Shown here piece after piece: positions 1-64,000 of a stretch of DNA of 64,000 nucleotides. A program made the position numbers and the translations under genes. The notes beneath the pieces are model-generated. The model did no database searches and was not told where the DNA came from. It saw only the letters and a program-made list of their open reading frames with translations. The stretch is from a virus. The number at the start of each line of letters is the position of its first letter. Within the stretch, counting starts at the first letter, position 1. The stretch lies in IMG/VR virus record IMGVR_UViG_3300025014_000002; one strand, given 5' to 3'.

Positions 1-63
1 AATGTCAGTAACTACGTTCTCACCTTGATAATCTTTACGGTATAATTTGCTAATCTTCTTCAT
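1..63 (-). CDS. 5' end of a gene running off the left edge (MKKISKLYRKDYQGENVVTDI...), function unknown
   Basis: ATG at 61-63 on the minus strand, purine-rich upstream sequence (CAGGAAAC), open to position 1, GATAAATA motif at 113-120. Confidence 0.6.
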   Translation of the reverse strand, partial: MKKISKLYRKDYQGENVVTDI

Positions 64-112
64 ATTGTTTCCTGTTGGAATAAGGCGATAGTATTGTTAT
101 ATACTACCACTT

Positions 113-120
113 TATTTATC
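113..120 (-). promoter_or_regulatory. T4-like late promoter motif GATAAATA
   Basis: TAAATA core recurs upstream of at least 13 genes in the window; a gp55-like late sigma factor is encoded at 44261-45280. Confidence 0.6.
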
Positions 121-121
121 C

Positions 122-3100
122 TTACATACGGCCAACCACAACTTCGATAACACCTTCTTCGCCGCTAAAGTTTTCCAAGGACTTGCCAATCACTTGACCG
201 AGTTTTGGATCTGCCTCTGCACGGGCACGGCCATTACCAGCAGCAACCAGCATATCTCCTTTAGATACATTACCAGTTACTTTACACGGTACACGACCTT
301 GTAACGCTACTGCTGCTTTAGTGCCATCAAGAGTGCTGTTCATCAAGTAAGCTGGGTTAGTGGATACTACCCCTGCCAGTTTTCTTGTTCCGTCTGTTGC
401 TAAGGTAACTTCAGCATCACCACCAAACTCTAACACTGTACCAACTTCATATTCTGCGTCAGCAGTATAATTTTCTGCCAAGTCGGCGAATTGTGCTTGC
501 GATGCGGTGGCAGCAATGGTGCCGGCACTAAAGTTACCACTTGCATCACGTAATACGATTGTATTTGCCGTGTTAGCTGAAGTAGCAGTAATGGTTGCTG
601 AGTTTGCTTGACTGGTAATTGTACCAGCAGTCGTAGCAGACCCAACGATGTTCATCGTTTGACCACTTAGGAAAGTAGCCACCGCCGCTGCTGTGCCAGT
701 ACGCAAATAGTTGTCACCAACTTTAACCATTACACCAGTTACTCCAGAAACGGCACTGTTGTCTGATGAGTTAAAGTATGTGTTGATAATATGGCCACTT
801 GCGTCAGCTTGGACAATACGGTTCGCAACACCAGCACTAGCACTATTTGTATACGTGTTCAATGCCGCTGAGTTAGTTGCCGTACCAGCAAACGTAGTAG
901 CAGTTATTGTACTTGTATTTGGAGTAATAGTAATAGATGGTGTATAGTACAATGATCCACTTGAAGTCCAGTTGATTGGGTAACTTCCAGTAGCTGCTGA
1001 CGAAGTTAATACTACCTTATCCGCTGTACCTGTCAGGTTACCAGTAACGTTACCAGTAACGTTACCAGTTAACGGACCACTGAAACTAGTTGCTGTCAAT
1101 GCACCAGTCAATGTGCCGCCAGTTAGAGGTAAGTCAAGTGATGCGTGGCCAGTAACTGCACCAGTTAAAGGACCGCTAAATGATCCAGCAGTTACGGCAC
1201 CAGTAACACCCAAAGATGTTAAAGTACCAACCGAAGTGATTGCTGGTTGTGCTGCTGCTGCTACTGTTGCTGCTGAACCAGATACGTTTCCAGTGACATT
1301 ACCAGTGACATTACCAGTAACATTTCCAGTAACATTTCCAGAAACATCACCAGTTACTGGACCAGTAAATCCAGTTGCTGTTAACGCACCAGTCAGTGTA
1401 CCACCAGTTAGAGGTAGGTCAAGAGATGCGTGACCAGTGACAGTACCAGTTAGTGGACCGCTAAATGATGTAGCGGATACTTTCTTGTTAAAGTTAAAGC
1501 TGTCATCTGCGTTTGCATATAACAGGGTTGCATTGGCACCTGCTACCGTCAATCCAGCACCATTTGCTGCGGCTGCTGTACCTGCACCACTTGCGATAAC
1601 GATATTAGTATCTGCAGTTGAAACAGTCGTTGAGTTAATAGTTGTAGTTGTACCATTTACTATTAAGTTACCATCAACTACCAAGTTCGTACCAATATTT
1701 GCTGCGCCAGATGTAGTCAATGAAGTCAAAGTTCCAACTGAAGTGATAGCTGGTTGTGCTGCTGCTGTTACTGTTGCTGCTGAACCAGATACGTTACCAG
1801 TGACATTACCAGTTAAAGGACCGCTAAATGCCCCAGCAGTTACCGCTCCAGTAACACCCAAAGATGTTAAAGTTCCAACTGAAGTGATAGCTGGTTGTGC
1901 TGCTGCTGTTACTATTGCTGCTGAACCAGATACGTTACCAATGACATTACCAGTTAAAGGACCACTAAACGATCCAGCAGTTAAGGCCCCAGCTACAGAC
2001 AATGTTTGCATTGATGCTGATGTTGTTCCTGACACTGTCAAGTTACCTGACACTGTCAAGTTACCCAATGTTGCTGTACTATTTTTAGCTACGAAAGTTG
2101 TATTAGCCCAAGGTTTGTCAGCCATCGCAATGGTTGACCCAACTGGTCCAAACTGTAACGATTGATCTGCTTCTGTAAATACTAACTGATAGCTGCCAAG
2201 TTGACCGCGAGCAAACTGAATACCCGAAGTACCATTCGTAACGCCCATCCCTGCTTCGCCCGAGTTTAAAATAACCACCGGATCTTGAACATTTAGTTGA
2301 GCAGCATTTACAGTGGCTTGGGTGCCTGTAATAGTTACGTTGCCATTTAATACTGAGTTTCCGTTTACAGTAAATGATCCAGTATTAGTAGTAGTACCAG
2401 TTAAAGTTAATGCCGGAGCAGTAAGTTCTAAAGCAGTAGTAGACAGTAGTTTTGTCTTTGAACCAGTGCCGTTGGATTGAATAGTTACATCAGCATTGTT
2501 ACCAGTTGTCTGAAGTGCCATCGGAGCAGCAGATACTAATGACATTGCTCCAGCTGCACCAGATGTTTGCAAGCTCAAAGATTGGCCTGGATCAGTGTGA
2601 ACGTTAACTACAGTACCAGTTGTACCCAAAATAGGAGTTTCACCTAAATATAAGGTGTTTGTTGATAAACGCAAATCGTTTACCCAAATAGTTTGGAATC
2701 GCTGTGTTGAGCTGCCGATGTTACTTACGTTAGTTACGTGAGGCAAAATATCGTTAGTAGTCAATGTTCCAGTTGCATCAAGAGTCGTAAAGTATGCTGG
2801 GGCAGGAGTTGTTCCACCAATGGTAGTATTGTTAATTGTACCACCCGTAGTAATAATATTGTTTGTAATAACTTCACCAGTTGGTGACAACACGGTTGCC
2901 CCAACTATAAAGTTATTAGTAGTTACAACATTAGCAGTTGTTCTGATTTCACCAGTTGTTCCGTTAATCGTAGTTGCACCAACTGTAATATTACCAGTTG
3001 TACCATCAATAATAGTGCTACCTACTTGAATATTTCCTGTTGTTGTCAAGTTACCTGTCGCTGCAGTAATAACAGTAGGGCCTACTTCCAACCCAGTTTT

Positions 3101-3130
3101 TACTACGAAATTTTCATTTATATTTGCCAT
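122..3130 (-). CDS. Tail fibre/spike-like virion protein with C-terminal intramolecular-chaperone (Peptidase G2/IMC-like) domain
   Basis: 1002 aa, T/G/S/A-rich; three copies of AAAQPAITSVGTLTSL; C-terminus DLAENYTADAEYEVGTVLEFGG...VALQGRVPCKV...VIGKSLE resembles phage fibre chaperone domains. Confidence 0.7.
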   Translation of the reverse strand: MANINENFVVKTGLEVGPTVITAATGNLTTTGNIQVGSTIIDGTTGNITVGATTINGTTGEIRTTANVVTTNNFIVGATVLSPTGEVITNNIITTGGTINNTTIGGTTPAPAYFTTLDATGTLTTNDILPHVTNVSNIGSSTQRFQTIWVNDLRLSTNTLYLGETPILGTTGTVVNVHTDPGQSLSLQTSGAAGAMSLVSAAPMALQTTGNNADVTIQSNGTGSKTKLLSTTALELTAPALTLTGTTTNTGSFTVNGNSVLNGNVTITGTQATVNAAQLNVQDPVVILNSGEAGMGVTNGTSGIQFARGQLGSYQLVFTEADQSLQFGPVGSTIAMADKPWANTTFVAKNSTATLGNLTVSGNLTVSGTTSASMQTLSVAGALTAGSFSGPLTGNVIGNVSGSAAIVTAAAQPAITSVGTLTSLGVTGAVTAGAFSGPLTGNVTGNVSGSAATVTAAAQPAITSVGTLTSLTTSGAANIGTNLVVDGNLIVNGTTTTINSTTVSTADTNIVIASGAGTAAAANGAGLTVAGANATLLYANADDSFNFNKKVSATSFSGPLTGTVTGHASLDLPLTGGTLTGALTATGFTGPVTGDVSGNVTGNVTGNVTGNVTGNVSGSAATVAAAAQPAITSVGTLTSLGVTGAVTAGSFSGPLTGAVTGHASLDLPLTGGTLTGALTATSFSGPLTGNVTGNVTGNLTGTADKVVLTSSAATGSYPINWTSSGSLYYTPSITITPNTSTITATTFAGTATNSAALNTYTNSASAGVANRIVQADASGHIINTYFNSSDNSAVSGVTGVMVKVGDNYLRTGTAAAVATFLSGQTMNIVGSATTAGTITSQANSATITATSANTANTIVLRDASGNFSAGTIAATASQAQFADLAENYTADAEYEVGTVLEFGGDAEVTLATDGTRKLAGVVSTNPAYLMNSTLDGTKAAVALQGRVPCKVTGNVSKGDMLVAAGNGRARAEADPKLGQVIGKSLENFSGEEGVIEVVVGRM

Positions 3131-3190
3131 CTAAAACTCCTGTTTACTATCTCTTCATATATCTGCCCACTGCTTCAATATGTTTTATTT

Positions 3191-3221
3191 AGGTACAGGG
3201 TGGATAAACCACCCTGTACCT
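3191..3221. terminator. 13 bp perfect hairpin, possible terminator or processing site between fibre genes
   Basis: AGGTACAGGGTGG-ATAAA-CCACCCTGTACCT; followed on the minus strand by a TAAATA motif (3186-3191). Confidence 0.5.
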
Positions 3222-3236
3222 TTATTTACTTACTTC

Positions 3237-6200
3237 TTACACAGCAATATATGAGCGTAAAACTTTAGCAGTATTGCCTGCTGCAGTACCTGTCGCTTCT
3301 AATATTACGTTACCACCACTTATATTAGCTGTAAATGTCGCAAAAGTTGATCCTGTGGAGCTAGTAACACCATAGGTCGTAATGTATGCGTTAATCCCAT
3401 TGTGGACCACTAATACTTCAGCAACTTGATAGTTTGACCCATTAGTTACTGACACTACATATTTCGCACTGCGATATGTTGCTGCGGCAAAAGTATCTAT
3501 TGTAGTTGCTGATGTTCCAAAACTCGTGCCAGCTTCTGTTGCTACCAATGGAGCCCCACCAGACAATGTCAAAGTAGTGGTTGCTTCAGCAGTTGTAAAC
3601 TTGCCAGTTGATGGTGTTACTGCACCAATGGGTGTATTATCTACGGCTGACAAGCTGAAACTTACACCGCTAATAGAACCACCGCTGATTACCACGTTGC
3701 TTGCATAGATATTATCTACTACTGCAGTTGGACTACCAATGTCACGGCCTGCACCTACTGGTAACAATGCACCAGTTGCCCCGTCAAACTTCCAAGTATT
3801 TGTACTTGAAGTAAGTCCAGTCCAAACTTCTAATGCTGAGTCATCAGGAATGATTTGGTTAAATCCATTTGGACTTGCCAATCCGCTAATAGTTTGCGTT
3901 GTAACCAATACACGAACATCAATAACGTCTGTTGTTAATGGAGCCCCACTGAACTGCAAGGTCGTACCCGCAACACTGTATGCTAAACCAGGGATTTGAA
4001 CCACACCGTTAATACTTACAATAGTGCTGTTTGTAGTGGATGCTGCATTCAACACAAAGTTGGTTGTCGTACCGTCACCAGTAAACTGCTGATCAGTAAT
4101 CAGTGTAAACACTGTTTCAGTAGATGCCCATTGTGAACCGTTCCAGAACTCAAGTTGATTGAAAGTTGAGTTATAACGTGCCATACCTGCTACTGGAGTA
4201 GCTGGGCGTTGACCGCTTGTACCCACTGGCAGTATAATAGAGTCGTTACTGTTGATTTGCAGTTTCGCACCAGCAGTAAATCCACTTGACAACGCTACGT
4301 TACCACCAATCATAACTTGATCAGTTGATGCACTTGCAAACAACAAGGAGTCGTCGTTAACGCCTTTAATCACAGTGTTAACTGCTGTCTTGTTGCTGTT
4401 GATCGTTGAGCCTTCACCAATATTAACGTTACCAGACACACCAACACCGCCAATCACTACAATCGAACCCGTTGAGGTTGATGTGCTAGCAATGTTAGCA
4501 TTAGCTGTAAACTGCCCTGTCACTGTGCTAGTTGCTGCTACCAGTGTTGTAAAGTCACCAGTGCTGCCAGAGATTGGAGTGCCTGTAATAGCACCGCCAG
4601 TTACTTGAGCATTAGCTGTTACCAAGCTGTTAACAGTAGCAGCACCGCTTGTTGACATTGTTGTGAACGCACCAGTTGATCCAGAGATTGGAGTGCCAGT
4701 GATCGTTCCACCTGTCAACGCAACGTTACCCGATACCAAGTTCGTTACTGTGCCAGTTGTTGCTGCCAATGTTGTGAATCCACCTGTGCTGCCAGATATA
4801 GGAGTGCCTGTAATAGCACCACCAGACACCTGAGCGTTAGCTGTAGTCATTGTTGTAAAGACACCAGTTGAGCCGCTGATTGGAGTAGAGTTGATGACAC
4901 CACCCGAAATCTGTGCGTTACCAGTTGCTAATGTAGCAGCGTTTACTAATCCAGCAGTCGTAGTGCCTGACACTGTCAAGTTAGCCAATGTACCAAGACC
5001 AGTTACGTTTGGCTGATACGCTGTTTGCAGTGTACCAGTAATGCCAGCGGATGCTGACAGTGTTGTAAAGTCACCAGTGTTACCAGAGATTGGTGTATTT
5101 GTAATCGCACCACCTGAAATATGTGCGTTAGCTGTTACCAACGATCCAGTAGTAGTAGCGTTGGTTACGTCAAGCGATGTCAATGTGCCAAGTGATGTTA
5201 CGTTTGGCTGTGCTGCAGTTTGTAGCGTACCAGTAATACCACCTGTTGCTGACAACGTTGTAAACGCACCAGTGCTTGGAGCAGCATTGCCGATTGGTGT
5301 GTTGTTGATGCTTGTGGCCGACAACAAACCTGCGTTCAATGTTGTAAACGCACCAGTAGAAGGTGTTACACTACCGATCGGGGTGCTGTCAACTAAACCA
5401 CCCGTAATCTGCGCATCAGCCGTGGTCAGTGTGTTAGCGTTAACCACCATGTTGCTGATTGATCCAGCAGTTGTTGGGTTAACTGTTACCGTACCAGTTG
5501 CTGGCGACAAGGTTACGCCGTTATTAGCTGTTACTGTGCCGTTAAACACTGTCGCAGCGTTAGCAGTTACCGCACCTTCAAGTGCTACTGTGCTGTTGGC
5601 TGTTACTGTGCCGTTGAACACTGCGGCACCGTTCGAAGTCACTGTGCCTGCTGTATTCAAATCTGCTACGTTTGCTGTGCCACTTACTTGCAAGCTGCTT
5701 GTAACGGTGTCTGTTGCTGTTAGCGTTGTAAACGTACCGGTCGAAGCGATTGCGTTACCGATTGGCGTGTTGTTGATGCTTGAAGCTGTGAAACTATCTG
5801 CAGTTAAGGACGTGAACGAACCAGTTTCTCCAGAGATCGGAGTGTTTGTAATGGTGCCACCAGTTATTGTAACGTTGCCCGATGCCAAGTTTGTTACTGT
5901 ACCGTTAGTTGCTGCCAAGTTAGCTAACCCAGTTACGTTGCCACCAGTTACTGTAACGTTGCCTGATGCCAAGTTTGTTACTGAACCAGTTGTTGCTGCC
6001 AATGTTGTCAAACCAGTTATGTCACCGCCAGTTACTTGAGCGTTAGCTGTAGATACTGTACCAGCAGATGCTGTGCCAGTTACTGCCAAGCTAGTCAAAG
6101 TGCCAACGCTTGTTACGTTTGGTTGAGCTGCTGTCTGCAGTGTGCCAGTTAGGTTTGTACCAACCACGTTACCGCGGAATTCTGTCGACACCACTGGCAA

Positions 6201-9200
6201 GTTCAAGTTCCAAGTCTGTGTGGCCTGTGTGTACAAGATCGTTGCTGCTGCTGGACCGTCAACTGTAATACCAGCACCGTCTGCTGCTGTATCTGTCAAC
6301 GCACCTTGGGCAATAGTAATGTTTTTGTCAGCTACGTTTAATGTTGACGATGTCAATGTTGTCATGCTACCAACAACTTCCAAGTTGCCAGTTACAACAA
6401 CATTACCGCCTACGTTCAAGTTTTTAGCAATGCCAACACCACCGTCAACTACCAGAGCGCCGTTAGTAATAGCAGTGCTTTCAGTTGTATCTGTAATGTG
6501 TGTCAAACCAGATGCTGACAAGGTCGTAAACGCTGCAGTGCTTGGAGTAGCATTGCCGATTGGTGTGTTGTTGATGCTTGTAGAAGTAAAGCTACCTGCC
6601 GTCAAGTTCGTAAAGCTACCAGTGCTGCCAGATATTGGAGTGCCTGTAATAGCACCACCAGTTACTTGAGCGTTGGCCGTTACTAACGATCCTGTTGATG
6701 TTTCACCAGTTACGCTAACGTTACCGTTAACTGCCAAACCAGTCAATGTGCCAACGCTTGTTACGTTTGGCTGTGCTACTGTTGTCAGTGTACCACCAAC
6801 ATCGGTTGCGTTCATCGTTGTAAATGTACCTGCTGCTGCAGTTGTGCCACCAATAACCGTGCCGTCAATAGCACCACCAGTTACTTGAGCGTTACCGGTA
6901 GTCAACACTGTGAAGCTACCAGTTGAGCCAGAGATTGGAGTGCTTGCAATCGTTCCGCCTGTGATAGCCACAGACGGTGAGGTCATCACTGTAAAGCTAC
7001 CAGTTGATCCGCTTACTGTAGTGTTTGTAATAGCACCGCCAGACAGTGCAACATTACCCGATGTCAAGTTCGTTACTGTACCGTTAGTTGCTGACAAGTT
7101 AGCTAAACCAGTTGCAGATCCGCCAGTTACTTGAACGTTAGCTGTTACCAAGCTGTTAACGTTAGCTTCACTGCTTGTTGCCAATGTAGTAAACGAGCCA
7201 GTTGATCCAGAGATTGGTGTAGCTGAAATAGCACCGCCAGTGATCTGTGCGTTGCTTGTCGTCAATGACGATAAGGTTGCTGTGCCGCCAGTTATTGTAA
7301 CATTGCTTGATGTCAAGTTCGTTACTGTGCCAGTTGTTGCTGACAGTGTTGTCAAACCAGTTACGTCGCCGCCAGTCAATGTAGCATTGCTTGATGTTAA
7401 GTTTGTTACTGTTCCAGTTGCTGCTGTTAGGTTAGATAACCCAGTAACTGAGCCGCCAGTTACTTGGGCATTGGCTGTTACCAAACTGTTAACGGTTGCT
7501 GTATTGCTTGATGTCAACGTAGTGAAGCTACCAGAGCTGCCAGAGATTGGTGTGCTTGTAATAGCACCGCCGGAAATCTGTGCGTTTCCTGAAGTTAAGT
7601 TAGTAACCGTGCCGTCAGTGGCTGACATTGTTGACAGCCCAGTTACACTACCGCTTGTAGCTTGTAGGTTAGACACCGTGGCTGTTGTAAACGAACCAGT
7701 TGATCCAGAGATTGGAGTGTTAGCAATCGTGCCACCAGTTAATGTAACATTGCTTGATGCCAAGTTCGTTACTGTACCAGTTGTTGCTGACAATGTCGTT
7801 AGTCCAGTTACATCACCGCTTGTGGCTTGCAAGTTAGATGCGGTTACTGATGTCAAAGTTGCTGTGCCGCCAGTCAACGTAACATTGCTCGATGTCAAGT
7901 TCGTTACTGCTCCAGTTGTTGCTGACAGTGTTGTTAAACCAGTTACGTCGCCGCCAGTTACTTGAGCGTTAGCTGTTGTCAATGTACCAGTGCTGGTATT
8001 ACCAGTAATGGATGCACTTGCGCCAGAGATCGCACCAGTTACGGTTGCGGAACCACTAACACCAATGTTTGGAATATTGACATCTTTGTTAAATGTCCAG
8101 TCGTCATTTGTACCTGAGTACAACATAGTAGCATTCGCGCCAGCTACTGTCAAGCCAGCACCGTTAGCTGTTGCGGAATCTATTGCCCCAGATGCTAGAG
8201 TAATGTTTACGTCTGCTGTGGACAATGTTGTAGAGTTAACAGTAGTGCTGGTTCCTTGAACTATCAAGTTACCACCAATGATTGTATCGCCGCCTACGTT
8301 CAAGTTCTTGGCAATACCAACGCCGCCTGCCACTGTCAACGCACCATCCGTAGTAACGGTTGACTGTGTGGTATCAGTAATGCTTGTTAAACCAGTTGCT
8401 GACAATGTTGTAAACGCACCAGTTGAAGGTGTAGCATTACCAACTGGAGTGTTGTTAATAGCTACTGCTGTGATGCTATCTGCTGTCAAGTTTGTGAAAT
8501 CACCAGTTACTGCGCTTACTGTTGTGAAACCGGTTGCTGACCCACCAGTTAATGTAACATTGCTTGATGCCAAGTTCGTTACTGTACCAGTCGTTGCTGA
8601 CAATGTCGTCAGTCCAGTTACATCACCGCTTGTGGCTTGCAGGTTAGATGCAGTTGCAGTTGTAAATGTCCCTGCTGCTGCTGTCGTACCACCAATAACC
8701 GTGTCGTCAATAGTACCACCAGTTAATGTAACATTGCTTGATGCCAAGTTCGTTACTGTACCAGTTGTTGCTGACAATGTCGTTAGTCCAGTTACATCAC
8801 CGCTTGTGGCTTGCAAGTTGCCTGTTGTTAAGGTTGTGAAGCTACCAGAGCTGCCAGAGATTGGTGTGCCTGTAATAGCACCGCCGGAAATCTGTGCGTT
8901 AGAAGTAGTTACTGATGTGAAACTGCCAGTAGCGCCAGTGATTGGAGTGTTAGCAATCGTGCCACCAGTTAATGTAACATTGCTTGATGCCAAGTTCGTT
9001 ACTGTACCAGTTGTTGCTGACAATGTCGTCAGTCCAGTTACATCACCGCTTGTGGCTTGCAAGTTGCCTGTTGTTAAGGTTGTGAAGCTACCAGTGCTGC
9101 CAGAGATTGGTGTGTTTGTAATAGCACCGCCGGAAATCTGTGCGTTAGAAGTAGTTACTGATGTGAAACTGCCAGTAGCGCCAGTGATTGGAGTGTTAGC

Positions 9201-11213
9201 AATCGTGCCACCAGATATTGTCACGTTAGTTGAGTTCAAGTTCGTTACTGTGCCAGTTGTTGCTGACAACGTTGTCAAACCAGTTACTGAACCGCTTGTG
9301 GCTTGCAGGTTAGATGCAGTTGCAGTTGTAAATGTCCCTGCTGCTGCTGTCGTACCACCAATAACCGTGTCGTCAATAGTACCACCAGTGATAGCAACGT
9401 TGTCTGATACCAATGTAGTTGCGGTAACTGCCGTCCCAGTGATTGTACCACCAGTAATAGTTGCCGATGGTGTAGACAATGTAGTAAAGCTACCAGAGCT
9501 GCCAGAGATTGGTGTGCCTGTAATAGCACCGCCGGAAATCTGTGCATTTCCTGAAGTTAGGTTAGTAATCGTGCCGCCAGTGGCTGACAATGTTGTCAGC
9601 CCAGTTACGCTACCGCTTGTTGCTTGCAAGTTACCCACTGTGGCTGTTGTAAACCCGCCAGTTGATCCAGAGATTGGAGTACCAGTAATAGCACCACCAG
9701 TGATTTGTGCGTTACCTGTTGTCAGCGTAGTCGCGCCAACTGTAGAACCGCTTACTGGAGTACCGGTAATAGCACCACCAGTGATCTGCGCATCGCCTGT
9801 TGTTAGCGTAGTTGCGTTAACTGTTGTACCACTTATAGAACCACCAGTTACTTGAGCGTTAGCTGTTGTTAATGTGCCAGTGCTGGTGTTGCCAGTAATG
9901 GATGCACTTGCGCCAGATATCGCGCCAGTTACAGCTAAGTCACCTGTCAACCCTAAGTTAGGAATATTGACGTCCTTGTTAAATGTCCAGTCGTCGTTCG
10001 TACCCGAATACAGCATCGTGGCATTTGCGCCGGCAACTGTCAAGCCAGCACCGTCTGCTTGAGCGCCAGAAAGTGCGCCGCTTGCCATTGTAATGTTTAC
10101 GTCTGCTGTGGACAATGTCGTAGAGTTAACAGTAGTGCTGGTTCCTTGAACTGTCAAGTTACCACCAATGATTGTATCTCCGCCTACGTTCAAGTTCTTA
10201 GCAATACCAACACCACCTGCCACTACTAACGAACCGTTTGATGTGAGCGTTGACTGTGTTGCATCAGTCAGTGTAGTTGCGCCCGAAGCCGTTAACGTTG
10301 TGAAGGCTGCTGTGGATGGTACCGCATTGCCAATCGGTGTGTTATTGATGCTTGAGAACGTTGCAGGGCCGCCTGTCACTGTTGTAAAGGTTGCTGCTGC
10401 TGGTGTTGTTCCACCAATAACTGCCCCATCTATTGCACCGCCATTGATGTCAACAGTTGTGAAGGTTGAAGTTCCTGTTGAAGTAACGTTACCTGCGAAC
10501 GTTGGTGCTGTTACTGTGCCAGTTGCGGTTACTGTGCTGTTAACTGTCAGCGCACCTTGAACTGTAGTTTGATCGTTCAACACTACCGAACCAGTTCCAT
10601 TGGCATCGATCGTTACGTTGCCGTTTGTTACACTTGTACCAAGGGTGGCACCATTGACTGTCAAATCACCAATTGCGGAGTTGTTGCTTGCACCAAGAGT
10701 ACCGCTGTATGTGTACCCTACGATAAAGATTACTTTGCCTGACAATGCTGCTGGAACGTTGGTATCAGCAAAGTTCAATACACCAGCTTGATAATCAAAA
10801 ATCCAAGCATCATTGTTGATACCATCAGGAGCCAGCAATGTACCAGTAAGTTGAGGATTTGTGGCACCAAGTGAATCAGCATACACTTTAACGCTGTATG
10901 TTGAGCCGAACTGTGGAGGAATCCAGTTTGAAACACCAGAGATCCAAGTTCTTGTGGATGGAACTACCGTAGAATCAGCGGTTGCTAATACTGCGCTAAT
11001 TCCAGTTCTAACTACGACTGGGCTTGCTGAAACTGCAGGAGCTTCAGCTGGAATTGACCCAGATTGGTTCCAAATCGCGTCACCACGAACTAACAGTGGG
11101 CTAGGAATGGATTCATTACTAGGAGATTTATTTCCCGCAACGTCTGTTTTCGTAACGCCAAATACGAGTTTCTTGTATAAGTCGTCAATTTTTTGTGTAT
11201 CGCTGATTGCCAT
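3237..11213 (-). CDS. Giant low-complexity fibre/adhesin-like virion protein (2658 aa)
   Basis: Dozens of T/G/S/N/A repeats (INNTPIGNATPSTGAFTTL; NAQITGGAITGTPISGSTGSFTTL); globular ends shared with the 14420-15997 protein. Confidence 0.75.
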   Translation of the reverse strand: MAISDTQKIDDLYKKLVFGVTKTDVAGNKSPSNESIPSPLLVRGDAIWNQSGSIPAEAPAVSASPVVVRTGISAVLATADSTVVPSTRTWISGVSNWIPPQFGSTYSVKVYADSLGATNPQLTGTLLAPDGINNDAWIFDYQAGVLNFADTNVPAALSGKVIFIVGYTYSGTLGASNNSAIGDLTVNGATLGTSVTNGNVTIDANGTGSVVLNDQTTVQGALTVNSTVTATGTVTAPTFAGNVTSTGTSTFTTVDINGGAIDGAVIGGTTPAAATFTTVTGGPATFSSINNTPIGNAVPSTAAFTTLTASGATTLTDATQSTLTSNGSLVVAGGVGIAKNLNVGGDTIIGGNLTVQGTSTTVNSTTLSTADVNITMASGALSGAQADGAGLTVAGANATMLYSGTNDDWTFNKDVNIPNLGLTGDLAVTGAISGASASITGNTSTGTLTTANAQVTGGSISGTTVNATTLTTGDAQITGGAITGTPVSGSTVGATTLTTGNAQITGGAITGTPISGSTGGFTTATVGNLQATSGSVTGLTTLSATGGTITNLTSGNAQISGGAITGTPISGSSGSFTTLSTPSATITGGTITGTAVTATTLVSDNVAITGGTIDDTVIGGTTAAAGTFTTATASNLQATSGSVTGLTTLSATTGTVTNLNSTNVTISGGTIANTPITGATGSFTSVTTSNAQISGGAITNTPISGSTGSFTTLTTGNLQATSGDVTGLTTLSATTGTVTNLASSNVTLTGGTIANTPITGATGSFTSVTTSNAQISGGAITGTPISGSSGSFTTLTTGNLQATSGDVTGLTTLSATTGTVTNLASSNVTLTGGTIDDTVIGGTTAAAGTFTTATASNLQATSGDVTGLTTLSATTGTVTNLASSNVTLTGGSATGFTTVSAVTGDFTNLTADSITAVAINNTPVGNATPSTGAFTTLSATGLTSITDTTQSTVTTDGALTVAGGVGIAKNLNVGGDTIIGGNLIVQGTSTTVNSTTLSTADVNITLASGAIDSATANGAGLTVAGANATMLYSGTNDDWTFNKDVNIPNIGVSGSATVTGAISGASASITGNTSTGTLTTANAQVTGGDVTGLTTLSATTGAVTNLTSSNVTLTGGTATLTSVTASNLQATSGDVTGLTTLSATTGTVTNLASSNVTLTGGTIANTPISGSTGSFTTATVSNLQATSGSVTGLSTMSATDGTVTNLTSGNAQISGGAITSTPISGSSGSFTTLTSSNTATVNSLVTANAQVTGGSVTGLSNLTAATGTVTNLTSSNATLTGGDVTGLTTLSATTGTVTNLTSSNVTITGGTATLSSLTTSNAQITGGAISATPISGSTGSFTTLATSSEANVNSLVTANVQVTGGSATGLANLSATNGTVTNLTSGNVALSGGAITNTTVSGSTGSFTVMTSPSVAITGGTIASTPISGSTGSFTVLTTGNAQVTGGAIDGTVIGGTTAAAGTFTTMNATDVGGTLTTVAQPNVTSVGTLTGLAVNGNVSVTGETSTGSLVTANAQVTGGAITGTPISGSTGSFTNLTAGSFTSTSINNTPIGNATPSTAAFTTLSASGLTHITDTTESTAITNGALVVDGGVGIAKNLNVGGNVVVTGNLEVVGSMTTLTSSTLNVADKNITIAQGALTDTAADGAGITVDGPAAATILYTQATQTWNLNLPVVSTEFRGNVVGTNLTGTLQTAAQPNVTSVGTLTSLAVTGTASAGTVSTANAQVTGGDITGLTTLAATTGSVTNLASGNVTVTGGNVTGLANLAATNGTVTNLASGNVTITGGTITNTPISGETGSFTSLTADSFTASSINNTPIGNAIASTGTFTTLTATDTVTSSLQVSGTANVADLNTAGTVTSNGAAVFNGTVTANSTVALEGAVTANAATVFNGTVTANNGVTLSPATGTVTVNPTTAGSISNMVVNANTLTTADAQITGGLVDSTPIGSVTPSTGAFTTLNAGLLSATSINNTPIGNAAPSTGAFTTLSATGGITGTLQTAAQPNVTSLGTLTSLDVTNATTTGSLVTANAHISGGAITNTPISGNTGDFTTLSASAGITGTLQTAYQPNVTGLGTLANLTVSGTTTAGLVNAATLATGNAQISGGVINSTPISGSTGVFTTMTTANAQVSGGAITGTPISGSTGGFTTLAATTGTVTNLVSGNVALTGGTITGTPISGSTGAFTTMSTSGAATVNSLVTANAQVTGGAITGTPISGSTGDFTTLVAATSTVTGQFTANANIASTSTSTGSIVVIGGVGVSGNVNIGEGSTINSNKTAVNTVIKGVNDDSLLFASASTDQVMIGGNVALSSGFTAGAKLQINSNDSIILPVGTSGQRPATPVAGMARYNSTFNQLEFWNGSQWASTETVFTLITDQQFTGDGTTTNFVLNAASTTNSTIVSINGVVQIPGLAYSVAGTTLQFSGAPLTTDVIDVRVLVTTQTISGLASPNGFNQIIPDDSALEVWTGLTSSTNTWKFDGATGALLPVGAGRDIGSPTAVVDNIYASNVVISGGSISGVSFSLSAVDNTPIGAVTPSTGKFTTAEATTTLTLSGGAPLVATEAGTSFGTSATTIDTFAAATYRSAKYVVSVTNGSNYQVAEVLVVHNGINAYITTYGVTSSTGSTFATFTANISGGNVILEATGTAAGNTAKVLRSYIAV
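8717..9214. repeat. Near-identical 246 bp (82 aa) tandem duplication inside the giant fibre gene
   Basis: Sequence from 8761 recurs from 9007 with only a few substitutions; related copies near 7720-7840 and 8545-8640. Confidence 0.85.
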
Positions 11214-11230
11214 TTTATATTATCTCCTGA

Positions 11231-14200
11231 TTAATGTGATGCTACTGGAAAGCTAACTGCTGTAATACTGTCGCCTACTGCTAAAGCAAAGCGAACGTAA
11301 ATGTAGTTACCTGTACTATTGTGACTAGATTCTGTACCAAAAGTTACTGTGGTGCTTGAGTTAGTTACTGTCGAGCCAACTGGCATTGTGCCGCCCAATC
11401 CACAACCTTCACTACCGTTTCCACCTACCCCTGTTCCAGGTACGCCTGCGCCGCCGTAAGACACAGTTGGATCAATCCATCCGTTGCTTGGTGCTGCTGT
11501 GGTATCTAATAATGAGCCTGGCATTGCCACGTGGCAAGCGGTAACTTTACCGCTAAACTTGATGTCAAATTTCGACGTTGCGTCTTTAGTAATACGGAAT
11601 GTTATGTATTGAGTAGATGCTTGGCCGGACAAGTCTGGACCAACTGGGAAATAACCAGTGCTGTAGTTTGTAGTATCTGCTTTAGCAATACCAGCAACTA
11701 CTGCGGCTTCGTATGTTGCTAACGCTGCAGTGCTATCCCACGCTGTGATTCCGGTCAATACTGGAGTGGCACCTGTTGCCAAGCCACCAACACGAACTGC
11801 GGTTAATGATCCGCCTGATCCAAATGCGCCAACTACTACGTTGTTTTCATTTACTTTAGCGGTGTCTGATGTGTTAAGTGTCAAAACTGTTCCTCCTGGA
11901 GTTGCTGTACCTGATCCTGTAGCATAACTGTTAGCAACGTAGTAGGTTGGGCCTGCTGTTGAGCTTCCTGTTACGTTCAGTGTATTTACTGTTGTAGAAA
12001 ATGTTGCGTTTCCTGATGCTACATACAAGTTACGTGCCAGCGGAGTTGTTACCCCTGCAGCAGCATAAGTTACGCTAGATGGAGCGCCAAACGAGCCACC
12101 TGCTGTACCAGTTAAGAATGTATCAGATGCTGGATACATATCACCAGACAGTTTTGTAGCTGTACCAGTTCCTGTCCAAACAGTAGTGCTCGTGTAGTGC
12201 GGAACGCCTGAGCTCTTTGCTATGACTTCAGTTGTTGGAGCAAATGTTGAGCTTGTAACCACCGGAGTACCAGGTGCGCTGGCATCATAGTACCATACTG
12301 GAGTGTTAGTGGCGGTGCCTGCTGTGTCAGTCAAGTAGACTTCGTTCCAACCTTCAGTTACTGTGCCAGATGCTGTTGCGTCAAAGCTGGTCCAGAAATT
12401 CAACGCTGTTGAGGTTTTTGTACCGTAGTCAACGTTGTCACTTATCACCAAGTCGCCGTAAGTACCACCATTGGCTGTTCCTGGCACCATAACATGTGAG
12501 CCAGCAGCGGCGCCGTTTTTCATTACAGATACAGTGCCTGAATCACCAGGGCCAACGTCGTTAATATTGTTTACGCTGTAAGTGTTGGCACGTTTGTAAG
12601 ACGGAACGGTTGAACCAGCAGCGAGTTGCTTGCTACCTGTTATTGTGTTGTTTGTCTGTGTAAAATCTGCCATACGCAAGCCACTTGACGTGCTAGCGAT
12701 TGCGATCGTTGTTGCGTTAGGGAACACTGGTGGGGCTGGCGGAACCAGTTTGCCCAAGATTTCGTTCAGTTTGTCAACCGCATCGGTTACCATCGTGCCC
12801 GTTGTGAAGGTTGAGATCGCTGGAGTGTTGTCTACCAAGGTCCCTACTGTAGGAGTGCCTAGGGTAATCACGTTACCAGTTACGGCTGCGCCGAATGGTT
12901 GGAAGGATGCTACACCAGCGCCGTCTGTTACCAACACGGAGCCTGCTACGCCGTCTACTTGGGGCAGTGTTACACTACCAACCTTAACTGCACCGGTCGC
13001 TGTCAACACTACATCGCCAGTCGAGGTGATATCGTTTCCTGACACTACGATGTTACCCAGTGTCGAAGCACCAGTTACACCCAATGCCATGCCTACGTTC
13101 AAATTCTTGGCTACACCAACGCCGCCAGCTACTGTAAACGCACCGTTTGTAGGTGCTGTGCTCTGTGTCGTGCTAGTCACTGTCGAATCGCCTGTCATGC
13201 TAGCTGAAGCTAGGGTGGCAAGGCTTGATGTTGACAACGTTGTGAAGCTACCTGTGCTACCGCTGATTGCGCTATTAGTGATCGGGGTGTTAGAAATAGC
13301 ACCGCCAGTAATCTGTGCGTTAGCTGTCGTCAAGGAAGTTACTGAAGTAGCTGCTAATGTAGTTGCTCCAGATGCTGCTAATGTTGTAAAGCTACCAGTC
13401 ATGTTGCTGATCGAGCCAGTCGTTGCTGGGTTGATCGTTACTGTGCCAGTTCCTGTAGGTTGTAAACTGATTACAGCGTTAGAGCCGTTAGCAGTGAACG
13501 CGCCAGTATCAACAATGCTTGTGAAGGTTGCTGCGCCAGGGGTCGTATTGCCAATCGTTGTTCCGTCAATTGTTCCGCCCGTCACGGTTACGTTACTGGA
13601 CACTACGTTACCAGAAAACGTGCTACCTGACCCAGATATAACCAAGTTTTCTACGGTTACTGTACCGCCAGAACCTGGTGTAAGGGCTAAGTTACCGCCT
13701 GTTCCACTGACAGTTGCACCGTTAACGGTAAACACGTTACCATACACGTTAGAAAACTGTGCTACTGCTGAGCCCAAATCATATGTGTTTGTTGCGCCAG
13801 GAACTGCGGTTGCGTTAAAAACAATATTACCAGTTCCGTTAGGGTCTAGCACAATGTTTTCATTTACACCGCTTGATGAAATGATGGCATTGGGTGACGT
13901 TGAGCCACCAATCACGATAGACGATTCTACAATAATGTTTCCGACCGTAACGTCGGCATAACCGCTGTTGTCAATAGAGCCAACTGTACCGCCGGTTTCA
14001 GTTGTTTTGAGTGCTTCAAACGATTGCGATGTTTCGTTCCATATCCAAGCTGTATTAAAACCACCGCTTAGATTGCGGTTAACTACAAAACCAACATCAT
14101 AAGATGGTGTCCCAGTGTAACCGTTGTTAAACATGATCAACGGATCGTTAACATAAGTGTTTGTGCTTGAAATAGTGCTTGATTGCCCCATAACTGCCAA

Positions 14201-14338
14201 GTTACCAACGATGGTAATATTGGAGTTTAGGGTAAGCTCTGGATTAAACAACGTGCCGACCAATGTAGAATCGGCGATTTTTTCATACGTGATTGTTTTA
14301 TCAAAAATCTGATTATTGCGAATGCGTGTAACTGCCAT
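11231..14338 (-). CDS. Virion structural/fibre-associated protein (1035 aa)
   Basis: Long ORF; T/G/S-rich middle; C-terminal domain (QYITFRI...NGWIDP...GGNGSEGCG) and a TDAVDKLNEIL motif shared with the 16005-19334 protein. Confidence 0.7.
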   Translation of the reverse strand: MAVTRIRNNQIFDKTITYEKIADSTLVGTLFNPELTLNSNITIVGNLAVMGQSSTISSTNTYVNDPLIMFNNGYTGTPSYDVGFVVNRNLSGGFNTAWIWNETSQSFEALKTTETGGTVGSIDNSGYADVTVGNIIVESSIVIGGSTSPNAIISSSGVNENIVLDPNGTGNIVFNATAVPGATNTYDLGSAVAQFSNVYGNVFTVNGATVSGTGGNLALTPGSGGTVTVENLVISGSGSTFSGNVVSSNVTVTGGTIDGTTIGNTTPGAATFTSIVDTGAFTANGSNAVISLQPTGTGTVTINPATTGSISNMTGSFTTLAASGATTLAATSVTSLTTANAQITGGAISNTPITNSAISGSTGSFTTLSTSSLATLASASMTGDSTVTSTTQSTAPTNGAFTVAGGVGVAKNLNVGMALGVTGASTLGNIVVSGNDITSTGDVVLTATGAVKVGSVTLPQVDGVAGSVLVTDGAGVASFQPFGAAVTGNVITLGTPTVGTLVDNTPAISTFTTGTMVTDAVDKLNEILGKLVPPAPPVFPNATTIAIASTSSGLRMADFTQTNNTITGSKQLAAGSTVPSYKRANTYSVNNINDVGPGDSGTVSVMKNGAAAGSHVMVPGTANGGTYGDLVISDNVDYGTKTSTALNFWTSFDATASGTVTEGWNEVYLTDTAGTATNTPVWYYDASAPGTPVVTSSTFAPTTEVIAKSSGVPHYTSTTVWTGTGTATKLSGDMYPASDTFLTGTAGGSFGAPSSVTYAAAGVTTPLARNLYVASGNATFSTTVNTLNVTGSSTAGPTYYVANSYATGSGTATPGGTVLTLNTSDTAKVNENNVVVGAFGSGGSLTAVRVGGLATGATPVLTGITAWDSTAALATYEAAVVAGIAKADTTNYSTGYFPVGPDLSGQASTQYITFRITKDATSKFDIKFSGKVTACHVAMPGSLLDTTAAPSNGWIDPTVSYGGAGVPGTGVGGNGSEGCGLGGTMPVGSTVTNSSTTVTFGTESSHNSTGNYIYVRFALAVGDSITAVSFPVASH

Positions 14339-14361
14339 AGTAATGACTCCTTAACATATTG

Positions 14362-14368
14362 TATTTAC
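14362..14368 (-). promoter_or_regulatory. Late promoter motif GTAAATA
   Basis: TAAATA about 24 nt upstream of ATG at 14338, with AAGGAG RBS between. Confidence 0.6.
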
Positions 14369-14419
14369 CCAAAATCGCAAAAAACTACTGATTACAATAG
14401 TTTTTTAAATACACACACA

Positions 14420-15997
14420 TTAAAGAGTGAAATATGTTTTCTTAACTTTGATTTGCGTGTTTGGTGTAGAGCTTGCCGCGGTTATGCCACATATTCCAGC
14501 AGAAACATAGGCACCATAAGTAATAGCTGTAGCCCCATTGTTTGTCATTGGCATAGCAGTAACCATTACCTCTGACGTTACCCCGTTGTGTGCCACATAT
14601 AGATCAGCCAGTTGGCGGTTACCGTCGTTTGCTGTGATAGATAGCGTATATTTTGCTGACGCATACACACCAATGCTAAATGTATCTATTATTTGCGGCA
14701 AAAAGTTTACCAGAATAGGTGTTGAATCGATCACCGTTGAGTCGCCACCAGTTGCAAGCGGGCTTACAGACATTGTCATAAATCGCACAATAATAATATC
14801 GTTTACTGCTGGTGGTGATGCGAAAGTTATACTATTTCCTACTACTGTATATGCGACATCAGCCGTCTGAACTACACCGTTTATAGTAACTAACAGATTT
14901 TGGGCAATGGCTGGCTGTGTTAGCGTGAAAGTATCGTCTATCGCGTTACCAACAAGAGTTTGACTCTCTATTTGTGCTTGAGAACTAATCCAGTCCGTGC
15001 CGTTGTAATACTCTAGCGTCATTGAAGTTGTGTTAAATCTCACATAACCAATGGCTGGGGTTCCTGGTCGCTCTACTGTTGTCCCGGTTGGCACTTGGAA
15101 TGCTGCTGTAGAGTTGACTGACAAAATATTAGAGGCGGTAGACAGTTGGTTACCAGTTATCGTTACTCCTGACACCACAACATTAGTTTCAAACGCTGTC
15201 AGCGTAGGAGTTCCATTTACTGTAATCGCTACTTTCTTAATAGGGGTTGAACTTACGCTTACAGAGCTATTCGTATCTGAAATCGTGTTACCTGTCAGTG
15301 TTGTTACTGCATTGTTGACATATTGAACAGATGCTGCGTCTGTCAAGTTTACTGGATACCCTACATTAGCTAGTATTGCCCCACCAAAGTTAATAGAACT
15401 GGTAGTCCCTAGTATGTTGCTAACTGTAATAGTGTCAAATACACCAGTTGCAATGCTCTGCAGCCCTTTAAGGCCAACATACCTTGCTCCAGCAATGAAA
15501 ATCTGCTTTCCAGTAAAGTCAACGGCTGGAAGGTTGTCACCAATGAAGTGTAATGCCCCAGACGAGTAGTCAAACAACCACTCATCGTTGTTATTCGCAC
15601 CCGCAGGGAACAGTTGAGTTCCATACAGTTGCGGATTAGTTTCCCCAATGTTGGCTAGGTAGACTTTAACTAAATAAGTTGCTCCAAACTGGAATGGAAT
15701 CCAGTCGCGCAAGTTAGTAAGCCAAGTTCTGTCATCTGCTGCAGTAATATCTTTAACGCAGGCGACGGTTGGGCGAGACGCACTGTCCGAGTATACTGCA
15801 ACCGTTGTGGTATCAGTTGCTGGGATAACTGGCGGGATGAGGTGGGAGTTGACCCAAATCTCACTGCCAGGTAAGAATGGTAGACTTGAGATGCTTTCGT
15901 TCGTAGCGTCTTTACTAGCAGGCAGATCAGTCTTAGATACTCCGTATCCAATCTTTTTCCATAAAAAGTCAACTTGCTGATTTACGCTGATTGTCAT
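14420..15997 (-). CDS. Virion structural protein; compact paralogue of the 2658 aa fibre
   Basis: N-terminus MTISVNQQVDFLWKKIGYGVSKTD vs MAISDTQKIDDLYKKLVFGVTKTD; C-terminus IDTFSIGVYASAKY vs IDTFAAATYRSAKY. Confidence 0.7.
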   Translation of the reverse strand: MTISVNQQVDFLWKKIGYGVSKTDLPASKDATNESISSLPFLPGSEIWVNSHLIPPVIPATDTTTVAVYSDSASRPTVACVKDITAADDRTWLTNLRDWIPFQFGATYLVKVYLANIGETNPQLYGTQLFPAGANNNDEWLFDYSSGALHFIGDNLPAVDFTGKQIFIAGARYVGLKGLQSIATGVFDTITVSNILGTTSSINFGGAILANVGYPVNLTDAASVQYVNNAVTTLTGNTISDTNSSVSVSSTPIKKVAITVNGTPTLTAFETNVVVSGVTITGNQLSTASNILSVNSTAAFQVPTGTTVERPGTPAIGYVRFNTTSMTLEYYNGTDWISSQAQIESQTLVGNAIDDTFTLTQPAIAQNLLVTINGVVQTADVAYTVVGNSITFASPPAVNDIIIVRFMTMSVSPLATGGDSTVIDSTPILVNFLPQIIDTFSIGVYASAKYTLSITANDGNRQLADLYVAHNGVTSEVMVTAMPMTNNGATAITYGAYVSAGICGITAASSTPNTQIKVKKTYFTL

Positions 15998-16004
15998 ACT
16001 GTTC

Positions 16005-19000
16005 CTATTCTATGCTGATGCTGGTTAGGCTGTCGCCAGGGGCTAGCTCAACACAGACTAAAATCTCGTTGGCGAATGCGTTACTAGCATTTTCGCTGCC
16101 TAAAGTCAAGACAGATGAGTGATTCGTTACCAAGATTCCTGCTGGTAAGACATCGCCTGCTGTTTTTGCGCATCCATCACTGCCGTTACCACCTGCGGTT
16201 GTGTTTCCTCCAGGCACCCCTACCCCAGCGTAGGGCGTGGAGGCGGTTAGCCACCCGTTGTTTGTGCTCGTGCTGTCTATCTGTGTTCCTGGTGCTGCGA
16301 TGGTAAGGGAAGTGATCTTGCCTGAATACTTGACAGTGAAATTCGCCATCACTGTGCGATGGAACGCAAATCTGAAGAACTGTGAGCCCGTGCGTCCGCT
16401 CAGGTTTGGGCCAGGTGGGAGGTAGGTGCTGTAGTCAGTAGTGTCGTTCGTTACCGTTCCATGGCGCAGGATCGCCTCGTCGCTCGTGCTGACTGCGATA
16501 CTGCCAGTGAATGGCGAGTTTGTGTAGTAGCCCAGTGCTGGGTTGAAGGCCGGTGTTGGACCAGTGCCTGCAATGTAGACCCTTGTTCCGTTGTCTGTGT
16601 AGCCACTGCCCAAGGTAGAGCGAACAGGAATGGACCATTCGCTCATCCATCCTGACGGCGTGGAACCTGCGGTCACGTTCAGGGTGATGGGCAGGGTAGT
16701 GGTTCCGACTCCGTTTACGTTCAGTAGGGTCGCTGTTGCGGTTACCGGGACTTGAGCGGTTCCGGTTACTGGGATGATCAGGTTGCCCAGGGTGTAGGCG
16801 GATGACGATCCAGTCTCTGCGTTTGGCACGCCGCTGACCAGGTAAGGCACGCTGCCTTCAATGCCAGCGTATGAGAAGGTGGCGGCTGTGCTGCCCAGTG
16901 CTGACAACTGGACAGTGAGTGGCGTTGCTGTGCTGCGATAGGTTTGACCAATCCAGTTGGTGACACTGACACCTGCTACGCTGATTTGCCCACCTGTTGC
17001 AAAGTATGGGATGCCTGAAATCCACTCTGCACTGCCTAACGCCGCTACTGACGCGGTCATGTTAGCCATGTTGAGTTGAGGCACTTGGGTTACGCTATCT
17101 TTGACAAACTGCAGCTCTGGTGTGCTGCCTGTAGTAGAATGGGTGATGTCGAATGAGTTGACCCCAACTGGTAACGACACGCTTGAGCGTGCTATTTGGC
17201 CGCTGAACACCTTGTAAAAGTTGCTTGGGTAGATCGCTTGATTGACAGTGTGAGCATCAACGTCTGCTGTCACTACCAATGCTCCGTAAGTGCCTACGTC
17301 GTTGCCGCCAGTGAGCGTTACTGTTCCGTCGACTACCCCGTTTACATACGCAGATAGCGACCCTGCGTCTGCGTTGTATACATCGAGCAGTAGTGAAGTT
17401 GCGACTGGGCCAGTTGTGACGCGAATCACCGAACTTGACGGCAGCGGCGGCGTTGAAATCGTATTTACTGTTGCGTTTGCTGCCAAGAGTGGGGACACAC
17501 CCTCTGACGCTAGCGACAGAATCTTTGAGCCTAGCCCGTCTGGTGGTGCTGGTGGCAGTTTAACGTCGACGTAAGCTGATTTAGATACCGTATCATCAGT
17601 TAACGTTAGACTGGTTGGACCAGTTGCTTGAAGTGATACTGAATACGTTCCTTGCGCCGCATACCCGATATCAGCTGGATTTTGAAGGGTGTCAGTAACT
17701 CCATTGCCAAAGTCCCATAAGTAGGCAGTAGTGTTGATTGACTGGTTGGTAAAGTGAAACACGTTACGCTGAACGCCATTCAAGTCTGTAAATAGGTAAC
17801 CTGTTTGCGCAGTATCCCCAATCCTATCGCTCACGGCCAACGCTGTGCCCGTAAATGCTGCAGTGGGCGCTACGTTTACTGTGATTGGAGTAGAGGGAGA
17901 GATGAATGGACTTGCTGTATTACCATTTACTGCCTTTAAGGTAACGTTGAATACTTGCCCAATCGTCGGATTAGATAGCGTATAAGTATGAACTAACGGC
18001 ACTGCCACATCACCAGGTGCTGACACACCAATGTTTACTGTTTGTGTAGTTCCATCACCGAAGTCCCAAATATAATGGTTACCGGAAAAAAGTGATGTGT
18101 TCGCTGGGCCGTGAACTGTTGTATTTGTAAAAGTTACAGTCAAACCGTTTGGCGGCAGGTTATGCTGGTTATTTCCAGACGTTGGTGTAGCGGTAAAGGT
18201 TGGTGTATGAGCGTTAAACACGCTTACTTGAGTAACTGCTGAATCAACAGATATGCCACCCGGCGCTGCCGTTGAGCTGGTAGCTTTGATCTTTACGTCA
18301 TACTTACTATCAGTTAGAGTGTTAAAATATTGGTGTATGGCTGGGGTTCCTGCTGGCCCGCCTACCGCAGTGTTTGATGCCACAGTTGTTACTTGCCCAT
18401 CGCCCCAGTAAATAAGGTATGAATCAGCATACTGACTCGTATTTGTTAAGGTAACTGTATCGCCTTCGTTCAGCGTAGTCTTGTTAAGAGTAAAACTTGG
18501 AATAGGAGCATTGGTAAATAGCTGAATATACCCAAGTTTAGTTACCTCAGCGTAGCATCCTGGCGAGTTCCCAGCATTTGGACCATTGGTGTTTAATGCT
18601 TTAACATATATGTCAAAACTTCCGCCTGATGTGTTATTGTATGTATGAGACACTGAGCCACCAGCGGAAACAAGAGTGTTGCCATCTCCAAAGTTCCATT
18701 CGTATCTATTTGGGTTACCTACTACCGTTGGAGTAAAAGTAACTGCTAACGGATTAGGTCCAGTAGTTGCATTTGCTGTGAAATCAACTGATGAAACAAA
18801 AGTTCCGTTATAGACGTTAAGCAGCACTCTGTTTAAAATATCTACTGCATCAGTTACTTTAGTTCCTGAACTCCACTGTTTGTATGCTGCATCAACTACT
18901 AATGAGGTGTCTGATGGGGTTCCTAACCCTATTTGCATACCCGTCAAATCAACTAACTGACTCAATGATCCTATATCTTGCCAGGCTAGATTACCTGAGC

Positions 19001-19334
19001 CATCTGTGACCATGACATGGTTAGGGGCGCCGCCAGAAATCTTGACATGAGTAATAGGGCCAACATTGATGTCGCCTAGTCCGTTGTTAGCGTTTAGGGT
19101 AAGAGACGTATCAGACGATATGGTTGTGTCAGATATCTTGACATTAGCTAGTTTTGACGAACCCGCAACCGTAAATGTCTCAGTAGTCGCGAACGCGCTC
19201 GTGTTAATCGCAGCACGGAACTGTGAAAAGTTCAACGACAATAGAGTCTTACTGTCTGTAGTGAAATCTAGATCAACACCTTGACGATCAAGATCTGATT
19301 TTAGAGATGGGCCTGATATTTTTCCAATCGTCAT
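16005..19334 (-). CDS. PKD-repeat virion protein (1109 aa)
   Basis: Four PKD-like motifs (YEWNFGDG, YLIYWGDG, YIWDFGDG, YLWDFGNG); C-terminal domain paralogous to the 11231-14338 protein. Confidence 0.7.
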   Translation of the reverse strand: MTIGKISGPSLKSDLDRQGVDLDFTTDSKTLLSLNFSQFRAAINTSAFATTETFTVAGSSKLANVKISDTTISSDTSLTLNANNGLGDINVGPITHVKISGGAPNHVMVTDGSGNLAWQDIGSLSQLVDLTGMQIGLGTPSDTSLVVDAAYKQWSSGTKVTDAVDILNRVLLNVYNGTFVSSVDFTANATTGPNPLAVTFTPTVVGNPNRYEWNFGDGNTLVSAGGSVSHTYNNTSGGSFDIYVKALNTNGPNAGNSPGCYAEVTKLGYIQLFTNAPIPSFTLNKTTLNEGDTVTLTNTSQYADSYLIYWGDGQVTTVASNTAVGGPAGTPAIHQYFNTLTDSKYDVKIKATSSTAAPGGISVDSAVTQVSVFNAHTPTFTATPTSGNNQHNLPPNGLTVTFTNTTVHGPANTSLFSGNHYIWDFGDGTTQTVNIGVSAPGDVAVPLVHTYTLSNPTIGQVFNVTLKAVNGNTASPFISPSTPITVNVAPTAAFTGTALAVSDRIGDTAQTGYLFTDLNGVQRNVFHFTNQSINTTAYLWDFGNGVTDTLQNPADIGYAAQGTYSVSLQATGPTSLTLTDDTVSKSAYVDVKLPPAPPDGLGSKILSLASEGVSPLLAANATVNTISTPPLPSSSVIRVTTGPVATSLLLDVYNADAGSLSAYVNGVVDGTVTLTGGNDVGTYGALVVTADVDAHTVNQAIYPSNFYKVFSGQIARSSVSLPVGVNSFDITHSTTGSTPELQFVKDSVTQVPQLNMANMTASVAALGSAEWISGIPYFATGGQISVAGVSVTNWIGQTYRSTATPLTVQLSALGSTAATFSYAGIEGSVPYLVSGVPNAETGSSSAYTLGNLIIPVTGTAQVPVTATATLLNVNGVGTTTLPITLNVTAGSTPSGWMSEWSIPVRSTLGSGYTDNGTRVYIAGTGPTPAFNPALGYYTNSPFTGSIAVSTSDEAILRHGTVTNDTTDYSTYLPPGPNLSGRTGSQFFRFAFHRTVMANFTVKYSGKITSLTIAAPGTQIDSTSTNNGWLTASTPYAGVGVPGGNTTAGGNGSDGCAKTAGDVLPAGILVTNHSSVLTLGSENASNAFANEILVCVELAPGDSLTSISIE

Positions 19335-19351
19335 GTTGTCATATTCTCACG

Positions 19352-19786
19352 TTAATAGGTTGCAGTGCTATTGAATCCATGCAGTATAACTATAGTCAAG
19401 CCTATATTTGGCGCGGAGGTAAAGGTAACTATATTAGATCCATCAAAAGTGTAAGCCACACCAGGGTTTTGATGAACGTTACCAACGAAAATCATAACCT
19501 CTGCTTCTTTACCTGCGTTGTATGGTATTGCCATTCCAAATGCCGTTGTAACCCCATCACCTGTATGAGTTATTTTGTTGATTTCAGATTTACCAACTAC
19601 TGCTAGTTGTTTCCAGCTTGGAAATCCATACCCGGGGTCAACATAGATTTCCATACCGCCTGTGTCAGTGTTATACCTTATTTGACCATTTTGCGGAGCC
19701 GTTGGGCCAAGAGAGTTAGTGCCAACTGGAACCCTAGCAGCATAGCTTCCTGTATGTATTTGAGCATTTTTAACAAAACGTCCCAT
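19352..19786 (-). CDS. Small virion structural protein built from fibre-family modules
   Basis: VPVGT..GP...GQIRYNT and TGDGVTTAF...VHQNPGVAYT...FTSAP motifs match the C-terminal modules of the 525 and 2658 aa proteins. Confidence 0.6.
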   Translation of the reverse strand: MGRFVKNAQIHTGSYAARVPVGTNSLGPTAPQNGQIRYNTDTGGMEIYVDPGYGFPSWKQLAVVGKSEINKITHTGDGVTTAFGMAIPYNAGKEAEVMIFVGNVHQNPGVAYTFDGSNIVTFTSAPNIGLTIVILHGFNSTATY

Positions 19787-19787
19787 A

Positions 19788-20099
19788 TTAGATACCTATT
19801 GAAATAGTAGTAGCTACCACTGCCGCGTTGCCAGTATCAGAAGTAGCTTGCAACGTGTCATCGGTTTCCAGAATTAGTTTTTCAGTATCAATGACATAAG
19901 TATCTCCTGCAGCAATTGGAAGTTGATAATAAATTATGTTAGACGTAGACGGGGTGGTATTTGCTTTGCAAGCATGCAAATCAACCCTAACTGTACTGCT
20001 ACTTGTGTTGCACAAATAAATCGTAGTCACGGCATTTTCGCCATAGCTATGATAAATTTCTTGATAGTAAGTATCCAATGAGGTGTTTGTAATAGCCAT
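19788..20099 (-). CDS. Hypothetical structural protein (103 aa)
   Basis: Tightly packed in the operon, 1 nt from the next gene. Confidence 0.6.
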   Translation of the reverse strand: MAITNTSLDTYYQEIYHSYGENAVTTIYLCNTSSSTVRVDLHACKANTTPSTSNIIYYQLPIAAGDTYVIDTEKLILETDDTLQATSDTGNAAVVATTISIGI

Positions 20100-20107
20100 A
20101 AAATTTC

Positions 20108-20752
20108 CTAAAATATAATTGAGTAAACAATCGCTTTACGCTTTGTTATTAACTCAGACGGGGTACTGTTAGTTAGTGTAGTAACATATAAACCTGTGGC
20201 ACCACCAAGCGGAGAACCCGCAACTATTGACGTAGTGTCGCTGGGTGTGGTAATAGTTAACGGAGTATTAACGATGTTAACAGCCGTCGTTGGAGCAAGA
20301 TTGATGCCTGCCAACGATGTAATGTCAAAACCGTTTACATCAAGAGCTCCACCAAGTTGAGGTGACAAGTCTTCTACCACGTTTGTCAAGAATCCTGTGC
20401 CAGTTGAAGTAGCAATATTTTTAACGGTTACTCCGTCATCAATCTGCCAGGTATCTGTTGTTTCGTTCCAAAGCAGGGTGGCGGAGGGTGATGAACCACG
20501 ATTTACTGAAATCCCAGCATTTGTAGTAGGTGCGGCATTAGCGTCTAACCCAGCATTCAATGTAATAATGTTGTCAAACAAGTTAGTATTAGTTGAGTTG
20601 ATGGTAGTCTGTGTTCCAAACACTGTCAGGTTACCGTGAACTGTCAACTCAGCATCATTACGTGACGATGCACCAATGGTAACTTGAGTGCTTACACCAG
20701 GTTGAGCCTCAATTTTGTATGGGCCAGATACTTTTTTAACTATGTTTGCCAT
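20108..20752 (-). CDS. Virion structural protein with fibre-family module
   Basis: GNLTVFGTQTTINSTN...DNIITLNAG...AGISVNRG...LLWNETTDTW module also present in the large fibre genes. Confidence 0.6.
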   Translation of the reverse strand: MANIVKKVSGPYKIEAQPGVSTQVTIGASSRNDAELTVHGNLTVFGTQTTINSTNTNLFDNIITLNAGLDANAAPTTNAGISVNRGSSPSATLLWNETTDTWQIDDGVTVKNIATSTGTGFLTNVVEDLSPQLGGALDVNGFDITSLAGINLAPTTAVNIVNTPLTITTPSDTTSIVAGSPLGGATGLYVTTLTNSTPSELITKRKAIVYSIIF

Positions 20753-20770
20753 ATTTTTCCACCTATCTTG

Positions 20771-20778
20771 TATTTATG
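20771..20778 (-). promoter_or_regulatory. Late promoter motif CATAAATA
   Basis: TAAATA 19 nt upstream of ATG at 20752. Confidence 0.6.
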
Positions 20779-20845
20779 CTCGCGAAGAAAAGATAGAAAA
20801 AGGCAGCGAGATGCTGCCTTTAACGTGATTACTATTGCCAATCAA

Positions 20846-21289
20846 TTAAACTTCGGCATCGCCTTCAAGGTTAGTGGCGGCAGTTAAAGGAACGTCATCG
20901 GCAGTTCCAGGGATCAAATCAGGTCCCGGATCAGTTACGCCAGCTTCTTCAACTTGAACAGCACCATCTGTAGTAGAAGTGCTAAAGTTCCACGGAAATG
21001 ATCCGTCTACTGTAGTAATTTTGTTTGCTGTGATTTTTAGCACTTGTTTAACGACACCAGCATCAGTTTTGACTGACACTGACATTTCGCCAGGCAACAA
21101 TGCGCCAGCTGCCTTGGCGACCAAAATGCATACTGCTTGATTTCCAGCTTTATCTTGACACAAATAGCGGCGAGAGCCTTTTTGCGATACAATGAAACCT
21201 GGCTTTGAAGCAGTTCCATTGTTAAACTGAACTTTGATATTATCGGCTGCTGTGCTACCGAAAAATGATTTTTTTAGAGGTCTTCCCAT
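20846..21289 (-). CDS. Hypothetical virion protein downstream of the capsid region (147 aa)
   Basis: Strong RBS (AAGGAG), own late promoter at 21363-21370. Confidence 0.7.
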   Translation of the reverse strand: MGRPLKKSFFGSTAADNIKVQFNNGTASKPGFIVSQKGSRRYLCQDKAGNQAVCILVAKAAGALLPGEMSVSVKTDAGVVKQVLKITANKITTVDGSFPWNFSTSTTDGAVQVEEAGVTDPGPDLIPGTADDVPLTAATNLEGDAEV

Positions 21290-21362
21290 TTTGTTTTCTC
21301 CTTAAATAGCGTTCTAGGCTCTACGCAGAATGGGTCTGCATAATAGTTTACTTGAACATAGT

Positions 21363-21370
21363 TATTTATC
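21363..21370 (-). promoter_or_regulatory. Late promoter motif GATAAATA
   Basis: Same motif as at 113, 45318 and 51215. Confidence 0.6.
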
Positions 21371-21430
21371 AAAGGTGGCTGTGAAACAACCTTTGGCAAC
21401 AGAAAAAAATTTATAATCAAAGAAAAAGGA

Positions 21431-22909
21431 CTACGGTGTGTAAGTAAATTTTTGCTGACCGCAGTCCCAAAATCTACGATATCCGGCGTTGAACATATTG
21501 GTCGCTTCAGACAACGTTGGATCATAAGTTGGCAACCATTTTTTAATTTGTGATTTCCAGCATTTAAATCTAGAAATCATAATACTTCCGTTTGTCCAAA
21601 AATACCCTGGGGTCACTTTAGATGCACTTTTTTCAAATCCAAGACGGCCATATACCTTACCACTAAATTTTGACAAATCGCAGTATGACACAATAGGTAG
21701 ATTTTGACACTTATTTTTAACTTCCTCAAATAACTTTTCAGCACCGCCAATAATTACTGTATTTTTCAATGTGCAAAACCGTAGTAGTTCTTTCGCATTT
21801 GATTTGTCATATCTAGATTTGTCATATCTAGATTTGTCATATCTAGATTTCCCAATAGTCATTAACGCTACTAATTTACCTTCAAAATATAATCCAACTG
21901 CAAATTCAGAGCTAATGCTACCCTGTAAATGATTTTCATTCAAAAAAGCAATCTCGTCCTTTTTACTTGGTGATCCTATATAACATTTTCGTGCATATAA
22001 CTTACTTGATTTGCCTAACTTAACTAAAATAAACGACTTTATTAACTCTTTTTTGTTCTCCCATTCATAATCAGTAATATGTATTAAGTTCACCCCGTTT
22101 GCCGTTGCTGCATTTGTTTTAGATAAATGCCGCATTTTATTTTCTTTTTTTCCTGTCAGGGAATACGAGTGCCAATAGAGCCCATCAATTTCTATTGCAA
22201 GTTTTTTGTCCGGAACATACAAGTCTATTTCATGACTTCCAAGAATATTCCAATTACTGTGCTCTACGGTGAATCCGTGAGATTGAATGAACTCTTTAAT
22301 TTCAATCTCAATAGTTGAGTATGAAGATCTTTTTCTAATAGGAAAATTATGCTTGACACAGTACTCTCCAACTGTACCGTAGTATATAACTAACTCTTTA
22401 CCTATGTCAACTAGCGAACGTTGGTTTTCATTGTACTCAGTATTGAGCCAGTCAAAATCATTGAGTTTCTCGAAATTTTCATTAGATACTTTGTGGTGTG
22501 ACAGTATTGATTTAACCTCATCTCGTTGTGAGTTATATTTTTTACCATATTTTAGCACCATAGTTGATGCGCGTTTACTCTCAATTGCTTTCTTTTTTTC
22601 GTCTGAATATTTAGTTTTGCTTTCTGATATTTTTTTAGTTAGTGATTCATTGCTGCACGAGCATGTTGATGCGTGACCACAAAATCCATAACCCTTAGTG
22701 ATCGAGATGAATTTTTTAATGGAGTTATTCACGCATACCCCAGTAGTCTGGTATAACGCGCTATATATTTTTTCTGACAATGTTGTAGTTGTTTCTAAAT
22801 CAACTAATGTGTTGGCATTCACCCAATTCATTAACTTCAAATCACGCTTAACGATTTGCGAATATTTCTTAGGATTAGAGTTAATTATATCTTTTATTTT
22901 TGCATGCAT
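21431..22909 (-). CDS. Hef-like free-standing PD-(D/E)XK homing endonuclease with C-terminal GNAT/Mom-like region
   Basis: EIDLYVPDKKLAIEIDGLYWHS nuclease motif; AT-rich; flanked by a 28 bp direct repeat; paralogue at 42544-44301. Confidence 0.7.
   Translation of the reverse strand: MHAKIKDIINSNPKKYSQIVKRDLKLMNWVNANTLVDLETTTTLSEKIYSALYQTTGVCVNNSIKKFISITKGYGFCGHASTCSCSNESLTKKISESKTKYSDEKKKAIESKRASTMVLKYGKKYNSQRDEVKSILSHHKVSNENFEKLNDFDWLNTEYNENQRSLVDIGKELVIYYGTVGEYCVKHNFPIRKRSSYSTIEIEIKEFIQSHGFTVEHSNWNILGSHEIDLYVPDKKLAIEIDGLYWHSYSLTGKKENKMRHLSKTNAATANGVNLIHITDYEWENKKELIKSFILVKLGKSSKLYARKCYIGSPSKKDEIAFLNENHLQGSISSEFAVGLYFEGKLVALMTIGKSRYDKSRYDKSRYDKSNAKELLRFCTLKNTVIIGGAEKLFEEVKNKCQNLPIVSYCDLSKFSGKVYGRLGFEKSASKVTPGYFWTNGSIMISRFKCWKSQIKKWLPTYDPTLSEATNMFNAGYRRFWDCGQQKFTYTP
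21801..21850. repeat. 15 bp tandem repeat x3.3 (KSRYD x3)
   Basis: GATTTGTCATATCTA repeated three times, then GATTT. Confidence 0.95.
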
Positions 22910-22947
22910 TTCTGACCTCGTAGCATTCTATAGTATATAGCAAAAAA

Positions 22948-23009
22948 TTTATAATCAAAGAAAAAGGACCGAAGTCCTTTTTCTTTATTGCCAAATAACC
23001 TGACTTTTT
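22948..23009 (-). terminator. Bidirectional intrinsic terminator, duplicate copy
   Basis: AAAGAAAAAGGAC-CGAA-GTCCTTTTTCTTT; 62 bp segment matches 23746-23807 at 61/62. Confidence 0.85.
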
Positions 23010-23012
23010 AGA

Positions 23013-23693
23013 TCACTGAAAACTCAGGTTCTTTTTACAGTTATCTCCGTGCCAACGTGCGTATCCGTTTACAGCTACTTCTTTATCGCAGTGGGGGCAA
23101 AGTTTTTTCTCTCGCTTCATACCGCGTATTGCGTCTGCTTTTTTCGATATAGTTTCGGCAGACTGTTTTCTTCCTAACGCCTTAGCGCGTTGTTTTGCTC
23201 GTGTGGCGTCACTTATAGAGACACCAAACCGATGATTCTTTTCTCCAGTGCGGGCTGCTGACAACTTTGCCTTCCATTCATCGGAGAATTTAGGCCTCCT
23301 TTTCCCACGTTTACTTGCACTAACTTTTTCGCATTGCTCTGGTGTTAGTTTAGACCCAGTATTCATTTTAGAGATGTATGCTGCATAATCTTCACGCAAT
23401 TTTGCAAATGCTCTACTTGTTATTTTTGTTTTGTACCTATGCTGATTTGCGTTTTCTCCCTGCATCATTACCAAGGCGTTAATCATTTTCCCTCTTTCTT
23501 GCCCTGCATGAATTTTAGTAAGCAACCAATGGCATACAAAATGTTGTCTAGCACTTAAATTGACTAAGTTTGCAGGATCATTTGTACCGCCCAAACTGCG
23601 AGGAATAATGTGATGCGTTTCTGTGTAACCCGCAAATGGTTCAGTTCTTGCTTGATCAATTATGCTGTCATACCAAACTGTGTATTTGCTCAT
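23013..23693 (-). CDS. HNH homing endonuclease with NUMOD3-like repeats
   Basis: ETHHIIPRSLGGTNDPANLVNLSARQHFVCHWLL HNH motif; basic NUMOD3-type repeats; own late promoter at 23714-23721. Confidence 0.85.
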   Translation of the reverse strand: MSKYTVWYDSIIDQARTEPFAGYTETHHIIPRSLGGTNDPANLVNLSARQHFVCHWLLTKIHAGQERGKMINALVMMQGENANQHRYKTKITSRAFAKLREDYAAYISKMNTGSKLTPEQCEKVSASKRGKRRPKFSDEWKAKLSAARTGEKNHRFGVSISDATRAKQRAKALGRKQSAETISKKADAIRGMKREKKLCPHCDKEVAVNGYARWHGDNCKKNLSFQ

Positions 23694-23713
23694 TTTTCAT
23701 ATTCATAACAAAT

Positions 23714-23721
23714 TATTTATG
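23714..23721 (-). promoter_or_regulatory. Late promoter motif CATAAATA for the HNH gene
   Basis: TAAATA 20 nt upstream of ATG at 23693. Confidence 0.6.
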
Positions 23722-23745
23722 CGTTTTTAGTTAATTTGACAATTT

Positions 23746-23807
23746 TTTATAATCAAAGAAAAAGGACCGAAGTCCTTTTTCTTTATTGTCAAATAACCTG
23801 ACTTTTT
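23746..23807 (-). terminator. Intrinsic terminator of the major capsid gene
   Basis: Perfect hairpin with A/T tracts on both sides, directly after the capsid stop codon. Confidence 0.85.
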
Positions 23808-23812
23808 TCGTT

Positions 23813-24991
23813 TTATTGGAACGAAAGGTTCTGAATTGCAATTTCCCCAAGATAGTCGCCAGCATTACCCAGGCTGCTTGCAGTATTCGTGAGTTCCACA
23901 TAGCCATATCTTGTTAAAAACCCAACCACAGGTTCGAAGGTTGCTGGGTCAAGAACAACACCAGAGGACATCAACGGAACATATGGGCAGTAGAACGCTG
24001 CAGCATCGGATTCGCTAGTACCTTTGTATCCAACCAAGATTGGAGTGGTATCAGCTGCATAGCTGTCAACATACACTTTCATCGCGCTGTTCAATGTACC
24101 AACAAACTTAGTGTTTGTAGGTGCTTCAAATGTGCCTTCTGTTGTACGTGCAAAAGCAGAGGTAGTAGCAGATTGTAACACTGTCAAAGCAGCAGGAGAT
24201 ACCACAGCCCAGTTACCAGCACCACGACGTGTGCGTTGAGCGATCTTGTTAGCTACACGGTTAATCAACACTGCCAATGCGGCGTGCTCATCACCCACGA
24301 ACGTAGCTGTACCAGACACAGTAGCTTGGTTGTAAGTTTCTTCAGTTGCTGACAAGGCGCGCAACGAACCCAAGATTTCTTGGTCGATTTCAACTGTAAT
24401 TTCTTGAGCCAAAGCAGCCATAATTTCTGCTTCAACATCGAGACCATGCATAGCTTGAGCATCTTGTGCTGCTTCAAAAGTCCAACGAGCGCTTAACTTG
24501 CGGGATTTTGCTTCAACAACTTGTTTCAAGATTTGCACGTTGATCTTGCGACCAGGTACGCCTTCAAGAGAGGCTGTGCTATCAGCACGACCAGTAGCTG
24601 CGCTGCCTGAGTAAGCAACAGCAATCTTGAATGGGCTTAACATTTCATCGCCAGCTGTAGCACTAGTGCCAAAGCCAGAACCATCAGCCATGTTGTCTGC
24701 ATAACGCACACGCAAAGTATGAATTTGAGAAACTGGGCCTGTCATTGGCTGAACACCAACGATTTCATTAGCGATAACTGTCGGCATAACACGACGAATC
24801 ACTGGGAGGATAACACGGTTCAGAGTGGAAATGTTAGCAGCTTGTGTACCACCAGCTGTTGCATTTTCATTCAAACTTCTGCGGGTATTTTCCAAAATAA
24901 CACCCATTGTTGAACGACGTGAACCTTGCAAACCTTCTAACAGGGCCTCCTTGGTTTCGCCCCAACGGCTTTCTAATAGATTTTGTGACAT
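23813..24991 (-). CDS. gp23: Major capsid protein (T4 gp23-like)
   Basis: LPVIRRVMPTVIANEIVGVQPMTGPVSQIHTLR, RKLSARWTFEAAQDAQ, AFYCPYVPL, FEPVVGFLTRYG motifs. Confidence 0.95.
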   Translation of the reverse strand: MSQNLLESRWGETKEALLEGLQGSRRSTMGVILENTRRSLNENATAGGTQAANISTLNRVILPVIRRVMPTVIANEIVGVQPMTGPVSQIHTLRVRYADNMADGSGFGTSATAGDEMLSPFKIAVAYSGSAATGRADSTASLEGVPGRKINVQILKQVVEAKSRKLSARWTFEAAQDAQAMHGLDVEAEIMAALAQEITVEIDQEILGSLRALSATEETYNQATVSGTATFVGDEHAALAVLINRVANKIAQRTRRGAGNWAVVSPAALTVLQSATTSAFARTTEGTFEAPTNTKFVGTLNSAMKVYVDSYAADTTPILVGYKGTSESDAAAFYCPYVPLMSSGVVLDPATFEPVVGFLTRYGYVELTNTASSLGNAGDYLGEIAIQNLSFQ

Positions 24992-25019
24992 GATTTTTTC
25001 CTTTGTATTAATCTAGTTT

Positions 25020-26120
25020 TTACTTCAGCCCTGCTAACCGTTTGAGTTCAAAAACATTATCTGTTTCATCCTTCAAAACTGGTTTCACAGTTTTATCGCC
25101 CGTCATTGCTACACGATCTTCACTTAACACCTTGGCTTGAGGCTTTGATGCGCTGCTATTGTTAGTAAGCACTGCTGGTAGATACTTGTCGTATACAGAA
25201 CGCAGTTTCTCGGTCTGTACATTCTCAAGAAGATCCGACATCACCGTAGCTTTGTCTTTGTTAAGCGGTTGCAACAGTTCGGCTAACACTTGTTTGCGCT
25301 TAACGCTTTCTTGAATAATCTTAATTTCACGGTCTTTAGACTCAACTAACTGAGTCTTTTCAGATGCTGCTTTTTTAGCTTCTTCGAGTTGTCGAGTTTT
25401 AGCTTTCACTAAAGATGTTAGCTTGGCAATTTCCTTGTTCTCATTTAAATGAGTAGCAGTGAATTCGCTAGCAAACGCTTCGAACAATCTACGTCCAAAC
25501 ATGTTTTCGCGAGCAACTTGAATGTCTTCTTTCAGTTGTCCTAGCTCTGACTTTAAACCTGTGGTAATTGATTCTTTAACTAGCTGTGCGCTGCGAGCAA
25601 CGAACGCTTTTTGCATTTCTGCCATTTTTTCTTTGGCGCCTGCAATTAGACGAACTTTTGTCTCAACAACTTCTTGCTTGTCTTTAGAAAACTCTGAAAT
25701 TTCTTCAGACAACTGACGCATTACGAAACCTTCCAGTCTCTTAACGCTCTCAGTTTGTACTTTACGATCTTTCCGTAGTTCTTTGATTTCTTCAGCTAAT
25801 TTTTCAACCATAAAATCATTGAACCGTTTGCTTGACTCACGCACGTTCTGATTGAACTTAACGCGGTCTGCCGCAAGAGCTTTCTTTTCTTCCCTGAATT
25901 CAACGATTTCTTGTTGCAGGGATTCAGTTACCATTGTGTCTAAAGCTTCAACCATTACACTTTTATCGTGTTCATAGCGGCGGGCGAATTCCTCACGCAA
26001 TTCACTACGGGCTAGCTCTTTGGCTTCAGCAAGCTGAGCCTCCCATGCTTCCGTAATGGCTTGACGTGTATCTTCGTTTATAATGCCGCCATCAATAAGT
26101 GGTTTGATCGCATTTAACAT
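25020..26120 (-). CDS. gp22: Prohead core scaffold protein (gp22-like)
   Basis: Coiled-coil, charged protein between the protease and capsid genes. Confidence 0.8.
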   Translation of the reverse strand: MLNAIKPLIDGGIINEDTRQAITEAWEAQLAEAKELARSELREEFARRYEHDKSVMVEALDTMVTESLQQEIVEFREEKKALAADRVKFNQNVRESSKRFNDFMVEKLAEEIKELRKDRKVQTESVKRLEGFVMRQLSEEISEFSKDKQEVVETKVRLIAGAKEKMAEMQKAFVARSAQLVKESITTGLKSELGQLKEDIQVARENMFGRRLFEAFASEFTATHLNENKEIAKLTSLVKAKTRQLEEAKKAASEKTQLVESKDREIKIIQESVKRKQVLAELLQPLNKDKATVMSDLLENVQTEKLRSVYDKYLPAVLTNNSSASKPQAKVLSEDRVAMTGDKTVKPVLKDETDNVFELKRLAGLK

Positions 26121-26986
26121 AACGTCTCCTTGTTAACTTCCCAAGTTCCATGGGATTCCTTCTGATTAAAATCTTCCATAATGCAAGATTTCAAACTTCT
26201 TCCAGAAATAAAATTATCTGGTTCTGTACCTGGTATAAACCGTTTTGCTGTCAATCCATTAGTAAACCATTTATACTTAGTTTTGTCATAACTCATATCG
26301 TGCTGAATTTTTCTTCCAATAGTAAATCCGTCTGGCTCTTTGCCAGGTGTACATTGTAATGACTCCGTACCATTGGTAAACCAACGCTTTACATAGATCC
26401 TACCTTTAATAAATCCATCATCCATTTGATCTTTATTTACTTGCTTTGATGTATCCCCATTGTTTACCCACATAAGTTGTCCACGTTTACCTTTGTTCCA
26501 TGCCTCTTTGCCAAACATTGGGTTTTTAATTCCTATTTTTTGACTTCGAAGAATTTCTTTAATCTCAGGGCGTGTTGATGGATTTTTGTTACCAATGCAC
26601 TTACCTTTTCTCGACACGCTTACTTTTTTAGCATAGTTTTCTATACGAGAGTCAGTATCTTTTGTTAAAGATTTATTCCATGGTGGAATGCCATTAGTAG
26701 TAAACTTACCATCTCCATTATGCTGGTTAAACGACATAGGGTCATTTTTTGCGTCAAGTTGTGATAGATATGCTGATTCAAGATTGCGAATAAACGTTGG
26801 ATCGCCAATTAACAATACTTCTCTTTCCCAGTCGTTTCTATTTTCAAGAATCATCGGTTTGACAATTTTACTTGAGCATATATACCCATCATTTGGATGG
26901 CACCCAACAGCAGCTCTAGATCCAATATACCACTTACGAGTAGGAATATGAGTCCATTTATACAAGAAAGCCAATGTTATTTTCAT
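26114..26986 (-). CDS. GIY-YIG (Seg-like) homing endonuclease
   Basis: FLYKWTH...WYIGSR...GYICSS N-terminal motif; three W(F/V)xNG...GFxxGR repeats; overlaps both neighbouring genes. Confidence 0.75.
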   Translation of the reverse strand: MKITLAFLYKWTHIPTRKWYIGSRAAVGCHPNDGYICSSKIVKPMILENRNDWEREVLLIGDPTFIRNLESAYLSQLDAKNDPMSFNQHNGDGKFTTNGIPPWNKSLTKDTDSRIENYAKKVSVSRKGKCIGNKNPSTRPEIKEILRSQKIGIKNPMFGKEAWNKGKRGQLMWVNNGDTSKQVNKDQMDDGFIKGRIYVKRWFTNGTESLQCTPGKEPDGFTIGRKIQHDMSYDKTKYKWFTNGLTAKRFIPGTEPDNFISGRSLKSCIMEDFNQKESHGTWEVNKETLC

Positions 26987-27630
26987 TTTAGTTTCATATC
27001 CTGAATTAAGCGTATGACTTGACCTTTGATATACCGTTGCACCTTAGTATCAGCTGCCATTTCAAGAACTTTATGACCATGACGCATGTTCATAAGTGAT
27101 TCGTAAATAGCTTTTGGATATGCGTTTGGAGCTGATGGCTGGGCTACTATATCTACAGTAATAATTTCAAAATCACTAACATGACCGTTTGCTTCATTGA
27201 CGTTACCGCTTCCGCGGCTGGAAACTCCAAGCTTCACTCCCGATTCCAGCATAGTTTTAACAATATTTCCCATCGGTGTCGGGAGAATTTGTAATTTTCC
27301 TACACCATTGGGACCTTCCATGCTCATTTTTACAATTTTGTGAGTAACTCTATCGAGGTTGATTTTAAGATCATCTGGATGATCCATTTCACCGAGAATA
27401 TCACCTCCATTGGAGTCAAGTAAAATGTTATTCATCGAGTCTACGGCTTTTTTAATTTCATGGACAGGGTATACGCGCTGGTTCGCATTTCGTATATCGC
27501 CTTGAATAAAAATTCCAGCCATATATAAATGCTTACCTTTATTACCAAAAGCATCTTCAGCTTCTTCCAAAGTAACTTTATTTTTGCCAATACTTGGGGA
27601 AATGAATTCTGATAAGATTACTTTAGACAT
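26983..27630 (-). CDS. gp21: Prohead protease (gp21-like); start corrected to MSKVILSEF
   Basis: GIFIQGDIRNANQRVYP, GEMDHPDDLKINLDRVTH, LGVSSRGSG, TVDIVAQPSAPNAY motifs; the track's longer start overlaps the upstream gene. Confidence 0.9.
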   Translation of the reverse strand: MSKVILSEFISPSIGKNKVTLEEAEDAFGNKGKHLYMAGIFIQGDIRNANQRVYPVHEIKKAVDSMNNILLDSNGGDILGEMDHPDDLKINLDRVTHKIVKMSMEGPNGVGKLQILPTPMGNIVKTMLESGVKLGVSSRGSGNVNEANGHVSDFEIITVDIVAQPSAPNAYPKAIYESLMNMRHGHKVLEMAADTKVQRYIKGQVIRLIQDMKLK

Positions 27631-27637
27631 ATATCTA

Positions 27638-28774
27638 TTACGCCTTGTAGCCTGACGATCCGCCTGGATTGAAGGATTTCTTAGCAACTGGAACTGACTC
27701 TTTAGTTGTTTGACCTTCTTGCTCACGCTTTACAGTACGCTTGTCTTTGTAGCCTTTAGTGTTAGCACCTGGGCTGTTTTCGTACTTGTCTTGACCCATC
27801 TTTGTCTCGCCTTTTGTCAAGTAATTGCTTGGTTTCTTGGGACCAGTATTACTGTCACGGTCAGAAGCTGCACCACCTTGTGCTATATTTTTTGTAGTTC
27901 CACCCATGTCGTTTTTACCACCGATTTGGGTGCTCTTAGAGTTGATTGGTGATTTTGTACCACCAGACCCAATAGCGTCACCTTCAACAGGCTTAACTGC
28001 AGTTACTTTTTCAACATACTCGCGCATTAAGTCAGCTGGTGACTTGCGAGATTCTTTAACTTTTTTAGCTTTTTCTTCTTTCTCAGCAGTCTTACCGTCG
28101 TACTTGTCGCCCTTAACAGCAGTACCTGGGTGTTTGTTACCCTTCATGTCAGTCCATGGTTTGTCGGTTTTCTTGGATTCGCCGTAGATGCTAGCTTCGC
28201 CAAACTTTTGTCCGTCTGACTCGGCTTCGTCACCTAGTTCTTCACCGCCTATGTCTTCTTCATCAGCGTCGAACTCGTCGTCGCCCATGTCATCTTCGCC
28301 AGCGTCATCATGGATACCAGGCATATTTTCTTCTTCAGCTTCTTCGCCGGCCATTAGCGAGTCAAACTCTGCTTTAAGTTCGTCGATTGCGTCTTCTAGA
28401 TCCATAACACGGGCTTCAACACTTGCTTCGCCACCTATTGCGTCCTCATCGCCAGCGAACTCATCGCCAGCGAACTCATCGCCGTCCATGTCGTCATCGC
28501 CAGCGAACTCATCGCCGTCCATGTCGTCATCGCCAGCAAACTCGTCATCTTCATGCATACCTTGTTGGTCGCCGTCAATAATATCATTCTGATCTTCAAT
28601 TTCGTCGCCAAGGCGTTCTGCACCGCGACCACGTTGGACAGGGAACTGGTCCTCGTCAACTAAACTCTCATAAATATCACGGCTTTTTGCGATTACAATA
28701 TCGTGAAACAATGCTTTAGCTTTCGCGTCATCTTCGTTGATAATGTATTGAATAAGTTTTTCGAACTTTTGCAT
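27638..28774 (-). CDS. Acidic prohead core/internal head protein (putative)
   Basis: Very D/E-rich N-half with tandem EFAGDDDMDGD repeats (about 28440-28550); position between portal and protease; late promoter at 28809-28815. Confidence 0.55.
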   Translation of the reverse strand: MQKFEKLIQYIINEDDAKAKALFHDIVIAKSRDIYESLVDEDQFPVQRGRGAERLGDEIEDQNDIIDGDQQGMHEDDEFAGDDDMDGDEFAGDDDMDGDEFAGDEFAGDEDAIGGEASVEARVMDLEDAIDELKAEFDSLMAGEEAEEENMPGIHDDAGEDDMGDDEFDADEEDIGGEELGDEAESDGQKFGEASIYGESKKTDKPWTDMKGNKHPGTAVKGDKYDGKTAEKEEKAKKVKESRKSPADLMREYVEKVTAVKPVEGDAIGSGGTKSPINSKSTQIGGKNDMGGTTKNIAQGGAASDRDSNTGPKKPSNYLTKGETKMGQDKYENSPGANTKGYKDKRTVKREQEGQTTKESVPVAKKSFNPGGSSGYKA

Positions 28775-28808
28775 AGGTAACTCCTTAAGGTTATATAACT
28801 TGTAATAT

Positions 28809-28815
28809 TATTTAC
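28809..28815 (-). promoter_or_regulatory. Late promoter motif GTAAATA
   Basis: TAAATA core upstream of TAAGGAG RBS and ATG at 28774. Confidence 0.55.
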
Positions 28816-28899
28816 TCAAAACTGAATAAATCAGTGTAATATGAGTGTTTTTCAGAGCGAACTTAAAGATAACTAGAAACTTGCGCAGTTTTGCGCTAA

Positions 28900-29475
28900 T
28901 TACATGTATGGTTGCTTTGATTTATACGGGCCGCGCTTACTTCCAGTCATTACCTCACTGCGCATTTTTCGAAATCCCTCCGTTTTCGATCTCGCTGATA
29001 GTCGAGACCGTCTTTCATTCGCTCCAACTAAGCCGTATAATTCTTCCCAGGATTTCCCCTTTTTAATTTCAGACAATCTTTTCTTGTGACTTTCTGATTT
29101 AGGGGCTTTCATATTTTCTGTATTACTTTTAGGCTTTCTCATTTTTTCTTTTGTTGCCTCTGTACAAACTCTACCATACGTTCCCTCACCGCCATCTGTC
29201 ATGTTTAGCAAAATTCCTGTTCCAATATCTTTTCTACCCCACCAGTTAATCAAGCGGCGTTCTATTGCAACAGCACCCAATGGTGTCAAATTTGTCTCGA
29301 GAAAAATTATATATTGTTTTGCTGGTGTGTGGCAGCCTTTGCCAGCTATACGATGAGCTTCATATGCTCGTCTGCCAGTTCCTTTGCCAATGTAGTATGG
29401 TGTTCCTGCTTTTGCAGTCTTAGAATCTTTGCTTCGCACGTATGCGTAAACATAGTAAATATCATTGCTGGACAT
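28900..29475 (-). CDS. GIY-YIG homing endonuclease with NUMOD3-like tail
   Basis: [11 protein letters not shown]...[13 protein letters not shown]...[14 protein letters not shown]...[10 protein letters not shown]. Confidence 0.8.
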
Positions 29476-29530
29476 ATAACCTCCGTTGTCGTCTAGAGTA
29501 GTCGGGGATTGCCGTCCCGCGGGCTACACC

Positions 29531-29591
29531 TTTATCATCGAGCGTAAAACCACTGGACTGAAGATCCAGTGGTTTTACGCTCGATGATAAA
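29531..29591. repeat. Perfect 27 bp inverted repeat with 7 nt loop
   Basis: TTTATCATCGAGCGTAAAACCACTGGA-CTGAAGA-TCCAGTGGTTTTACGCTCGATGATAAA. Confidence 0.95.
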
Positions 29592-29618
29592 TTCTGCAGA
29601 TTTCATGAGAGTTATGTG

Positions 29619-29873
29619 TTACATTCCCATACCACCAGCGTCCTGCTCTGCCGGTTTATACATATTTGAAAGACCTTTCAACTTTTTCTCGTGCTCTATT
29701 TTTCTAATATCGTTGATTTGCCGTAGTTTATTCAGCTGGTCAAGAGTAAGCCGTGTTTTCCGTAAATCAGAAATAGTTAAAATGGACTGATCGTCCTTCT
29801 CAGTAGAGTAGCCGGGCGGATTTGCCTCAATGACCGAGTCCTTACCCATTTCAAATAAATCTAATATATACAT
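29619..29873 (-). CDS. Small hypothetical head-module protein (84 aa)
   Basis: ORF directly downstream of the portal, with TTAAATA motif at 29879-29885. Confidence 0.6.
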   Translation of the reverse strand: MYILDLFEMGKDSVIEANPPGYSTEKDDQSILTISDLRKTRLTLDQLNKLRQINDIRKIEHEKKLKGLSNMYKPAEQDAGGMGM

Positions 29874-29900
29874 ATCTTTATTTAACCAAAAACTAGTTTT

Positions 29901-32900
29901 TTACTGAGCTGGCGCTGGAGCGCCGCCAGCACTGCCCATTGGTGATGTGGCTCCAGTGGCACCTGCACCACCGCCCATATCTGCTCCACCCATATCCTCA
30001 CCTTCTTCACTGCCCATGTCGTCAGGCATTGGCCCTAAGTTTTCTAAGTCAGAGGATATGCCTCCTGCTGACACGCCAACAGCCCGCAAGTTTGGATCAT
30101 CAGGTTTGGCATTTTCATCAGCATGCTCTTCAGACCACATTTGCTCGTTCTCTTGCATTTCCTCCTCAGTTAGACCAAGGTAGCGGGTAAGTAAGAACCG
30201 TTTTGCCAAGTAGGGTATCTGCTCAACTTGAGTAAATGTTGAAATTCTCGCTGCGTCAATCTCAACTTGACGATATTTTGTAAAGTTTTGCGGTTCGTTA
30301 AACTTTAAGTCAAAAACACTGTTATCAATGTTAAAGCCTCTAAACCTCAAAAAGATTTTAAACTCTTTGTCCAATACGCCAGATACAAAATTTTGCAGTC
30401 TCTTACAGTATTGGTTGAATCTCCATTCTTGAATCATTGCGATACCAACTTTTCCGTCGCTAAAGTTATTAGCTGCTTCATCATTTTGGGTTGGCAGATA
30501 GCTTGCTGGAATACGTAATCCGCGGAATAACTTGTTTGTGAAGAATCTCAGATCAGTTATTTCACCTAGATTTGAGTTCTTTGTAAAAATTCCTGATTCA
30601 AGTGCAAAAGTATGGTAATCATGATACTTTTCACCAGCATCAATAGTTAGTGTACCTACCTCAACCAGGTCAGGCAAATACTCAATTGATACAATTTTGT
30701 GATTGTACAACTCAGCTTCTTTTCTAAATTGCCGCCAATTTTTATACCCGTGCCGTGTCACACCAATACGAATCTGAGATTCGGTTATTCCAGTCTTATC
30801 CCAATTTGGAGATTTTGTATCTTTGTTAGCATCAAGATAATAGTTCAAAAATGATTGATCAGAATTAAGTCGGTTCACTATAGACTGTAGATTTTCTTGA
30901 TGTGAAGTTTTACCTAGCAGCATAGATTGAATTTTGTCTAAAACGACTTTATCAAAAATTACTTCTTGGTTCTTATAGTATTTTTCTCTGACTCCAGGAG
31001 TATTCATGAAGTTGGATGATTTAACACCTATTTTCTCATTTCTTTCAACATATTGCCTGGTTTTCTTAAAGTTTTCCCAACCTGTTTTTTGTGCAGTAGT
31101 AAATCTTAGATGAAACTCATTATCACACAGTTTTTTTTGTAAAGCAGCGGACCCCAATTTTGACTTCTTAGCATTCCGCTCACATAGCTCAAAATGTTTA
31201 TCATCTGTAATATTATCAAAATATCGTTGTATCCCATTCGTAATATTAATAATACGGGAATTACGCTCAGTATCTGTCAATGATTTCCAATTATTTGATA
31301 ATCTGTCTGAAATTTGTTTAGTATACTTTGCCCATAATATGGGATTTTTTTTCATCTCGTCAAATTTAGCTTTAGCTGCAACTGTTCCTAGCCGTTGAGA
31401 TTCTTTACTGAAACCCAAAGATTGATGATACATTTTATGATCATCCCATACCATGTGAACTAAATTTTCAGGTGAATTATTATGTCGTTTTAAATCAACA
31501 TGATGAATAACGTTTACGTGATCAGTTGCCCTACTTTCGTCATAAGTAAATTTGTCAATTATTCCGTGTTTGGATAACTCATTTGCAACTAGTCGATGAA
31601 CAAATTGCCACTGTTTAGTGTCTGGCTGGTATACTTGAGTATAGTTAAGTTTTTTATAGTTGCTAATATGCTCCTGTTTCGTGTTAAACGGAATCATACT
31701 CTCACCAAGTTGTAAATCTTTGGCTTCAACAAATCCCTTACCTATTACAGGGAATTTGTGGTCTGGGGTCGCAATTATCTCTTGGCCATTATCCAAAATT
31801 ATTTTCATTACTTGAGCAGATTTTTGAGTAACCCCCGCCCAACTTATAATGCCCGGAACAATATGCCCGTTGTCTGGATTACAACTATAAACCCAATTTG
31901 TTTTTCCAGATGCATATTCTTCAGTTAATTCACTCAGGGTCAGTGTCCTCCCGTCAAGTAGCGGAACTTTAGTATCCATTACTAAGCAACCCCCAGGCAG
32001 TGCTTCTACGCTTGAACCGCGTCCATCTGCGGTTTGGGGAAAGAAGAAGTCCTCATTCATTGAAATCGGATTGTATGTTGCATCCATCATATTACCGCCC
32101 GAGCCGTTAATAGACGGTATTCTACGTTGATGCACTTCGTTTTTCACTCTTTCAACAAATGCCATTGCTAAGTGAGATGGCATATTTCCAACGTCAATTT
32201 TGAAAATTCTACGTTCAGGTGCCCGTTGAATACGGTAAATAATAATCGCATCTTCAAGTAGTTCCTTTTGTTTAAACACTTTAAACACTGTTTCTAAGAC
32301 AGAAGTACCGAACGGCCACGCCATGTCTAGCCCTTCTGACAAGCTAATATGAACTACGTGCTCTGCGTTAATAACTGCTTCATTTTTTGCGCTAGTAAAT
32401 CTTGATCCGCCCTGCCCGCCTGCTGGTGTATACGCTCCAGCACTACCTCCAGTACCACCCATTTGCGGGTGATTTTCATATGAATCGGACGTAGTGACTG
32501 CTGTAACTGTCAAATTTTGAAGATTAGGATTAAGATCTTTAATGACGTATTGCTCAGGTTTTTTGCCGTCAGACTCATTTACAATAACTTTTGTTACCTT
32601 TGACATTTCAGACCATAGTAGTTTAAACGTCTCTGGATCGCGAATAAACACTTGATCACCGTATTTCAGTGTGTTCCTAAACAGTTTGAAAATTCTCTTG
32701 TCAAATTCGTTCAGCTTGCACCATTGCTGCAACTGCTCTTTAACAATCTTTATTTCGTTATCAGTTGGGGTTTCTTTAAAATCAATATCAAACGCCGTGC
32801 CGTTTTCTATGTTTGTTTGAGTAGAAAATTCTGCCAAAATATCAAGCGCAGCATTGATTTCGCTGTCAGCATCCATTTGCTCATACTGATTGTATCGTTC

Positions 32901-33050
32901 AATACGGTTTGGGTGGCCAACATAAACCTCAGGTAGCGAGCTTTGGTAGTTTTTCACGCCAAAACTATTCATAGAATCATTGTTGCCGCCACTGATTGGG
33001 CTAACATTGTTAAGGTTAGCTATTTTAAAATGCTTTTGCCATGTTGCCAT
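29901..33050 (-). CDS. gp20: Portal vertex protein (gp20-like) interrupted by an intein
   Basis: LEDAIIIYRIQRAPERRIFKIDVGNMP, EDFFFPQTADGRGSSVEALPGG and NLGEITDLRFF portal motifs; about 578 aa after splicing. Confidence 0.92.
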   Translation of the reverse strand: MATWQKHFKIANLNNVSPISGGNNDSMNSFGVKNYQSSLPEVYVGHPNRIERYNQYEQMDADSEINAALDILAEFSTQTNIENGTAFDIDFKETPTDNEIKIVKEQLQQWCKLNEFDKRIFKLFRNTLKYGDQVFIRDPETFKLLWSEMSKVTKVIVNESDGKKPEQYVIKDLNPNLQNLTVTAVTTSDSYENHPQMGGTGGSAGAYTPAGGQGGSRFTSAKNEAVINAEHVVHISLSEGLDMAWPFGTSVLETVFKVFKQKELLEDAIIIYRIQRAPERRIFKIDVGNMPSHLAMAFVERVKNEVHQRRIPSINGSGGNMMDATYNPISMNEDFFFPQTADGRGSSVEALPGGCLVMDTKVPLLDGRTLTLSELTEEYASGKTNWVYSCNPDNGHIVPGIISWAGVTQKSAQVMKIILDNGQEIIATPDHKFPVIGKGFVEAKDLQLGESMIPFNTKQEHISNYKKLNYTQVYQPDTKQWQFVHRLVANELSKHGIIDKFTYDESRATDHVNVIHHVDLKRHNNSPENLVHMVWDDHKMYHQSLGFSKESQRLGTVAAKAKFDEMKKNPILWAKYTKQISDRLSNNWKSLTDTERNSRIINITNGIQRYFDNITDDKHFELCERNAKKSKLGSAALQKKLCDNEFHLRFTTAQKTGWENFKKTRQYVERNEKIGVKSSNFMNTPGVREKYYKNQEVIFDKVVLDKIQSMLLGKTSHQENLQSIVNRLNSDQSFLNYYLDANKDTKSPNWDKTGITESQIRIGVTRHGYKNWRQFRKEAELYNHKIVSIEYLPDLVEVGTLTIDAGEKYHDYHTFALESGIFTKNSNLGEITDLRFFTNKLFRGLRIPASYLPTQNDEAANNFSDGKVGIAMIQEWRFNQYCKRLQNFVSGVLDKEFKIFLRFRGFNIDNSVFDLKFNEPQNFTKYRQVEIDAARISTFTQVEQIPYLAKRFLLTRYLGLTEEEMQENEQMWSEEHADENAKPDDPNLRAVGVSAGGISSDLENLGPMPDDMGSEEGEDMGGADMGGGAGATGATSPMGSAGGAPAPAQ
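30576..31988 (-). mobile_element. Intein (471 aa) with internal HNH endonuclease domain
   Basis: N-junction PGG|CLVMDTKVPLLDG; block B TPDHKF; C-junction HTFALESGIFTKN|S; internal VHRLVA...IHHVDLKRHNNSPENL. Confidence 0.9.
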
Positions 33051-33071
33051 GAAGTTTAGTCCTCGATATGT

Positions 33072-33078
33072 TATTTAG
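33072..33078 (-). promoter_or_regulatory. Late promoter motif CTAAATA for the portal gene
   Basis: TAAATA 21 nt upstream of ATG at 33050, with GAGG RBS between. Confidence 0.6.
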
Positions 33079-33079
33079 C

Positions 33080-36000
33080 CTAAACCGTTGCTCTGTAAAT
33101 TCTACTTGAAATATGTTTGTGATCAGATGATGTATCTACCAAATCTTGCATCAGGCCTGTGGTTTGCTCTACCATCTTATTTTGTTCGGTCAATAATGTA
33201 GTTACTTTTGCCAGCGCAGTTACCATTGCCCGTTGTGAACTTTCTGTATTACCTTCTGCTTTAGTATCTTCAAAATATTTTGATAGCATTTCAACTATTG
33301 GTTTAAATGCCGTTAACACTGATGCATCATTTAATGAAACTTGCACATTATCTAATGCAGTTTTATTAATAGTTGACATTGCTGCTTTAGTTGAGATATC
33401 TGCTTCTTGAGCCATTTTAGTTTTGACATTACTGTCATCTAGTGTAGGACTATTTTGATTTACTATTCTAGCACTACTATTAAGTGGAGCCATTGCCCCA
33501 ATGTCCTTTGACAAATTTACTGTTGATGCATCACTAGCCAAATTGGATTCTGGTTTATTTTTTTCAATAGCAGCAATGACCGGAGCAAATGACGAGGAAT
33601 CAATTGCAGTAAACGCAGTATAAGTATCATTATCATGAAATAACTTAGACTTTTCTATTGCTGATAGTAAGTTGTTATTACTTTGGGCTGGGTCAATAGG
33701 TTTATTTTTGTCTATCGCAGCAACAATATTGGCTGTCGATTGAGCTGGGTCAATAGGTTTATTTTTGTCTATCGCAGCAACAATATTGGCTGTCGATTGA
33801 GCTGGGTCAATAGGTTTATTTTTGTCTATCGCAGCAACAATATTGGCTGTCGATTGAGCTGGATCAATAGGTTTATTTTTGTCTATTGCAGCGACGATAT
33901 TAGCTGTCGATTGGGCTGGGTCAATAGGTTTATTTTTGTCTATTGCAGCAACAATATTAGCTGTCGATTGGGCTGGGTCAATAGGTTTATTTTTGTCTAT
34001 TGCAGCGACGATATTAGCTGTTGATTTATCAGATTCTTTATTTGTTGGTGTTTTGGTATCTTGTTTTTGCTCGGCGTTACTTAGTGGGTCTGTGTGAGAC
34101 AAATTGTATGCGAATATGCCAAGGCTATCTACATCAAATGCTTTTTGTAACGCTGAATTAAGAGCGTCATTTAAAAAGTTTGCCCCGTCTCCGCCGTCCC
34201 ATACGCTATTTGCAGCTTGCAAACCAGCGGCGGCTGCGGTGGCTGATACTGCTGCTAGTGCTACTGTTCCTGCTGACGCTCCGGCGATTGCAGTTCCTGC
34301 AGTAGACATTGCGCCGCTAAGGGTAGTAGCAGCACTTGATGCAGCACCAACTATTGTGGAACCTGCTGCTGTTAGTGCTGCTCCAGCTGAGCTAGCTGCT
34401 CCTGCTATTGTCACGGAAGCTGAAGTTAGCGTTCCGCCTAAGGTGCCAAACACTCCGGTCACTGATGCGGTTCTTGTTCCGAGTAAAAGTGATGCAGCTT
34501 TGAACTCTAATAGCCCAGTAACTAGGCTACCTATACCCGTTGCTACACTAGACAGTACCATAGATGTTTTATCTACTGGTTTTAAATCTGCTAGCATTCC
34601 TGCATTTTCTAGCGCCGATTTCATTTTAGCAGTGTACTCTTCAAGATTGGCAAATAAATCGCCCTCTAGTTTTGCTCTAGCTTGCTCACCTTTAATCTGT
34701 ATATCATTTAAATCTTGAGTAGTCTTAGAAAGAGTCTGCATCGACTTAACTACTTCTTGCTGCGCTGCAACTGCCGCCTCAGAAGATGTTGCTCCTTTAA
34801 GAGATTCTTTTTGCACATTGCTATACAACTCACTTGCAGCCCCAGCAGCCCCAGTATTTGTTCCCAGCATTTGAGCAAGGCCTAGACTGGACATATTTGT
34901 CACCGCAGTATCACTGTTAAGTTCTCCCCCAAGTTTACCACTTAATCTAGCTGCTTCAGTGTTTGACCCTGCGTAATCTTTGTTATGTGTATTTGCAACT
35001 AGATCTTTAACTGACTGCTCAGATCCAGTTTGATTCATTACAATGGCAGAGCTTATATCTGTTACAATGCCGCCGCGCCCATTCATATCGCTAGTTGCAA
35101 ACTGTTGAAGAAACGCTTTTTCTAATCCCTTTGACGCAGCAATAGCATAATCTCGCTGAAATTTTTCGCGAGCTTTTACATCGCCGTCACGGGTCATCTT
35201 GCGTATTTTATTTTCAACCGCAGCATTAGTGGCAGCATCCCTTGCTTGCTGCATTTTTGCTTTAGCATCCTGCCCAGTAATAGCCGATATTGTCCTTAAA
35301 TTTTCCGCATAGTCACGAGTACTACTAGCTATGTCAGATTGAGATACAGTGGACATATCGCGACCAGAGCGACGCATTTGTTCCATTGTCTTAGCTACTA
35401 CTTCCCCTTGCTCTTCAATACTAAATCCTAAATTTAGCAAACTTGATTTTAGCTGATTTCCCTCAGCACCAGCAAAAGTTTTAGCAAGTTTTCTAAACCC
35501 GGCTTGCATCCCTATACCAGCACCAGATATAGTTTCAGCGTTAGTTTTTTGTATTTTGGATAGAGTGTCCATTGACACCCCAGTCTCAGCAACAATTCCT
35601 TTTAGTTCATCCATGCCGGCGGCAAAGTTTGCACCAGTTGATGAAATAGCCATAAAGCTAGACATTACCTTAGTGGCTTGAACATTCATTATGTCCAATC
35701 TTGCTTTTTCATATGCTACAGTAGCATCAGCTACATTTTGGAATACTGAGGTAAGAGCCGAAATACCGGTCGCAAGTAATCCAACTTTACCAGGCATTTT
35801 AGAAAATGCGTCTGCAGTTGTTTTAACTCCACTCGATAATGCGTTAAATGACTGTTGACCAGCAGTTATCTCTGCGTTTAAAATTGAGTTAGCTACGGCA
35901 ATACCGTCGCCGCCAGATTGAACAGCTTTTAAAATTGATGTTGACGCTGTAAACGTTGCTACAACTAGTGATTTCATCGTCTGATTAATAGACGACACCA

Positions 36001-36403
36001 TTACTTTATTTGCAGCAAGTCTAGTATTAACGGCTTCAGCTTCGTCTAGGTCACGCTGAATTTCTTTTTTTGTTGTTTCGTCAAGAGCTTCGGAAAGATT
36101 GCCCAAACTTGTCTTAAATACAGCAGCCTTTTTGTTAAATTCCTCTAAGGTGATTGCGCCGGCTTTATAATCAGCAGTAAGTGCAGCTAGCTCTTCAGAT
36201 AACTTTTTCGCTATCTCGGCTTCAGATTTCCCTGCTTTTCGCAGGTTATCAATATCCTTAGCTGCTTTGCGTGTGGCATTAACAAAACTGGTGCCAGCAC
36301 TAGTGATATTTTTCGCCGTATCACTAGCAACACCCATAGCTTCCATTTTAAGTGTCAGTGCTTCGATGGCTGCGGTTAACGCTGCAATTTTTTCTTCATC
36401 CAT
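33080..36403 (-). CDS. Tape-measure-like protein (1107 aa)
   Basis: Long A/S/T/G-rich helical protein with hydrophobic G/A stretches; adjacent to a chaperone-like gene pair; no diagnostic motif. Confidence 0.55.
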   Translation of the reverse strand: MDEEKIAALTAAIEALTLKMEAMGVASDTAKNITSAGTSFVNATRKAAKDIDNLRKAGKSEAEIAKKLSEELAALTADYKAGAITLEEFNKKAAVFKTSLGNLSEALDETTKKEIQRDLDEAEAVNTRLAANKVMVSSINQTMKSLVVATFTASTSILKAVQSGGDGIAVANSILNAEITAGQQSFNALSSGVKTTADAFSKMPGKVGLLATGISALTSVFQNVADATVAYEKARLDIMNVQATKVMSSFMAISSTGANFAAGMDELKGIVAETGVSMDTLSKIQKTNAETISGAGIGMQAGFRKLAKTFAGAEGNQLKSSLLNLGFSIEEQGEVVAKTMEQMRRSGRDMSTVSQSDIASSTRDYAENLRTISAITGQDAKAKMQQARDAATNAAVENKIRKMTRDGDVKAREKFQRDYAIAASKGLEKAFLQQFATSDMNGRGGIVTDISSAIVMNQTGSEQSVKDLVANTHNKDYAGSNTEAARLSGKLGGELNSDTAVTNMSSLGLAQMLGTNTGAAGAASELYSNVQKESLKGATSSEAAVAAQQEVVKSMQTLSKTTQDLNDIQIKGEQARAKLEGDLFANLEEYTAKMKSALENAGMLADLKPVDKTSMVLSSVATGIGSLVTGLLEFKAASLLLGTRTASVTGVFGTLGGTLTSASVTIAGAASSAGAALTAAGSTIVGAASSAATTLSGAMSTAGTAIAGASAGTVALAAVSATAAAAGLQAANSVWDGGDGANFLNDALNSALQKAFDVDSLGIFAYNLSHTDPLSNAEQKQDTKTPTNKESDKSTANIVAAIDKNKPIDPAQSTANIVAAIDKNKPIDPAQSTANIVAAIDKNKPIDPAQSTANIVAAIDKNKPIDPAQSTANIVAAIDKNKPIDPAQSTANIVAAIDKNKPIDPAQSNNNLLSAIEKSKLFHDNDTYTAFTAIDSSSFAPVIAAIEKNKPESNLASDASTVNLSKDIGAMAPLNSSARIVNQNSPTLDDSNVKTKMAQEADISTKAAMSTINKTALDNVQVSLNDASVLTAFKPIVEMLSKYFEDTKAEGNTESSQRAMVTALAKVTTLLTEQNKMVEQTTGLMQDLVDTSSDHKHISSRIYRATV
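33684..34025. repeat. 57 bp tandem repeat x6 (STANIVAAIDKNKPIDPAQ)
   Basis: Six in-frame units, identical in amino acids, with only synonymous differences. Confidence 0.95.
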
Positions 36404-36416
36404 ATATTTTTACTCA

Positions 36417-36444
36417 CTAAATATGACTATACCATATATTTATA
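36417..36444. promoter_or_regulatory. Overlapping divergent late promoters (CTAAATA on +, TATAAATA on -)
   Basis: CTAAATA at 36417-36423 faces the 36454 gene; TATAAATA (reverse strand, 36437-36444) faces the 36403 gene. Confidence 0.55.
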
Positions 36445-36453
36445 GGCGAAAAA

Positions 36454-37290
36454 ATGACTGAAAATCAAAATCCTCTTGCGAAACACTTTAGACAACCCGT
36501 TATTCACTTTAAGTTGCCAAGCAACGGTGCTTTTTGGCCAGAAGGTGCGTTAGACTTACCAGTAACTGGAGAGTTGCCCGTGTATTCAATGACAACTAGA
36601 GATGAAGTTATTATACGCACCCCCGATGCGCTGTTAAATGGTAGTGGAGTAACTTCAGTTATTCAATCTTGCATCCCAGAAATCAAAGATGCATGGAAAA
36701 TGCCCAGTGTTGACGTTGATTCTGTGCTTATTGCTATCAGAATCGCAAGTTACTCCAATACCATGGATATTGAAACTACATGCCCACATTGTAAAGGTGA
36801 AAATACTTACGGAATTGACTTGCATAATGTGTTGGCAAATATTACTGTTCCTGATTTCAATAAATCCTTTACTATTGACGGGTTAACTTTCAAGTTTAAG
36901 CCGCGTCAATATTTTCAAATGAATAAAGCAAATTTAGTTGCTTTTGAAGAGCAAAAGTTAATTAACACTATTCAAAATACAGAGTTGGCAGATTCTGAGC
37001 GAACTTCATTGTTTTCGCAACATTTGAACACGATTGTTGATCTTTCGAACCAAATGTATGTTGACTCTACAGAATATATCTTAACCCAAGACAATGTTAA
37101 AGTAGATAACCCAGTGTTTATTAACGAGTTTTACAAGAACAGTGGCAAGAATGTTACTAACCAAGTGAAAAAAATACTTGAAGATTTTGCTGAAACTGCG
37201 AAGATTAAACCTGTGAAGGTTGTATGCAGTGAGTGTGAGAAAGATTTTTCAGTTAATCTTACCTTCGATCATTCCCATTTTTTCGCCTAA
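36454..37290 (+). CDS. Baseplate hub/tail assembly chaperone (T4 gp26-like)
   Basis: IHFKLPSNG, ELPVYSMTTRDE, DVDSVLIAIRIASY, CPHC and CSEC motifs; ends in a T TTT TTC slippery site. Confidence 0.65.
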   Translation: MTENQNPLAKHFRQPVIHFKLPSNGAFWPEGALDLPVTGELPVYSMTTRDEVIIRTPDALLNGSGVTSVIQSCIPEIKDAWKMPSVDVDSVLIAIRIASYSNTMDIETTCPHCKGENTYGIDLHNVLANITVPDFNKSFTIDGLTFKFKPRQYFQMNKANLVAFEEQKLINTIQNTELADSERTSLFSQHLNTIVDLSNQMYVDSTEYILTQDNVKVDNPVFINEFYKNSGKNVTNQVKKILEDFAETAKIKPVKVVCSECEKDFSVNLTFDHSHFFA

Positions 37291-37295
37291 GGCTT

Positions 37296-37514
37296 TTGTC
37301 CATGCCTGCTGATAGAATTGCCAGTTATATCAGCAAAATGGAGAAAGAGGCAAAAGCCTTAAAGAGCGAGGCAATGAAGTTAAGCTGGTTTATGCGCGGG
37401 GGCCTTAGCTACGATGATGCAATGCTTCTCTCAGTCTCTGAGAGAGAAAATCTCAATAAACTCATCAACGAAAATTTAGAAACTACAAAACGGTCAGGTC
37501 TTCCGTTTTTCTAA
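37296..37514 (+). CDS. Small downstream chaperone ORF, possibly the -1 frameshift extension of 36454-37290
   Basis: In the -1 frame and open through the slippery heptamer at 37278-37284. Confidence 0.6.
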   Translation: MSMPADRIASYISKMEKEAKALKSEAMKLSWFMRGGLSYDDAMLLSVSERENLNKLINENLETTKRSGLPFF

Positions 37515-37526
37515 AATCCTGCAGTA

Positions 37527-37766
37527 TTATTTACTGTGGGGGTTTCCAACAGTTGTTATCCATGCTGAAAATGGAAACATGTTATCGTTGAATTTTTTTA
37601 ATACGTACCAGATACGATTCTCGCTATCCCACCTAGCACCCAACGCTTTGACCTTTTTTATATCCCTTCCGGGGACATTGAGATTTACTCGGTAGGCTTT
37701 GCGGTTGATTTCTTTTACATCATCTTCGAAAGAAAATAGGTTATTACTCATCTCGTATTTAGCCAT
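37527..37766 (-). CDS. DUF5710-like small protein
   Basis: LNVPGRDIKKVKALGARWDSENRIWYV fits the LNVP..K..AKALGARWD...WYV pattern. Confidence 0.6.
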   Translation of the reverse strand: MAKYEMSNNLFSFEDDVKEINRKAYRVNLNVPGRDIKKVKALGARWDSENRIWYVLKKFNDNMFPFSAWITTVGNPHSK

Positions 37767-37792
37767 TTGTCTAACGGTGGGATATTTTTAAT

Positions 37793-37846
37793 GGTGATGC
37801 TTAACGCATCACCTGACTTTCGCTATCGCGTCGCGATAGCTCAGTC
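37793..37846. repeat. Two adjacent perfect 8 bp hairpins
   Basis: GGTGATGC-TTAAC-GCATCACC (37793-37813) and GCTATCGC-GTC-GCGATAGC (37822-37840). Confidence 0.8.
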
Positions 37847-37904
37847 CTTTTTAGTTTTTGGATTTAGGATGATTTAAATTGAATAATGTTATATAAACAC
37901 GTTA

Positions 37905-38640
37905 TCGCTATCATTTACATAACCGACACCTGAGCGGTTTTTGCGAGCTACTGAAAGTAGCGACCAGTATTGCCAATTACCAAGAGCCAGCACGGCAAAT
38001 GTGAGTCAAAGAAAATCAAATCAAATCATGATTTGAGCCTTCTTGACTCTACGCTTTGCAATTTACCTGTCGCCCTTGCACCTATATCTTCGTTTTAATG
38101 GAGGGGATTGACTATGTCACTCTCAACCAGAAAAATATATTACTCACCCGAAATATTATTTTTCCTGGCACGAAGCGCGTTCGTTAGTGGTACGAGTAAA
38201 GGAGTAAACCGTTACTTTACGCACCAAGCATGATCAAATATATTAGGAAAATGATCTGCCGCTAACCCAGTGGGATATACCGTCTATTATGAACCACCGG
38301 CCGCTTTGGTAAAACCTGTTAAACTATTACTAAAACATCGCTCCAACGTGTGACCAGTTTTTCAGGCACTCAACGCCACCTTGGGGATGATATTTTTTAT
38401 GGTTCCTTTGCTTCTTACACAAAGGTAGGACTGCTCATCGCAGTGTAATAGCTCGCGTAGAGTTCGCTTACAGCAGTGGGCCACACCACCAATGAGGGCC
38501 TTGCCACACAGATACAGGTCAGACTCTGTGCAAATCCATTTCTCTACTAATACTTAAACAGGTGTACTAGCCCGCTGTGTGCATGTGCCTTTGTGGCTGG
38601 GCTTTTTTCAAAAATAATAAGAGATGGTCTCTGATAGCGA
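37905..38640 (-). ncRNA. Candidate large structured non-coding RNA (about 740 nt), class unknown
   Basis: No ORF of 60 aa or more in any frame; 9 bp end-to-end pairing TCGCTATCA/TGATAGCGA; more than ten local helices; late promoter upstream. Confidence 0.55.
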
Positions 38641-38650
38641 AATATATACA

Positions 38651-38802
38651 ATAATTATGTCGTTTTATAAAAATCTATAAAACTGACTAGACGTTTCAAC
38701 GAATCTACCTTTGGTATTTCTACCTTAGGATTTACTGACTCTCTACGTCTGTAATCGGATAATTCTTCCGATGTAAGTGAGTAAAGATCATTTAGACCTT
38801 TA
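38651..38802 (-). ncRNA. Orphan omega-RNA (reRNA) scaffold; predicted guide 38631-38650
   Basis: 90% identical to the 3' end of the tnpB element; compensatory A:U/C:G pair in the ATCGG hairpin; terminal GTTTTATA/TATAAAAC hairpin retained. Confidence 0.7.
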
Positions 38803-38902
38803 CTCAAAACTCATTTTGTGAAATTTAATTTTACCTCCAGTTCCACAAAGTCATTCTAGTTATTTTAAGATCACCATATAAATTATATTAAAGTTATATG
38901 AC
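38651..38902 (-). mobile_element. Non-autonomous TnpB-family mini-element (left end plus omega-RNA scaffold, no ORF)
   Basis: 38651-38802 matches 52378-52529 at 137/152; 38863-38909 matches 51216-51262 at 40/47. Confidence 0.85.
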
Positions 38903-38910
38903 TATTTATG
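38903..38910 (-). promoter_or_regulatory. Late promoter motif CATAAATA immediately upstream of the mini-element
   Basis: Same motif as the other late promoters. Confidence 0.65.
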
Positions 38911-38921
38911 GTAATTTAAAT

Positions 38922-39455
38922 TTAGTAGTAATATTTTTCTAATCCATAAGGAAAAAATTTGTCATCAGATTGGGCTAAAAAATCTTTTAACCTGTAGCCG
39001 AAAACTTGGTTGTAATAAAATAGTGGGTTTAAAGTTGGTTGACGTTTTTCAACAAATACAAGATCGTCAGTCCCGTTGTATTTGATTATAAGAAGCATTT
39101 CTTTTTTGCTATTTCTAGCGTCCTGAGTTGCTTGCTTAATCCACGTGTCCCATTGTGCGACTTTACCCTTCACAATGGCAGCGAACGTGGGGCCTGCTTT
39201 ATAGTTTTTACACTCAACGGAGTATTTGAATCCATCTGGGCAAATCAAATCTCCAAAGTTAGCGTGGTTTAAATCATGTGTCACGACTCGGCGTTGATTT
39301 GAACCACCAAAAAATGAGCCAGAATCTGTATTCCTACGGAAAGCGGATGAAATTCCAGTTACCTTTTCGAAGCGAGATGATAGCAAGTTAGATATCTTGC
39401 GCTCATACGAGGAACCTTTACTTTTGCCGTTGACTTTAGGAGTTACTGTGCTCAT
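38922..39455 (-). CDS. Holliday junction resolvase-like PD-(D/E)XK nuclease
   Basis: KSKGSSYERKIS...GDLICPDGFKYSVECKNYK motif, next to recombination genes. Confidence 0.7.
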   Translation of the reverse strand: MSTVTPKVNGKSKGSSYERKISNLLSSRFEKVTGISSAFRRNTDSGSFFGGSNQRRVVTHDLNHANFGDLICPDGFKYSVECKNYKAGPTFAAIVKGKVAQWDTWIKQATQDARNSKKEMLLIIKYNGTDDLVFVEKRQPTLNPLFYYNQVFGYRLKDFLAQSDDKFFPYGLEKYYY

Positions 39456-39473
39456 CAGTATCTATTTAGTCTT

Positions 39474-39659
39474 TTACTTTGCAGACATCAGATTTTTCTT
39501 GTCCTGAATCTCACCGCGTCGCACTTTTGTGAGCTTGCCCAAGTCACCAAGAGCAGCCCTAGCTCTGGCGGCAGCCGCTTTCACGCCCTTTTCTTCAAAC
39601 TTAGCTGATTCTTCAAGATACGCTGCGTAAGCAGTTGCGATTTGTTCGTGTGTTGTCAT
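39474..39659 (-). CDS. Small basic DNA-binding protein, Hc1-like
   Basis: KFEEKGVKAAAARARAALGDLGKLTKVRRGEI resembles short Hc1-family proteins. Confidence 0.5.
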   Translation of the reverse strand: MTTHEQIATAYAAYLEESAKFEEKGVKAAAARARAALGDLGKLTKVRRGEIQDKKNLMSAK

Positions 39660-39716
39660 AATAAATACCCTTTGTTAAACTGATTTATCCTCGATTTAAT
39701 CGAGTGAAATATTTTT

Positions 39717-41516
39717 TCACTCAACTACTACTGCTTCTTCATTAGCATCTTCTGTGTCGTCAGTAATATACTGTGTAAACCCACCCTCTTTCTGGACCTT
39801 CAAAATGTTCCCGACACGACTGATAAGCTCATCCTTGTGTGAGATCAGCCAAATACTCTTCTGTGAATCTCGGGCCATCCGCTTGAGAACGCCCATTACG
39901 CTTTCAACGCCACTTGAGTCCAGCCCGTTGTCAATCATCTCATCAATGAACAGAAGGTTGACTGCCTCGTGTGCTGATTCCCATACGTCGCGGAACGACA
40001 GGCTCAACGATAAGATGACCCGTGTCATCTCACCGCGGCTAAGGTTGTAAAAATCAAGCTCACGGCCAAACTCTTCAATGCTGACTGTAAGATCACTCTG
40101 GAACACTACCGTGTGTGGTAGCCCTATTTTTTCAAGGTAGTAAGAGAGCCGTGCGTTGAGGTAGGTAAGATTCTGATCGATAATCCGTTTGCGGATGAAA
40201 CTGTCCTTGTTAGTGAGGAGCTTGAGCAGGAACTCTTGATGATCCTTGAGCTTTGAAGCAGCGTCAATGGTCGTATAGTCCACGACGATGAGTGCGGCCT
40301 CCTCCATCTCCTGGATCTGCTCACTGTATGGATTGACCTCACCAAGTTTGCCCTCGAGCTGCTGTGTGAGGTGCTGAACTGAGCTCTTATGATTATGAGC
40401 GTCAACGATTTTTTTGTAAAACGTGCTCTTTGCAGTCCCAACGCTCCCAATTGCCGCAATCTGCTCGTTTATCTTGACTTTTGCTTCCAAAAGTTCCACG
40501 ATCTGAGCCTCAGCCTCTTCCAACACCGCGATCTTACGCTTCAAGATCTCCTCTTGCTTGCCATCGTGCAAATCCTGCCCGCAAGCGTGGCACTTGTGAT
40601 CCTTGAGTGCTGTGATTTCTGCTGTAGTAGTGTCTCGTGTTCGCTCTTCGCGGGTAAGCTCTGTGGCAGTGCGAGTCAACGCTTTCTTATGATCGTCAAG
40701 TTTTTTCACTGCCAACGCTATCTCATCGTTAGCAGCGTGTGTATCAATCTCAGCATCAATGTCTACCTTGAGCAATTCTTCCAAAGAACTTGACAAATCA
40801 GCGATATCGACCTCATGTTTCGCTTCCCACTGTGCGCTACGCTTCTTGAGAGCGGCGACCTGCTCTTCTATTTTCTTGTTTGCCTCAACACACGCTTTGA
40901 TACGCTGTTCTTCTGCTGAAATCGTGTCCTTGGTAGCGCGAATCTGCTCTTTAAGAGCATCCGACTTCTCACTCAGCACTGTTATGCCAAGCAACTGCTC
41001 AATGATTGTGCGTTGATCGTTAGCTCTGAGGCTCAAGAACGGTTCAGTGTAAGTGTTCAACGCGACCACATTCTTGAACATATCATGCGACATACCTAAG
41101 ATACGATCAATCTCAGCCTGGGTCTCACGAGAATCACCTTGAGCATCATCATCCTGCGCTGCAAACGCGACATCTCCCTTGTAAAACTTCAAGACATTGG
41201 GTTTACGCCCGCGTTCAATCCTGTAAGTGACCCCATCCTTAACAAAGTCAATCGTAGCAAGCATGCCCTTAGCATTAGTCCGGTTGATCAAGTTGTCACG
41301 ACGAATGTCGTTTATTGCCTGCCCAAACAAGGCATAACTCAAAGCGTTAACGATAACAGACTTACCAGCCCCATTACGTGACCCAGCATCATCACCGCCT
41401 AAGTCTAAGTTTTCACCCAACACCAAAGTTAAATCTTTTCTATCAAAGTTTATAGCCTGGGTATTATTCCCAACTGACATGAAATTTTTTGTAGTGAGAT
41501 TTTTTATCGTAAACAA
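39717..41516 (-). CDS. gp46: Recombination endonuclease ATPase subunit (gp46/Rad50/SbcC-like)
   Basis: Walker A NGAGKS, zinc hook CHAC, signature LSRGE, Walker B LLFIDE. Confidence 0.92.
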   Translation of the reverse strand: MFTIKNLTTKNFMSVGNNTQAINFDRKDLTLVLGENLDLGGDDAGSRNGAGKSVIVNALSYALFGQAINDIRRDNLINRTNAKGMLATIDFVKDGVTYRIERGRKPNVLKFYKGDVAFAAQDDDAQGDSRETQAEIDRILGMSHDMFKNVVALNTYTEPFLSLRANDQRTIIEQLLGITVLSEKSDALKEQIRATKDTISAEEQRIKACVEANKKIEEQVAALKKRSAQWEAKHEVDIADLSSSLEELLKVDIDAEIDTHAANDEIALAVKKLDDHKKALTRTATELTREERTRDTTTAEITALKDHKCHACGQDLHDGKQEEILKRKIAVLEEAEAQIVELLEAKVKINEQIAAIGSVGTAKSTFYKKIVDAHNHKSSVQHLTQQLEGKLGEVNPYSEQIQEMEEAALIVVDYTTIDAASKLKDHQEFLLKLLTNKDSFIRKRIIDQNLTYLNARLSYYLEKIGLPHTVVFQSDLTVSIEEFGRELDFYNLSRGEMTRVILSLSLSFRDVWESAHEAVNLLFIDEMIDNGLDSSGVESVMGVLKRMARDSQKSIWLISHKDELISRVGNILKVQKEGGFTQYITDDTEDANEEAVVVE

Positions 41517-41518
41517 TT

Positions 41519-42535
41519 TTAGAGATTCCTGTAAATATCAATCAACACTTTTGGATCGTAATGATCGCTTTTAATCTGCGAAATTTCAGCGTTAACAATC
41601 TGATCCACTGATAAAAACTGAATACTACCTGGCGTTACAACATCTGAGGACACATCTTTTTTCACTGGAATCATCGTAAGCTCTCGCAGTTTATAAGTGT
41701 CAACAAAAGTTTCCTTCACAAAAGTAGCCTCTTCATAACTAATGTCAATGTCCAAGTTAACACGGACATGCATTTTTGGCTTCAAAATAGTTTCAGCCTT
41801 GTTCAAGAGGTGGCTAAGTTGGTAGATACGATATCTGGGCTGATCTGGCCACGAAAAATATTCTGGCTCCCCACCCCACTCTAACACCATACACCCACGC
41901 TCATCGTCTCCGACATCACTGTAGTTATGCGGGAAACAGTTGCCAATGTAGTTTATATTCTTTCCATTTTGCCGTTTATGAAAGTGCCCGCTAAACACTT
42001 GCTCGACACCTTTGAAATGATCCTGCTGTATTTCACCATGATCCGGCATCTGAATTTGCGCATTCATATAGAAATGCGGCAACTCAAAGTGTCCAAAACA
42101 ATATTTGGCATTGATCTTTTCAATTTTCTTATGTTCGTCTTTAACTAGCCACGGAACAATGCTTACATCACTGTCTTTAAAAAACTCATTGACAATGGTA
42201 ATGTTTGGGATATGCCTAGCCCACTCGGCTGATTGAATATCGCGACGATCTCTGAAAAATTGATCATGGTTTCCTGGTATAAAAAACACTTGAGAGAAAT
42301 TTTCTCCGAGAAGTTCTAATATCTTTACAGCATAGGTCATAGTTCGGATATTCATACTTGCACGGTTGTTATGATAATCGCCAAGGAAGAAACAAGTCTC
42401 ACAGTTTTCTTTTTTTGCGGTCTCGATAAACCAATTTACAAATTCAAGACAGTCATTATTGTGGGCTTCACTATTTGATTTCAAACCTAGATGCAAATCA
42501 GTAAAGACAATCGCTTTTTTAAATAAATTACTCAT
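41519..42535 (-). CDS. gp47: Recombination endonuclease nuclease subunit (gp47/Mre11/SbcD-like)
   Basis: Metallophosphoesterase motifs FTDLHLG, FLGDYHN, IPGNHD, FGHFE, SGHFH. Confidence 0.92.
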   Translation of the reverse strand: MSNLFKKAIVFTDLHLGLKSNSEAHNNDCLEFVNWFIETAKKENCETCFFLGDYHNNRASMNIRTMTYAVKILELLGENFSQVFFIPGNHDQFFRDRRDIQSAEWARHIPNITIVNEFFKDSDVSIVPWLVKDEHKKIEKINAKYCFGHFELPHFYMNAQIQMPDHGEIQQDHFKGVEQVFSGHFHKRQNGKNINYIGNCFPHNYSDVGDDERGCMVLEWGGEPEYFSWPDQPRYRIYQLSHLLNKAETILKPKMHVRVNLDIDISYEEATFVKETFVDTYKLRELTMIPVKKDVSSDVVTPGSIQFLSVDQIVNAEISQIKSDHYDPKVLIDIYRNL

Positions 42536-42543
42536 ACGCTATT

Positions 42544-44301
42544 TTAAACTCGTTGGTTAGTGAAAGCAAATACAATTTGCCCAGAATCAAACGCACGATA
42601 GAATCCATTTTGATTCATATTTTCTACTTCAGATTTTTGCGGATCAAAAACAAGAAGTTTGTCTTTTAACTTATGTTTTTGCCAAGCATTTCTTGATCCC
42701 ACTAGCCTACCTGCTTTTGTATACACATATCCTGGAGCAGTAGTATGAGTTGCAGTAAATCCGCAAGCAGAATACACACGGCCAGAACTAAATCTGCGGT
42801 GACAATAACTGATCATTGTTTCATCATCTTTCATTTGTGCTGAAATAAAGTGTTTGATCAATTTTGATGCCCCACCAATAACAGCATATTTTTTCTTAGC
42901 AGATAACCTAAGTAACTCGTAAGATGCTTTTTTTGTGAATCTACTTTTACCAAAGGTGGCGACCATAAATAATTCTCCATTCTCATTTATTAGCCCGTAG
43001 TTCACGCTACTGACACAGTCGCCTTGAATATGATTTTGATCCAGAAACTCTCTTTTGCTTTCACTGTTGAGGCTGATTAGTGACAACTTTCTTGCGAAAA
43101 CTTTGGTTGACAATTTCATCAGGTGTTCAATCCTGCTGATGATAATATCCCATTTGTCATTCAACTCCCAATCCCAAAACTGCATTAGCGTAATTCCAGC
43201 TTTTTCAGAAGCAATGATTTTGTTTAAATGATAACTTTGACTTTTGACAAACTGCTCTGAATGCCAATATCCCCCATTCACTTCAATTCCTAACTTAAAA
43301 TCTGGAAAATACACATCAACTTCTTTTGGAGATATAACACTTCTATTATGGAGTTCAACTGAAATATTTTTTGATTCAAAGTAACTTTTGAACTTACGTT
43401 CCAGTTCGGTTGCGGTATGAGCTACAATGGGCAAACTATGCTTATGAAAGTATTTGTTTAGATTACTACTGCTTACACCTAGCTCAGACGCGAGCTCGCC
43501 GATTGTCTTCACTAGATTTGATGATGCAAGCCAGTCTGCGTTATTTAATTTTTCTAAAACAGATGGGGCATAATAGTTACTTTTCCTGGTATCTCCAGCC
43601 TTAGCTGCGAGGTTTGCATTTTGTAGTGGAACTTTAACTCCATATCTACTTAAATTAGTGGCAGCAACTTTATCACGAATTTCAGGGCAGCTCAACACAT
43701 TTTCCTTGCCATATTTTGTCAAGTTAGCTGCTTTGATTTTCTCTTTAACATCTGCTCTTTGAAAATTTGAAGCAACACCATATTTTTCAATAGTAATTTG
43801 CTCGATTCTTTCTTTAACATTCTTGCTCTGTGCTGGATATGCTACTCCAAACTTTTTAACATTTGAAGAAATAACACGGTCATGAAACTCTTGTGTTTGA
43901 CTATAGTGAGTGGTCCCAAATTTTCTTAAAGACGCTTCAATGATTTTCTCACTATGATCTCCACGCTGCGATGCCCACTCTACCCCATATTTTTTTAAGT
44001 TAGTAGCTTTATTTTTTTCAACCGAGTGTAATCCAGCACATTTTGAACAGCAAAACTTACGATATGCTCTATCGTCTGGATTCCATTTTAACTTATTTCC
44101 GCAAATACACAGTGGTATTTCACCAATATCATTGCTAGCATGAAAAATAAGTTGTCTGGGATTCAAAATTCCATAGTCATAATAATTTTTAAAGATAGAA
44201 TCCCATAACTCTGAATCTATTAGATGCTTTAGGGATAAGTATTTTCTATCTTGAAAGTCTTTAATCGTAATCGCCAGTTGAGTCATAGCTTTGATTGCCA
44301 C
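42544..44301 (-). CDS. Hef-like PD-(D/E)XK homing endonuclease with KYG repeats and GNAT/Mom-like C-terminus
   Basis: Six NLxKYGV-type repeats; EVDVYFPDFKLGIEVNGGYWHS; start overlaps the 3' end of gp55. Confidence 0.7.
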   Translation of the reverse strand: MAIKAMTQLAITIKDFQDRKYLSLKHLIDSELWDSIFKNYYDYGILNPRQLIFHASNDIGEIPLCICGNKLKWNPDDRAYRKFCCSKCAGLHSVEKNKATNLKKYGVEWASQRGDHSEKIIEASLRKFGTTHYSQTQEFHDRVISSNVKKFGVAYPAQSKNVKERIEQITIEKYGVASNFQRADVKEKIKAANLTKYGKENVLSCPEIRDKVAATNLSRYGVKVPLQNANLAAKAGDTRKSNYYAPSVLEKLNNADWLASSNLVKTIGELASELGVSSSNLNKYFHKHSLPIVAHTATELERKFKSYFESKNISVELHNRSVISPKEVDVYFPDFKLGIEVNGGYWHSEQFVKSQSYHLNKIIASEKAGITLMQFWDWELNDKWDIIISRIEHLMKLSTKVFARKLSLISLNSESKREFLDQNHIQGDCVSSVNYGLINENGELFMVATFGKSRFTKKASYELLRLSAKKKYAVIGGASKLIKHFISAQMKDDETMISYCHRRFSSGRVYSACGFTATHTTAPGYVYTKAGRLVGSRNAWQKHKLKDKLLVFDPQKSEVENMNQNGFYRAFDSGQIVFAFTNQRV

Positions 44302-45280
44302 CCATCCCTTGCCGAGTATAAGATGGGTTTAGTGAGTTCATTTCCAAAATATCGTCTCTAATATTTTGATTCTGCTTTTCTATATTTAGTATCCTTGTAA
44401 AGCTATTAGTGATAGCTGATGTGTAATACGCAAATGGATTCTGCGATTTTGATTCATCAAACTGTAGCCCAACCTGTGTAAGTTGAAGGATAGCCTGCGC
44501 TTGCATTTCGTCACGGTATGAGTAACCGCGCCAGTTTGATCTTGTAACATACCTCTCGCATAGCTTCATATACATAGTGGCGAGTTTGTTGGTAATCTGC
44601 CCATGCGTCCTGCAAAACTCTCCAGTATTGATGTCACCTTGCCAATGACTTTTACCAACTAACTGCGGAACCAAGTTGTCGTCTAGCTTGTAATGCTGAA
44701 ATGATGGAAAGTTTACCTTGACATACTTTTTCGGTGTTGGAGTAGCTAATGCTGCTGGCAAATCAACATCCAGCTCGCCCAATCCGTCGTCAAAAATTTC
44801 TGGATCATCAATAACTGATTCGACCTTTCCTTTGACCTTGTTACCCTTTATGATTTTCGGAACAGTAGGAGCAGCAAGTGGTATATGATTCCATGTCATC
44901 AGCCGAAAAATAACATCTTGCGGTTTAATACTGTCGACAGATACAACAGCCAGCTCGTTTCTAGGTTTTTTACCTGCCATAAGCTCAAGTTCTTGAGATA
45001 TTCGAGTAAGACGAGTTGCCCTAGCAGCAAGTGCTTCTGGCGGAAAAGTAGCAGTAACTGATTCTGACTCGCCTGTGTCCTCATCAACAATAATGCGAGT
45101 TTCAGTTTTTTCTTTTAACAATCCTGGAATGTCAGCTAAATCACGTATAATAATATCGTAATCAGCGTATTCGGGTTTAGTAAAGATACAGTATGTGGTT
45201 TTGCTTTTGTGAATCTCTTTAAGAATGTCTTTGTTGTTCAGATAGTTTATTTTTTTAGTTGGTACGATTAGTGATGACAT
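44261..45280 (-). CDS. gp55: Late transcription sigma factor (gp55-like)
   Basis: NYLNNKDILKEI, NWRGYSYRDEM, FDESKSQNPFAYYT...NSFTRILNIEK motifs. Confidence 0.85.
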   Translation of the reverse strand: MSSLIVPTKKINYLNNKDILKEIHKSKTTYCIFTKPEYADYDIIIRDLADIPGLLKEKTETRIIVDEDTGESESVTATFPPEALAARATRLTRISQELELMAGKKPRNELAVVSVDSIKPQDVIFRLMTWNHIPLAAPTVPKIIKGNKVKGKVESVIDDPEIFDDGLGELDVDLPAALATPTPKKYVKVNFPSFQHYKLDDNLVPQLVGKSHWQGDINTGEFCRTHGQITNKLATMYMKLCERYVTRSNWRGYSYRDEMQAQAILQLTQVGLQFDESKSQNPFAYYTSAITNSFTRILNIEKQNQNIRDDILEMNSLNPSYTRQGMGGNQSYDSTGDYD

Positions 45281-45317
45281 GAGACACGGTCCTTTAATAT
45301 ACTACTATTTTAACAAA

Positions 45318-45325
45318 GATAAATA
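45318..45325 (+). promoter_or_regulatory. Late promoter motif GATAAATA heading the baseplate operon
   Basis: In the divergent intergenic region between gp55 and the 45387 gene. Confidence 0.65.
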
Positions 45326-45386
45326 TCATATAGCAAGCGAAATGATATGACAACTACCACCTTTTTACTAACTTTGACGAATAACT

Positions 45387-46517
45387 ATGGCAAATGAAGA
45401 AACATCAGCTATAGCTAGCCCAAACTCTCCAGCAGATCCGTTTATTGCTGAAGATCCATATGAGGTGGCAAAGGGTAGCGGATACTCTGATGCAAGGGTG
45501 TTAACCGACGACCAAAAAACTTGGATAGGTGGTGCTGATCCGAATGATCCTTATATCATGGCTAGGATGGAGGGAAGCTCTTTCACTTCAAGTGACAGTC
45601 TTAAAAATATGGGATCTAGCTTAGGCGGAGGTATAACCACGCTTGGAGCAAATATTAAAAATGGTATTTCAGATTCTGTCGCCAACATTGGTAATGGGAT
45701 ATCAAACGTTAAAAATAAAGTAGCAGCACTATTTACTCCAGGAAGCCCTGCCGCAGCGAACGCAGCGCAATCGTTAATCAAAGGATCTGGGGTAAGCGGC
45801 GCACTTTCTGCAGTATCAAACATCTCTGCTGGAAGGATACAAGCAGGCGGCGTTCCAATTCCGTCTACACTATCGGCCCCGTCCGACGCAGTAGCTAAGT
45901 GGTCTAACCCAGATGGAAGTACCAGTGGCTCTGCCGGCAGCAACTCTGATGATTGGAGATTAAAAGTCTCGCTGTTTGATCCGTCATTATTCAGTGGCGG
46001 GGTACTTATACCACTTGAAAAAACGGGCGGTTTTATATTTCCTGTAACTCCACAAATTAATATAACTCACACTGCCAAATATTCATCACTATCACCTACC
46101 CATAGCAACTATGCTATGCAGTTTTTTGAAAGTAGTGAAGTAGCTGCAATACAAATAACTGGTGAGTTTCCAGTTCAAAGCACTGAAGACGGGGCATACC
46201 TACTAGCTGGGTTATACTTGTTTAGGGCAGCTACTAAAATGTTTTGGGGAAACGATGCTTTGGCCGGAACTCCGCCCCCAATGTTAAAACTATCTGGGTA
46301 TGGGGCTGAATATTTTCCAAACGTGCCTTGTGTATTGACCTCAATGCAACACACTATGCCCGAGGACAAAGATTACATTAATGTTGACGGAACTTGGATT
46401 CCAACGCTAAGTACACTAACTATTACACTGCAACCACTATACAGCAGAAATGCAATGACTAGTTTTGATTTAAAGCAATTTGCTGCTGGCGGGTTACTTG
46501 GGAAAGGATTCATTTAA
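45387..46517 (+). CDS. Baseplate/tail-tube initiator-like protein
   Basis: GFIFPVTPQI...HSNY...ITGEF...GTPPPMLKLSGYG...PCVLTS resembles contractile-tail tube-initiator proteins; first gene of the baseplate operon. Confidence 0.55.
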   Translation: MANEETSAIASPNSPADPFIAEDPYEVAKGSGYSDARVLTDDQKTWIGGADPNDPYIMARMEGSSFTSSDSLKNMGSSLGGGITTLGANIKNGISDSVANIGNGISNVKNKVAALFTPGSPAAANAAQSLIKGSGVSGALSAVSNISAGRIQAGGVPIPSTLSAPSDAVAKWSNPDGSTSGSAGSNSDDWRLKVSLFDPSLFSGGVLIPLEKTGGFIFPVTPQINITHTAKYSSLSPTHSNYAMQFFESSEVAAIQITGEFPVQSTEDGAYLLAGLYLFRAATKMFWGNDALAGTPPPMLKLSGYGAEYFPNVPCVLTSMQHTMPEDKDYINVDGTWIPTLSTLTITLQPLYSRNAMTSFDLKQFAAGGLLGKGFI

Positions 46518-46822
46518 TGGCTACCGTGGCATATTCCAAATTTAGTCCATACGCAAAAACAAAATTGTTTGGGCAATTTCTAGACGTAATGGTCCCTAGA
46601 AATATAACGCAACTAAAATCTGATAAATCCTACACGATTGCTAAAATATATGATTATCGTCCTGATTTACTTGCCTACGATTTATATGGTGATACTAGAT
46701 TGTGGTGGGTATTTGCAATGAGAAACCCAGATGTTCTTAAAGACCCGCTATTTGATTTTACTGTTGGTAATACTATAATTTTGCCAGATAAAGCTACTCT
46801 TTTCACTGATTTAGGAATTTAA
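46517..46822 (+). CDS. Baseplate wedge protein (gp53/LysM-like)
   Basis: YDYRPDLLAYDLYGDTRLWWVFAMRN motif. Confidence 0.75.
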   Translation: MATVAYSKFSPYAKTKLFGQFLDVMVPRNITQLKSDKSYTIAKIYDYRPDLLAYDLYGDTRLWWVFAMRNPDVLKDPLFDFTVGNTIILPDKATLFTDLGI

Positions 46823-46823
46823 T

Positions 46824-48770
46824 GTGGCTGATAGAAATGTTTTGCATGATTATGCTACCTACACTTACCGATTAAGTTTACACGCAATAAGTCCTTCTAA
46901 ATATAATGATTTAGTTGATTCACCAGATGGGTACAAACCCACTAATGTTTTAATTTCCAGTGGTGGTGCTCGTGGTAGCAGTTTCCCGCGTGACCCAAAT
47001 TTCCATGAGGATTTTTACTTTGACAAACTTTCAATAGAAACTGTAACTGGGATGAGTGCTACTACTAGAAATACTAATGCTATCACTCTTAATTTTACAA
47101 TTATTGAACCATATGGGCTTACCTTACTCAATCGTATTATTGATGTAGCAAGCAGCCTTGGTGCTGAGAATTTTAAAACAATGCCGTTTATACTGCAAAT
47201 TGATTTTTTTGGTTCTAAAGATGACGGGATTCCGACACAAATAACTGATATAACTAAAAGGATACCGATACGGTTTCTTGAATTTAAAATGAAGGTTACT
47301 AATAAAGGTGGGGTTTATGAAATATCTGCAACACCGTATGGCCACACTGCTTTTGAGGAGACTGCGGTCACTACTCCCGTTAAACTTGAAGTAATGGCCA
47401 AAACAATTGGTGAATTTTTTAATGCCCATGCTCACGATCCTGGCAATTTAGCTCAAGTTGGTGAAGTAGTTTCTAAACGTGTTGCTTTGCAAAATGCAGT
47501 CACTAGCGCTCAACGATCTCAACGATCAACTCTCAATGATTCTGCTGCATCAGCAAGAGTAGAAAAATCTAAAAAAGATTTAGCTGCTTTTGTTGGAGTA
47601 ACTCCGGCACCAGTTCAAATCACTAGTTATGCGGAAGCCGTAAATAAGTGGAATGATACCTTGCAGTTAGAAGGATTAATTGAGGTAGCGGATGTTATAT
47701 CTTTTGAAGTTGATAAATCTTTCAAAGATTCAACTTTCCCTAAAGCAGCTGAAATTGCTAAAGATGCCATCGAAATGAAGCAAACTACTGATAAACAAAC
47801 TGGGGTAGCAACAGCAAGGCATACAGCCGAAGGTGATGAAGTTCTTATTCCAATTAATCAAGGTACATCGGTAACTGAGGTAATTGGTATTGCAATGCGA
47901 AACAGTAAGTACATACGCGATCAAGTTTCTGAAGAGCCGACAAATAAGACTGGGTTTATAGATTGGTTCAAGATTATTCCAAAAGTTAAATTGCGCGCTT
48001 ACGATAAAATTCGCAAAACTTTTGCTAAAGAGTACATTTATGTTATAAAAAAATTTAAAGCGCCAAACACTGAAAACAGATTTGCTGCAAAAACAACTCC
48101 AACCAAATCAGTTAAAGATTACAACTACATTTTTACTGGTAAAAATGATGATGTAATAGATTTAGACATGACGTTTGATACAACTTATTTTACTGTTGAC
48201 TCGGCTAAAAATACAAATTTGAATAATGTGAATGGAACACCAACCTCAGATAAGAAAGGGACCGACGAAAAGTCAAAATCCGCGAATTATAAAGATAGTA
48301 AGCCTGGGCAAAGCAATGAAAATGATGCTCTCAAGCCACAGCTTCATTACTCTGCCAACTCAGCGTCCACCGCGTCAAACGAGTTAAACTCGACTGAAAG
48401 AAAGGTTGGTGAACTTCAAGCTCAGATGTTATCTAGTGCCGCGGGTGATATGCTTAGTGTTGATTTAAAAATAATAGGCGACCCTGCGTTCATTAAGCAA
48501 GATGATATTTTACATACATTAGCATCTGGAGAAACTACTACTGACGGTGGAATCGTCACTGACAATGAAGAAATTTATTGTAACTTAACTTTTTTAACCC
48601 CGAGCGATTATGATGATTCAACCGGGTTAGAAGATCCAAAACAATCGAAATATACTTCAAGTGTATTTTCAGGGTATTATAAAGTTCTTACCGTTACAAG
48701 CGAATTTCAACGTGGACAGTTTACTCAAACTCTGCATTTAGTTAGATCACCAATACAACCAGAAAAATAA
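46824..48770 (+). CDS. Baseplate hub protein (gp27-like)
   Basis: FTIIEPYG, LKIIGDPAFIKQ, FSGYYKVLTVTSEFQRGQFTQTL; lies between gp53-like and gp5-like genes. Confidence 0.6.
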   Translation: MADRNVLHDYATYTYRLSLHAISPSKYNDLVDSPDGYKPTNVLISSGGARGSSFPRDPNFHEDFYFDKLSIETVTGMSATTRNTNAITLNFTIIEPYGLTLLNRIIDVASSLGAENFKTMPFILQIDFFGSKDDGIPTQITDITKRIPIRFLEFKMKVTNKGGVYEISATPYGHTAFEETAVTTPVKLEVMAKTIGEFFNAHAHDPGNLAQVGEVVSKRVALQNAVTSAQRSQRSTLNDSAASARVEKSKKDLAAFVGVTPAPVQITSYAEAVNKWNDTLQLEGLIEVADVISFEVDKSFKDSTFPKAAEIAKDAIEMKQTTDKQTGVATARHTAEGDEVLIPINQGTSVTEVIGIAMRNSKYIRDQVSEEPTNKTGFIDWFKIIPKVKLRAYDKIRKTFAKEYIYVIKKFKAPNTENRFAAKTTPTKSVKDYNYIFTGKNDDVIDLDMTFDTTYFTVDSAKNTNLNNVNGTPTSDKKGTDEKSKSANYKDSKPGQSNENDALKPQLHYSANSASTASNELNSTERKVGELQAQMLSSAAGDMLSVDLKIIGDPAFIKQDDILHTLASGETTTDGGIVTDNEEIYCNLTFLTPSDYDDSTGLEDPKQSKYTSSVFSGYYKVLTVTSEFQRGQFTQTLHLVRSPIQPEK

Positions 48771-48773
48771 TTT

Positions 48774-50834
48774 ATGGCTTCAAATAATAGAGTAGGAACT
48801 AAAACACCAAAATGGGTCAATCCAGCGTCAATTCCTGGAACACTCTTAAGTCCCGGACCGTATATTGGGGTCGTTAAAAATAATGTTGACGCTAATAGGT
48901 CTGGCAGAATAGAGGTATTCATTGAAGAATTTGGTGGCCTCGAAGGGCAGCCGTCACACTGGATAACAGTTCAGTATGCAAGTCCCTACTTGGGAGCATC
49001 GCGCTGGCCTGGCGTCAGGTCTGCTAAAAACAAAGAAAACACGTTCAAGACAGTAAACCATACTTATGGAATGTGGTTTACTCCACCTGACATAGGAAAC
49101 TTTGTGCTAGTAACTTTCGTTGGTGGCAAAATTTCACGCGGGTTTTGGTTCGCTTGCGTAATGCCTGAGCTAACTCACTATGCTATTCCGGGTATTGCTG
49201 GATCTAACTTTTTAAAACTACCTGATGATGCAGCGTTGGCAGCGGCGGTAGATCAACCGCCATATCCTGTAGTAGAATATAACGACGCTAATGAAGGAAA
49301 TATTAGCAGAGAAAATGAGTTTCTAACTATCCCCAAACCAATACATGAGCCACAGTTCCTTCACCTTCTTAAAGAAGGATTGGAGAACGATAAAAAACGC
49401 GGTGTATTAACTAGCAGTTCGCAACGTGAAAGCCCAAGTAGGGTGTTTGGTATTAGCACGCCAGGCCGCGACGGACCAGATAAAGATAAAGACACTCAGG
49501 CTGTTGAAAACAGACTCGGTGGGCATACGTTTGTAATGGATGACGGAGATGAAAGCGACCAAAATGACCTAATACGGTTGAGAACGGCTGCCGGCCACCA
49601 GATTCTAATGAACGATAGTGAAAAAGTGATCTACATTAGCAACTCGTCGGGCACTGTATGGATGGAGTTCACTGATGACGGCAAGATTCATGTATTTTCA
49701 GAATCTGACGTAAATGTGCGGTCCAATGGAACTCTTAATCTTCATGCTGAAAAAGACATTCATATGCATGCTAAAGAGAATATTACGATGTGGGCTGGCA
49801 CTTCGATACATGAGCAAACAAAAGACTTTTCCATCAAAGGAACAACTACCTTGAAGATGTTTGGGCAAGAGACTGAGTTGTCTTCGGGTAGCACTTTAAA
49901 GTTACAATCAGCTACAACTGGATCTTGGGCCAATGGTGGGGACTTGATTCTTTCAACTGGTGGCAAAATTTATCTCAACACAATGCCCGCCCCTAGCGTT
50001 CCTACTCCGGGCAATATACCAATCAACACGTTTAAAGAAACAATTCCGACAAAACCCGCGCCGATTTACAAGTATAAAGTTAATTCATCAATAACTTCTA
50101 CTGTAGCTGAACTGACCGCGCATGAGCCATGGGTCAAACATGCCAGTGGTGGAAGTAGTGCTGCCAGTGGTGGAAGTAGTGCTGCCAGTGGTGGAAGTAG
50201 TGCTGCCAGTGGTGGAGCACCTGGTGCTGGCCCTGCTGGTGCTAGCGGGCAAGGGGTACTTAAACCAACTATTACTAACGACGATATTTTAAAGCAAACA
50301 CCAGGAGTTGATAGTATTGGTAAGATGAACCCGTCTGACGTTGCGGCGTTAAAAGCACAGTTAGCTAAAACAGAGTCGGGTGGTAAGTATGATGCAGAAA
50401 ATCAGTTTGGTTATGTTGGAAAATACCAGTTTGGATCAGCCGCGCTGGCAGGTCAAGGATATATGAAGCCAGGGGTTAAACAAAGTGTTGCCAACATGAA
50501 TAACCCAGACAACTGGACTGGTAAAGATGGTATTCATAGTATAGCAGATTTTAAAGCAAATCAAGCGGTTCAAGAAAAAGTTATGGATACTAACTTAGAA
50601 AACAACTATAAACAACTTTTGAAAAGTAAAACTGTTACCTCTGATTCTAGTCCAGCAGACATTGCTGGTAAATTGTCAGTTGCCCACTTACTTGGTGCTG
50701 GTGGTGCAAGCAAATGGGCCAAGGGCGGTGGTGGGCAAGATGCCAATGGTACGACGGGCGATAAATACTATAACAATGGTAAATATGCAGTAGTGACGGC
50801 CGCTGCTAAAAACAATCCACCAACATCAGGATAG
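48774..50834 (+). CDS. gp5: Baseplate central spike (gp5-like) with C-terminal lysozyme-like domain
   Basis: OB-fold start GPYIGVVKNNVDANRSGRIEV; GHTFVMDD/GHQILMND beta-helix repeats; TESGGKYDAENQFGYVGKYQFG muramidase-like motif. Confidence 0.75.
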   Translation: MASNNRVGTKTPKWVNPASIPGTLLSPGPYIGVVKNNVDANRSGRIEVFIEEFGGLEGQPSHWITVQYASPYLGASRWPGVRSAKNKENTFKTVNHTYGMWFTPPDIGNFVLVTFVGGKISRGFWFACVMPELTHYAIPGIAGSNFLKLPDDAALAAAVDQPPYPVVEYNDANEGNISRENEFLTIPKPIHEPQFLHLLKEGLENDKKRGVLTSSSQRESPSRVFGISTPGRDGPDKDKDTQAVENRLGGHTFVMDDGDESDQNDLIRLRTAAGHQILMNDSEKVIYISNSSGTVWMEFTDDGKIHVFSESDVNVRSNGTLNLHAEKDIHMHAKENITMWAGTSIHEQTKDFSIKGTTTLKMFGQETELSSGSTLKLQSATTGSWANGGDLILSTGGKIYLNTMPAPSVPTPGNIPINTFKETIPTKPAPIYKYKVNSSITSTVAELTAHEPWVKHASGGSSAASGGSSAASGGSSAASGGAPGAGPAGASGQGVLKPTITNDDILKQTPGVDSIGKMNPSDVAALKAQLAKTESGGKYDAENQFGYVGKYQFGSAALAGQGYMKPGVKQSVANMNNPDNWTGKDGIHSIADFKANQAVQEKVMDTNLENNYKQLLKSKTVTSDSSPADIAGKLSVAHLLGAGGASKWAKGGGGQDANGTTGDKYYNNGKYAVVTAAAKNNPPTSG
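50141..50216. repeat. 21 bp tandem repeat x3.6 (ASGGSSA linker)
   Basis: TGCCAGTGGTGGAAGTAGTGC repeated exactly three times plus a partial copy. Confidence 0.95.
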
Positions 50835-50837
50835 CAT

Positions 50838-51194
50838 ATGGCACTCTATAATGGGTTTTCGACAGTTAACCGCAGCAAGAAGTTTGTAATACACGACTTT
50901 GAGCTGGCGAAGCAGGATTTAATGAATCACCTTTTTATTAAAAAAGGTGAAAAAATCATGGACCCTAACTTTGGAACCATAATATGGGGTGTGTTGTTTG
51001 ACCAGCTAACGGACGAACTCAGAGACGCGATATCAAAAGACGTGACTAAAATAGTTAACTCTGACCCTAGACTCGTCGCAAACAATATTACCCTAACTGA
51101 ATACCAACACGGAATTCAAGTGAAAATAGAGCTAACCTTTGTTGAAACTGATCAGAAGGATGTTCTCTACGTCAACTTTGCACAGTCAAAGTAA
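50838..51194 (+). CDS. gp25: Baseplate wedge protein (gp25-like)
   Basis: KQDLMNHLFIKKGEKIMDPNFGTIIW...DPRL motif. Confidence 0.85.
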   Translation: MALYNGFSTVNRSKKFVIHDFELAKQDLMNHLFIKKGEKIMDPNFGTIIWGVLFDQLTDELRDAISKDVTKIVNSDPRLVANNITLTEYQHGIQVKIELTFVETDQKDVLYVNFAQSK

Positions 51195-51214
51195 TATACT
51201 AATATTATCGCAAC

Positions 51215-51222
51215 GATAAATA
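51215..51222 (+). promoter_or_regulatory. Late promoter motif GATAAATA immediately upstream of the TnpB element
   Basis: Same motif as the other late promoters. Confidence 0.65.
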
Positions 51223-51289
51223 ACTATATAACTTCAATATAATTTATATAGTAAACTTAAAACATTAAATAAACTATATAATATAATTT

Positions 51290-52525
51290 ATGACTCAATT
51301 AGTTCTAAAAGCATTCAAATACCGAATCTATCCCACTAAGGAACAGACTAGTTTTCTAGACCGTAACTTTGGAGCGGTTAGATATATCTGGAACCAATTC
51401 GTTGCATCTTTCAATCATAATTTTATTGGTCCTTGTTTGCCTCAAGACGAAAAGTTCATTAAAGACCTACCCGGAAAAGAATTCTTGACTGAAGTAATTA
51501 GTTACGGTCTACAACAGAAAAGAATGGACTGGGTTGAATTCAAGAAGCAATTCTTTTCTAAAAAGAGAGCAGTCAAATTAGGTAGACCAAAGTTCAAGAA
51601 AAAAGGAGTTTCTAATGATTCATTTAAAATTCCAGGTCAATGTCTAAAATTTAATTCCTGTATAAATTTTGAGACTTCTAGAATCAAATTACCAAAGATG
51701 TCGCCTATTAAACTAGTTATCGATAGAAAATTTTCTGGATTGTTGAAATCGGTAACAGTATCAAAGAATAAAGCCAACCAATATTTTGTTTCGGTTCTAG
51801 TTGAAGAACCTATAGAGCTGAAACAAAATACCGGTAGGAGTATTGGTATTGATCTGGGTTTAAAAGATTTACTTATCTGTTCAACAGGCATGAAAATCAG
51901 TAATCCTAGATGGTTTCGTAAAACCCAAACGAAACTAAAAATAACTCAAAGAGCATTTAGTAAGAAAGTTAAAGATTCATCCAGATACAAACAGATGAAA
52001 CTTAAAGTGGCTAGACTTTATCTAAAAGTAACTAACCAAAGAAAGTTTATTTATGATAATCTATCAACTTGGTTAGTAAATAACTATGATACCATAATTA
52101 TGGAATCACTTAAAGTCAAGAATATGATTAAGAATAGAAAATTATCTAAGTCAATTCAAGATGCTTCTTGGTCTACTTTAATCGGAATGGTCAGCTATAA
52201 ATCTAACTGGTACGGTAAAACGTTCCATCAAATAGATACTTGGTTTCCTTCTTCTAAAACTTGTTCTTGTTGTGGTCATAAACTAGAATCTTTAGATCTC
52301 TCTATAAGAGAATGGACGTGTCCTAGTTGCAATACTAAACATGATCGAGATCTAAATGCTTCAGTAAACATACTCTATAAAGGTCTAGATGATCTTTATA
52401 GTTTAACATCGGCCGAATTAGCCGATTACAGATGTCGAGAGTCAGTAAATCCTAAAGTAGAAATACCAAAGGTAGATTCATTGAAACGTCTAGTCAGTTT
52501 TATAGATTTTTATAAAACGGCATAA
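51290..52525 (+). CDS. tnpB: RNA-guided endonuclease TnpB, catalytic residues apparently intact
   Basis: N-terminal KAFKYRIYPT..Q; RuvC-I GIDLGLK; RuvC-II IIMESLKV; zinc finger CSCCG/CPSC; RuvC-III HDRDLNASVNI. Confidence 0.92.
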   Translation: MTQLVLKAFKYRIYPTKEQTSFLDRNFGAVRYIWNQFVASFNHNFIGPCLPQDEKFIKDLPGKEFLTEVISYGLQQKRMDWVEFKKQFFSKKRAVKLGRPKFKKKGVSNDSFKIPGQCLKFNSCINFETSRIKLPKMSPIKLVIDRKFSGLLKSVTVSKNKANQYFVSVLVEEPIELKQNTGRSIGIDLGLKDLLICSTGMKISNPRWFRKTQTKLKITQRAFSKKVKDSSRYKQMKLKVARLYLKVTNQRKFIYDNLSTWLVNNYDTIIMESLKVKNMIKNRKLSKSIQDASWSTLIGMVSYKSNWYGKTFHQIDTWFPSSKTCSCCGHKLESLDLSIREWTCPSCNTKHDRDLNASVNILYKGLDDLYSLTSAELADYRCRESVNPKVEIPKVDSLKRLVSFIDFYKTA

Positions 52526-52529
52526 TTAT
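52378..52529 (+). ncRNA. omega-RNA scaffold overlapping the tnpB 3' end; predicted guide 52530-52549
   Basis: Expected location for a TnpB reRNA; hairpins ATCGGC/GCCGAT and GTTTTATA/TATAAAAC; conserved in the orphan copy. Confidence 0.7.
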
Positions 52530-52549
52530 CATAGTCAAGGATCAAAGCG

Positions 52550-55500
52550 ATGTCTTCATCATCACGTCAGCACAGTTTATTAGCCGCAGAGGATTGGAAA
52601 AAAATATACCAGACCTTCCGCGAAGCAGATTTTCAATCTTACGATTTCGAGACTCTGCGCAAGAGTATGATCGACTATTTGAAACTGTATTATCCAGAGG
52701 ATTTTAACGATTTCATTGAATCAAGTGAATACATTGCGCTGATTGATTTGATAGCATTTTTGGGGCAAAGTTTAGCATTCAGATCAGACTTAAACGCAAG
52801 GGAGAGTTTCATTGACACGGCAGAACGTCGTGACAGTATTTTGAAACTGGCTAGACTGATTAACTACAGTCCGAAACGAAGCATACCTGCGTCAGGATTT
52901 CTTAAGATTGAATCCATTGCTACTAGCGAAAAGTTAACTGATTCCACTGGAGTAAGTATTACTGGGCTTCCTATCACTTGGAACGACACTACAAATAACA
53001 ACTGGTTAGAGCAGTTTACGATCATTATTAACGCTGCTCTAATAGATAATCAAACCATTGGTAAATCAGGGAATTCACAGTTAATCAATGGAATAATGAA
53101 TTCTGAATATACCGTTAACTTAACAACAAATACTCAGCCAACATTCGCGTTTAACGCCATTGTCAATGGAGCTCAAACACCATTTGAGATCGTCAGTGTC
53201 ACCTCCGTTGGGCAGCAATACATTTATGAAGTACCACCTATAGCAAATAACAGATTTAATCTGTTATATCGCAACGATAACCAAGGCAACGGTAGCATAA
53301 ACACTGGATTCTTCCTATATTTTAAGCAAGGAGCATTGAGCACACTAGATTTCAACCTTGAAGAATCTTTGGCTAACCGTGTATTAACAGTTGGGTATAA
53401 TGGAATCAACAACTCAGATGTATGGCTATACTCATTAGATGTAAATGGTGCAGTTGATGTTAAATGGACACCTGTACCAACGGTTGCTGGCATCAATGTA
53501 ATATATAACAAATCCGTAGATAAAAATCTATTCCAAATCAATACTACTGTTAACGATAACATTGACTTAGTGTTTGGAGATGGAGCATTTTCGAATATAC
53601 CTGTTGGAAACTTTAGATTGTATTTTAGAACAGGGAACGCCCAGGCATACAAAATTTTACCAACTGACATTCAAAATACTTCATTCTCGATTCCCTATGT
53701 GTCACGAGCTGGAAATGTCGAGACCTTGTCGATCTTCGCATCATTGAACTACACCGTGTCTAATGCTACTGCTAGCGAAACATCTGAAGAGATTAGGCAA
53801 AAAGCGCCACAACAATACTACACTCAAGGTAGAATGGTCACGGGTGAGGATTACAATATTGTACCATACACAAACTATGCTAATATATCTAAAGTAAAAG
53901 CAGTTAACAGATCAAGTAGTGGGGTAAGCAGATTCATTGATGTAAACGATAGCAGCGGGAAATATTCAAGTACAAACATCTTTGCTCAGGATGGTGTTCT
54001 GTACAAAACTGCTCAAGACTACGAACTAAAACTGTCTTTCTTGAATACGAACACTATCGGGCAAATCATCAGTGACACTGTGTCAAATATTTTGAACACA
54101 CGCGAACTACTTCATCGCTACTACGATGAAGTAACTGCCTATCAATATCCGAACGCAGAATGGGTAATGAGTTCATTAAATATTGGCGGTAGCACTGGGT
54201 ATTTTAAAAATATGTTGACTGGGCAAATACTTCAACTTGGAAATATTACCAGCACTGCTGGGTCACATATTAAAGTCGGGGCATTGATTAAATTCACTGC
54301 TGGAACAGGAAAATACTTTAATGCGCAAAACGTAATCCTTCGGGGTTCCCCAAGATTTGATGGAGACAAGTTATACATATATGCTTCAGTAGTTGCTGTG
54401 CTTGGTGACGGCACCAATGGTGGTATTGGTACTATGTTAAATGGCCAAGGGCCAGTGACATTAAGTATCAAAGTTCCGACGGGTGCGGCTGTTCATTCCA
54501 TTATACCAAGATATAGCAACACATTAACTACATTGACTATTCAAGAAATGGTTACTGCTGTTGCTGTGAAATCTAACTTTTATCTGAACTATAATGCGGA
54601 GCAGAGTATTTGGGAGTTAACCATTGGCAATGTATATGACAACAACTGGATTATTAGATTTGAAAACGTTGCTAACGTAGGGTATTCGGTATACTGGCGC
54701 GGACTATCATATATATTTGAAAGCAAGAAGGAAACGAAGTTTTATTACGACAATAAAGTCAAAGTATATGACAGCAAAACTAATACTGTTATTCAAGACA
54801 ATATTAAGTTTTTAAAAGTAAATGCACAACCACTGACTTCGTTGCCAATGGGGTTGGATTACCGCATGAACATACTGTCTAATATTACAGAGGCAGATGG
54901 GTATGTAAATCAAAATAAAGTAACCCTGACTTTTACTGATACCAATGCTGATGGAATTCCTGATGATCCATACATTTACAAAAGTTTAGTAGACAGCAGC
55001 AATATTGTATTTTTCAAGAAAATTATTAGTTATGATAGTTTTATTCAATGGGAGTCATTCGACTCTTCTTTAGTTGATACATTATATACTAGTGTTTTAG
55101 AGATACCTATTTCTCAATACAGCGAGGGGCAAGTATTTTATATTCAATCAACCACACCAGAATTTTATGTGTTAATGAATCTTCAAGGCGCTTACTCATT
55201 GGTAAGATCTACTGATTACGTGGCTAAGAACGGTAGAGACAACCTGTATTTCCAATATACGCATAACAGCCCTGGAAATAATAGAATAGATCCAAGCCCA
55301 AATAATATCATTGATATTTATGTGTTAACTAAGGAGTATGCGGAAGCGTATAATCTTTGGATTAAAGATACGACTGGAAAAATTGAAGAGCCATTGCCCC
55401 CAACTACTGAGGAGCTATCGTTAGAATACACTGGCTTACAAAAATTAAAGGCAATAAGCGATACAATAGTGTTAAGCTCTGCAAAGTTTAAGCCCTTATT

Positions 55501-55867
55501 TGGACCCACTGCCGAGTTGTCGTTACAAGCGACATTTAAAGTAGTTAAAAACGCGTCAGTAAACATAAGTGATAATGAAATTAAATCGCGTGTGATAGCA
55601 GCAGTGAACAGCTACTTTGATACAGCAAATTGGGATTTTGGAGAGTCGTTCTACTTTAGTGAGCTAAGTGCGTATCTTCACTCGACATTAAGTCCAGCCG
55701 CCTCATCTATTATTATCGTGCCTGTTGATGCAAAATCACTTTTTGGTAACCTGTATCAGATCAATGCTGAAGCTAACGAGATCTTAACTAGCTCTGCTAC
55801 AGTCGCTAACGTTGAGATTATCAGCGCAATCACTGCAGCAACTCTTAACGCGAACGTAGCAGGGTAA
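52550..55867 (+). CDS. gp6: Baseplate wedge protein (gp6-like)
   Basis: YDFETLRKSMIDYLKLYYPEDFNDFIESSE, FIDTAERRDSILKLARLINY, RMVTGEDYN motifs. Confidence 0.85.
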   Translation: MSSSSRQHSLLAAEDWKKIYQTFREADFQSYDFETLRKSMIDYLKLYYPEDFNDFIESSEYIALIDLIAFLGQSLAFRSDLNARESFIDTAERRDSILKLARLINYSPKRSIPASGFLKIESIATSEKLTDSTGVSITGLPITWNDTTNNNWLEQFTIIINAALIDNQTIGKSGNSQLINGIMNSEYTVNLTTNTQPTFAFNAIVNGAQTPFEIVSVTSVGQQYIYEVPPIANNRFNLLYRNDNQGNGSINTGFFLYFKQGALSTLDFNLEESLANRVLTVGYNGINNSDVWLYSLDVNGAVDVKWTPVPTVAGINVIYNKSVDKNLFQINTTVNDNIDLVFGDGAFSNIPVGNFRLYFRTGNAQAYKILPTDIQNTSFSIPYVSRAGNVETLSIFASLNYTVSNATASETSEEIRQKAPQQYYTQGRMVTGEDYNIVPYTNYANISKVKAVNRSSSGVSRFIDVNDSSGKYSSTNIFAQDGVLYKTAQDYELKLSFLNTNTIGQIISDTVSNILNTRELLHRYYDEVTAYQYPNAEWVMSSLNIGGSTGYFKNMLTGQILQLGNITSTAGSHIKVGALIKFTAGTGKYFNAQNVILRGSPRFDGDKLYIYASVVAVLGDGTNGGIGTMLNGQGPVTLSIKVPTGAAVHSIIPRYSNTLTTLTIQEMVTAVAVKSNFYLNYNAEQSIWELTIGNVYDNNWIIRFENVANVGYSVYWRGLSYIFESKKETKFYYDNKVKVYDSKTNTVIQDNIKFLKVNAQPLTSLPMGLDYRMNILSNITEADGYVNQNKVTLTFTDTNADGIPDDPYIYKSLVDSSNIVFFKKIISYDSFIQWESFDSSLVDTLYTSVLEIPISQYSEGQVFYIQSTTPEFYVLMNLQGAYSLVRSTDYVAKNGRDNLYFQYTHNSPGNNRIDPSPNNIIDIYVLTKEYAEAYNLWIKDTTGKIEEPLPPTTEELSLEYTGLQKLKAISDTIVLSSAKFKPLFGPTAELSLQATFKVVKNASVNISDNEIKSRVIAAVNSYFDTANWDFGESFYFSELSAYLHSTLSPAASSIIIVPVDAKSLFGNLYQINAEANEILTSSATVANVEIISAITAATLNANVAG

Positions 55868-55870
55868 ATA
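55864..55870 (+). promoter_or_regulatory. Late promoter motif GTAAATA
   Basis: Overlaps the gp6 stop codon, 20 nt upstream of ATG at 55891. Confidence 0.55.
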
Positions 55871-55890
55871 CATTACTACACTGTAAACCA

Positions 55891-58800
55891 ATGACAACAA
55901 GAACAATCAACTTTTTACCAGACGTCTTTAAGACCCCAGCAAATCAGAAATTTTTGAATGCTACTCTTGATCAGTTAGTCACTGAGCCGCAGTTTAAGAA
56001 ACTGAATGGATATATAGGTAGAAAGTTTGCACCGACCTTTAACAAAACTGACAACTACTTGCCTGAGAATTCTCGCAACAGAACCCAGTATCAGCTTGAA
56101 CCGTCCGTTGTAGTAACAGACGAGATTAAAAATGTCAAGTTTTTTGCTAGTTACACTGATTTACTAAACAAAATCTATTACTATGGCGGTAATATTTCAA
56201 ATCACTCTAGGTTGTTTGAAAATGAAGCATACTCATATGATGGGATGATAGATTTTGACAAACTGATAAACTTTAACCAGTATTACTGGATACCTGAAGG
56301 GCCTGCCGCAATAGAAATATACACAGGCGCAGTAAACTTATTTGATGACTTTGTAGTTACTCGTAATGACAGACTTGGCGCGTATCAAATATCTGGATTT
56401 GGTAGTGTTGAAAATCCAACTATTACTCTTGCTCGCGGTGGCACCTATACATTTCAACTTAACCAACCTGGGTCAAATTTTTGGATTCAAACTGAGCCAG
56501 GACTAGCTGGAAAGCAACGATACCAAAGAAATATTTCAACCCGTGACGTGTTGGGGGTAGATCGTAATGGTGCTGACAACGGTGTTGTCACCTTCACTGT
56601 TCCTCAAGCAGACGCTCAAGACTTTTTCAAGCGTATGCCTACACTCCCGCTGTCAGAATCTGACAGATCGTTGGCTACTAACCTAACTTATGATCAGATT
56701 GATTCACAACTGTGGAGCAACATAGTTGCGAAATTTGGGGGCATTGACGGTATAACTGACGCCTCCCTATTACAAAATACTCCACGAATTATATTCCTTC
56801 AAAATCTAATAGAGCCAACAACTTGGAATGATGCTGGAGTATATAATCGTGCTGACTACGGAGTAGAAAAATATGATGAAGGACAAGATATACCACAATC
56901 AAAACAATTTGATATATGGCAAATAAATCTTGAACCTACTGATGACGGCGATTATATTGTTAACATCGATTGGAATGCAACATTTCCAGTTTCAAACAAA
57001 ATACACATCACTACCGGTAATGAAAACGCAGGCAGAGATTTTTATCGCAAGGATTTGTCTACTATTGAATTAGTTCCAGCTCTAACTGCTGAAAAAGATT
57101 TGTTATTTTTCAATGACGGAACTGATCAACGGTTTTACGGGCAAATAAAACTAGTAAATGATACTTCATCTATAATTGATGTGACCGATATTATTGGTAA
57201 AAAACAGTACTCAATAAAAGTTGGGGAAAAGACGCTGACACTGTCCAACGGAATGAAAATTAAATTTAACGCTGCGGTGACACCAGCAAGTTATATTAAC
57301 AATTTTTATTATGTTGAAGGAGTTGGAAAATCTATTAGATTAGTCAAAACTGATTTGATGCAAACTCCGGAGTTGGATTTTAAAGGTATTACAACTATTC
57401 CGTTTGATATTTATGGTTATAGTATTGACAACTTTGATCAAATTTTAAACGGACCGACGAATCCAGACTATATTACTATCAACAGGTCGTCAGTTGATGC
57501 TAATGCGTGGTCAAGAAGTAATAGATGGTTCCACCAAGATATTATTTTGCAATCTGCTATATTTAACAATGTTGACCCTGACTATAATCAAGCACTCAGA
57601 GCTACTAGACCTATTATCGAGTTTGACCCAGATTTACAGTTGTTTAACAACGGTAGGATTGGTGGGCATGCCATTGATGTTGTTGATTTTTCCATTACTG
57701 ATGCGTTGGTATATATTGAAGGCACCATCTCAACATATTTCACTGATCTAAAGTTTTCTGATGGGATGACCGTCATTTTTGCCAATGATAAAGATCCGAC
57801 CGTAAGAAATAGGATTTATAAAGTAAGGATAGTTTCGGTTAACGATGAAGTAAGAGTACACTTAGTAAAAGTGGGTGATATTTCGCCGTATGATGTAGTT
57901 ACCCCAAGAATGGGAATAACACTGCCATTGATACCTTTACTAAGCACCACCCCATATGAAGCTACTTATAATCACAATAACCGGCAGATAGATATTACTG
58001 CAGTGGGAGCCTCGAATTTTAAAACTATATCTGACATATCCTTAGACGGCGTCATGAGTCCAACGATTGGTATTACGCTTGGCCACAGTTTTTGGTTCAA
58101 CGGCAACACTTGGACACATGCGCAGCAAAAAACAAATATCAACACCATGCCACTGTTTGATGTTGTGGATGAAAATCTGGTTAGTTTTTCCGATCAAACT
58201 GTGTATGCAAACACTGAGTTTGCGGGCTCGCCAATATTTTCTTATACCTTAGGTAGTGGGGTTACGGACTCGGTGTTGGGGTTCCCAATAGCATATCGCA
58301 GCATTGCTAATACTGGTGACATCTTGTTTACAAACAATGTTGACGCAGATTCATTCAACTACTTGTCTGGCATTACCACAACTTCAATCAAACTGAATAC
58401 TGGATTTGTACCAGTTATCGCTTCAAGATTTCAGCTTAATAAGAAAAATGTTTGGGTAACTGAAGATCAAAATACAAAACAATATCAGCTGTTTTCTAAT
58501 ATTTGCGACGGAGTTACATCATATTATGAGATAGATATAACTCCAACTAACCTTACCAATATGCCTTCAGTATTTTTGTATATTAATGGTACGTTGATAC
58601 AAGAACGCGATTCAGAAAACAATACACAATATGAGATCGTTAAAGTAGGGGATGTTTCTAGTGGTGTTCCAGCAGTGCTGACATTGTATGTAAAATACCC
58701 TATCGTAAAAGATGACAGGGTAGATTTTTTAATCTACTCTACTACATCATCTAATATTGGATATTACGAAATACCAGAGAATTTGGAGCTAAATGCACTG

Positions 58801-61800
58801 AATGAATCTTTTTCGCATATTACGTTGGGACAAATGCGTAAGCATGTCTTAAAAATAGCAGAGAAGTCCCCTGAACTAGTTGGTGTTCCATTGGCAAGCA
58901 ATAACCTGCGAGATCTAGACATTAAATCTCGTGGTGGGAATATTTTGCAGCATAGTTCTCCGATGATTTACAGTTCATTATTCTTATTGAATGATGAAGT
59001 AAGTTTCATGGATAGTATACGTGCTGCACAGTTTGAATATTCAAAGTTTAAATATAAGTTCCTTGAAAATGCTGGAGAAATTGCAGCAAATCGCGGTAAT
59101 GTACCTGCAACTGTTGACGCTATTATGCTCAAAATAAATGCAGTTAACAATATTCAAATGCCATGGTACTACTCTGACATGGTGCCATATGACCAAAATA
59201 AGAAAGTTATCGAGTACACAGTGTTAGCAACTGAAATCTTGGAATACGAAATTCCGACGATATTTGATGACACAAAACTCAGTAATCAAGCAATATTAGT
59301 ATATGTAAACGGGATTCAGCTGATTAAAAATCATGACTATGAGTTTAGCAAAACTAGGCCGTCTATTGTGTTTAAACACTTGCTTGAATACGATGATGTT
59401 ATTAACATTGTAATTTATGCTAATACTGATGGTTGCTATGTCCCAGAAACTCCAACAAAACTAGGGCTATACCCCAAGTTTACTCCAGAGATATTTATTG
59501 ACGACACCTACCTTACCCCTATACAAGTAATTCGTGGGCATGATGGCAGCATAACTCCGGCATTTGGAGATGTTCGCGACGAGTTACTGCTTGAATTAGA
59601 GAAAAGAATATACAACAACATTAAAGCAACATATGACCCGTTAGTATTTGACATTAACAGCATTGTGCCAGAGCGATTCAGGAATACTGGATATATCAAA
59701 TCAGAATTTGACAATATTATTAGCAGTAGTTATACTCAATGGTTGGGGTCAAACCGTGTCGCTATAACTACAAATGACTGGTTTGATGAAAAAAACTTTT
59801 TCACTTGGAACTACTCTAGCAACCGTATTTTCAATGCTGATCTTAGACTAAACAATACTGTATTACCGGGATATTGGAGAGGTATATTTTTGTTCTTGTA
59901 TGGCACTGACGCCCCGCACACTAGGCCATGGGAATCACTTGGGTTCTCAGAAAAACCTGAATGGTGGGAAACATATTACGGAGTAGCCCCTTACACTGGC
60001 GGCAACTTGGTGCTATGGGGAGATCTAGAGCAAGGGTTGATTCGTGAAGGCCCACGCGCAGGCATTAACAAACTGTATGCAAGACCCGGCGTCACTAACA
60101 TTATTCCAGTCACTGATTCTGGGGAACTACGCTCACCAGTATCGTTTTTGACACATGTGCCTGACACTGGCACTGCAAAAGCTCCATTTAACATGGGTGA
60201 TGTTGGACCGATTGAATCTGCTTGGAGAAGAAGTAGTGACTATCCTTTCGCAGTGCAGCAAGCGATTGCGTTAATGCGTCCTAGTGTATATTTTGGAAGT
60301 TTGGCCAGCATACAAAAATATCGCCGCCACCCAGCAACTAATCAGTTTTTCATTGAAGATACAAAACAAAAAATAACACCATTGGATTTTGTTTTCAACG
60401 GTGAAAACATTGACGACACAATAATGCGCAATGCAGGATATACTAACTGGATTGTTGATTATGCTACTAGTCGTGGTGTTAATCCTAGTACGCTACTTCA
60501 CAAATATGTAGACAGAGTGTCAATCAATCTTGGCTATAAGGTAGCAGGATTCACTGATAAAAACTATTTGAAAATTTATGCTGAGCAAAGTAATCCAAAC
60601 AGTGCTAATAATTCAGTAGTAATACCTGATGAAAACTACAAGGTATATCTACATAAATCGTCACCAGTATCAGTCATTAACTATAGTGCGTTAGTTATAA
60701 CCTCTACTCCGGCTGGGTTTACTGTTTCGGGGTATAATGTATCTAACCCAATATTCAAGATTATACCAAGTAATACCGCATCGGCTAAACATACAGTAAC
60801 AGTTTTAAATTTAGCTGGCACAATTTATGAGGGATGGGAAGATGCAGTAGTAGATATTCCTTATGGACAAGAATTTAGAAATACACAACAAGTTGTTGAC
60901 TTCATTGTGAGTTATGGTAGATATTTGATATCACTTGGACTCCAGTTTAAAACATTTGATCAATCACTCGGTGAAGAACGAAATTGGGAGTTATCGGTCA
61001 AGGAATTTTTAACTTGGGCGCAGCAAGGATGGGGAAATGGTAGTTTACTGGTGCTATCACCATTATTGAATGAGTTTACGGTAATACACCCGGCTGCAGT
61101 AGTAGATAAGATTGAAAACTCTAGATTAGGATCTAAGATACTTGACGTTGGATTTAACTTTATCCCGCCTAAACAAAGTTCTATTGTGCGCAATGACGGG
61201 GTGTTTTCAATAACTACTCCTGCGGATCGAACCATTGGCCTAGTGTCGTTAGCATTAGTTCAGTATGAGCATGTGCTGATATTTGACAATCAAACTGAGT
61301 TTAAAGATATTATCTATGCACCTGCATTGGGAAATCGACAATATAGGCTAAAACTCATTGGCAATAAGACAGATAACTGGACAGGGCAACTAAGCCTTCC
61401 AGGATTTATGCATACCAATGCAGATATAGCTGGCTGGGAAGTATTTAGAGATTACAACAAGGGCGAGATTGTTCAATACAAAGGAAACATTTATACGGCC
61501 TTGGCTAAGATTCTTGCCAGCGATAACTTTGACTTTACAAAATGGAAGCAGGTGGATTCTACTTTTTTCAAATCTGGAATTATTCCAAATCTGGCATATG
61601 GTGCTGGTAGATTTGAAAACATGTATGACATTGATGGGCAGGTTCAAGATAACAACTTAAATTCACTAAGTGATGGCCTAATAGGAAATCAATCTAGAAG
61701 CTACCTAATAGATTTGGGTATTTCCCCAACATCTCAATCCAAATTCTATCAAGGATTTATTAAAGACAAAGGCACACATGCTGCTATTTCTGCTTTGGGC

Positions 61801-64000
61801 GATTTGTCAATAAATCATATCACTGGTAAAATTGCGGTAACTGAAGAATGGGCATTCCGTGTTGGAGAGTATGGTGCTCTTGAAAGCAACCAGTTCCTAG
61901 AAGTGCAGCTAGGCGAAGCATTGTTTAAACAAGATCCAGTAGCATTTAACTTGCAGAATCCAGGTGATGAGTTGCAATCTGAAAACTCTGTGACAATGTA
62001 CTATAACACATTGTATAAAAAGCCGCTAACTTTCAGACCAAACTTCCTAAATGATAGAGATGATTCGGTAAACTCAGAAAACGATTTCCCGTCAGCAGGG
62101 TATGTTCATTTAGATGACATAGATGCTACAATTTTTGATTTGTCAAACCCAGCCTTCATTGGCGACTTAGCCTCAAAAGTATACAGTGGATTCAAGATTT
62201 GGGTAGCTAAAAACTTAGACGGGGATTGGGATGTTTTGCGCGTGTCTGAATCTCAAATACATATTACCAATGCTGACTATAACTTAGATGGAATTGCTGA
62301 GTTTACAACAGATCTACCGCACAAGCTATCGGTTGGTGAAGTATTTGTTATTAAAAACTTCTCCGCTGATGTTGATAACTTTTACCGTGTATATCGCATC
62401 ACTAGTATGCATACTGTGTATGCTACGATTTCTTCAAGCCTTGAAGCAACAATGATTTCAACGCCAAATATGGAAGGATATGGAACTCTGTTTAATCTGT
62501 CAAGCATGCGTGTTGACGAGTTGATTGAAGTAGCTAATCTTACTCCGAAGTTTAGTTGGAAAGATGGTGACAAAGTATGGGCTGACAAAAATACAATCAA
62601 CGGATGGGCAGTGTACAACAAAACAAGCCCGTGGAAATATTCTTCAGACTTAAATGAGCTAGGAGTCGACAATAAACCAATTCCGTTGTCACTAAGTGAG
62701 CAGTATGGGTCTACTATTGCATCAAATGAAGATGGGTCTATCGTCATAGTTGGATCTCCTGGTCAAATTGGAAAATTACCTAGACCATTTATTAAAAACT
62801 ATTTGGGGCTTTATGAAATAAGTCCAGGCACTACTGATACTGAGCATTATAGAAGTGCGGATATATTTGGAAAAGCTATTGCCATTGGTGATAAGTCTAT
62901 TGCAATAAGTTCAGATAACTTAGAGTATTATTCTGCAACTACACAAAGTAGCATCCTTACTTATTTGCTTGGTGTCGAAGGTAGCGGTGTTCAAAAGAAT
63001 ACATTGTATGACACCGCAGGCATAAAAATTACTGGAGCAACATTAGTAAGCCCTGGGGTCAACTACACCTCTATACCTGAAATTGTCATTACACCGGGGT
63101 ATTATTATTCAGATAATGGGTCTGGATCGTATTACGTTGATTCTGGAAAAAACTTAGAAATAGAGATTGTTGGTGAGTTTGTTGATGCATCAACTGCGTT
63201 GTCAGCGGCGAACTTAGGATTTAATAGCAGCGGAGTAAGCGGTTATACGTGTCTAGATAACTTTACTGTCAATATTGCGGGGGGCGGTGGAACTGGCGCT
63301 CGTGCTGAGCTGATAACAGAAAGAGCTGTGCCGCTAACTGGCATTCCAGTGGATGACATAACTTTGACTGTACCTGATAATCTGTATGATACTGTACCAA
63401 CTGTATCTATTGCTGCACCAGAAGTTTCTGGCGGTATTCAAGCAACTGCATCGTTAACAGTAGTGGCAGTGCCAGAGTCGTTTGGATCAATAGAAATCAC
63501 CTTGACCTCGCTCGGCAGCAATTACACTCTTCCACCAGAAGTTGTCATCAGCGCACCAACAGATCCCTTAGGGATACAGGCTAACGCAGTTATTTTAGGA
63601 AATTATGTCTCGGCGGCAACAGGTTCAGTGACAGGTGTCACAATGGTCAATGCTGGGGATGGTTATCAAAAGCCACCATTTATAGTGTTTACTGGCGACG
63701 GCTCAGGGGCAGCCGCCCACGTCACTGGAACATTGGTTGGTGCTAAGTTAGCCTCGGTGGCGCTAACTGACGTAGGGCTGGGATACACTAGTAAGCCATA
63801 TGCTCAAATATTCGGTGCTTCGACAGACACATCTCGAGCATCTATTGAAGGCGCACTCAACCCAAGCACTGGGTTTTACGAAATATCAGGAATCACCCTT
63901 ACTGATCCGGGAGCAGGATACTTAGACACCCCAGTGATTGAAGTTTATGGTGGCGGCACGACGTTTGAAAATATTGCGTCAACTATCATTAAATCAGGGG
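55891..64000 (+). CDS. Very large baseplate/virion protein (>2700 aa, truncated by the window edge; gp7-like position)
   Basis: ATG at 55891 (MTTRTINFLPDVFKTPANQKFLNATLDQL); frame open at every point checked through 64000; missing from the ORF track, apparently because no stop is in the window. Confidence 0.8.
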   Translation, partial: MTTRTINFLPDVFKTPANQKFLNATLDQLVTEPQFKKLNGYIGRKFAPTFNKTDNYLPENSRNRTQYQLEPSVVVTDEIKNVKFFASYTDLLNKIYYYGGNISNHSRLFENEAYSYDGMIDFDKLINFNQYYWIPEGPAAIEIYTGAVNLFDDFVVTRNDRLGAYQISGFGSVENPTITLARGGTYTFQLNQPGSNFWIQTEPGLAGKQRYQRNISTRDVLGVDRNGADNGVVTFTVPQADAQDFFKRMPTLPLSESDRSLATNLTYDQIDSQLWSNIVAKFGGIDGITDASLLQNTPRIIFLQNLIEPTTWNDAGVYNRADYGVEKYDEGQDIPQSKQFDIWQINLEPTDDGDYIVNIDWNATFPVSNKIHITTGNENAGRDFYRKDLSTIELVPALTAEKDLLFFNDGTDQRFYGQIKLVNDTSSIIDVTDIIGKKQYSIKVGEKTLTLSNGMKIKFNAAVTPASYINNFYYVEGVGKSIRLVKTDLMQTPELDFKGITTIPFDIYGYSIDNFDQILNGPTNPDYITINRSSVDANAWSRSNRWFHQDIILQSAIFNNVDPDYNQALRATRPIIEFDPDLQLFNNGRIGGHAIDVVDFSITDALVYIEGTISTYFTDLKFSDGMTVIFANDKDPTVRNRIYKVRIVSVNDEVRVHLVKVGDISPYDVVTPRMGITLPLIPLLSTTPYEATYNHNNRQIDITAVGASNFKTISDISLDGVMSPTIGITLGHSFWFNGNTWTHAQQKTNINTMPLFDVVDENLVSFSDQTVYANTEFAGSPIFSYTLGSGVTDSVLGFPIAYRSIANTGDILFTNNVDADSFNYLSGITTTSIKLNTGFVPVIASRFQLNKKNVWVTEDQNTKQYQLFSNICDGVTSYYEIDITPTNLTNMPSVFLYINGTLIQERDSENNTQYEIVKVGDVSSGVPAVLTLYVKYPIVKDDRVDFLIYSTTSSNIGYYEIPENLELNALNESFSHITLGQMRKHVLKIAEKSPELVGVPLASNNLRDLDIKSRGGNILQHSSPMIYSSLFLLNDEVSFMDSIRAAQFEYSKFKYKFLENAGEIAANRGNVPATVDAIMLKINAVNNIQMPWYYSDMVPYDQNKKVIEYTVLATEILEYEIPTIFDDTKLSNQAILVYVNGIQLIKNHDYEFSKTRPSIVFKHLLEYDDVINIVIYANTDGCYVPETPTKLGLYPKFTPEIFIDDTYLTPIQVIRGHDGSITPAFGDVRDELLLELEKRIYNNIKATYDPLVFDINSIVPERFRNTGYIKSEFDNIISSSYTQWLGSNRVAITTNDWFDEKNFFTWNYSSNRIFNADLRLNNTVLPGYWRGIFLFLYGTDAPHTRPWESLGFSEKPEWWETYYGVAPYTGGNLVLWGDLEQGLIREGPRAGINKLYARPGVTNIIPVTDSGELRSPVSFLTHVPDTGTAKAPFNMGDVGPIESAWRRSSDYPFAVQQAIALMRPSVYFGSLASIQKYRRHPATNQFFIEDTKQKITPLDFVFNGENIDDTIMRNAGYTNWIVDYATSRGVNPSTLLHKYVDRVSINLGYKVAGFTDKNYLKIYAEQSNPNSANNSVVIPDENYKVYLHKSSPVSVINYSALVITSTPAGFTVSGYNVSNPIFKIIPSNTASAKHTVTVLNLAGTIYEGWEDAVVDIPYGQEFRNTQQVVDFIVSYGRYLISLGLQFKTFDQSLGEERNWELSVKEFLTWAQQGWGNGSLLVLSPLLNEFTVIHPAAVVDKIENSRLGSKILDVGFNFIPPKQSSIVRNDGVFSITTPADRTIGLVSLALVQYEHVLIFDNQTEFKDIIYAPALGNRQYRLKLIGNKTDNWTGQLSLPGFMHTNADIAGWEVFRDYNKGEIVQYKGNIYTALAKILASDNFDFTKWKQVDSTFFKSGIIPNLAYGAGRFENMYDIDGQVQDNNLNSLSDGLIGNQSRSYLIDLGISPTSQSKFYQGFIKDKGTHAAISALGDLSINHITGKIAVTEEWAFRVGEYGALESNQFLEVQLGEALFKQDPVAFNLQNPGDELQSENSVTMYYNTLYKKPLTFRPNFLNDRDDSVNSENDFPSAGYVHLDDIDATIFDLSNPAFIGDLASKVYSGFKIWVAKNLDGDWDVLRVSESQIHITNADYNLDGIAEFTTDLPHKLSVGEVFVIKNFSADVDNFYRVYRITSMHTVYATISSSLEATMISTPNMEGYGTLFNLSSMRVDELIEVANLTPKFSWKDGDKVWADKNTINGWAVYNKTSPWKYSSDLNELGVDNKPIPLSLSEQYGSTIASNEDGSIVIVGSPGQIGKLPRPFIKNYLGLYEISPGTTDTEHYRSADIFGKAIAIGDKSIAISSDNLEYYSATTQSSILTYLLGVEGSGVQKNTLYDTAGIKITGATLVSPGVNYTSIPEIVITPGYYYSDNGSGSYYVDSGKNLEIEIVGEFVDASTALSAANLGFNSSGVSGYTCLDNFTVNIAGGGGTGARAELITERAVPLTGIPVDDITLTVPDNLYDTVPTVSIAAPEVSGGIQATASLTVVAVPESFGSIEITLTSLGSNYTLPPEVVISAPTDPLGIQANAVILGNYVSAATGSVTGVTMVNAGDGYQKPPFIVFTGDGSGAAAHVTGTLVGAKLASVALTDVGLGYTSKPYAQIFGASTDTSRASIEGALNPSTGFYEISGITLTDPGAGYLDTPVIEVYGGGTTFENIASTIIKSG

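What the first reader, a model, noticed from the sequence alone, without database searches (positions are those of the whole stretch)
37905..38640. Candidate novel large structured ncRNA (about 740 nt) in a phage core region
Seen: the only long ORF-free stretch in a gene-dense window. Its ends pair through a 9 bp stem (TCGCTATCA/TGATAGCGA). The minus strand has many helices: AGCCC/GGGCT, GCACAGA/TCTGTGT, ACTGCT/AGCAGT enclosing GTAA/TTAC, CCTTTGT/GCAAAGG, TGGTGC-GTAAAG/CTTTAC-GTACCA, ACGAA/TTCGT, CCAGGAAAA/TTTTTCTGG, GAGTCAA/TTGACTC, GCTACT/AGTAGC and AACCG/CGGTT. There is a perfect 16 bp palindrome TCAAATCATGATTTGA (38021-38036) and a late promoter upstream. I could not match it to RNase P, tmRNA or group I/II intron cores. 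Established: phages encode large ncRNAs of similar size (GOLLD, ROOL). Inference: a new member or class; the palindrome could mediate multimerisation.
Basis: partly seen in the sequence, partly recalled or inferred. Interest (0 to 1): 0.75.

Follow-up and report, generated by a model that had tools for sequence, protein, structure and literature searches.

The report
New large folded RNA in jumbo phage
The only long gene-free gap in this uncultured giant T4-like phage holds a conserved, knotted non-coding RNA of about 660 bases that matches no catalogued RNA family; its job is unknown, and related phages carry a different large RNA at the same spot.

Summary
The window is an uncultured jumbo phage distantly related to Pseudomonas phage PA5oct.

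- **What sits where.** Bases 38651-38912 of the gap are an inserted mini-copy of the window's TnpB element, which most relatives lack. The RNA runs from about 38633 to 37975, most likely on the minus strand. It starts 8-40 nt after the stop codon of a resolvase-like PDDEXK nuclease gene wherever nothing is inserted.
- **Conservation.** Seven diverged metagenomic lineages keep it, and its core is more alike in nucleotides than the neighbouring protein genes.
- **Structure.** The consensus fold has 76 pairs, of which 36 show compensatory double changes. 95% of cells pair, against 30-44% in slid controls, and there are two pseudoknot candidates.
- **Known families.** No Rfam family matches, including GOLLD, ROOL, RNase P and introns. 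There is no conserved ORF.
- **Same slot, different RNA.** Closely related phages carry an unrelated RNA of about 450 nt here. This is probably the 'twin-box' RNA that this scan already found on other DNA. It shares the same upstream hairpin and downstream two-hairpin tail.

Function is unknown, and strand polarity is favoured but not proven.

The parts
37975..38633 (-). Large structured RNA ('class A'), full conserved extent in this window. Read 38633 to 37975.
   Evidence: nhmmer profile matches over the whole length in L008-L017, L019, L020, L023, L025, L026 and L027, with E from 1e-93 to 1e-147.
38620..38632 (-). 5' mini-hairpin AGAGACCAUCUCU (core GAGACCAUCUC). It is the first conserved feature after the nuclease gene.
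   Evidence: This is the only exact copy in the 64-kb window. It lies at the same place in all class A loci, occurs 3x in L020, and occurs 2x in L026, where the first copy shows the compensatory change GACACCATGTC. It also precedes the unrelated class B RNA in L021/L041/L045/L120.
38569..38603 (-). Variable 5' hairpin AGCCC...GGGCU. On the plus strand it is followed by TTTTTT and so looks like a terminator.
   Evidence: AGCCC/GGGCT becomes AGTCC/GGACT in L008 and is kept in L027. L019, L020, L023, L025 and L026 have a different sequence here.
38258..38551 (-). Most conserved core. Helices, in window coordinates:
- 38546-38542 / 38462-38458
- 38531-38525 / 38512-38506
- 38505-38502 / 38475-38472
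- 38500-38497 / 38482-38479
- 38453-38445 / 38330-38322
- 38444-38440 / 38434-38430
- 38394-38389 / 38339-38334
- 38384-38378 / 38349-38343
- 38300-38294 / 38273-38267
It also holds the invariant 17-mer CUGCGAUGAGCAGUCCU.
   Evidence: Nucleotide identity of the 5' half 38258-38633, which holds this core, to L008 is 94.7%, against 84-91% for the flanking genes. Identity of the core itself to L019, L020 and L027 is 76-80%, against 61-70% for their hub or nuclease genes.
37984..38192 (-). 3' domain. It holds helix 38174-38170 / 38093-38089, the invariant block GACAUAG(U)CAAUCCCC within 38101-38130, GCGAC(A)GG, and CACAUUUGCCGUG at 37991-38003. The last block may pair with the loop of the 38500 hairpin to form a pseudoknot.
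   Evidence: The candidate pseudoknot is A5 columns 242-246 with 781-785 and is 97.8% paired.
38005..38052 (-). Lineage-specific expansion hairpin GAGUCAA.../...UUGACUC. Its tip is the 16-bp palindrome at 38021-38036.
   Evidence: It is present only in the window and the L008 group. The tip differs in L008, and the hairpin is replaced by a shorter sequence in the other lineages.
37793..37846 (-). Conserved two-hairpin 'tail'. Stem-loop 1 (37846-37815) has a loop built on GAGCGAUAGCGAAA, expanded here into a palindrome. Hairpin 2 (37813-37793) is GGUGAUGC/GCAUCACC.
   Evidence: Both stems covary across class A and class B loci: window, L020, L026, L027, L006, L053, L064, L073 and L092.
38651..38912 (-). 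Inserted mini-copy of the ends of the window's TnpB element. It is not part of the RNA and separates the nuclease gene from it.
   Evidence: blastn gives 90% identity over 152 nt to 52378-52529 and 84% over 50 nt to 51213-51262. It is absent from L008, L009, L012, L014, L016 and L017, and present in L010 and L002.
38922..39455 (-). Resolvase-like PDDEXK_15 nuclease gene. The RNA always lies directly downstream of it, in the same orientation.
   Evidence: Pfam PF24608, E 4.9e-24. PHROG 244, RusA-like resolvase. Synteny is shown.
37527..37766 (-). DUF5710 gene downstream of the tail, on the same strand. It is present in only some RNA-bearing lineages.
   Evidence: Pfam PF18974. It is present in the L008 group, L025 and L027, and absent in L019, L020 and L023.

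Best explanation
Bases 38633 to 37975 on the minus strand are the gene for a pseudoknotted non-coding RNA of an undescribed family, here called class A. It is about 660 nt in this phage and 470-640 nt in relatives.

**Shown**
- The sequence and its base pairs are kept by selection in seven diverged lineages of uncultured jumbo T4-like phages.
- It always sits in one orientation directly behind the resolvase-like nuclease gene that ends the late-sigma/SbcD/SbcC/Hc1/nuclease gene string.
- It encodes no conserved protein.
- It matches no Rfam family.

**Inferred**
- Only 8-40 nt separate it from the nuclease stop codon, and no conserved promoter lies there. It is therefore most likely made as the 3' extension of that operon's transcript.
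- It is probably set free or protected at the conserved GAGACCAUCUC hairpin on the 5' side and at the two-hairpin tail on the 3' side.
- It probably then acts in trans as a folded RNA: a scaffold or ribonucleoprotein partner, an RNA-only assembly of the ROOL/GOLLD type, or a ribozyme.
- Close relatives carry an unrelated large RNA (class B) between the same flanking modules. The slot therefore seems to need 'a large folded RNA' rather than this particular sequence, which suggests that the two classes do the same job.
For: **Conservation**
- The gap is conserved and ORF-free in relatives fetched through the flanking hub protein and through conserved RNA words.
- A profile covers the whole element with E from 1e-93 to 1e-147.
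- The core is more alike in nucleotides than the flanking genes.

**Structure**
- RNAalifold predicts 76 pairs, 36 of them with compensatory changes.
- 95.4-95.9% of cells pair, against 30-44% when partners are slid. 36 pairs show double changes, against 6-9 slid and 17 shuffled. 0 of 500 shuffles reach the observed values.
- The pseudoknot stem GYG/CRC shows CG 4, UA 4 and AU 1.

**Not coding**
- The longest stop-free stretches are 55-125 aa and are not shared between lineages. Indel lengths between lineages follow no reading frame.

**Not a known family**
-.

**Strand**
- The consensus energy favours the minus strand: -66.0 against -63.8 overall and -55.1 against -47.8 for the core.
- 37 pairs show double changes on the minus strand, against 28 on the plus.
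- Two covarying helices contain G-U cells that would be A-C on the plus strand.
- The orientation relative to the nuclease gene is the same in every lineage.

**Same slot and flanking modules as class B**
-.
Against: - No expression data exist for any carrier; all are metagenomic contigs.
- Strand polarity is not settled. In helices predicted on both strands, G-U is 10 cells against 4 for A-C. At helix neighbours it is 25 against 29.
- One hairpin in the 3' domain (A5 columns 620-643) is better on the plus strand.
- The 3' domain's consensus energy favours the plus strand, -7.3 against -2.1.
- Single-sequence z-scores are weak and mixed across lineages.
- There are only seven lineages and nine distinct sequences. 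Shuffle controls ignore relatedness.
- Processing at the flanking hairpins and action in trans are inference only.
- In window, L008 and L027 the 5' hairpin reads as a plus-strand terminator.
Confidence: 0.7

Rival explanations
1. The element is the same and its structure is real, but the functional transcript is the plus strand. It would start near the tail and end at the hairpin plus T-run at 38569-38610, converging on the nuclease gene.
For: - The plus strand has a terminator-like hairpin followed by TTTTTT at 38569-38610 in window, L008 and, more weakly, L027.
- The plus-strand consensus fold is nearly as good: -63.8 kcal/mol, 66 pairs, 28 with double changes.
- Hairpin A5 620-643 has G-U/G-C alternation only on the plus strand.
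- The fair G-U against A-C tests are near neutral.
Against: - The terminator-like hairpin and the TATAAACA at 37893 are not conserved in L019, L020, L023, L025 or L026.
- The core folds better on the minus strand.
- Helices 38546/38458 and 38174/38089 covary and hold G-U cells that break on the plus strand.
- The minus-strand orientation follows the upstream operon in every lineage.
Confidence: 0.15
2. It is a cis-acting 3' untranslated region of the recombination operon. A structured block would stabilise, terminate or regulate the nuclease/SbcCD message rather than act as a free RNA.
For: - It begins 8-40 nt after the nuclease stop codon, with no conserved promoter in between.
- It is followed by hairpins that could serve as a 3' end.
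Against: - About 500-650 nt with more than 70 covarying pairs, pseudoknots and long invariant single-stranded blocks is far more than known stabilisers or terminators need.
- In this window, L010 and L002 a 260-nt transposon remnant separates it from the gene without any decay of the RNA.
- Many relatives of the nuclease gene have no such downstream element at all.
Confidence: 0.08
3. It is a DNA-level or R-loop element. It could be a replication origin whose transcript primes DNA synthesis (T4 oriF/oriG or ColE1 RNA II style), or a structured single-stranded DNA signal.
For: - It lies among recombination and replication genes.
- Other follow-ups in this scan proposed RNA-primed origins for other jumbo-phage RNAs.
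- Watson-Crick covariation alone does not separate RNA from ssDNA hairpins.
Against: - There is one copy in 64 kb and no GC-skew turn at the locus.
- No iterons or AT-rich unwinding block are conserved next to it.
- 58 G-U cells sit inside helices, which is hard to reconcile with DNA hairpins.
- Pseudoknots and long invariant loops are not features of known primer RNAs.
Confidence: 0.05
4. It is a decayed gene, or the remnant of a mobile element or intron (group I or II, or a TnpB omega RNA).
For: - A TnpB mini-element abuts it.
- Homing endonuclease genes are nearby.
- The block GACAUAGUC loosely recalls the group I S element. That resemblance is from memory only.
Against: - There are 13-21 stops in every frame, and no frame is conserved between lineages.
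- It has no similarity to the TnpB element or to anything else in the window.
- No intron or ribozyme model hits at E<=10 in any homologue.
- It is not inside a gene, so there are no exons to join.
- Its position is fixed and syntenic, not mobile.
- Purifying selection on base pairs is the opposite of decay.
Confidence: 0.02

Closest known systems
ROOL (RF03087) and GOLLD (RF01998) large ornate RNAs of phages and prophages
   Same: It is a large (about 0.5-0.8 kb), highly structured, phage-borne non-coding RNA with many covarying helices and pseudoknots and no known function. Cryo-EM of ROOL and GOLLD shows RNA-only multimers (bioRxiv 10.1101/2024.12.08.627333, also PMC12286853, listed).
   Different: - There is no sequence or covariance-model similarity.
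- The genomic setting differs: behind a resolvase-like nuclease gene in T4-like jumbo phages.
- There is no evidence here for multimerisation.
'Twin-box' pseudoknotted RNA behind the resolvase gene of uncultured jumbo phages. It is known only from this scan's earlier notes and is called class B here.
   Same: - Same slot, directly downstream of the PDDEXK_15 nuclease gene, and same orientation.
- Same downstream tail: a covarying stem with loop GAGCG(A/U)NAGCGA(A), then a second hairpin.
- In one clade, the same upstream GAGACCAUCUC hairpin.
- Both are strongly supported by covariation.
   Different: - No homology is detectable in either direction by HMM or covariance model.
- The helix order and the invariant blocks differ.
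- No twin boxes were found in class A.
- Class A is rarer: 7 lineages here, against class B in 17 distinct fetched contigs, including four nuclease relatives at 70-74% identity.
TnpB omega RNA (IS605/IS607 elements)
   Same: It is a structured RNA lying immediately 3' of a nuclease gene. A real TnpB right-end copy sits next to it in this window.
   Different: - The RNA shares no sequence with the window's TnpB element.
- It is fixed and syntenic, not mobile.
- It is three times longer.
- Most relatives of the PDDEXK nuclease have no downstream RNA.

Membership tests
GOLLD (RF01998) / ROOL (RF03087) | Match to the family covariance model | tested here: not met
   There is no hit at gathering score over the window. 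There is none at E<=10 over the element or over seven homologous loci.
Group I / group II introns (RF00028, RF00029 and related) | Covariance-model match, and insertion within a gene with exons that join in frame | tested here: not met
   No intron model hits at E<=10. The element lies between genes, after a stop codon.
RNase P RNA / tmRNA | Covariance-model or ARAGORN match | tested here: not met
TnpB omega RNA | Sequence continuity with the 3' end of a tnpB gene or transposon right end | tested here: not met
   Only 38651-38802 matches the tnpB 3' end. The RNA at 37975-38633 has no match in the window.
Class B 'twin-box' resolvase-downstream RNA (scan-internal, unpublished) | Sequence or structure homology to class B members | tested here: not met
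   The class B HMM finds 18 matches in 17 distinct contigs but none in class A loci. Neither the class A HMM nor model R1 finds any class B locus.
Class B 'twin-box' resolvase-downstream RNA (scan-internal, unpublished) | Position directly behind the PDDEXK_15 gene, with the conserved two-hairpin tail | tested here: met
Class B 'twin-box' resolvase-downstream RNA (scan-internal, unpublished) | Two short boxes identical to each other within a phage but differing between phages | tested here: not met
   The column-wise search for co-varying direct repeats in A5 found none. In class B the boxes are visible...GGAUGAA... twice, or ...ACAGAA... twice.
Polynucleobacter-1 motif (RF01718), named as closest known in earlier notes | Covariance-model match | tested here: not met
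   No RF01718 hit at E<=10 in class A loci or in seven class B loci.

The most novel reading that the evidence does not exclude
The slot behind the resolvase-like nuclease gene of these jumbo phages is a cassette. It holds interchangeable, non-homologous large RNAs (class A here, class B in close relatives), framed by the same 5' hairpin and 3' tail. The two classes would then be functional analogues of an RNA machine: a ribozyme, or an RNA-only or RNP assembly that works with the phage recombination/replication apparatus. If so, this is a natural case of convergent large RNAs doing one job.
Probability: 0.25. Interest if true: 0.9.

Novelty: new variant of a known kind. Interest (0 to 1): 0.72.

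Why it matters
Large RNAs with complex folds and no known function are rare. GOLLD, ROOL, OLE and raiA are the main examples, and each one solved so far has shown unexpected biology, such as RNA-only cages.

This RNA is a new family. It has strong comparative support, a defined gene neighbourhood, and a natural comparison partner: a second, unrelated large RNA in the same slot of sister phages. That pairing gives a direct experiment, namely swapping or deleting the cassette. It also gives a way to tell which features the function needs (the shared flanking modules) from those it does not (the fold itself).

It also warns annotators that the 'empty' gap behind the resolvase gene of T4-like jumbo phages is a gene.

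Tried and rejected
**Searches that found nothing**
- megablast and blastn of the whole gap against 50,697 phage records: no match. No cultured phage carries the RNA.
- PA5oct, the closest isolate at 50% SbcC identity, has a rearranged locus and no similar sequence. Its four published ncRNAs lie elsewhere (PMC7318152).
- Two first k-mer scans of IMG/VR failed because they used lineage-specific parts of the RNA.
- A genome-contig scan with the 23-base core pattern gave 0 hits in 185,579 prokaryote genomes.
- Model R1 (the 125-nt 5' domain) found no further members among 90 other loci.
- Literature searches found no description of such an RNA.

**Ideas tested and dropped**
- The region 38655-38900 first looked like a decayed small helix-turn-helix gene. 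It is in fact the TnpB mini-element.
- Block-wise resemblance between the 3' domains of class A and class B (UCAAUCCCCCUCC against UCAACCGCCUCC, and AAUCU...UAG) was tested with a focused HMM and is not significant.

**Tests that did not settle strand polarity**
- The raw count of 58 G-U against 6 A-C cells is biased, because the fold was predicted on that strand.
- The fair versions of the test are nearly neutral.
- MFE z-scores per lineage do not discriminate.
- A over U among unpaired bases (31% against 27%) and G over C among paired bases lean only weakly to the minus strand.

Full report
**Setting**

The window is a gene-dense piece of an uncultured jumbo phage. Its SbcC-like protein is 50% identical to that of Pseudomonas phage PA5oct and 43-44% identical to those of Atu_ph07-type phages.

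On the minus strand the genes run in this order:
- late sigma factor, 44261-45280
- an inserted HNH/homing endonuclease, 42544-44301
- SbcD, 41519-42535
- SbcC, 39717-41516
- a 61-aa protein, 39474-39659; its counterparts in relatives carry the Hc1 family
- a resolvase-like PDDEXK_15 nuclease, 38922-39455
- the gap
- a DUF5710 gene, 37527-37766

A baseplate-hub gene (36454-37290) and a 72-aa ORF lie on the plus strand.

**The observation**

The gap is the only long ORF-free stretch in 64 kb. At an 80-aa stop-to-stop threshold it is 1134 nt, and the next longest is 238 nt. The quoted 9-mers and the 16-bp palindrome are in the sequence. Rfam gives nothing at gathering score or at E<=10, and ARAGORN finds nothing.

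**The gap is composite**

Bases 38651-38802 match the 3' end of the window's tnpB gene, at 90% over 152 nt. Bases 38863-38912 match that element's left end, at 84% over 50 nt (lead from note e1-5324459). This mini-element is missing from most close relatives (L008, L009, L012, L014, L016, L017). It is present in L010 and L002. It was inserted into the 23 nt between the nuclease stop codon and the start of the conserved non-coding element, and it left that element intact.

**Relatives**

The hub protein led to contigs at 89% amino-acid identity (P0001; L008-L017). All of them have a gene-free gap of 915-965 nt in the same place. More distant carriers were found in three ways:
- through hub homologues (L019 and L020);
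- by scanning IMG/VR for words that are invariant in the element (L023, L025, L026, L027);
- by scanning JGI metagenomes for such words.

This gives seven lineages. A profile of the whole element matches each of them end to end, with E from 1e-93 to 1e-147. In every lineage the element lies directly after the nuclease gene, in the same orientation.

Its 5' half is 94.7% identical between the window and L008, while the flanking genes are 84-91% identical. Against L019, L020 and L027 the core is 76-80% identical, where the hub or nuclease genes are 61-70%. All six frames are full of stops, the longest open stretches are not shared, and the indels between lineages are not multiples of three. This is non-coding sequence under selection.

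**Structure**

RNAalifold on nine distinct sequences (alignment A5) predicts 76 pairs in 13 helices, and 36 of those pairs show compensatory double changes.

| Measure | Observed | 3' partners slid 1-3 columns | Shuffled |
|---|---|---|---|
| Cells forming a standard pair | 95.4% | 30-44% | 84% |
| Pairs with double changes | 36 | 6-9 | 17 |

No shuffle out of 500 reaches any observed measure. Relatedness inflates shuffle tests, but the slid controls keep relatedness and are far lower.

Two pseudoknot candidates improve the model:
- A 3-bp stem GYG/CRC whose middle pair is C-G in 4 sequences, U-A in 4 and A-U in 1. Its loop holds the 3' strand of helix 38546-38542 / 38462-38458.
- Pairing of the loop of the 38500 hairpin (GGUGU) with the invariant ACAUU of the 3' block CACAUUUGCCGUG.

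Long invariant single-stranded blocks are typical of RNAs with tertiary structure. Examples here are CUGCGAUGAGCAGUCCU, GGAGCGAUGUUUUAG, CGGUAUAUCCCAC, CACGCCUGG and GACAUAGUCAAUCCCC.

They are real: for example A-U becomes G-C in CCAGAAAAATAT/ATATTTTTCTGG between the window and L008. They are not part of the shared core. The 16-bp palindrome is the tip of one such hairpin and is not conserved. The terminal 9-bp stem is not conserved either.

**Strand**

The minus strand is favoured on four counts:
- The consensus energy is better: -66.0 against -63.8 kcal/mol overall and -55.1 against -47.8 for the core.
- More pairs show double changes, 37 against 28.
- Two strongly covarying helices hold G-U cells that would be A-C mismatches on the plus strand.
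- The orientation relative to the upstream operon never changes.

The case is not closed:
- The raw count of 58 G-U against 6 A-C cells is biased by predicting on that strand.
- Fair counts are 10 against 4 in shared helices and 25 against 29 at their edges.
- One 3'-domain hairpin is better on the plus strand.
- MFE z-scores are mixed.
- In three lineages the 5' hairpin doubles as a plus-strand terminator look-alike.

I put the minus strand at about 0.75-0.8.

**Flanking modules**

*Upstream.* The mini-hairpin GAGACCAUCUC occurs once in the 64-kb window. It is present in all class A loci, three times in L020 and twice in L026, where one copy carries a compensatory change in the stem.

*Downstream.* After an A-rich spacer comes a two-hairpin tail. 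The first part is a 5-7-bp covarying stem with a 13-nt near-invariant loop, GAGCG(A/U)NAGCGA(A). The second is a hairpin whose every pair covaries.

In the window its loop is expanded into a palindrome. Read on the other strand, stem-loop 1 is followed by a U-run, so the tail may also end transcripts coming from the converging hub operon. That point is inference.

**A second RNA in the same slot**

Of 80 IMG/VR loci fetched through the nuclease protein, only the four already known carry class A. Many of the nearest relatives instead have another conserved ORF-free element of about 450 nt, called class B here. These include four lineages whose nuclease is 70-74% identical to the window's.

Class B has its own strong covariation: 62 pairs, 43 with double changes. 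It carries two short boxes that are alike within a phage and differ between clades. This fits the 'twin-box RNA behind the resolvase gene' that earlier follow-ups of this scan reported on other genomes. So the scan has seen this slot before on other DNA, but not this RNA.

Class A and class B share the tail and, in one clade, the upstream hairpin. No HMM or covariance model links their bodies, and class A has no twin boxes.

In a nuclease tree, all class A carriers and three class B carriers form one supported clade (98/90), with the other class B carriers outside it. Class A therefore probably replaced class B within that clade. A single origin is not excluded, and the tree is short and only partly resolved. 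Many more distant nuclease loci have no downstream gap at all, so the RNA is not an obligate partner of the nuclease.

**What it is likely to do**

*Shown:* a selected, intricately folded, non-coding element at a fixed place.

*Inferred:*
- It is transcribed as the tail of the recombination operon, because there is no room for, and no sign of, a conserved promoter.
- It is bounded by the flanking hairpins.
- It acts as a folded RNA in trans.

Its size, pseudoknots and invariant loops argue against a mere terminator or stabiliser. The single copy, the lack of a skew turn and the many G-U pairs argue against an origin or a DNA structure. Whether it is a scaffold, an RNA-only assembly or a ribozyme cannot be told with these tools.

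**Novelty**

No Rfam 15 family matches this RNA in any lineage. No cultured phage holds it, and neither does any of 185,579 prokaryote genomes. No paper found describes it. It is a new family within the known kind 'large ornate phage RNAs of unknown function'. Its added point of interest is a non-homologous counterpart in the same cassette.

Noticed in passing
window 38651-38912: This is a mini-copy of both ends of the window's TnpB element (51213-52529) with no nuclease ORF. It was inserted exactly between the nuclease stop codon and the RNA. It is present in L010 and L002 and absent from six other close relatives. The sequence next to its right end (TGTATATATTTCGCTATCAG on the minus strand) would be the guide of the orphan omega RNA.
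   Followed up: partly
L053:2996-3470, L064:2985-3483, L073:2977-3438, L041:3055-3587, L119-L124 and others: A second, unrelated conserved structured RNA ('class B', about 450 nt) occupies the same slot behind the nuclease gene in sister phages. It has 62 pairs, 43 of them compensatory. It carries twin boxes: ...GGAUGAA... twice in one clade and ...ACAGAA... twice in another.
   Followed up: partly
window 37793-37846; also L006:7040-7120, L073:3372-3448, L020:5630-5706, L027:8712-8791: A two-hairpin module with a near-invariant 13-nt loop, GAGCG(A/U)NAGCGA(A) (a tandem AGCGA), and fully covarying stems is shared by class A and class B loci. Read on the opposite strand, it is followed by a U-run and could terminate the hub operon.
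   Followed up: partly
L020:4843-4948; L026 about 4795-4835; L045 about 3035-3130: The GAGACCATCTC hairpin is repeated two or three times at a spacing of about 35-48 nt in some lineages. The ACCA in its loop is invariant. Whether it is an RNA processing site or a protein-binding site is unknown.
   Followed up: no
window 38569-38610 (+): A hairpin AGCCCGC...GCTGGGCT followed by TTTTTT reads as a plus-strand intrinsic terminator inside the 5' end of the RNA. It is conserved only in the window, L008 and L027 lineages.
   Followed up: partly
window 42544-44301 (-): A 585-aa HNH/homing-endonuclease gene (PHROG 3339, E 2e-119; DUF7487) sits between the late sigma factor gene and SbcD. PA5oct has the sigma and SbcD genes adjacent.
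   Followed up: no
L001:11017-12531 (PA5oct 75,666-77,180): PA5oct has a 1.5-kb stretch next to its resolvase gene that is annotated only with four CDSs of 38-50 aa. It shows no similarity to class A or class B, and the resolvase gene is inverted there.
   Followed up: partly
L020:5261-5608: The source's gene caller placed a 115-aa ORF over the 3' half of the RNA in this lineage. The frame is not open in any other lineage, so it is probably a false gene call.
   Followed up: partly

Follow-up and report, generated by a model that had tools for sequence, protein, structure and literature searches.

Our question was what a short, protein-less element is doing in the genome of a phage that carries a full-length TnpB element 12.4 kb away. 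A preliminary description made from the letters alone had read this locus as an orphan omega-RNA module that supplies the phage TnpB with a second guide in trans, for cutting empty alleles in co-infecting phages. The window, by which we mean the whole 64,000-nt stretch of viral DNA that was analysed, is part of a T4-like aquifer phage according to its Pfam gene calls, and its DNA was recovered from many aquifer metagenome runs. The genes called from Pfam include a baseplate protein (36454-37290), a PDDEXK endonuclease-like gene on the minus strand (38922-39455; PDDEXK_15, E 4.9e-24), a gp46-like SMC/AAA protein, also on the minus strand (39717-41516), and gp25 (50838-51194). Megablast of the window against phage records gave no match, and a distant search of those records returned a Campylobacter phage transposase fragment as its sole match. 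Nothing meaningful came from Rfam, run at gathering cut-offs over the whole window and in E-value mode over both elements, a tRNA search found none, and the DUF5710 protein yielded nothing useful as a probe for relatives. A free-standing homing-endonuclease-like gene with HNH and NUMOD3 domains lies among the head genes (23013-23693, minus). An ORF-free stretch of about 800 nt (37830-38610) separates the element from the DUF5710 gene; it has no Rfam match, is 85.5% identical between lineages, and contains a hairpin (38569-38603) in which the lineages differ by one compensatory change; on the plus strand a T-run comes after it.

The element, which we call the mini-element, is roughly 250-280 bp long and is read on the minus strand. 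An extended left part (38896-38930) is common to other copies, absent from mini-less alleles and moves with the element, and next to it is a left-end core beginning AACTTT (38863-38895), recognized by homology to the left end of the resident element. Then come the interior (38803-38862), which by alignment to a full-length copy on another viral contig (L003) is a decayed remnant of the tnpB 3' coding region, the right end (38651-38802), which corresponds to a 152-nt omega-RNA scaffold and is homologous to the resident right end, and a 20-nt flank immediately 3' of it (38631-38650). The right-end match that had been reported, 38802-38651 (minus) against 52378-52529, was reproduced at 137/152 with no gaps (blastn E 1.3e-55). 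At the left end the homology held up, and the earlier count of 40/47 is replaced by 42/50 between 38912-38863 (minus) and 51213-51262, a match that takes in 17 nt further left than the core. The distance between the two ends, described as about 60 bp with no nuclease ORF, is exactly 60 bp. The only ORF of the mini-element has 50 codons, starts with TTG and is left over from the frame of the TnpB C-terminus, and the interior has frame-breaking indels relative to tnpB, aligning to the zinc-finger/RuvC-III coding part of L003 at 28/46 with 8 gap columns. Both copies diverge after CATAATTAT, as had been noted, and the next 20 nt differ; this is the last sequence shared between the mini-element and all other copies. 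The guide of a TnpB omega RNA is the flank that immediately follows the right end, and on this rule 38631-38650 is the predicted guide.

The same right end points to where the mini-element came from. It is 97.5% identical over 158 nt to the full-length copy L003, from which we conclude that the mini-element descended from a sibling of the L003 type. This agrees with the earlier proposal of a diverged sibling tnpB as the source, and the codons on which that proposal was based (TAC TCA CTT against TAT AGT TTA, both encoding YSL) are present and shared with L003. Judged by its sequence organization, the mini-element is a PATE/MITE-like, ORF-less deletion derivative of an IS605-family TnpB-only element, PATEs being protein-less IS200/IS605 derivatives that often encode omega RNAs needing TnpB from elsewhere (Meers et al. 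2023, PMC10055086). Its short interior lies between the left and right ends of a full-length family member, and protein-coding capacity is absent. Of the subterminal hairpins expected at both ends, the one at the right end is present and covaries; the left end is AT-rich, and in the window copy its core has a 22-nt deletion relative to other minis at the same site. L103/L011 and L125 have 20-22 additional left-end nt that include a family-conserved GTAAAAC motif. The insertion was not seamless, as 28 nt of target are missing at the right junction. A mini of exactly this form was seen at one site only and in one copy per genome. The exact left boundary of the element family is ambiguous. A 31-nt block starting ACTAAATTT is common to copies at four sites that have unrelated sequence further left, and mini-less alleles lack it, their homology picking up again at 38931; a left boundary placed simply at AACTT, as at the gp25-gp6 site, fails to explain this mobile block and was set aside.

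Whether the right end still encodes a folded RNA can be judged from an alignment of 12 right ends. The consensus contains 39 pairs in nine helices, with compensatory changes at 19 of the 39 pairs. With this structure held fixed, 96% of cells are paired, compared with 37-46% when the partners are slid, and none of 500 shuffles reached any of the five structure measures. The helix-2 loop also forms a five-pair pseudoknot with the tail that directly precedes the guide; it is 95% paired, and one of its positions covaries. The mini-element keeps all 39 consensus pairs. It had been claimed that the substitutions preserve structure, and none of the 15 differences from the resident scaffold in 152 positions breaks a pair, so that all are structure-neutral: 11 are unpaired, a further two together change one C-G pair to A-U, which is compensatory, and the last two turn a wobble pair into a Watson-Crick pair. 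Folding of the entire mini transcript gives z = -4.3, and its minimum free energy structure includes the scaffold helices. A population variant (L126) has a G-to-T change in a position read as part of the helix-3 stem. The scaffold draws on the 3' end of tnpB plus the right end, as expected of an omega RNA. Its homology begins at the codons just after the last residue alignable to ISDra2 TnpB (365) and ends at the right end, so the mini-element retains the whole omega-RNA-coding tail and little else. Taken together, the covariation and folding argue that the 152-nt omega-RNA scaffold in the mini-element is real.

A guide RNA of this kind would need a nuclease, and one is encoded in the window. 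The resident full-length TnpB-only IS is on the plus strand, and its boundaries can be read from an empty gp25-gp6 site in two contigs with flanking genes of about 90% identity (L014 and L015), where CTATAT runs directly into CATAGTC; this joint places the element at 51230-52529, with CTATAT before it and CATAGTC after it. A contig with the same empty joint also occurs in one DNA run that contains the window. The tnpB gene (51290-52525, plus) encodes 411 aa with the Pfam domains HTH_OrfB_IS605, OrfB_IS605 and Cas12f1-like_TNB; the scaffold is at 52378-52529 (plus) and the guide, the flank after CATAATTAT, at 52530-52549 (plus). With the TnpB of L003, the sibling that the mini-element most resembles, this protein shares 88% identity, and residues 6-365 align with ISDra2 TnpB (8H1J, E 2.6e-61; 8EXA). 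We take the catalytic residues of ISDra2 TnpB to be D191, E278 and D361; the D, E and D motifs and the CxxC motifs are aligned and present in the resident protein (GIDLG, MESLK, HDRDLN, CSCC...CPSC), and from these motifs the nuclease is apparently active. No Y1 TnpA was found next to the resident element or among the ORFs scanned. The resident guide differs from the coexisting empty allele of a second lineage, lineage A, at positions 12, 16 and 20 (52530-52549 against L014 3439-3458), and these mismatches might make that lineage a poorer target. Between gp25 and gp6 there are 78 nt in the empty lineage (L014 3358-3435, L015 2729-2806) and 35 nt in the window (51195-51229), and the extra roughly 50 nt contain a CGATCG-N4-CGATCG palindrome.

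Given the intact scaffold, a promoter-like box upstream of it and the catalytic residues of the resident TnpB, it is plausible that this TnpB uses the guide of the mini-element in trans. The reading we lean toward, by what we judge to be slightly better than even chances, is that the mini-element is a PATE-like derivative with a selected scaffold, whose RNA would be borrowed by the resident TnpB to make a second guide complex. In lineage A, which carries the mini-element, the gp25-gp6 site is empty on the same contig, thus the partner TnpB is not always visible.

Selection on the scaffold is best judged from the orthologous mini-element that lies in the same place in lineage A, which is about 10% diverged (L103 = L011). 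Between the window and lineage A the scaffold agrees at 149/152 positions and the guide at 20/20, whereas the interior agrees at 54/60 and has a 22-nt indel. Outside the mini-element, identity is 91.4% in the PDDEXK gene, 85.5% in the ORF-free region and 83.8% in the DUF5710 gene. By Fisher's test the scaffold differs from the interior with P 0.017, from the PDDEXK gene with P 0.004 and from the ORF-free region with P 1e-6, and all three scaffold substitutions between the orthologous minis fall in unpaired columns. Relative to L003 the contrast is sharper, at 147/152 for the scaffold versus 28/46 for the adjacent tnpB remnant (P 3e-9), and the step in conservation falls at the 5' edge of the scaffold RNA. 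Neutral decay of the scaffold in relatives had been named as an outcome that would speak against a used RNA; what we see is a scaffold that is not decaying and stands at 149/152, far above the interior and the neighbouring genes. The pattern suggests that the scaffold is held by purifying selection, and gene conversion by other copies or recent transfer could also produce it.

These last two processes are part of the most serious alternative, which we consider unlikely but deserving of weight, namely that the mini-element is an inert fossil: a dead deletion derivative with no used RNA, whose right end is young or gene-converted and which was spread by ordinary T4-type recombination. In DNA runs, depth over the family is 5-8 times that over the phage backbone, which would provide many conversion donors, and phage mosaics are frequent next to the mini site. 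Part of the left end is gone from the window copy, and right-end fragments lacking a left end occur elsewhere (L002, L005/L007 and probably L009), as decay predicts. The guide also misfits the natural empty alleles, as described below. However, identity within one element rises sharply from about 61% to 97% precisely where the scaffold starts at its 5' edge, none of the 39 pairs is lost, and the 6/60 substitutions plus 22-nt indel in the interior compared with 3/152, all unpaired, in the scaffold argue against simple youth of the right end.

Looking at the insertion site can help to decide what the guide might be used for. The preliminary description had called for a search for further copies and empty sites, and this search turned up many copies of the family as well as mini-less alleles in two lineages. 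The mini-less alleles were reached through the PDDEXK protein cluster (177- and 182-aa members), which led to contigs of lineage A (L111-L114) and lineage B (L128-L130). The 21-nt filler of the empty allele, which gave no hit in the search of viral contigs, was later found by this route. Relative to the mini-less alleles, 28 nt are replaced in the filled allele by 280 nt (38651-38930). On the left, the junction immediately follows an ATAT, in keeping with the family pattern, and the 28 nt lost at the right junction included a small hairpin and the original end of the gene. Consequences of this are visible in the PDDEXK protein, which is 177 aa and ends EKYYY in filled alleles, where the mini-element supplies the last two codons and the stop (window 38922-38935). 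It is 182 aa and ends EKYTAHSVLR in the empty lineage A alleles (L111 3520-3560), and it is 177 aa and ends EKYST in empty lineage B, as read from the DNA (L128 2120-2160).

With 28 nt gone from the filled allele, the guide match in empty alleles sits 28 nt from the ATAT. It is preceded by GTAT and not by the ATAT, ATAC or ATAG found at the left boundary of every family copy examined, and it is 19/20 in lineage A, with the mismatch at position 1, and carries a 2-nt indel in lineage B. The natural mini-less alleles therefore lack a target next to the transposon-adjacent motif (TAM) of the family, and the earlier claim that the second guide cuts empty alleles is contradicted by the GTAT context, the mismatch or indel and the 28-nt replacement. 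Cutting of existing empty alleles by the mini guide is thus unsupported, and an attack on natural empty alleles seems unlikely from their sequences. The last four letters of the right end are TTAT, and the nuclease must therefore be capable of rejecting T at that position. The guide fits a TAM-adjacent target only in a hypothetical precise-excision joint (ATAT plus the present flank). A clean empty allele, with the late-promoter block directly joined to the guide, was absent from the viral contigs, neither guide has other targets in the window beyond its own flank, and no empty sites for seven other insertion flanks were found among the loci examined. There was also a hint of a second form of the empty allele, in which TAATTAT precedes the target; it may have arisen by misalignment of the TAAGTAT allele, and we did not rely on it. 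The guide had also been assigned to the 5' stem strand of a candidate large RNA. The 10-bp complementarity with 37818-37827 is present in the sequence, yet about one 10-bp match is expected by chance in that span by our own estimate, and in lineage B two positions of the guide-side strand are changed, with the loss of two pairs and no compensation; we reject it as chance.

The distribution of filled and empty alleles bears on how the mini-element has spread. The identical odd junction is present in the window lineage (the window and L124-L127) and in lineage A (L103 and an L125-like form), and the lineage A empty alleles L111 and L112 are otherwise almost identical to L103. Since there is no way to regain the missing 28 nt, the empty allele must be the ancestral one, and recombination then carried one insertion from lineage to lineage. 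Around the mini-element, lineage A shares tracts of under about 50 nt on either side with the window lineage, and the same aquifer samples contain both filled and empty alleles. This spread fits nuclease-driven homing and ordinary T4-like phage recombination equally well. The stronger form of the homing idea is that the mini-element is a working guide-only drive element, such that TnpB with the mini omega RNA would cut rival genomes and repair would copy the mini-element into them. This would require that the adjacent-motif requirement is looser than the junctions suggest, or that the complex acts on excision-type alleles. If true, it would explain an odd insertion shared by lineages about 10% apart with conversion tracts under 50 nt, and would amount to evidence from nature that a protein-less element can home between viruses by means of TnpB; we consider it distinctly improbable.

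The wider family, collected by exact-motif, protein-based and exact-protein look-ups in viral and metagenome contigs, places the mini-element among related forms. The full-length copy L003/L060 is 84% identical to the resident element in DNA and 88% in protein, and more distant full-length elements (L061-L066 and L070) have 50-67% protein identity. An internal-deletion form of roughly 500 bp occurs at two sites (L001; L008/L010), and right-end fragments occur in L002, L005/L007 and L009. In L005 (about 1860-2260) and L007 (about 7050-7450, minus) the fragment is a right-end-only derivative of about 120 nt, about 84% identical and with an altered terminal hairpin, located after a AATAAATA box and before a gene start. 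Three contigs with full-length tnpB (L121, L122 and L123) have a gp25 or gp6 flank joined through the IS to other flanks; these may be further insertion sites or assembly chimeras across the repeat, and we used them solely as evidence for further insertion sites.

Under another alternative, the ends would be conserved since a Y1 TnpA, supplied in trans by the host or another element, still moves the mini-element, which would be only a cis-acting transposition substrate with an irrelevant RNA. The left junction is exactly after ATAT, as in IS200/IS605 insertion, related derivatives occur at several sites, each after ATAT or ATAG, and the usual subterminal hairpin is present at the right end. 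TnpA should need only the terminal hairpin region, as with IS608-type ends, whereas the conservation spans all 152 nt, including helices 1 and 2 at 100-150 nt from the end. Left-end sequence has moreover been lost in the window copy, tnpA is absent from the ORFs checked and a mini of exactly this form is at one site only, all of which makes this alternative very unlikely.

Signals for expression are present around the mini-element. The window contains 16 NATAAATA motifs, which correspond to the T4-type late-promoter core; several are directly before gene starts and one is immediately left of each element. A late-promoter-like CATAAATA lies at 38910-38903, just upstream of the mini-element and inside its extended left part. 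Both elements (window 38896-38930 and 51195-51229) and all related tnpB copies examined follow directly after (A/T)AAATA-N3-ATA(T/C/G), a T4-type late-promoter-like motif. At gp25-gp6 the empty allele already has the motif (L014 around 3357-3436, L015 around 2728-2807), and at other sites it is part of the mobile 31-nt block; the family may either target late promoters or bring its own. RNA-library contigs over the IS family and 38068-39135 are deeper than those over structural genes, a difference that cannot be assigned to the window mini-element, the contigs being multi-copy and without strand or ends. Terminator-like hairpins on both strands just beyond the guide fold no better than shuffles. 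It is highly improbable that the mini-element is instead a co-opted regulatory cassette, with its late promoter and leader driving the ORF-free region or the DUF5710 gene or with the element as a TnpB-titrating decoy. In favour of this, the mobile 31-nt block with CATAAATA is missing from empty alleles, and, as weak evidence from contigs only, RNA-library contigs over 38068-38601 are deeper than neighbouring genes. Against it, empty alleles persist in two lineages, so the cassette is not required, and the hairpin and U-run directly after the guide on the minus strand, with a fold that is not significant, could stop transcripts.

Comparison of the copies shows how the mini-element came about. 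A full-length sibling copy of the L003 type gave rise to it by deletion, and a single insertion directly after ATAT at the 3' end of the PDDEXK gene was accompanied by the loss of 28 nt of native sequence. Later recombination brought it into at least two phage lineages, and it retains the late-promoter-like box, part of the left end and the full 152-nt scaffold. In the reading in which the resident TnpB borrows the mini RNA, transcription late in infection would run through the scaffold into the flank, and the RNA would be bound and trimmed by the TnpB encoded at 51290-52525, so that a second TnpB-omega-RNA complex would form with the 20 nt at 38650-38631 as its guide. As the guide matches a properly placed target only in the precise-excision joint, its plausible role would be retention of the mini-element, or homing into that joint, and not an attack on ancestral alleles. 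A retention-type role is possible if TnpA is available; none was found among the ORFs checked, so excision, and hence retention, is unproven.

The mini-element is a clean natural case of a protein-less TnpB guide-RNA module in a lytic-type phage, and one aquifer community contains its filled and its empty alleles together with several deletion forms and a full-length partner. This makes it a tractable system for asking whether TnpB elements act as RNA-guided homing elements between co-infecting phages, and whether guide-only derivatives ride on a nuclease encoded elsewhere. Both ideas have already been proposed in the literature, so the value of the locus is as a test case and not as a concept. 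It also carries a caution against assuming that whatever flanks a mini-element must be a valid target, as the natural empty alleles here lack the arrangement of motif plus target.

The element is of a known sort, since PATE-encoded omega RNAs (PMC10055086) and standalone omega RNAs that act in trans (PMC10691335) have already been described. Like the PATEs of Geobacillus stearothermophilus, the mini-element has the left and right ends of an IS around a short non-coding interior, and its right end encodes an omega-RNA scaffold that would need TnpB from elsewhere. It differs from them in its setting, a virulent-type T4-like phage and not a cellular genome, in its phage late-promoter-like box, in its unclean right junction with 28 nt of target lost and in the single copy of the exact form per genome. 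Standalone omega RNAs of OMEGA systems are reported from genomes with effector loci, where they work in trans with compatible effectors and add target sites (Altae-Tran et al. 2021, as summarised in PMC10691335). The phage genome likewise combines an effector-less locus, with its extra guide, and an effector locus; compared with those RNAs, shown to act in trans, the trans role of the mini-element is a prediction from sequence. The resident protein resembles ISDra2 TnpB (8H1J, 8EXA) in its alignment over residues 6-365 with the D-E-D and zinc-finger motifs, and its omega RNA, as in ISDra2, overlaps the tnpB 3' end and the right end, with a 3'-tail pseudoknot suggested. Unlike ISDra2, for which the motif is TTGAT, the phage element has an ATAT/ATAC/ATAG-like motif beside it and no adjacent tnpA. 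As in homing by the free-standing endonucleases of T-even phages, filled and empty alleles coexist in one phage population and the insertion is found in diverged lineages with very short co-converted flanks. The mini guide, however, lacks a proper adjacent motif in natural empty alleles, and nuclease-driven spread of the mini-element is only a possible reading. A 2026 review that proposes "transposon non-restorative homing" (PMC13565253) puts forward homing of a transposon into co-infecting phages as a theoretical possibility.

Follow-up and report, generated by a model that had tools for sequence, protein, structure and literature searches.

A probable IS607-type TnpB transposon copy, transposase-less and lacking its outer left end, between the gp25-like and gp6-like genes of a T4-like aquifer phage

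The IS607 elements described so far recombine at a GG core and have G-rich targets and TAMs (GG, TGGG or GGG; 10.1101/2023.11.20.567912; PMC10711439; PMC13565253). In this family (CboIStron/ISCbt-type, ISXfa1 and H. pylori IS607), a serine-recombinase tnpA (HTH plus resolvase catalytic domain) precedes tnpB between the left end and a guide-RNA-bearing right end, and movement proceeds through a circular double-stranded intermediate; inverted repeats are absent, nothing of the target is duplicated except a short core that matches at the two junctions, the end of the guide-RNA scaffold resembles but differs from the target (TCGG vs. TGGG in CboIStron), and derivatives that lack TnpA are common. 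IS200/IS605 elements, by contrast, have subterminal hairpins at both ends and insert 3' of a fixed motif of 4-5 nt; their member ISDra2 has a Y1 HUH transposase and the TAM TTGAT, and its TnpB/omegaRNA complex (PDB 8H1J, 8EXA) combines RuvC D/E/D residues and a zinc ribbon with a scaffold of ~150 nt that overlaps the 3' end of tnpB and is followed by a flank-derived guide, the TAM being expected to equal the transposon target motif. PATEs and MITE-like TnpB derivatives occupy many sites with both ends and the whole scaffold but no protein. The free-standing homing endonucleases of T-even phages (Seg, Mob) are selfish nuclease genes that lie between conserved late genes and depend on phage promoters for expression; during co-infection they should cut a relative's allele from which they are absent, and recombinational repair would then spread them.

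Here we compare these systems with a TnpB element in a 64,000-nucleotide stretch of viral DNA (IMG/VR record IMGVR_UViG_3300025014_000002; hereafter the window). The element lies between a gp25-like baseplate wedge gene (50838..51194, plus strand; Pfam GPW_gp25) and a gp6-like baseplate gene (52550..55867, plus strand), a gp25-gp6 synteny that recurs in 37 related loci, in 11 of which the junction was read and a TAAATA-type motif was found ~20-30 nt upstream of gp6. We consider it likely that positions 51216-52529 hold a transposase-less copy of an IS607-type TnpB transposon in a T4-like aquifer phage population, with the ATAAATA at its left margin internal to the element and the outer left end lost. 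The TnpB element and the mini copy recognized in an earlier sequence-only reading are real, as is the guide-RNA region. In line with the statement of that reading that the window holds no transposase, tblastn with IS607 TnpA returned no match there and Pfam found none in 10 small or unassigned ORFs. ARAGORN detected no tRNA in the window. Near and distant DNA searches gave no close relative of the region among GenBank phages, so empty alleles were taken from metagenomes.

The tnpB gene (51290..52525, plus strand) is intact, and its 411-aa product matches the Pfam models HTH_OrfB_IS605, OrfB_IS605 and Cas12f1-like_TNB, the NCBIfam model guided_TnpB (291 bits, cutoff 100) and the ISDra2 structure 8H1J (E 2.6e-61, residues 6-365). 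Its GIDLG, ESLK and HDRD line up with the three RuvC catalytic motifs (D-E-D) of ISDra2 TnpB, and a zinc ribbon (CSCC...CPSC) is present; by these motifs it is predicted to be an intact ISDra2-like RNA-guided nuclease of the active type, not a TldR-like one. Comparison with the copies in loci L059 and L076 gave dN/dS of 0.09-0.11, indicating that TnpB is under purifying selection. A TAAATA at 51266..51271 (plus strand), 18 nt upstream of the tnpB ATG, appears to be the gene's own late-promoter-like motif, with counterparts in related copies that read GATAAATAA (L054 and L076), ACAAATAA (L059) and AATAAATAA (L007).

As in ISDra2, the right end (52375..52529, plus strand) corresponds to a guide-RNA (omegaRNA) scaffold that overlaps the 3' end of tnpB, here finishing in CATAATTAT. 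It is near-identical across ~21 insertions, similarity among copies ends at 52529, and the consensus fold comprises four helices in which 7 pairs are preserved through changes on both sides. No Rfam family matched positions 36000-53000, RAGATH-18 included, and in this the guide RNA is unlike that of the IS607 family. The predicted guide (52530..52549, plus strand) would be 20 nt of the gp6 leader, ribosome-binding site included. Against the natural empty allele in L011 it matches at 17/20 positions, the first 11 contiguously, with mismatches at positions 12, 16 and 20; a guide that matches empty alleles in this way fits homing between phages.

The protein-less mini-element (38651..38931, minus strand; 281 nt) has a left end of ~50 nt and a right end of ~155 nt in common with the full copy. 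It consists of a canonical left end (38878-38931), a tnpA start with HTH remnant of ~68 nt (38810-38877) and the scaffold (38651-38805), and the stretch directly past its right end (38631..38650, minus strand) is its predicted guide. Like PATEs, it keeps both ends and the whole scaffold at many sites; unlike them, it still holds part of a serine-recombinase tnpA, and it would therefore derive from an IS607-type rather than an IS200/IS605 element. The same insertion was found in L006, L075 and L087. In the window it adjoins a PDDEXK-type nuclease gene (38922..39455, minus strand; Pfam PDDEXK_15), whose last three codons and stop (TAC TAC TAA) are provided by the mini-element's left end, as read from translation across the junction. 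Relatives of this gene were too distant (55%) to yield an empty allele, and contigs from four aquifer runs contained no joint across the mini-element, though such an allele may still exist.

The left end is where our analysis departs most from the sequence-only reading, which had both copies starting directly after ATAAATA and proposed an IS200/IS605 element inserted 3' of this motif, the motif serving at once as TnpA target, as TnpB TAM and as core of the gp55 late promoter. Several observations speak for that model: the two window copies indeed become similar from ATAAATA onward (51216-51222, and 38903-38909 on the minus strand), the full copy has native phage DNA up to the motif, TnpB is ISDra2-like, and hairpins lie near both ends. 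Canonical copies at 11 independent insertion sites, however, carry a conserved TTACTACTAAATTTAAATTACC or GACTAAATTTTAATTACC (or variants of these), ~22-25 nt long, before the motif, and read CC-ATAAATA ~23-25 nt inside their left end, directly upstream of a decayed serine-recombinase tnpA. In a relative with an intact transposase (L005/L007), ATAAATA lies between tnpA and tnpB. We conclude from these copies that ATAAATA is an internal, late-promoter-like motif belonging to the element rather than its target, and that the mini-element extends outward to a true left end at ~38931, not 38909. That the motif is part of the left end is an outcome the sequence-only reading had itself named as contrary to its model. 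Further points against the model are that CTATAT separates ATAAATA from the guide-matching sequence in natural empty alleles, that the tnpA remnants and the intact relative indicate a serine recombinase, and that some insertions, those of L063 and the window mini-element among them, lie inside ORFs with no promoter nearby. We therefore regard insertion by an IS200/IS605 element 3' of the promoter core as very improbable.

The full copy differs from the canonical ones in what precedes the motif. Positions 51195..51215 (plus strand) align with L011 as a remnant of the native gp25-gp6 intergenic region, matching the start and end of the longer L011 region and not aligning with the canonical left end; in one aquifer contig the same stretch continues to 51222 and then into an empty allele. 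A diverged left end was considered for these 21 nt and rejected on the strength of this alignment and this contig. The ATAAATA at 51216..51222 (plus strand) would then combine the gp6 late promoter with the tnpA-promoter-like motif from inside the element, a hybrid that marks the point at which the outer left end was lost; empty alleles carry GATAAATA at this position.

Downstream of the motif lies the left-end hairpin (51223..51252, plus strand), formed by ACTATATAA, a loop and TTATATAGT. Its stem variants among copies (ACTATA/TATAGT, GTCATA/TATGGT and CCATAT/ATATGG) differ yet pair, and the changes are therefore compensatory. The hairpin lies ~32 nt from the true end and overlaps the start of tnpA, its 3' arm in the full copy containing the decayed start codon (ATA, 51248-51250). 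Nothing but this decayed start (51248-51263) is left of tnpA in the full copy, while 46 codons remain in the 1.48-kb copies; in both minis and 1.48-kb copies an ATG after the hairpin opens an ORF, MVKLKKFADD..MTLWNW, that matches the N-terminus of the L007 TnpA. Retention of the 46-codon, HTH-only remnant as a regulator was also considered, but frameshifts in L054 and L076 indicate that it is probably decaying.

The family assignment follows from these remnants together with the L005/L007 relative, whose intact TnpA scores 188 bits against NF033518 (cutoff 110) and carries a Pfam Resolvase domain. This relative shows the IS607 gene order, its TnpB is 64% identical to that of the window, and the final 45 nt of its right end are the same as the window element's. 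Occupied contigs only were found when its right flank was searched, and its left boundary is accordingly drawn by analogy. No intact tnpA was found in a copy of the window's own lineage, so that the link to a serine recombinase goes through the remnants and this 64%-identical relative. Next to the element copies read in related loci there was no sign of a Y1 gene, the sole gene remnant at the left end being that of a serine recombinase. Taken together, this evidence indicates an IS607-type family rather than the IS200/IS605 one previously proposed. Pointing the other way, TnpB scores higher against the IS200_TnpB model (363 bits) than against IS607_TnpB (172 bits) and falls outside the usual IS607 TnpB group, and subterminal hairpins at both ends and a flank motif are present, as in IS200/IS605, although the left hairpin lies ~32 nt inside the true end and over the tnpA start. 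In keeping with IS607 elements, the junctions have a matching core with no inverted repeats and no target duplication; in place of a GG core and G-rich target, the ends read ...ATTAT and the flanks A-W-A-T-A-T.

The proposed search for empty gp25-gp6 alleles succeeded both in related loci and in aquifer contigs. In L011/L012, whose gp25 orthologues are 90% identical, the natural empty allele reads GATAAATA-CTATAT-CATAGTC (that is, ATAAATA-CTATAT-CATAGTC), and the element accordingly sits 6 nt past the gp6 promoter; the simplest junction assumed in the sequence-only reading, GATAAATA|CATAGTC, leaves out these six nucleotides. It is CTATAT, not TAAATA, that adjoins the guide-matching sequence, which, with the internal position of ATAAATA in the 11 canonical copies and L007, speaks against the promoter core as TAM. 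Aquifer contigs join 51222 to 52527 with CTA between, and 51154 to 52527 through 118 other letters; occupied and empty alleles co-occur in the same aquifer samples. Element bins were 5-10 times deeper than their flanks in the aquifer runs, as expected of a multi-copy family.

Across the family, compared through ~21 other insertions from aquifer phage contigs, left flanks end in TAT at 15/15 sites and in ATAT at 12/15, with A at -6 in 14/15, and the right end finishes in TTAT at 20/21 sites, the single TTAC site being compatible only with a TA core at both junctions. Empty alleles contain TAT in one copy only. These patterns lead us to infer that the target is A-W-A-T-A-T and that each junction carries TAT (core TA or AT), and, as in other IS607 elements, the scaffold end resembles but differs from the target (AATTAT vs. 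AAATAT). Such an AT-only core and target, as read from the junctions, would be without precedent among described IS607 elements, whose cores and targets are GG, TGGG or GGG; likewise, the TAT-ending motif and serine recombinase set the element apart from ISDra2. Some copies have chimeric flanks (L087, L053b/L071 and L008/L051), so the left and right flank of one copy may stem from different insertion events. A placement of the L053b/L071 copies in front of a tRNA was dropped, as ARAGORN found no tRNA downstream. For the L059 and L076 sites, gapped flank patterns and exact-protein look-up of the downstream genes returned occupied contigs only and no empty allele.

The inferred target resembles the phage late promoter only partly, overlapping its core when T comes next, which leaves a weaker form of the earlier proposal standing. 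Exact ATAAATA occurs 16 times in the window and precedes ~5 genes, well short of the 13 or more late genes previously counted; the looser TAAATA, by contrast, is found in the 60 nt upstream of 12/34 window genes, compared with a mean of 2.9 and a maximum of 9 in 2000 composition shuffles. We weighed the possibility that recombinase and TnpB have evolved an A-W-A-T-A-T specificity suited both to the 3' portion of the late promoter and to the AT-rich spacers ahead of start codons, and that the element thereby reaches transcribed, tolerated and co-oriented late-gene sites. Consistent with this, TAAATAT is present in 4/15 left flanks, whereas it makes up 9.5% of the window's AWATAT motifs (P = 0.047), and 10/21 copies are positioned between -15 and +45 nt relative to the start of a co-oriented gene, the expectation from motif occurrences being 5.6% (P about 6e-8). 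The neighboring gene is co-oriented at every site where this is clear, the gp6, L008, L059, L073 and L076 sites are at or a few nt past TAAATA, and the TAAATA before the element's own genes shows adaptation to a T4-like phage. The excess of TAAATAT is, however, marginal; selection against insertions in essential genes or in antisense would give the same bias without any targeting, and three empty-type sites read CTATAT, AAGTAT and ACTTAT, with TAT alone invariant. On balance we regard such adapted targeting as possible but somewhat doubtful.

Returning to an IS607-type origin, the history of the window copy may be reconstructed as follows. An ancestral element, ordered as left end, serine-recombinase tnpA, tnpB and right end with guide RNA, would have entered at ...ATAAATACTATAT|CATAGTC, 6 nt beyond the gp6 late promoter; crossover by a serine recombinase at a shared dinucleotide would account for TAT at both junctions. 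The outer left end (23-25 nt) was then most likely removed by a deletion between ATAAATA-CTATAT in the promoter and the internal, almost identical ATAAATA-ACTATAT, a step we infer, having recovered no gp6 site at which the resident copy still has its full left end. Loss of tnpA except for its decayed start codon, with TnpB and scaffold kept, would leave the window's full copy no longer able to transpose. Late transcription of tnpB and guide RNA may come from the hybrid promoter, from the internal TAAATA and by read-through from gp25. TnpB and guide would then cut empty gp25-gp6 alleles of co-infecting relatives beside the TAT-ending motif, recombinational repair would copy the element in, and the mini-element may provide a second guide in trans. 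Late expression and homing, both proposed earlier on the premise of the promoter as target, thus stay plausible on the different footing of the element's own TAAATA motifs and read-through.

Alternatively, the phage may keep TnpB and its two guides as a weapon that excludes co-infecting relatives without the insertions, mobility being irrelevant. A dN/dS of ~0.1 persisting although the lineage's copies have no working tnpA, and the window copy no outer left end, would suit such domestication, as would the empty alleles in the same aquifer samples and their 17/20 guide match. At the sequence level, however, this use is indistinguishable from selfish homing, and the mismatches to the L011 allele count against it; we consider it unlikely. 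Homing of the kind known from Seg and Mob would differ from theirs in that recognition is RNA-guided and set by the flank, and in that the element can also multiply by transposition.

More broadly, and only tentatively, the family may represent an IS607-type lineage rebuilt for lytic T4-like phages, a home that, with the T4-type late-promoter motifs before both genes, distinguishes it from described IS607 elements. The core would have changed from GG to TA/AT, and target and TAM to an A-W-A-T-A-T that overlaps the late promoter's 3' portion as well as the pre-start spacer; the lineage would have its own late promoters before tnpA and tnpB and an ISDra2-type TnpB. Once tnpA was gone, RNA-guided homing cassettes and guide-only minis would be the forms in which it persists, passing from one co-infecting phage to another and rearranging their genomes through recombination among copies. 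If true, the combination of an AT-only core with an ISDra2-like TnpB would show joint retargeting of a serine recombinase and a nuclease to be feasible, and would contribute a compact nuclease whose predicted TAM is unusual. The elements make up a transposon family that is active in a population of lytic T4-like phages, where it shows at least 21 insertion sites as well as deletion derivatives, chimeric flanks and minis reduced to the guide. It bears the late-promoter motif of the phage itself and may act like Seg and Mob but with an RNA guide, and because occupied and empty gp25-gp6 alleles occur together, RNA-guided homing between co-infecting phages becomes testable with defined alleles.

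The window (41.5% GC) encodes, besides gp53, a T4 baseplate protein, a prohead protease and an HNH endonuclease, a 411-aa TnpB (ORF 51290-52525) with Pfam domains HTH_OrfB_IS605, OrfB_IS605 and Cas12f1-like_TNB, flanked by a gp25-like gene on the left (50838-51194) and a gp6-like gene on the right (52550-55867). This full copy of the element has both ends in common with a protein-less mini-element on the minus strand (38651-38931). A DNA search of GenBank phages returned no close relative of the window; the runs holding it are aquifer metagenomes, and in four aquifer runs the contig depth summed over both elements (38501-39001 and 51026-52528) is 5-10x that of neighbouring phage genes, which fits many copies in the community. 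Adjoining the guide side of the mini-element is a long stretch without ORFs (37300-38650), put forward separately in the sequence-only reading as a possible structured RNA, in which we found no tRNAs and no Rfam matches. The HNH endonuclease (23013-23693, minus strand) carries a NUMOD3 motif, stands free among head genes, and is a second, protein-guided homing-type nuclease of the window.

Exact matches to the terminal 28-31 nt of the right end were retrieved from public collections at 10 viral and 26 metagenome loci, representing about 21 distinct right flanks, and a left-end scan brought additional copies. We told five classes of copy apart: elements of ~1.48 kb with intact tnpB (loci L054, L059 and L076; TnpB 87-89% identical to that of the window), shorter copies of 467-469 nt that arose by deletion (L001, L008), minis (~280-300 nt, at many loci), a right end on its own (L002), and a complete element (L005/L007) that is unchanged over the last 45 nt of the right end and encodes a TnpB of 64% identity. 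The solo fragment (L002:11878-11988), an intergenic piece of ~110 nt with guide scaffold but no left end, recurs at six loci (L002, L059, L061, L062, L067, L070). At L101:1-1200, a partial copy (3' 330 nt) directly adjoins a second, unrelated full-length TnpB gene that has a structured RNA of its own downstream, and the pair lies upstream of the 197-aa gene also seen in L008. Here two different TnpB elements have inserted one within or next to the other. On another related phage contig, seven tRNA genes are clustered just upstream of one mini copy (L053:5042-5713, minus strand).

The left end of the element holds a short ORF, MVKLKKFADD...MTLWNW, that agrees with the N-terminal part of the protein encoded upstream of tnpB in L005/L007. 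That protein (197 aa) contains a Resolvase domain and scores 188 bits against the NCBIfam equivalog for IS607-family transposases (cutoff 110). A transposase, which the sequence-only reading proposed to look for elsewhere, is thus present as an intact IS607-family gene in this 64%-identical relative. Elsewhere tnpA is down to 46 codons (the HTH part) in the 1.48-kb copies, frameshifted in two of three, to about 20 codons in the minis, and to ATA-GTAAACTTAAAAC in the window's full copy. These remnants and the intact transposase speak against the IS200/IS605 assignment made in the sequence-only reading, and on sequence grounds we classify the element, its mini copies included, as IS607-type. Of the two TnpB family models, the one for IS200/IS605 fits the window's TnpB better (363 bits, against 172 for IS607), and the alignment of this protein with ISDra2 TnpB (PDB 8H1J; E 2.6e-61) retains the zinc ribbon and all three RuvC motifs; beside the tnpA traces, this preference suggests that a serine recombinase is paired here with a nuclease of ISDra2-like type. 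A tnpB dN/dS of 0.09-0.11, at dS about 0.8, points to purifying selection on TnpB, although a working tnpA is absent from every copy of its lineage. The right end, which is the guide-RNA scaffold (52375-52529 in the full copy), matched no Rfam family, RAGATH-18 included, and folds into four helices with 7 pairs maintained despite changes on both sides.

ATAAATA had been taken as the insertion target, with both window elements starting right after it; its two positions (51216-51222 and 38903-38909) are borne out, but the motif is internal to the element. A conserved stretch, TTACTACTAAATTTAAATTACC in the majority of copies and (AGT)GACTAAATTTTAATTACC in those of the L001/L008 lineage, comes before it at 11 different left flanks, and similarity between copies stops 23-25 nt outward of ATAAATA, so the limit of the mini is about 38931 rather than 38909. 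A hairpin follows, with stem variants (ACTATA/TATAGT, GTCATA/TATGGT, CCATAT/ATATGG) that are compensatory between lineages and a 3' arm that holds the ATG of the tnpA-like ORF. In L005/L007, ATAAATA-ACTATATAA is present between tnpA and tnpB as well, and CTAAATAA or TATAAATA stands before tnpA or tnpB in three more distant IS607-like elements on viral contigs. In the full copy, a second late-promoter-like motif (51266-51271) precedes the ATG of tnpB by 18 nt. Because ATAAATA lies within the element and precedes tnpA or tnpB in relatives, we read it as the element's own late-promoter-like signal. The distant elements (L082, L083 and L084) encode a TnpA that shares 63-72% identity with the L007 protein; CTAAATAA or TATAAATA is immediately upstream of tnpA and/or tnpB in L082 and L083, and tnpB is broken in L083 and L084.

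Empty gp25-gp6 alleles, whose recovery had been proposed, were obtained from L011, L012 and aquifer contigs. L011 and L012, whose gp25 is 90% identical, read ...GGATAAATA-CTATAT-CATAGTCAAGG...ATG(gp6). The aquifer metagenome contigs contain two joints, one in which 118 other letters separate 51154 from 52527 (the L011 type, in three runs) and one from 51222 to 52527 with CTA between, which leads the window-type left flank into the same empty sequence; in both, CTATAT (6 nt) separates the promoter ATAAATA from the sequence after the right end. Since natural empty alleles have CTATAT beside the guide-matching sequence, the earlier reconstruction, GATAAATA joined directly to CATAGTC, is not a natural junction. 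The 21 nt left of the window's ATAAATA are native intergenic DNA, so the full copy is without the outer 23-25 nt of the family left end. The simplest history would be an insertion between ...ACTATAT and CATAGTC, presumably followed by a ~30-nt deletion between ATAAATA-CTATAT at the promoter and ATAAATA-ACTATAT in the element; no intermediate preceding the deletion was found. Without its outer left end, the full copy should no longer be a transposase substrate.

We compared 15 left flanks, comprising eleven canonical junctions (copies with a complete family left end), three empty-type sites and the inferred L007 junction. All 15 end in TAT, 12/15 in ATAT, and 14/15 have A at -6, giving the consensus A-W-A-T-A-T. 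The right end terminates in ...CATAATTAT in 20 of 21 sites; the exceptional site reads TTAC then AATG, and a TA core alone is compatible with both junctions. Empty alleles have a single TAT. A short core that is identical at the two junctions, with nothing else duplicated, is a hallmark of recombination by IS607-type elements. Whereas IS607-type elements in the literature have a GG core and TAMs TGGG or GGG (bioRxiv 10.1101/2023.11.20.567912; PMC10711439; PMC13565253), the core deduced from the present junctions is AT-only. The scaffold's last bases, AATTAT, are one position apart from the commonest target, AAATAT, paralleling TCGG vs. TGGG in CboIStron; by analogy, this mismatch would protect occupied sites from TnpB cutting.

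ATAAATA had also been counted before at least 13 late genes. The exact motif is rarer than that (16 occurrences, ~5 preceding genes); the looser TAAATA is found ≤60 nt upstream of 12 of 34 window genes (2000 composition shuffles: mean 2.9, maximum 9). Examination of the gp25-gp6 junction in 11 related loci placed a TAAATA-type motif about 20-30 nt ahead of gp6, and we accept TAAATA as a T4-type late-promoter core in this phage group. The predicted enrichment of elements behind it amounts to a marginal excess, with TAAATAT at 4/15 left flanks (L008, L059, L073, L076) vs. 9.5% of A-W-A-T-A-T motifs in the window (P = 0.047), and copies also lie inside ORFs. The gp6 insertion site is 6 nt past the promoter. 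More generally, a co-oriented ORF starts -15 to +45 nt from the right end in 10/21 copies, several exactly at the start codon, vs. an expected 5.6% from motif occurrences in the window (P about 6e-8). The mini in L063 (2270-2600) lies within a signal-peptide-bearing ORF after codon 4, and probably inactivates or re-starts it; the window mini sits among the final codons of a PDDEXK gene and supplies the stop codon. This positional bias could be an outcome of targeting, and could equally be one of selection, as insertions within essential genes or antisense would be lost.

The predicted guide of 20 nt (52530-52549) agrees with the empty allele of L011 at 17/20 positions, the first 11 contiguous, and the same samples contain occupied and empty alleles, a combination that would fit RNA-guided homing or exclusion between co-infecting phages. 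Flanks are sometimes chimeric: L087:850-1230 joins the PDDEXK-gene left flank of the window mini to the glycosyltransferase right flank of L059, L053b and L071 have a common right flank and different left flanks, and L008 and L051 the converse. Copies thus seem to recombine with one another, reshuffling these phage genomes. Overall, the sequence-only reading was partly confirmed in what it observed and partly supported in its interpretation, and what is noteworthy is the AT-only core, the late-promoter motifs and the population-level view of a transposon in lytic phages.
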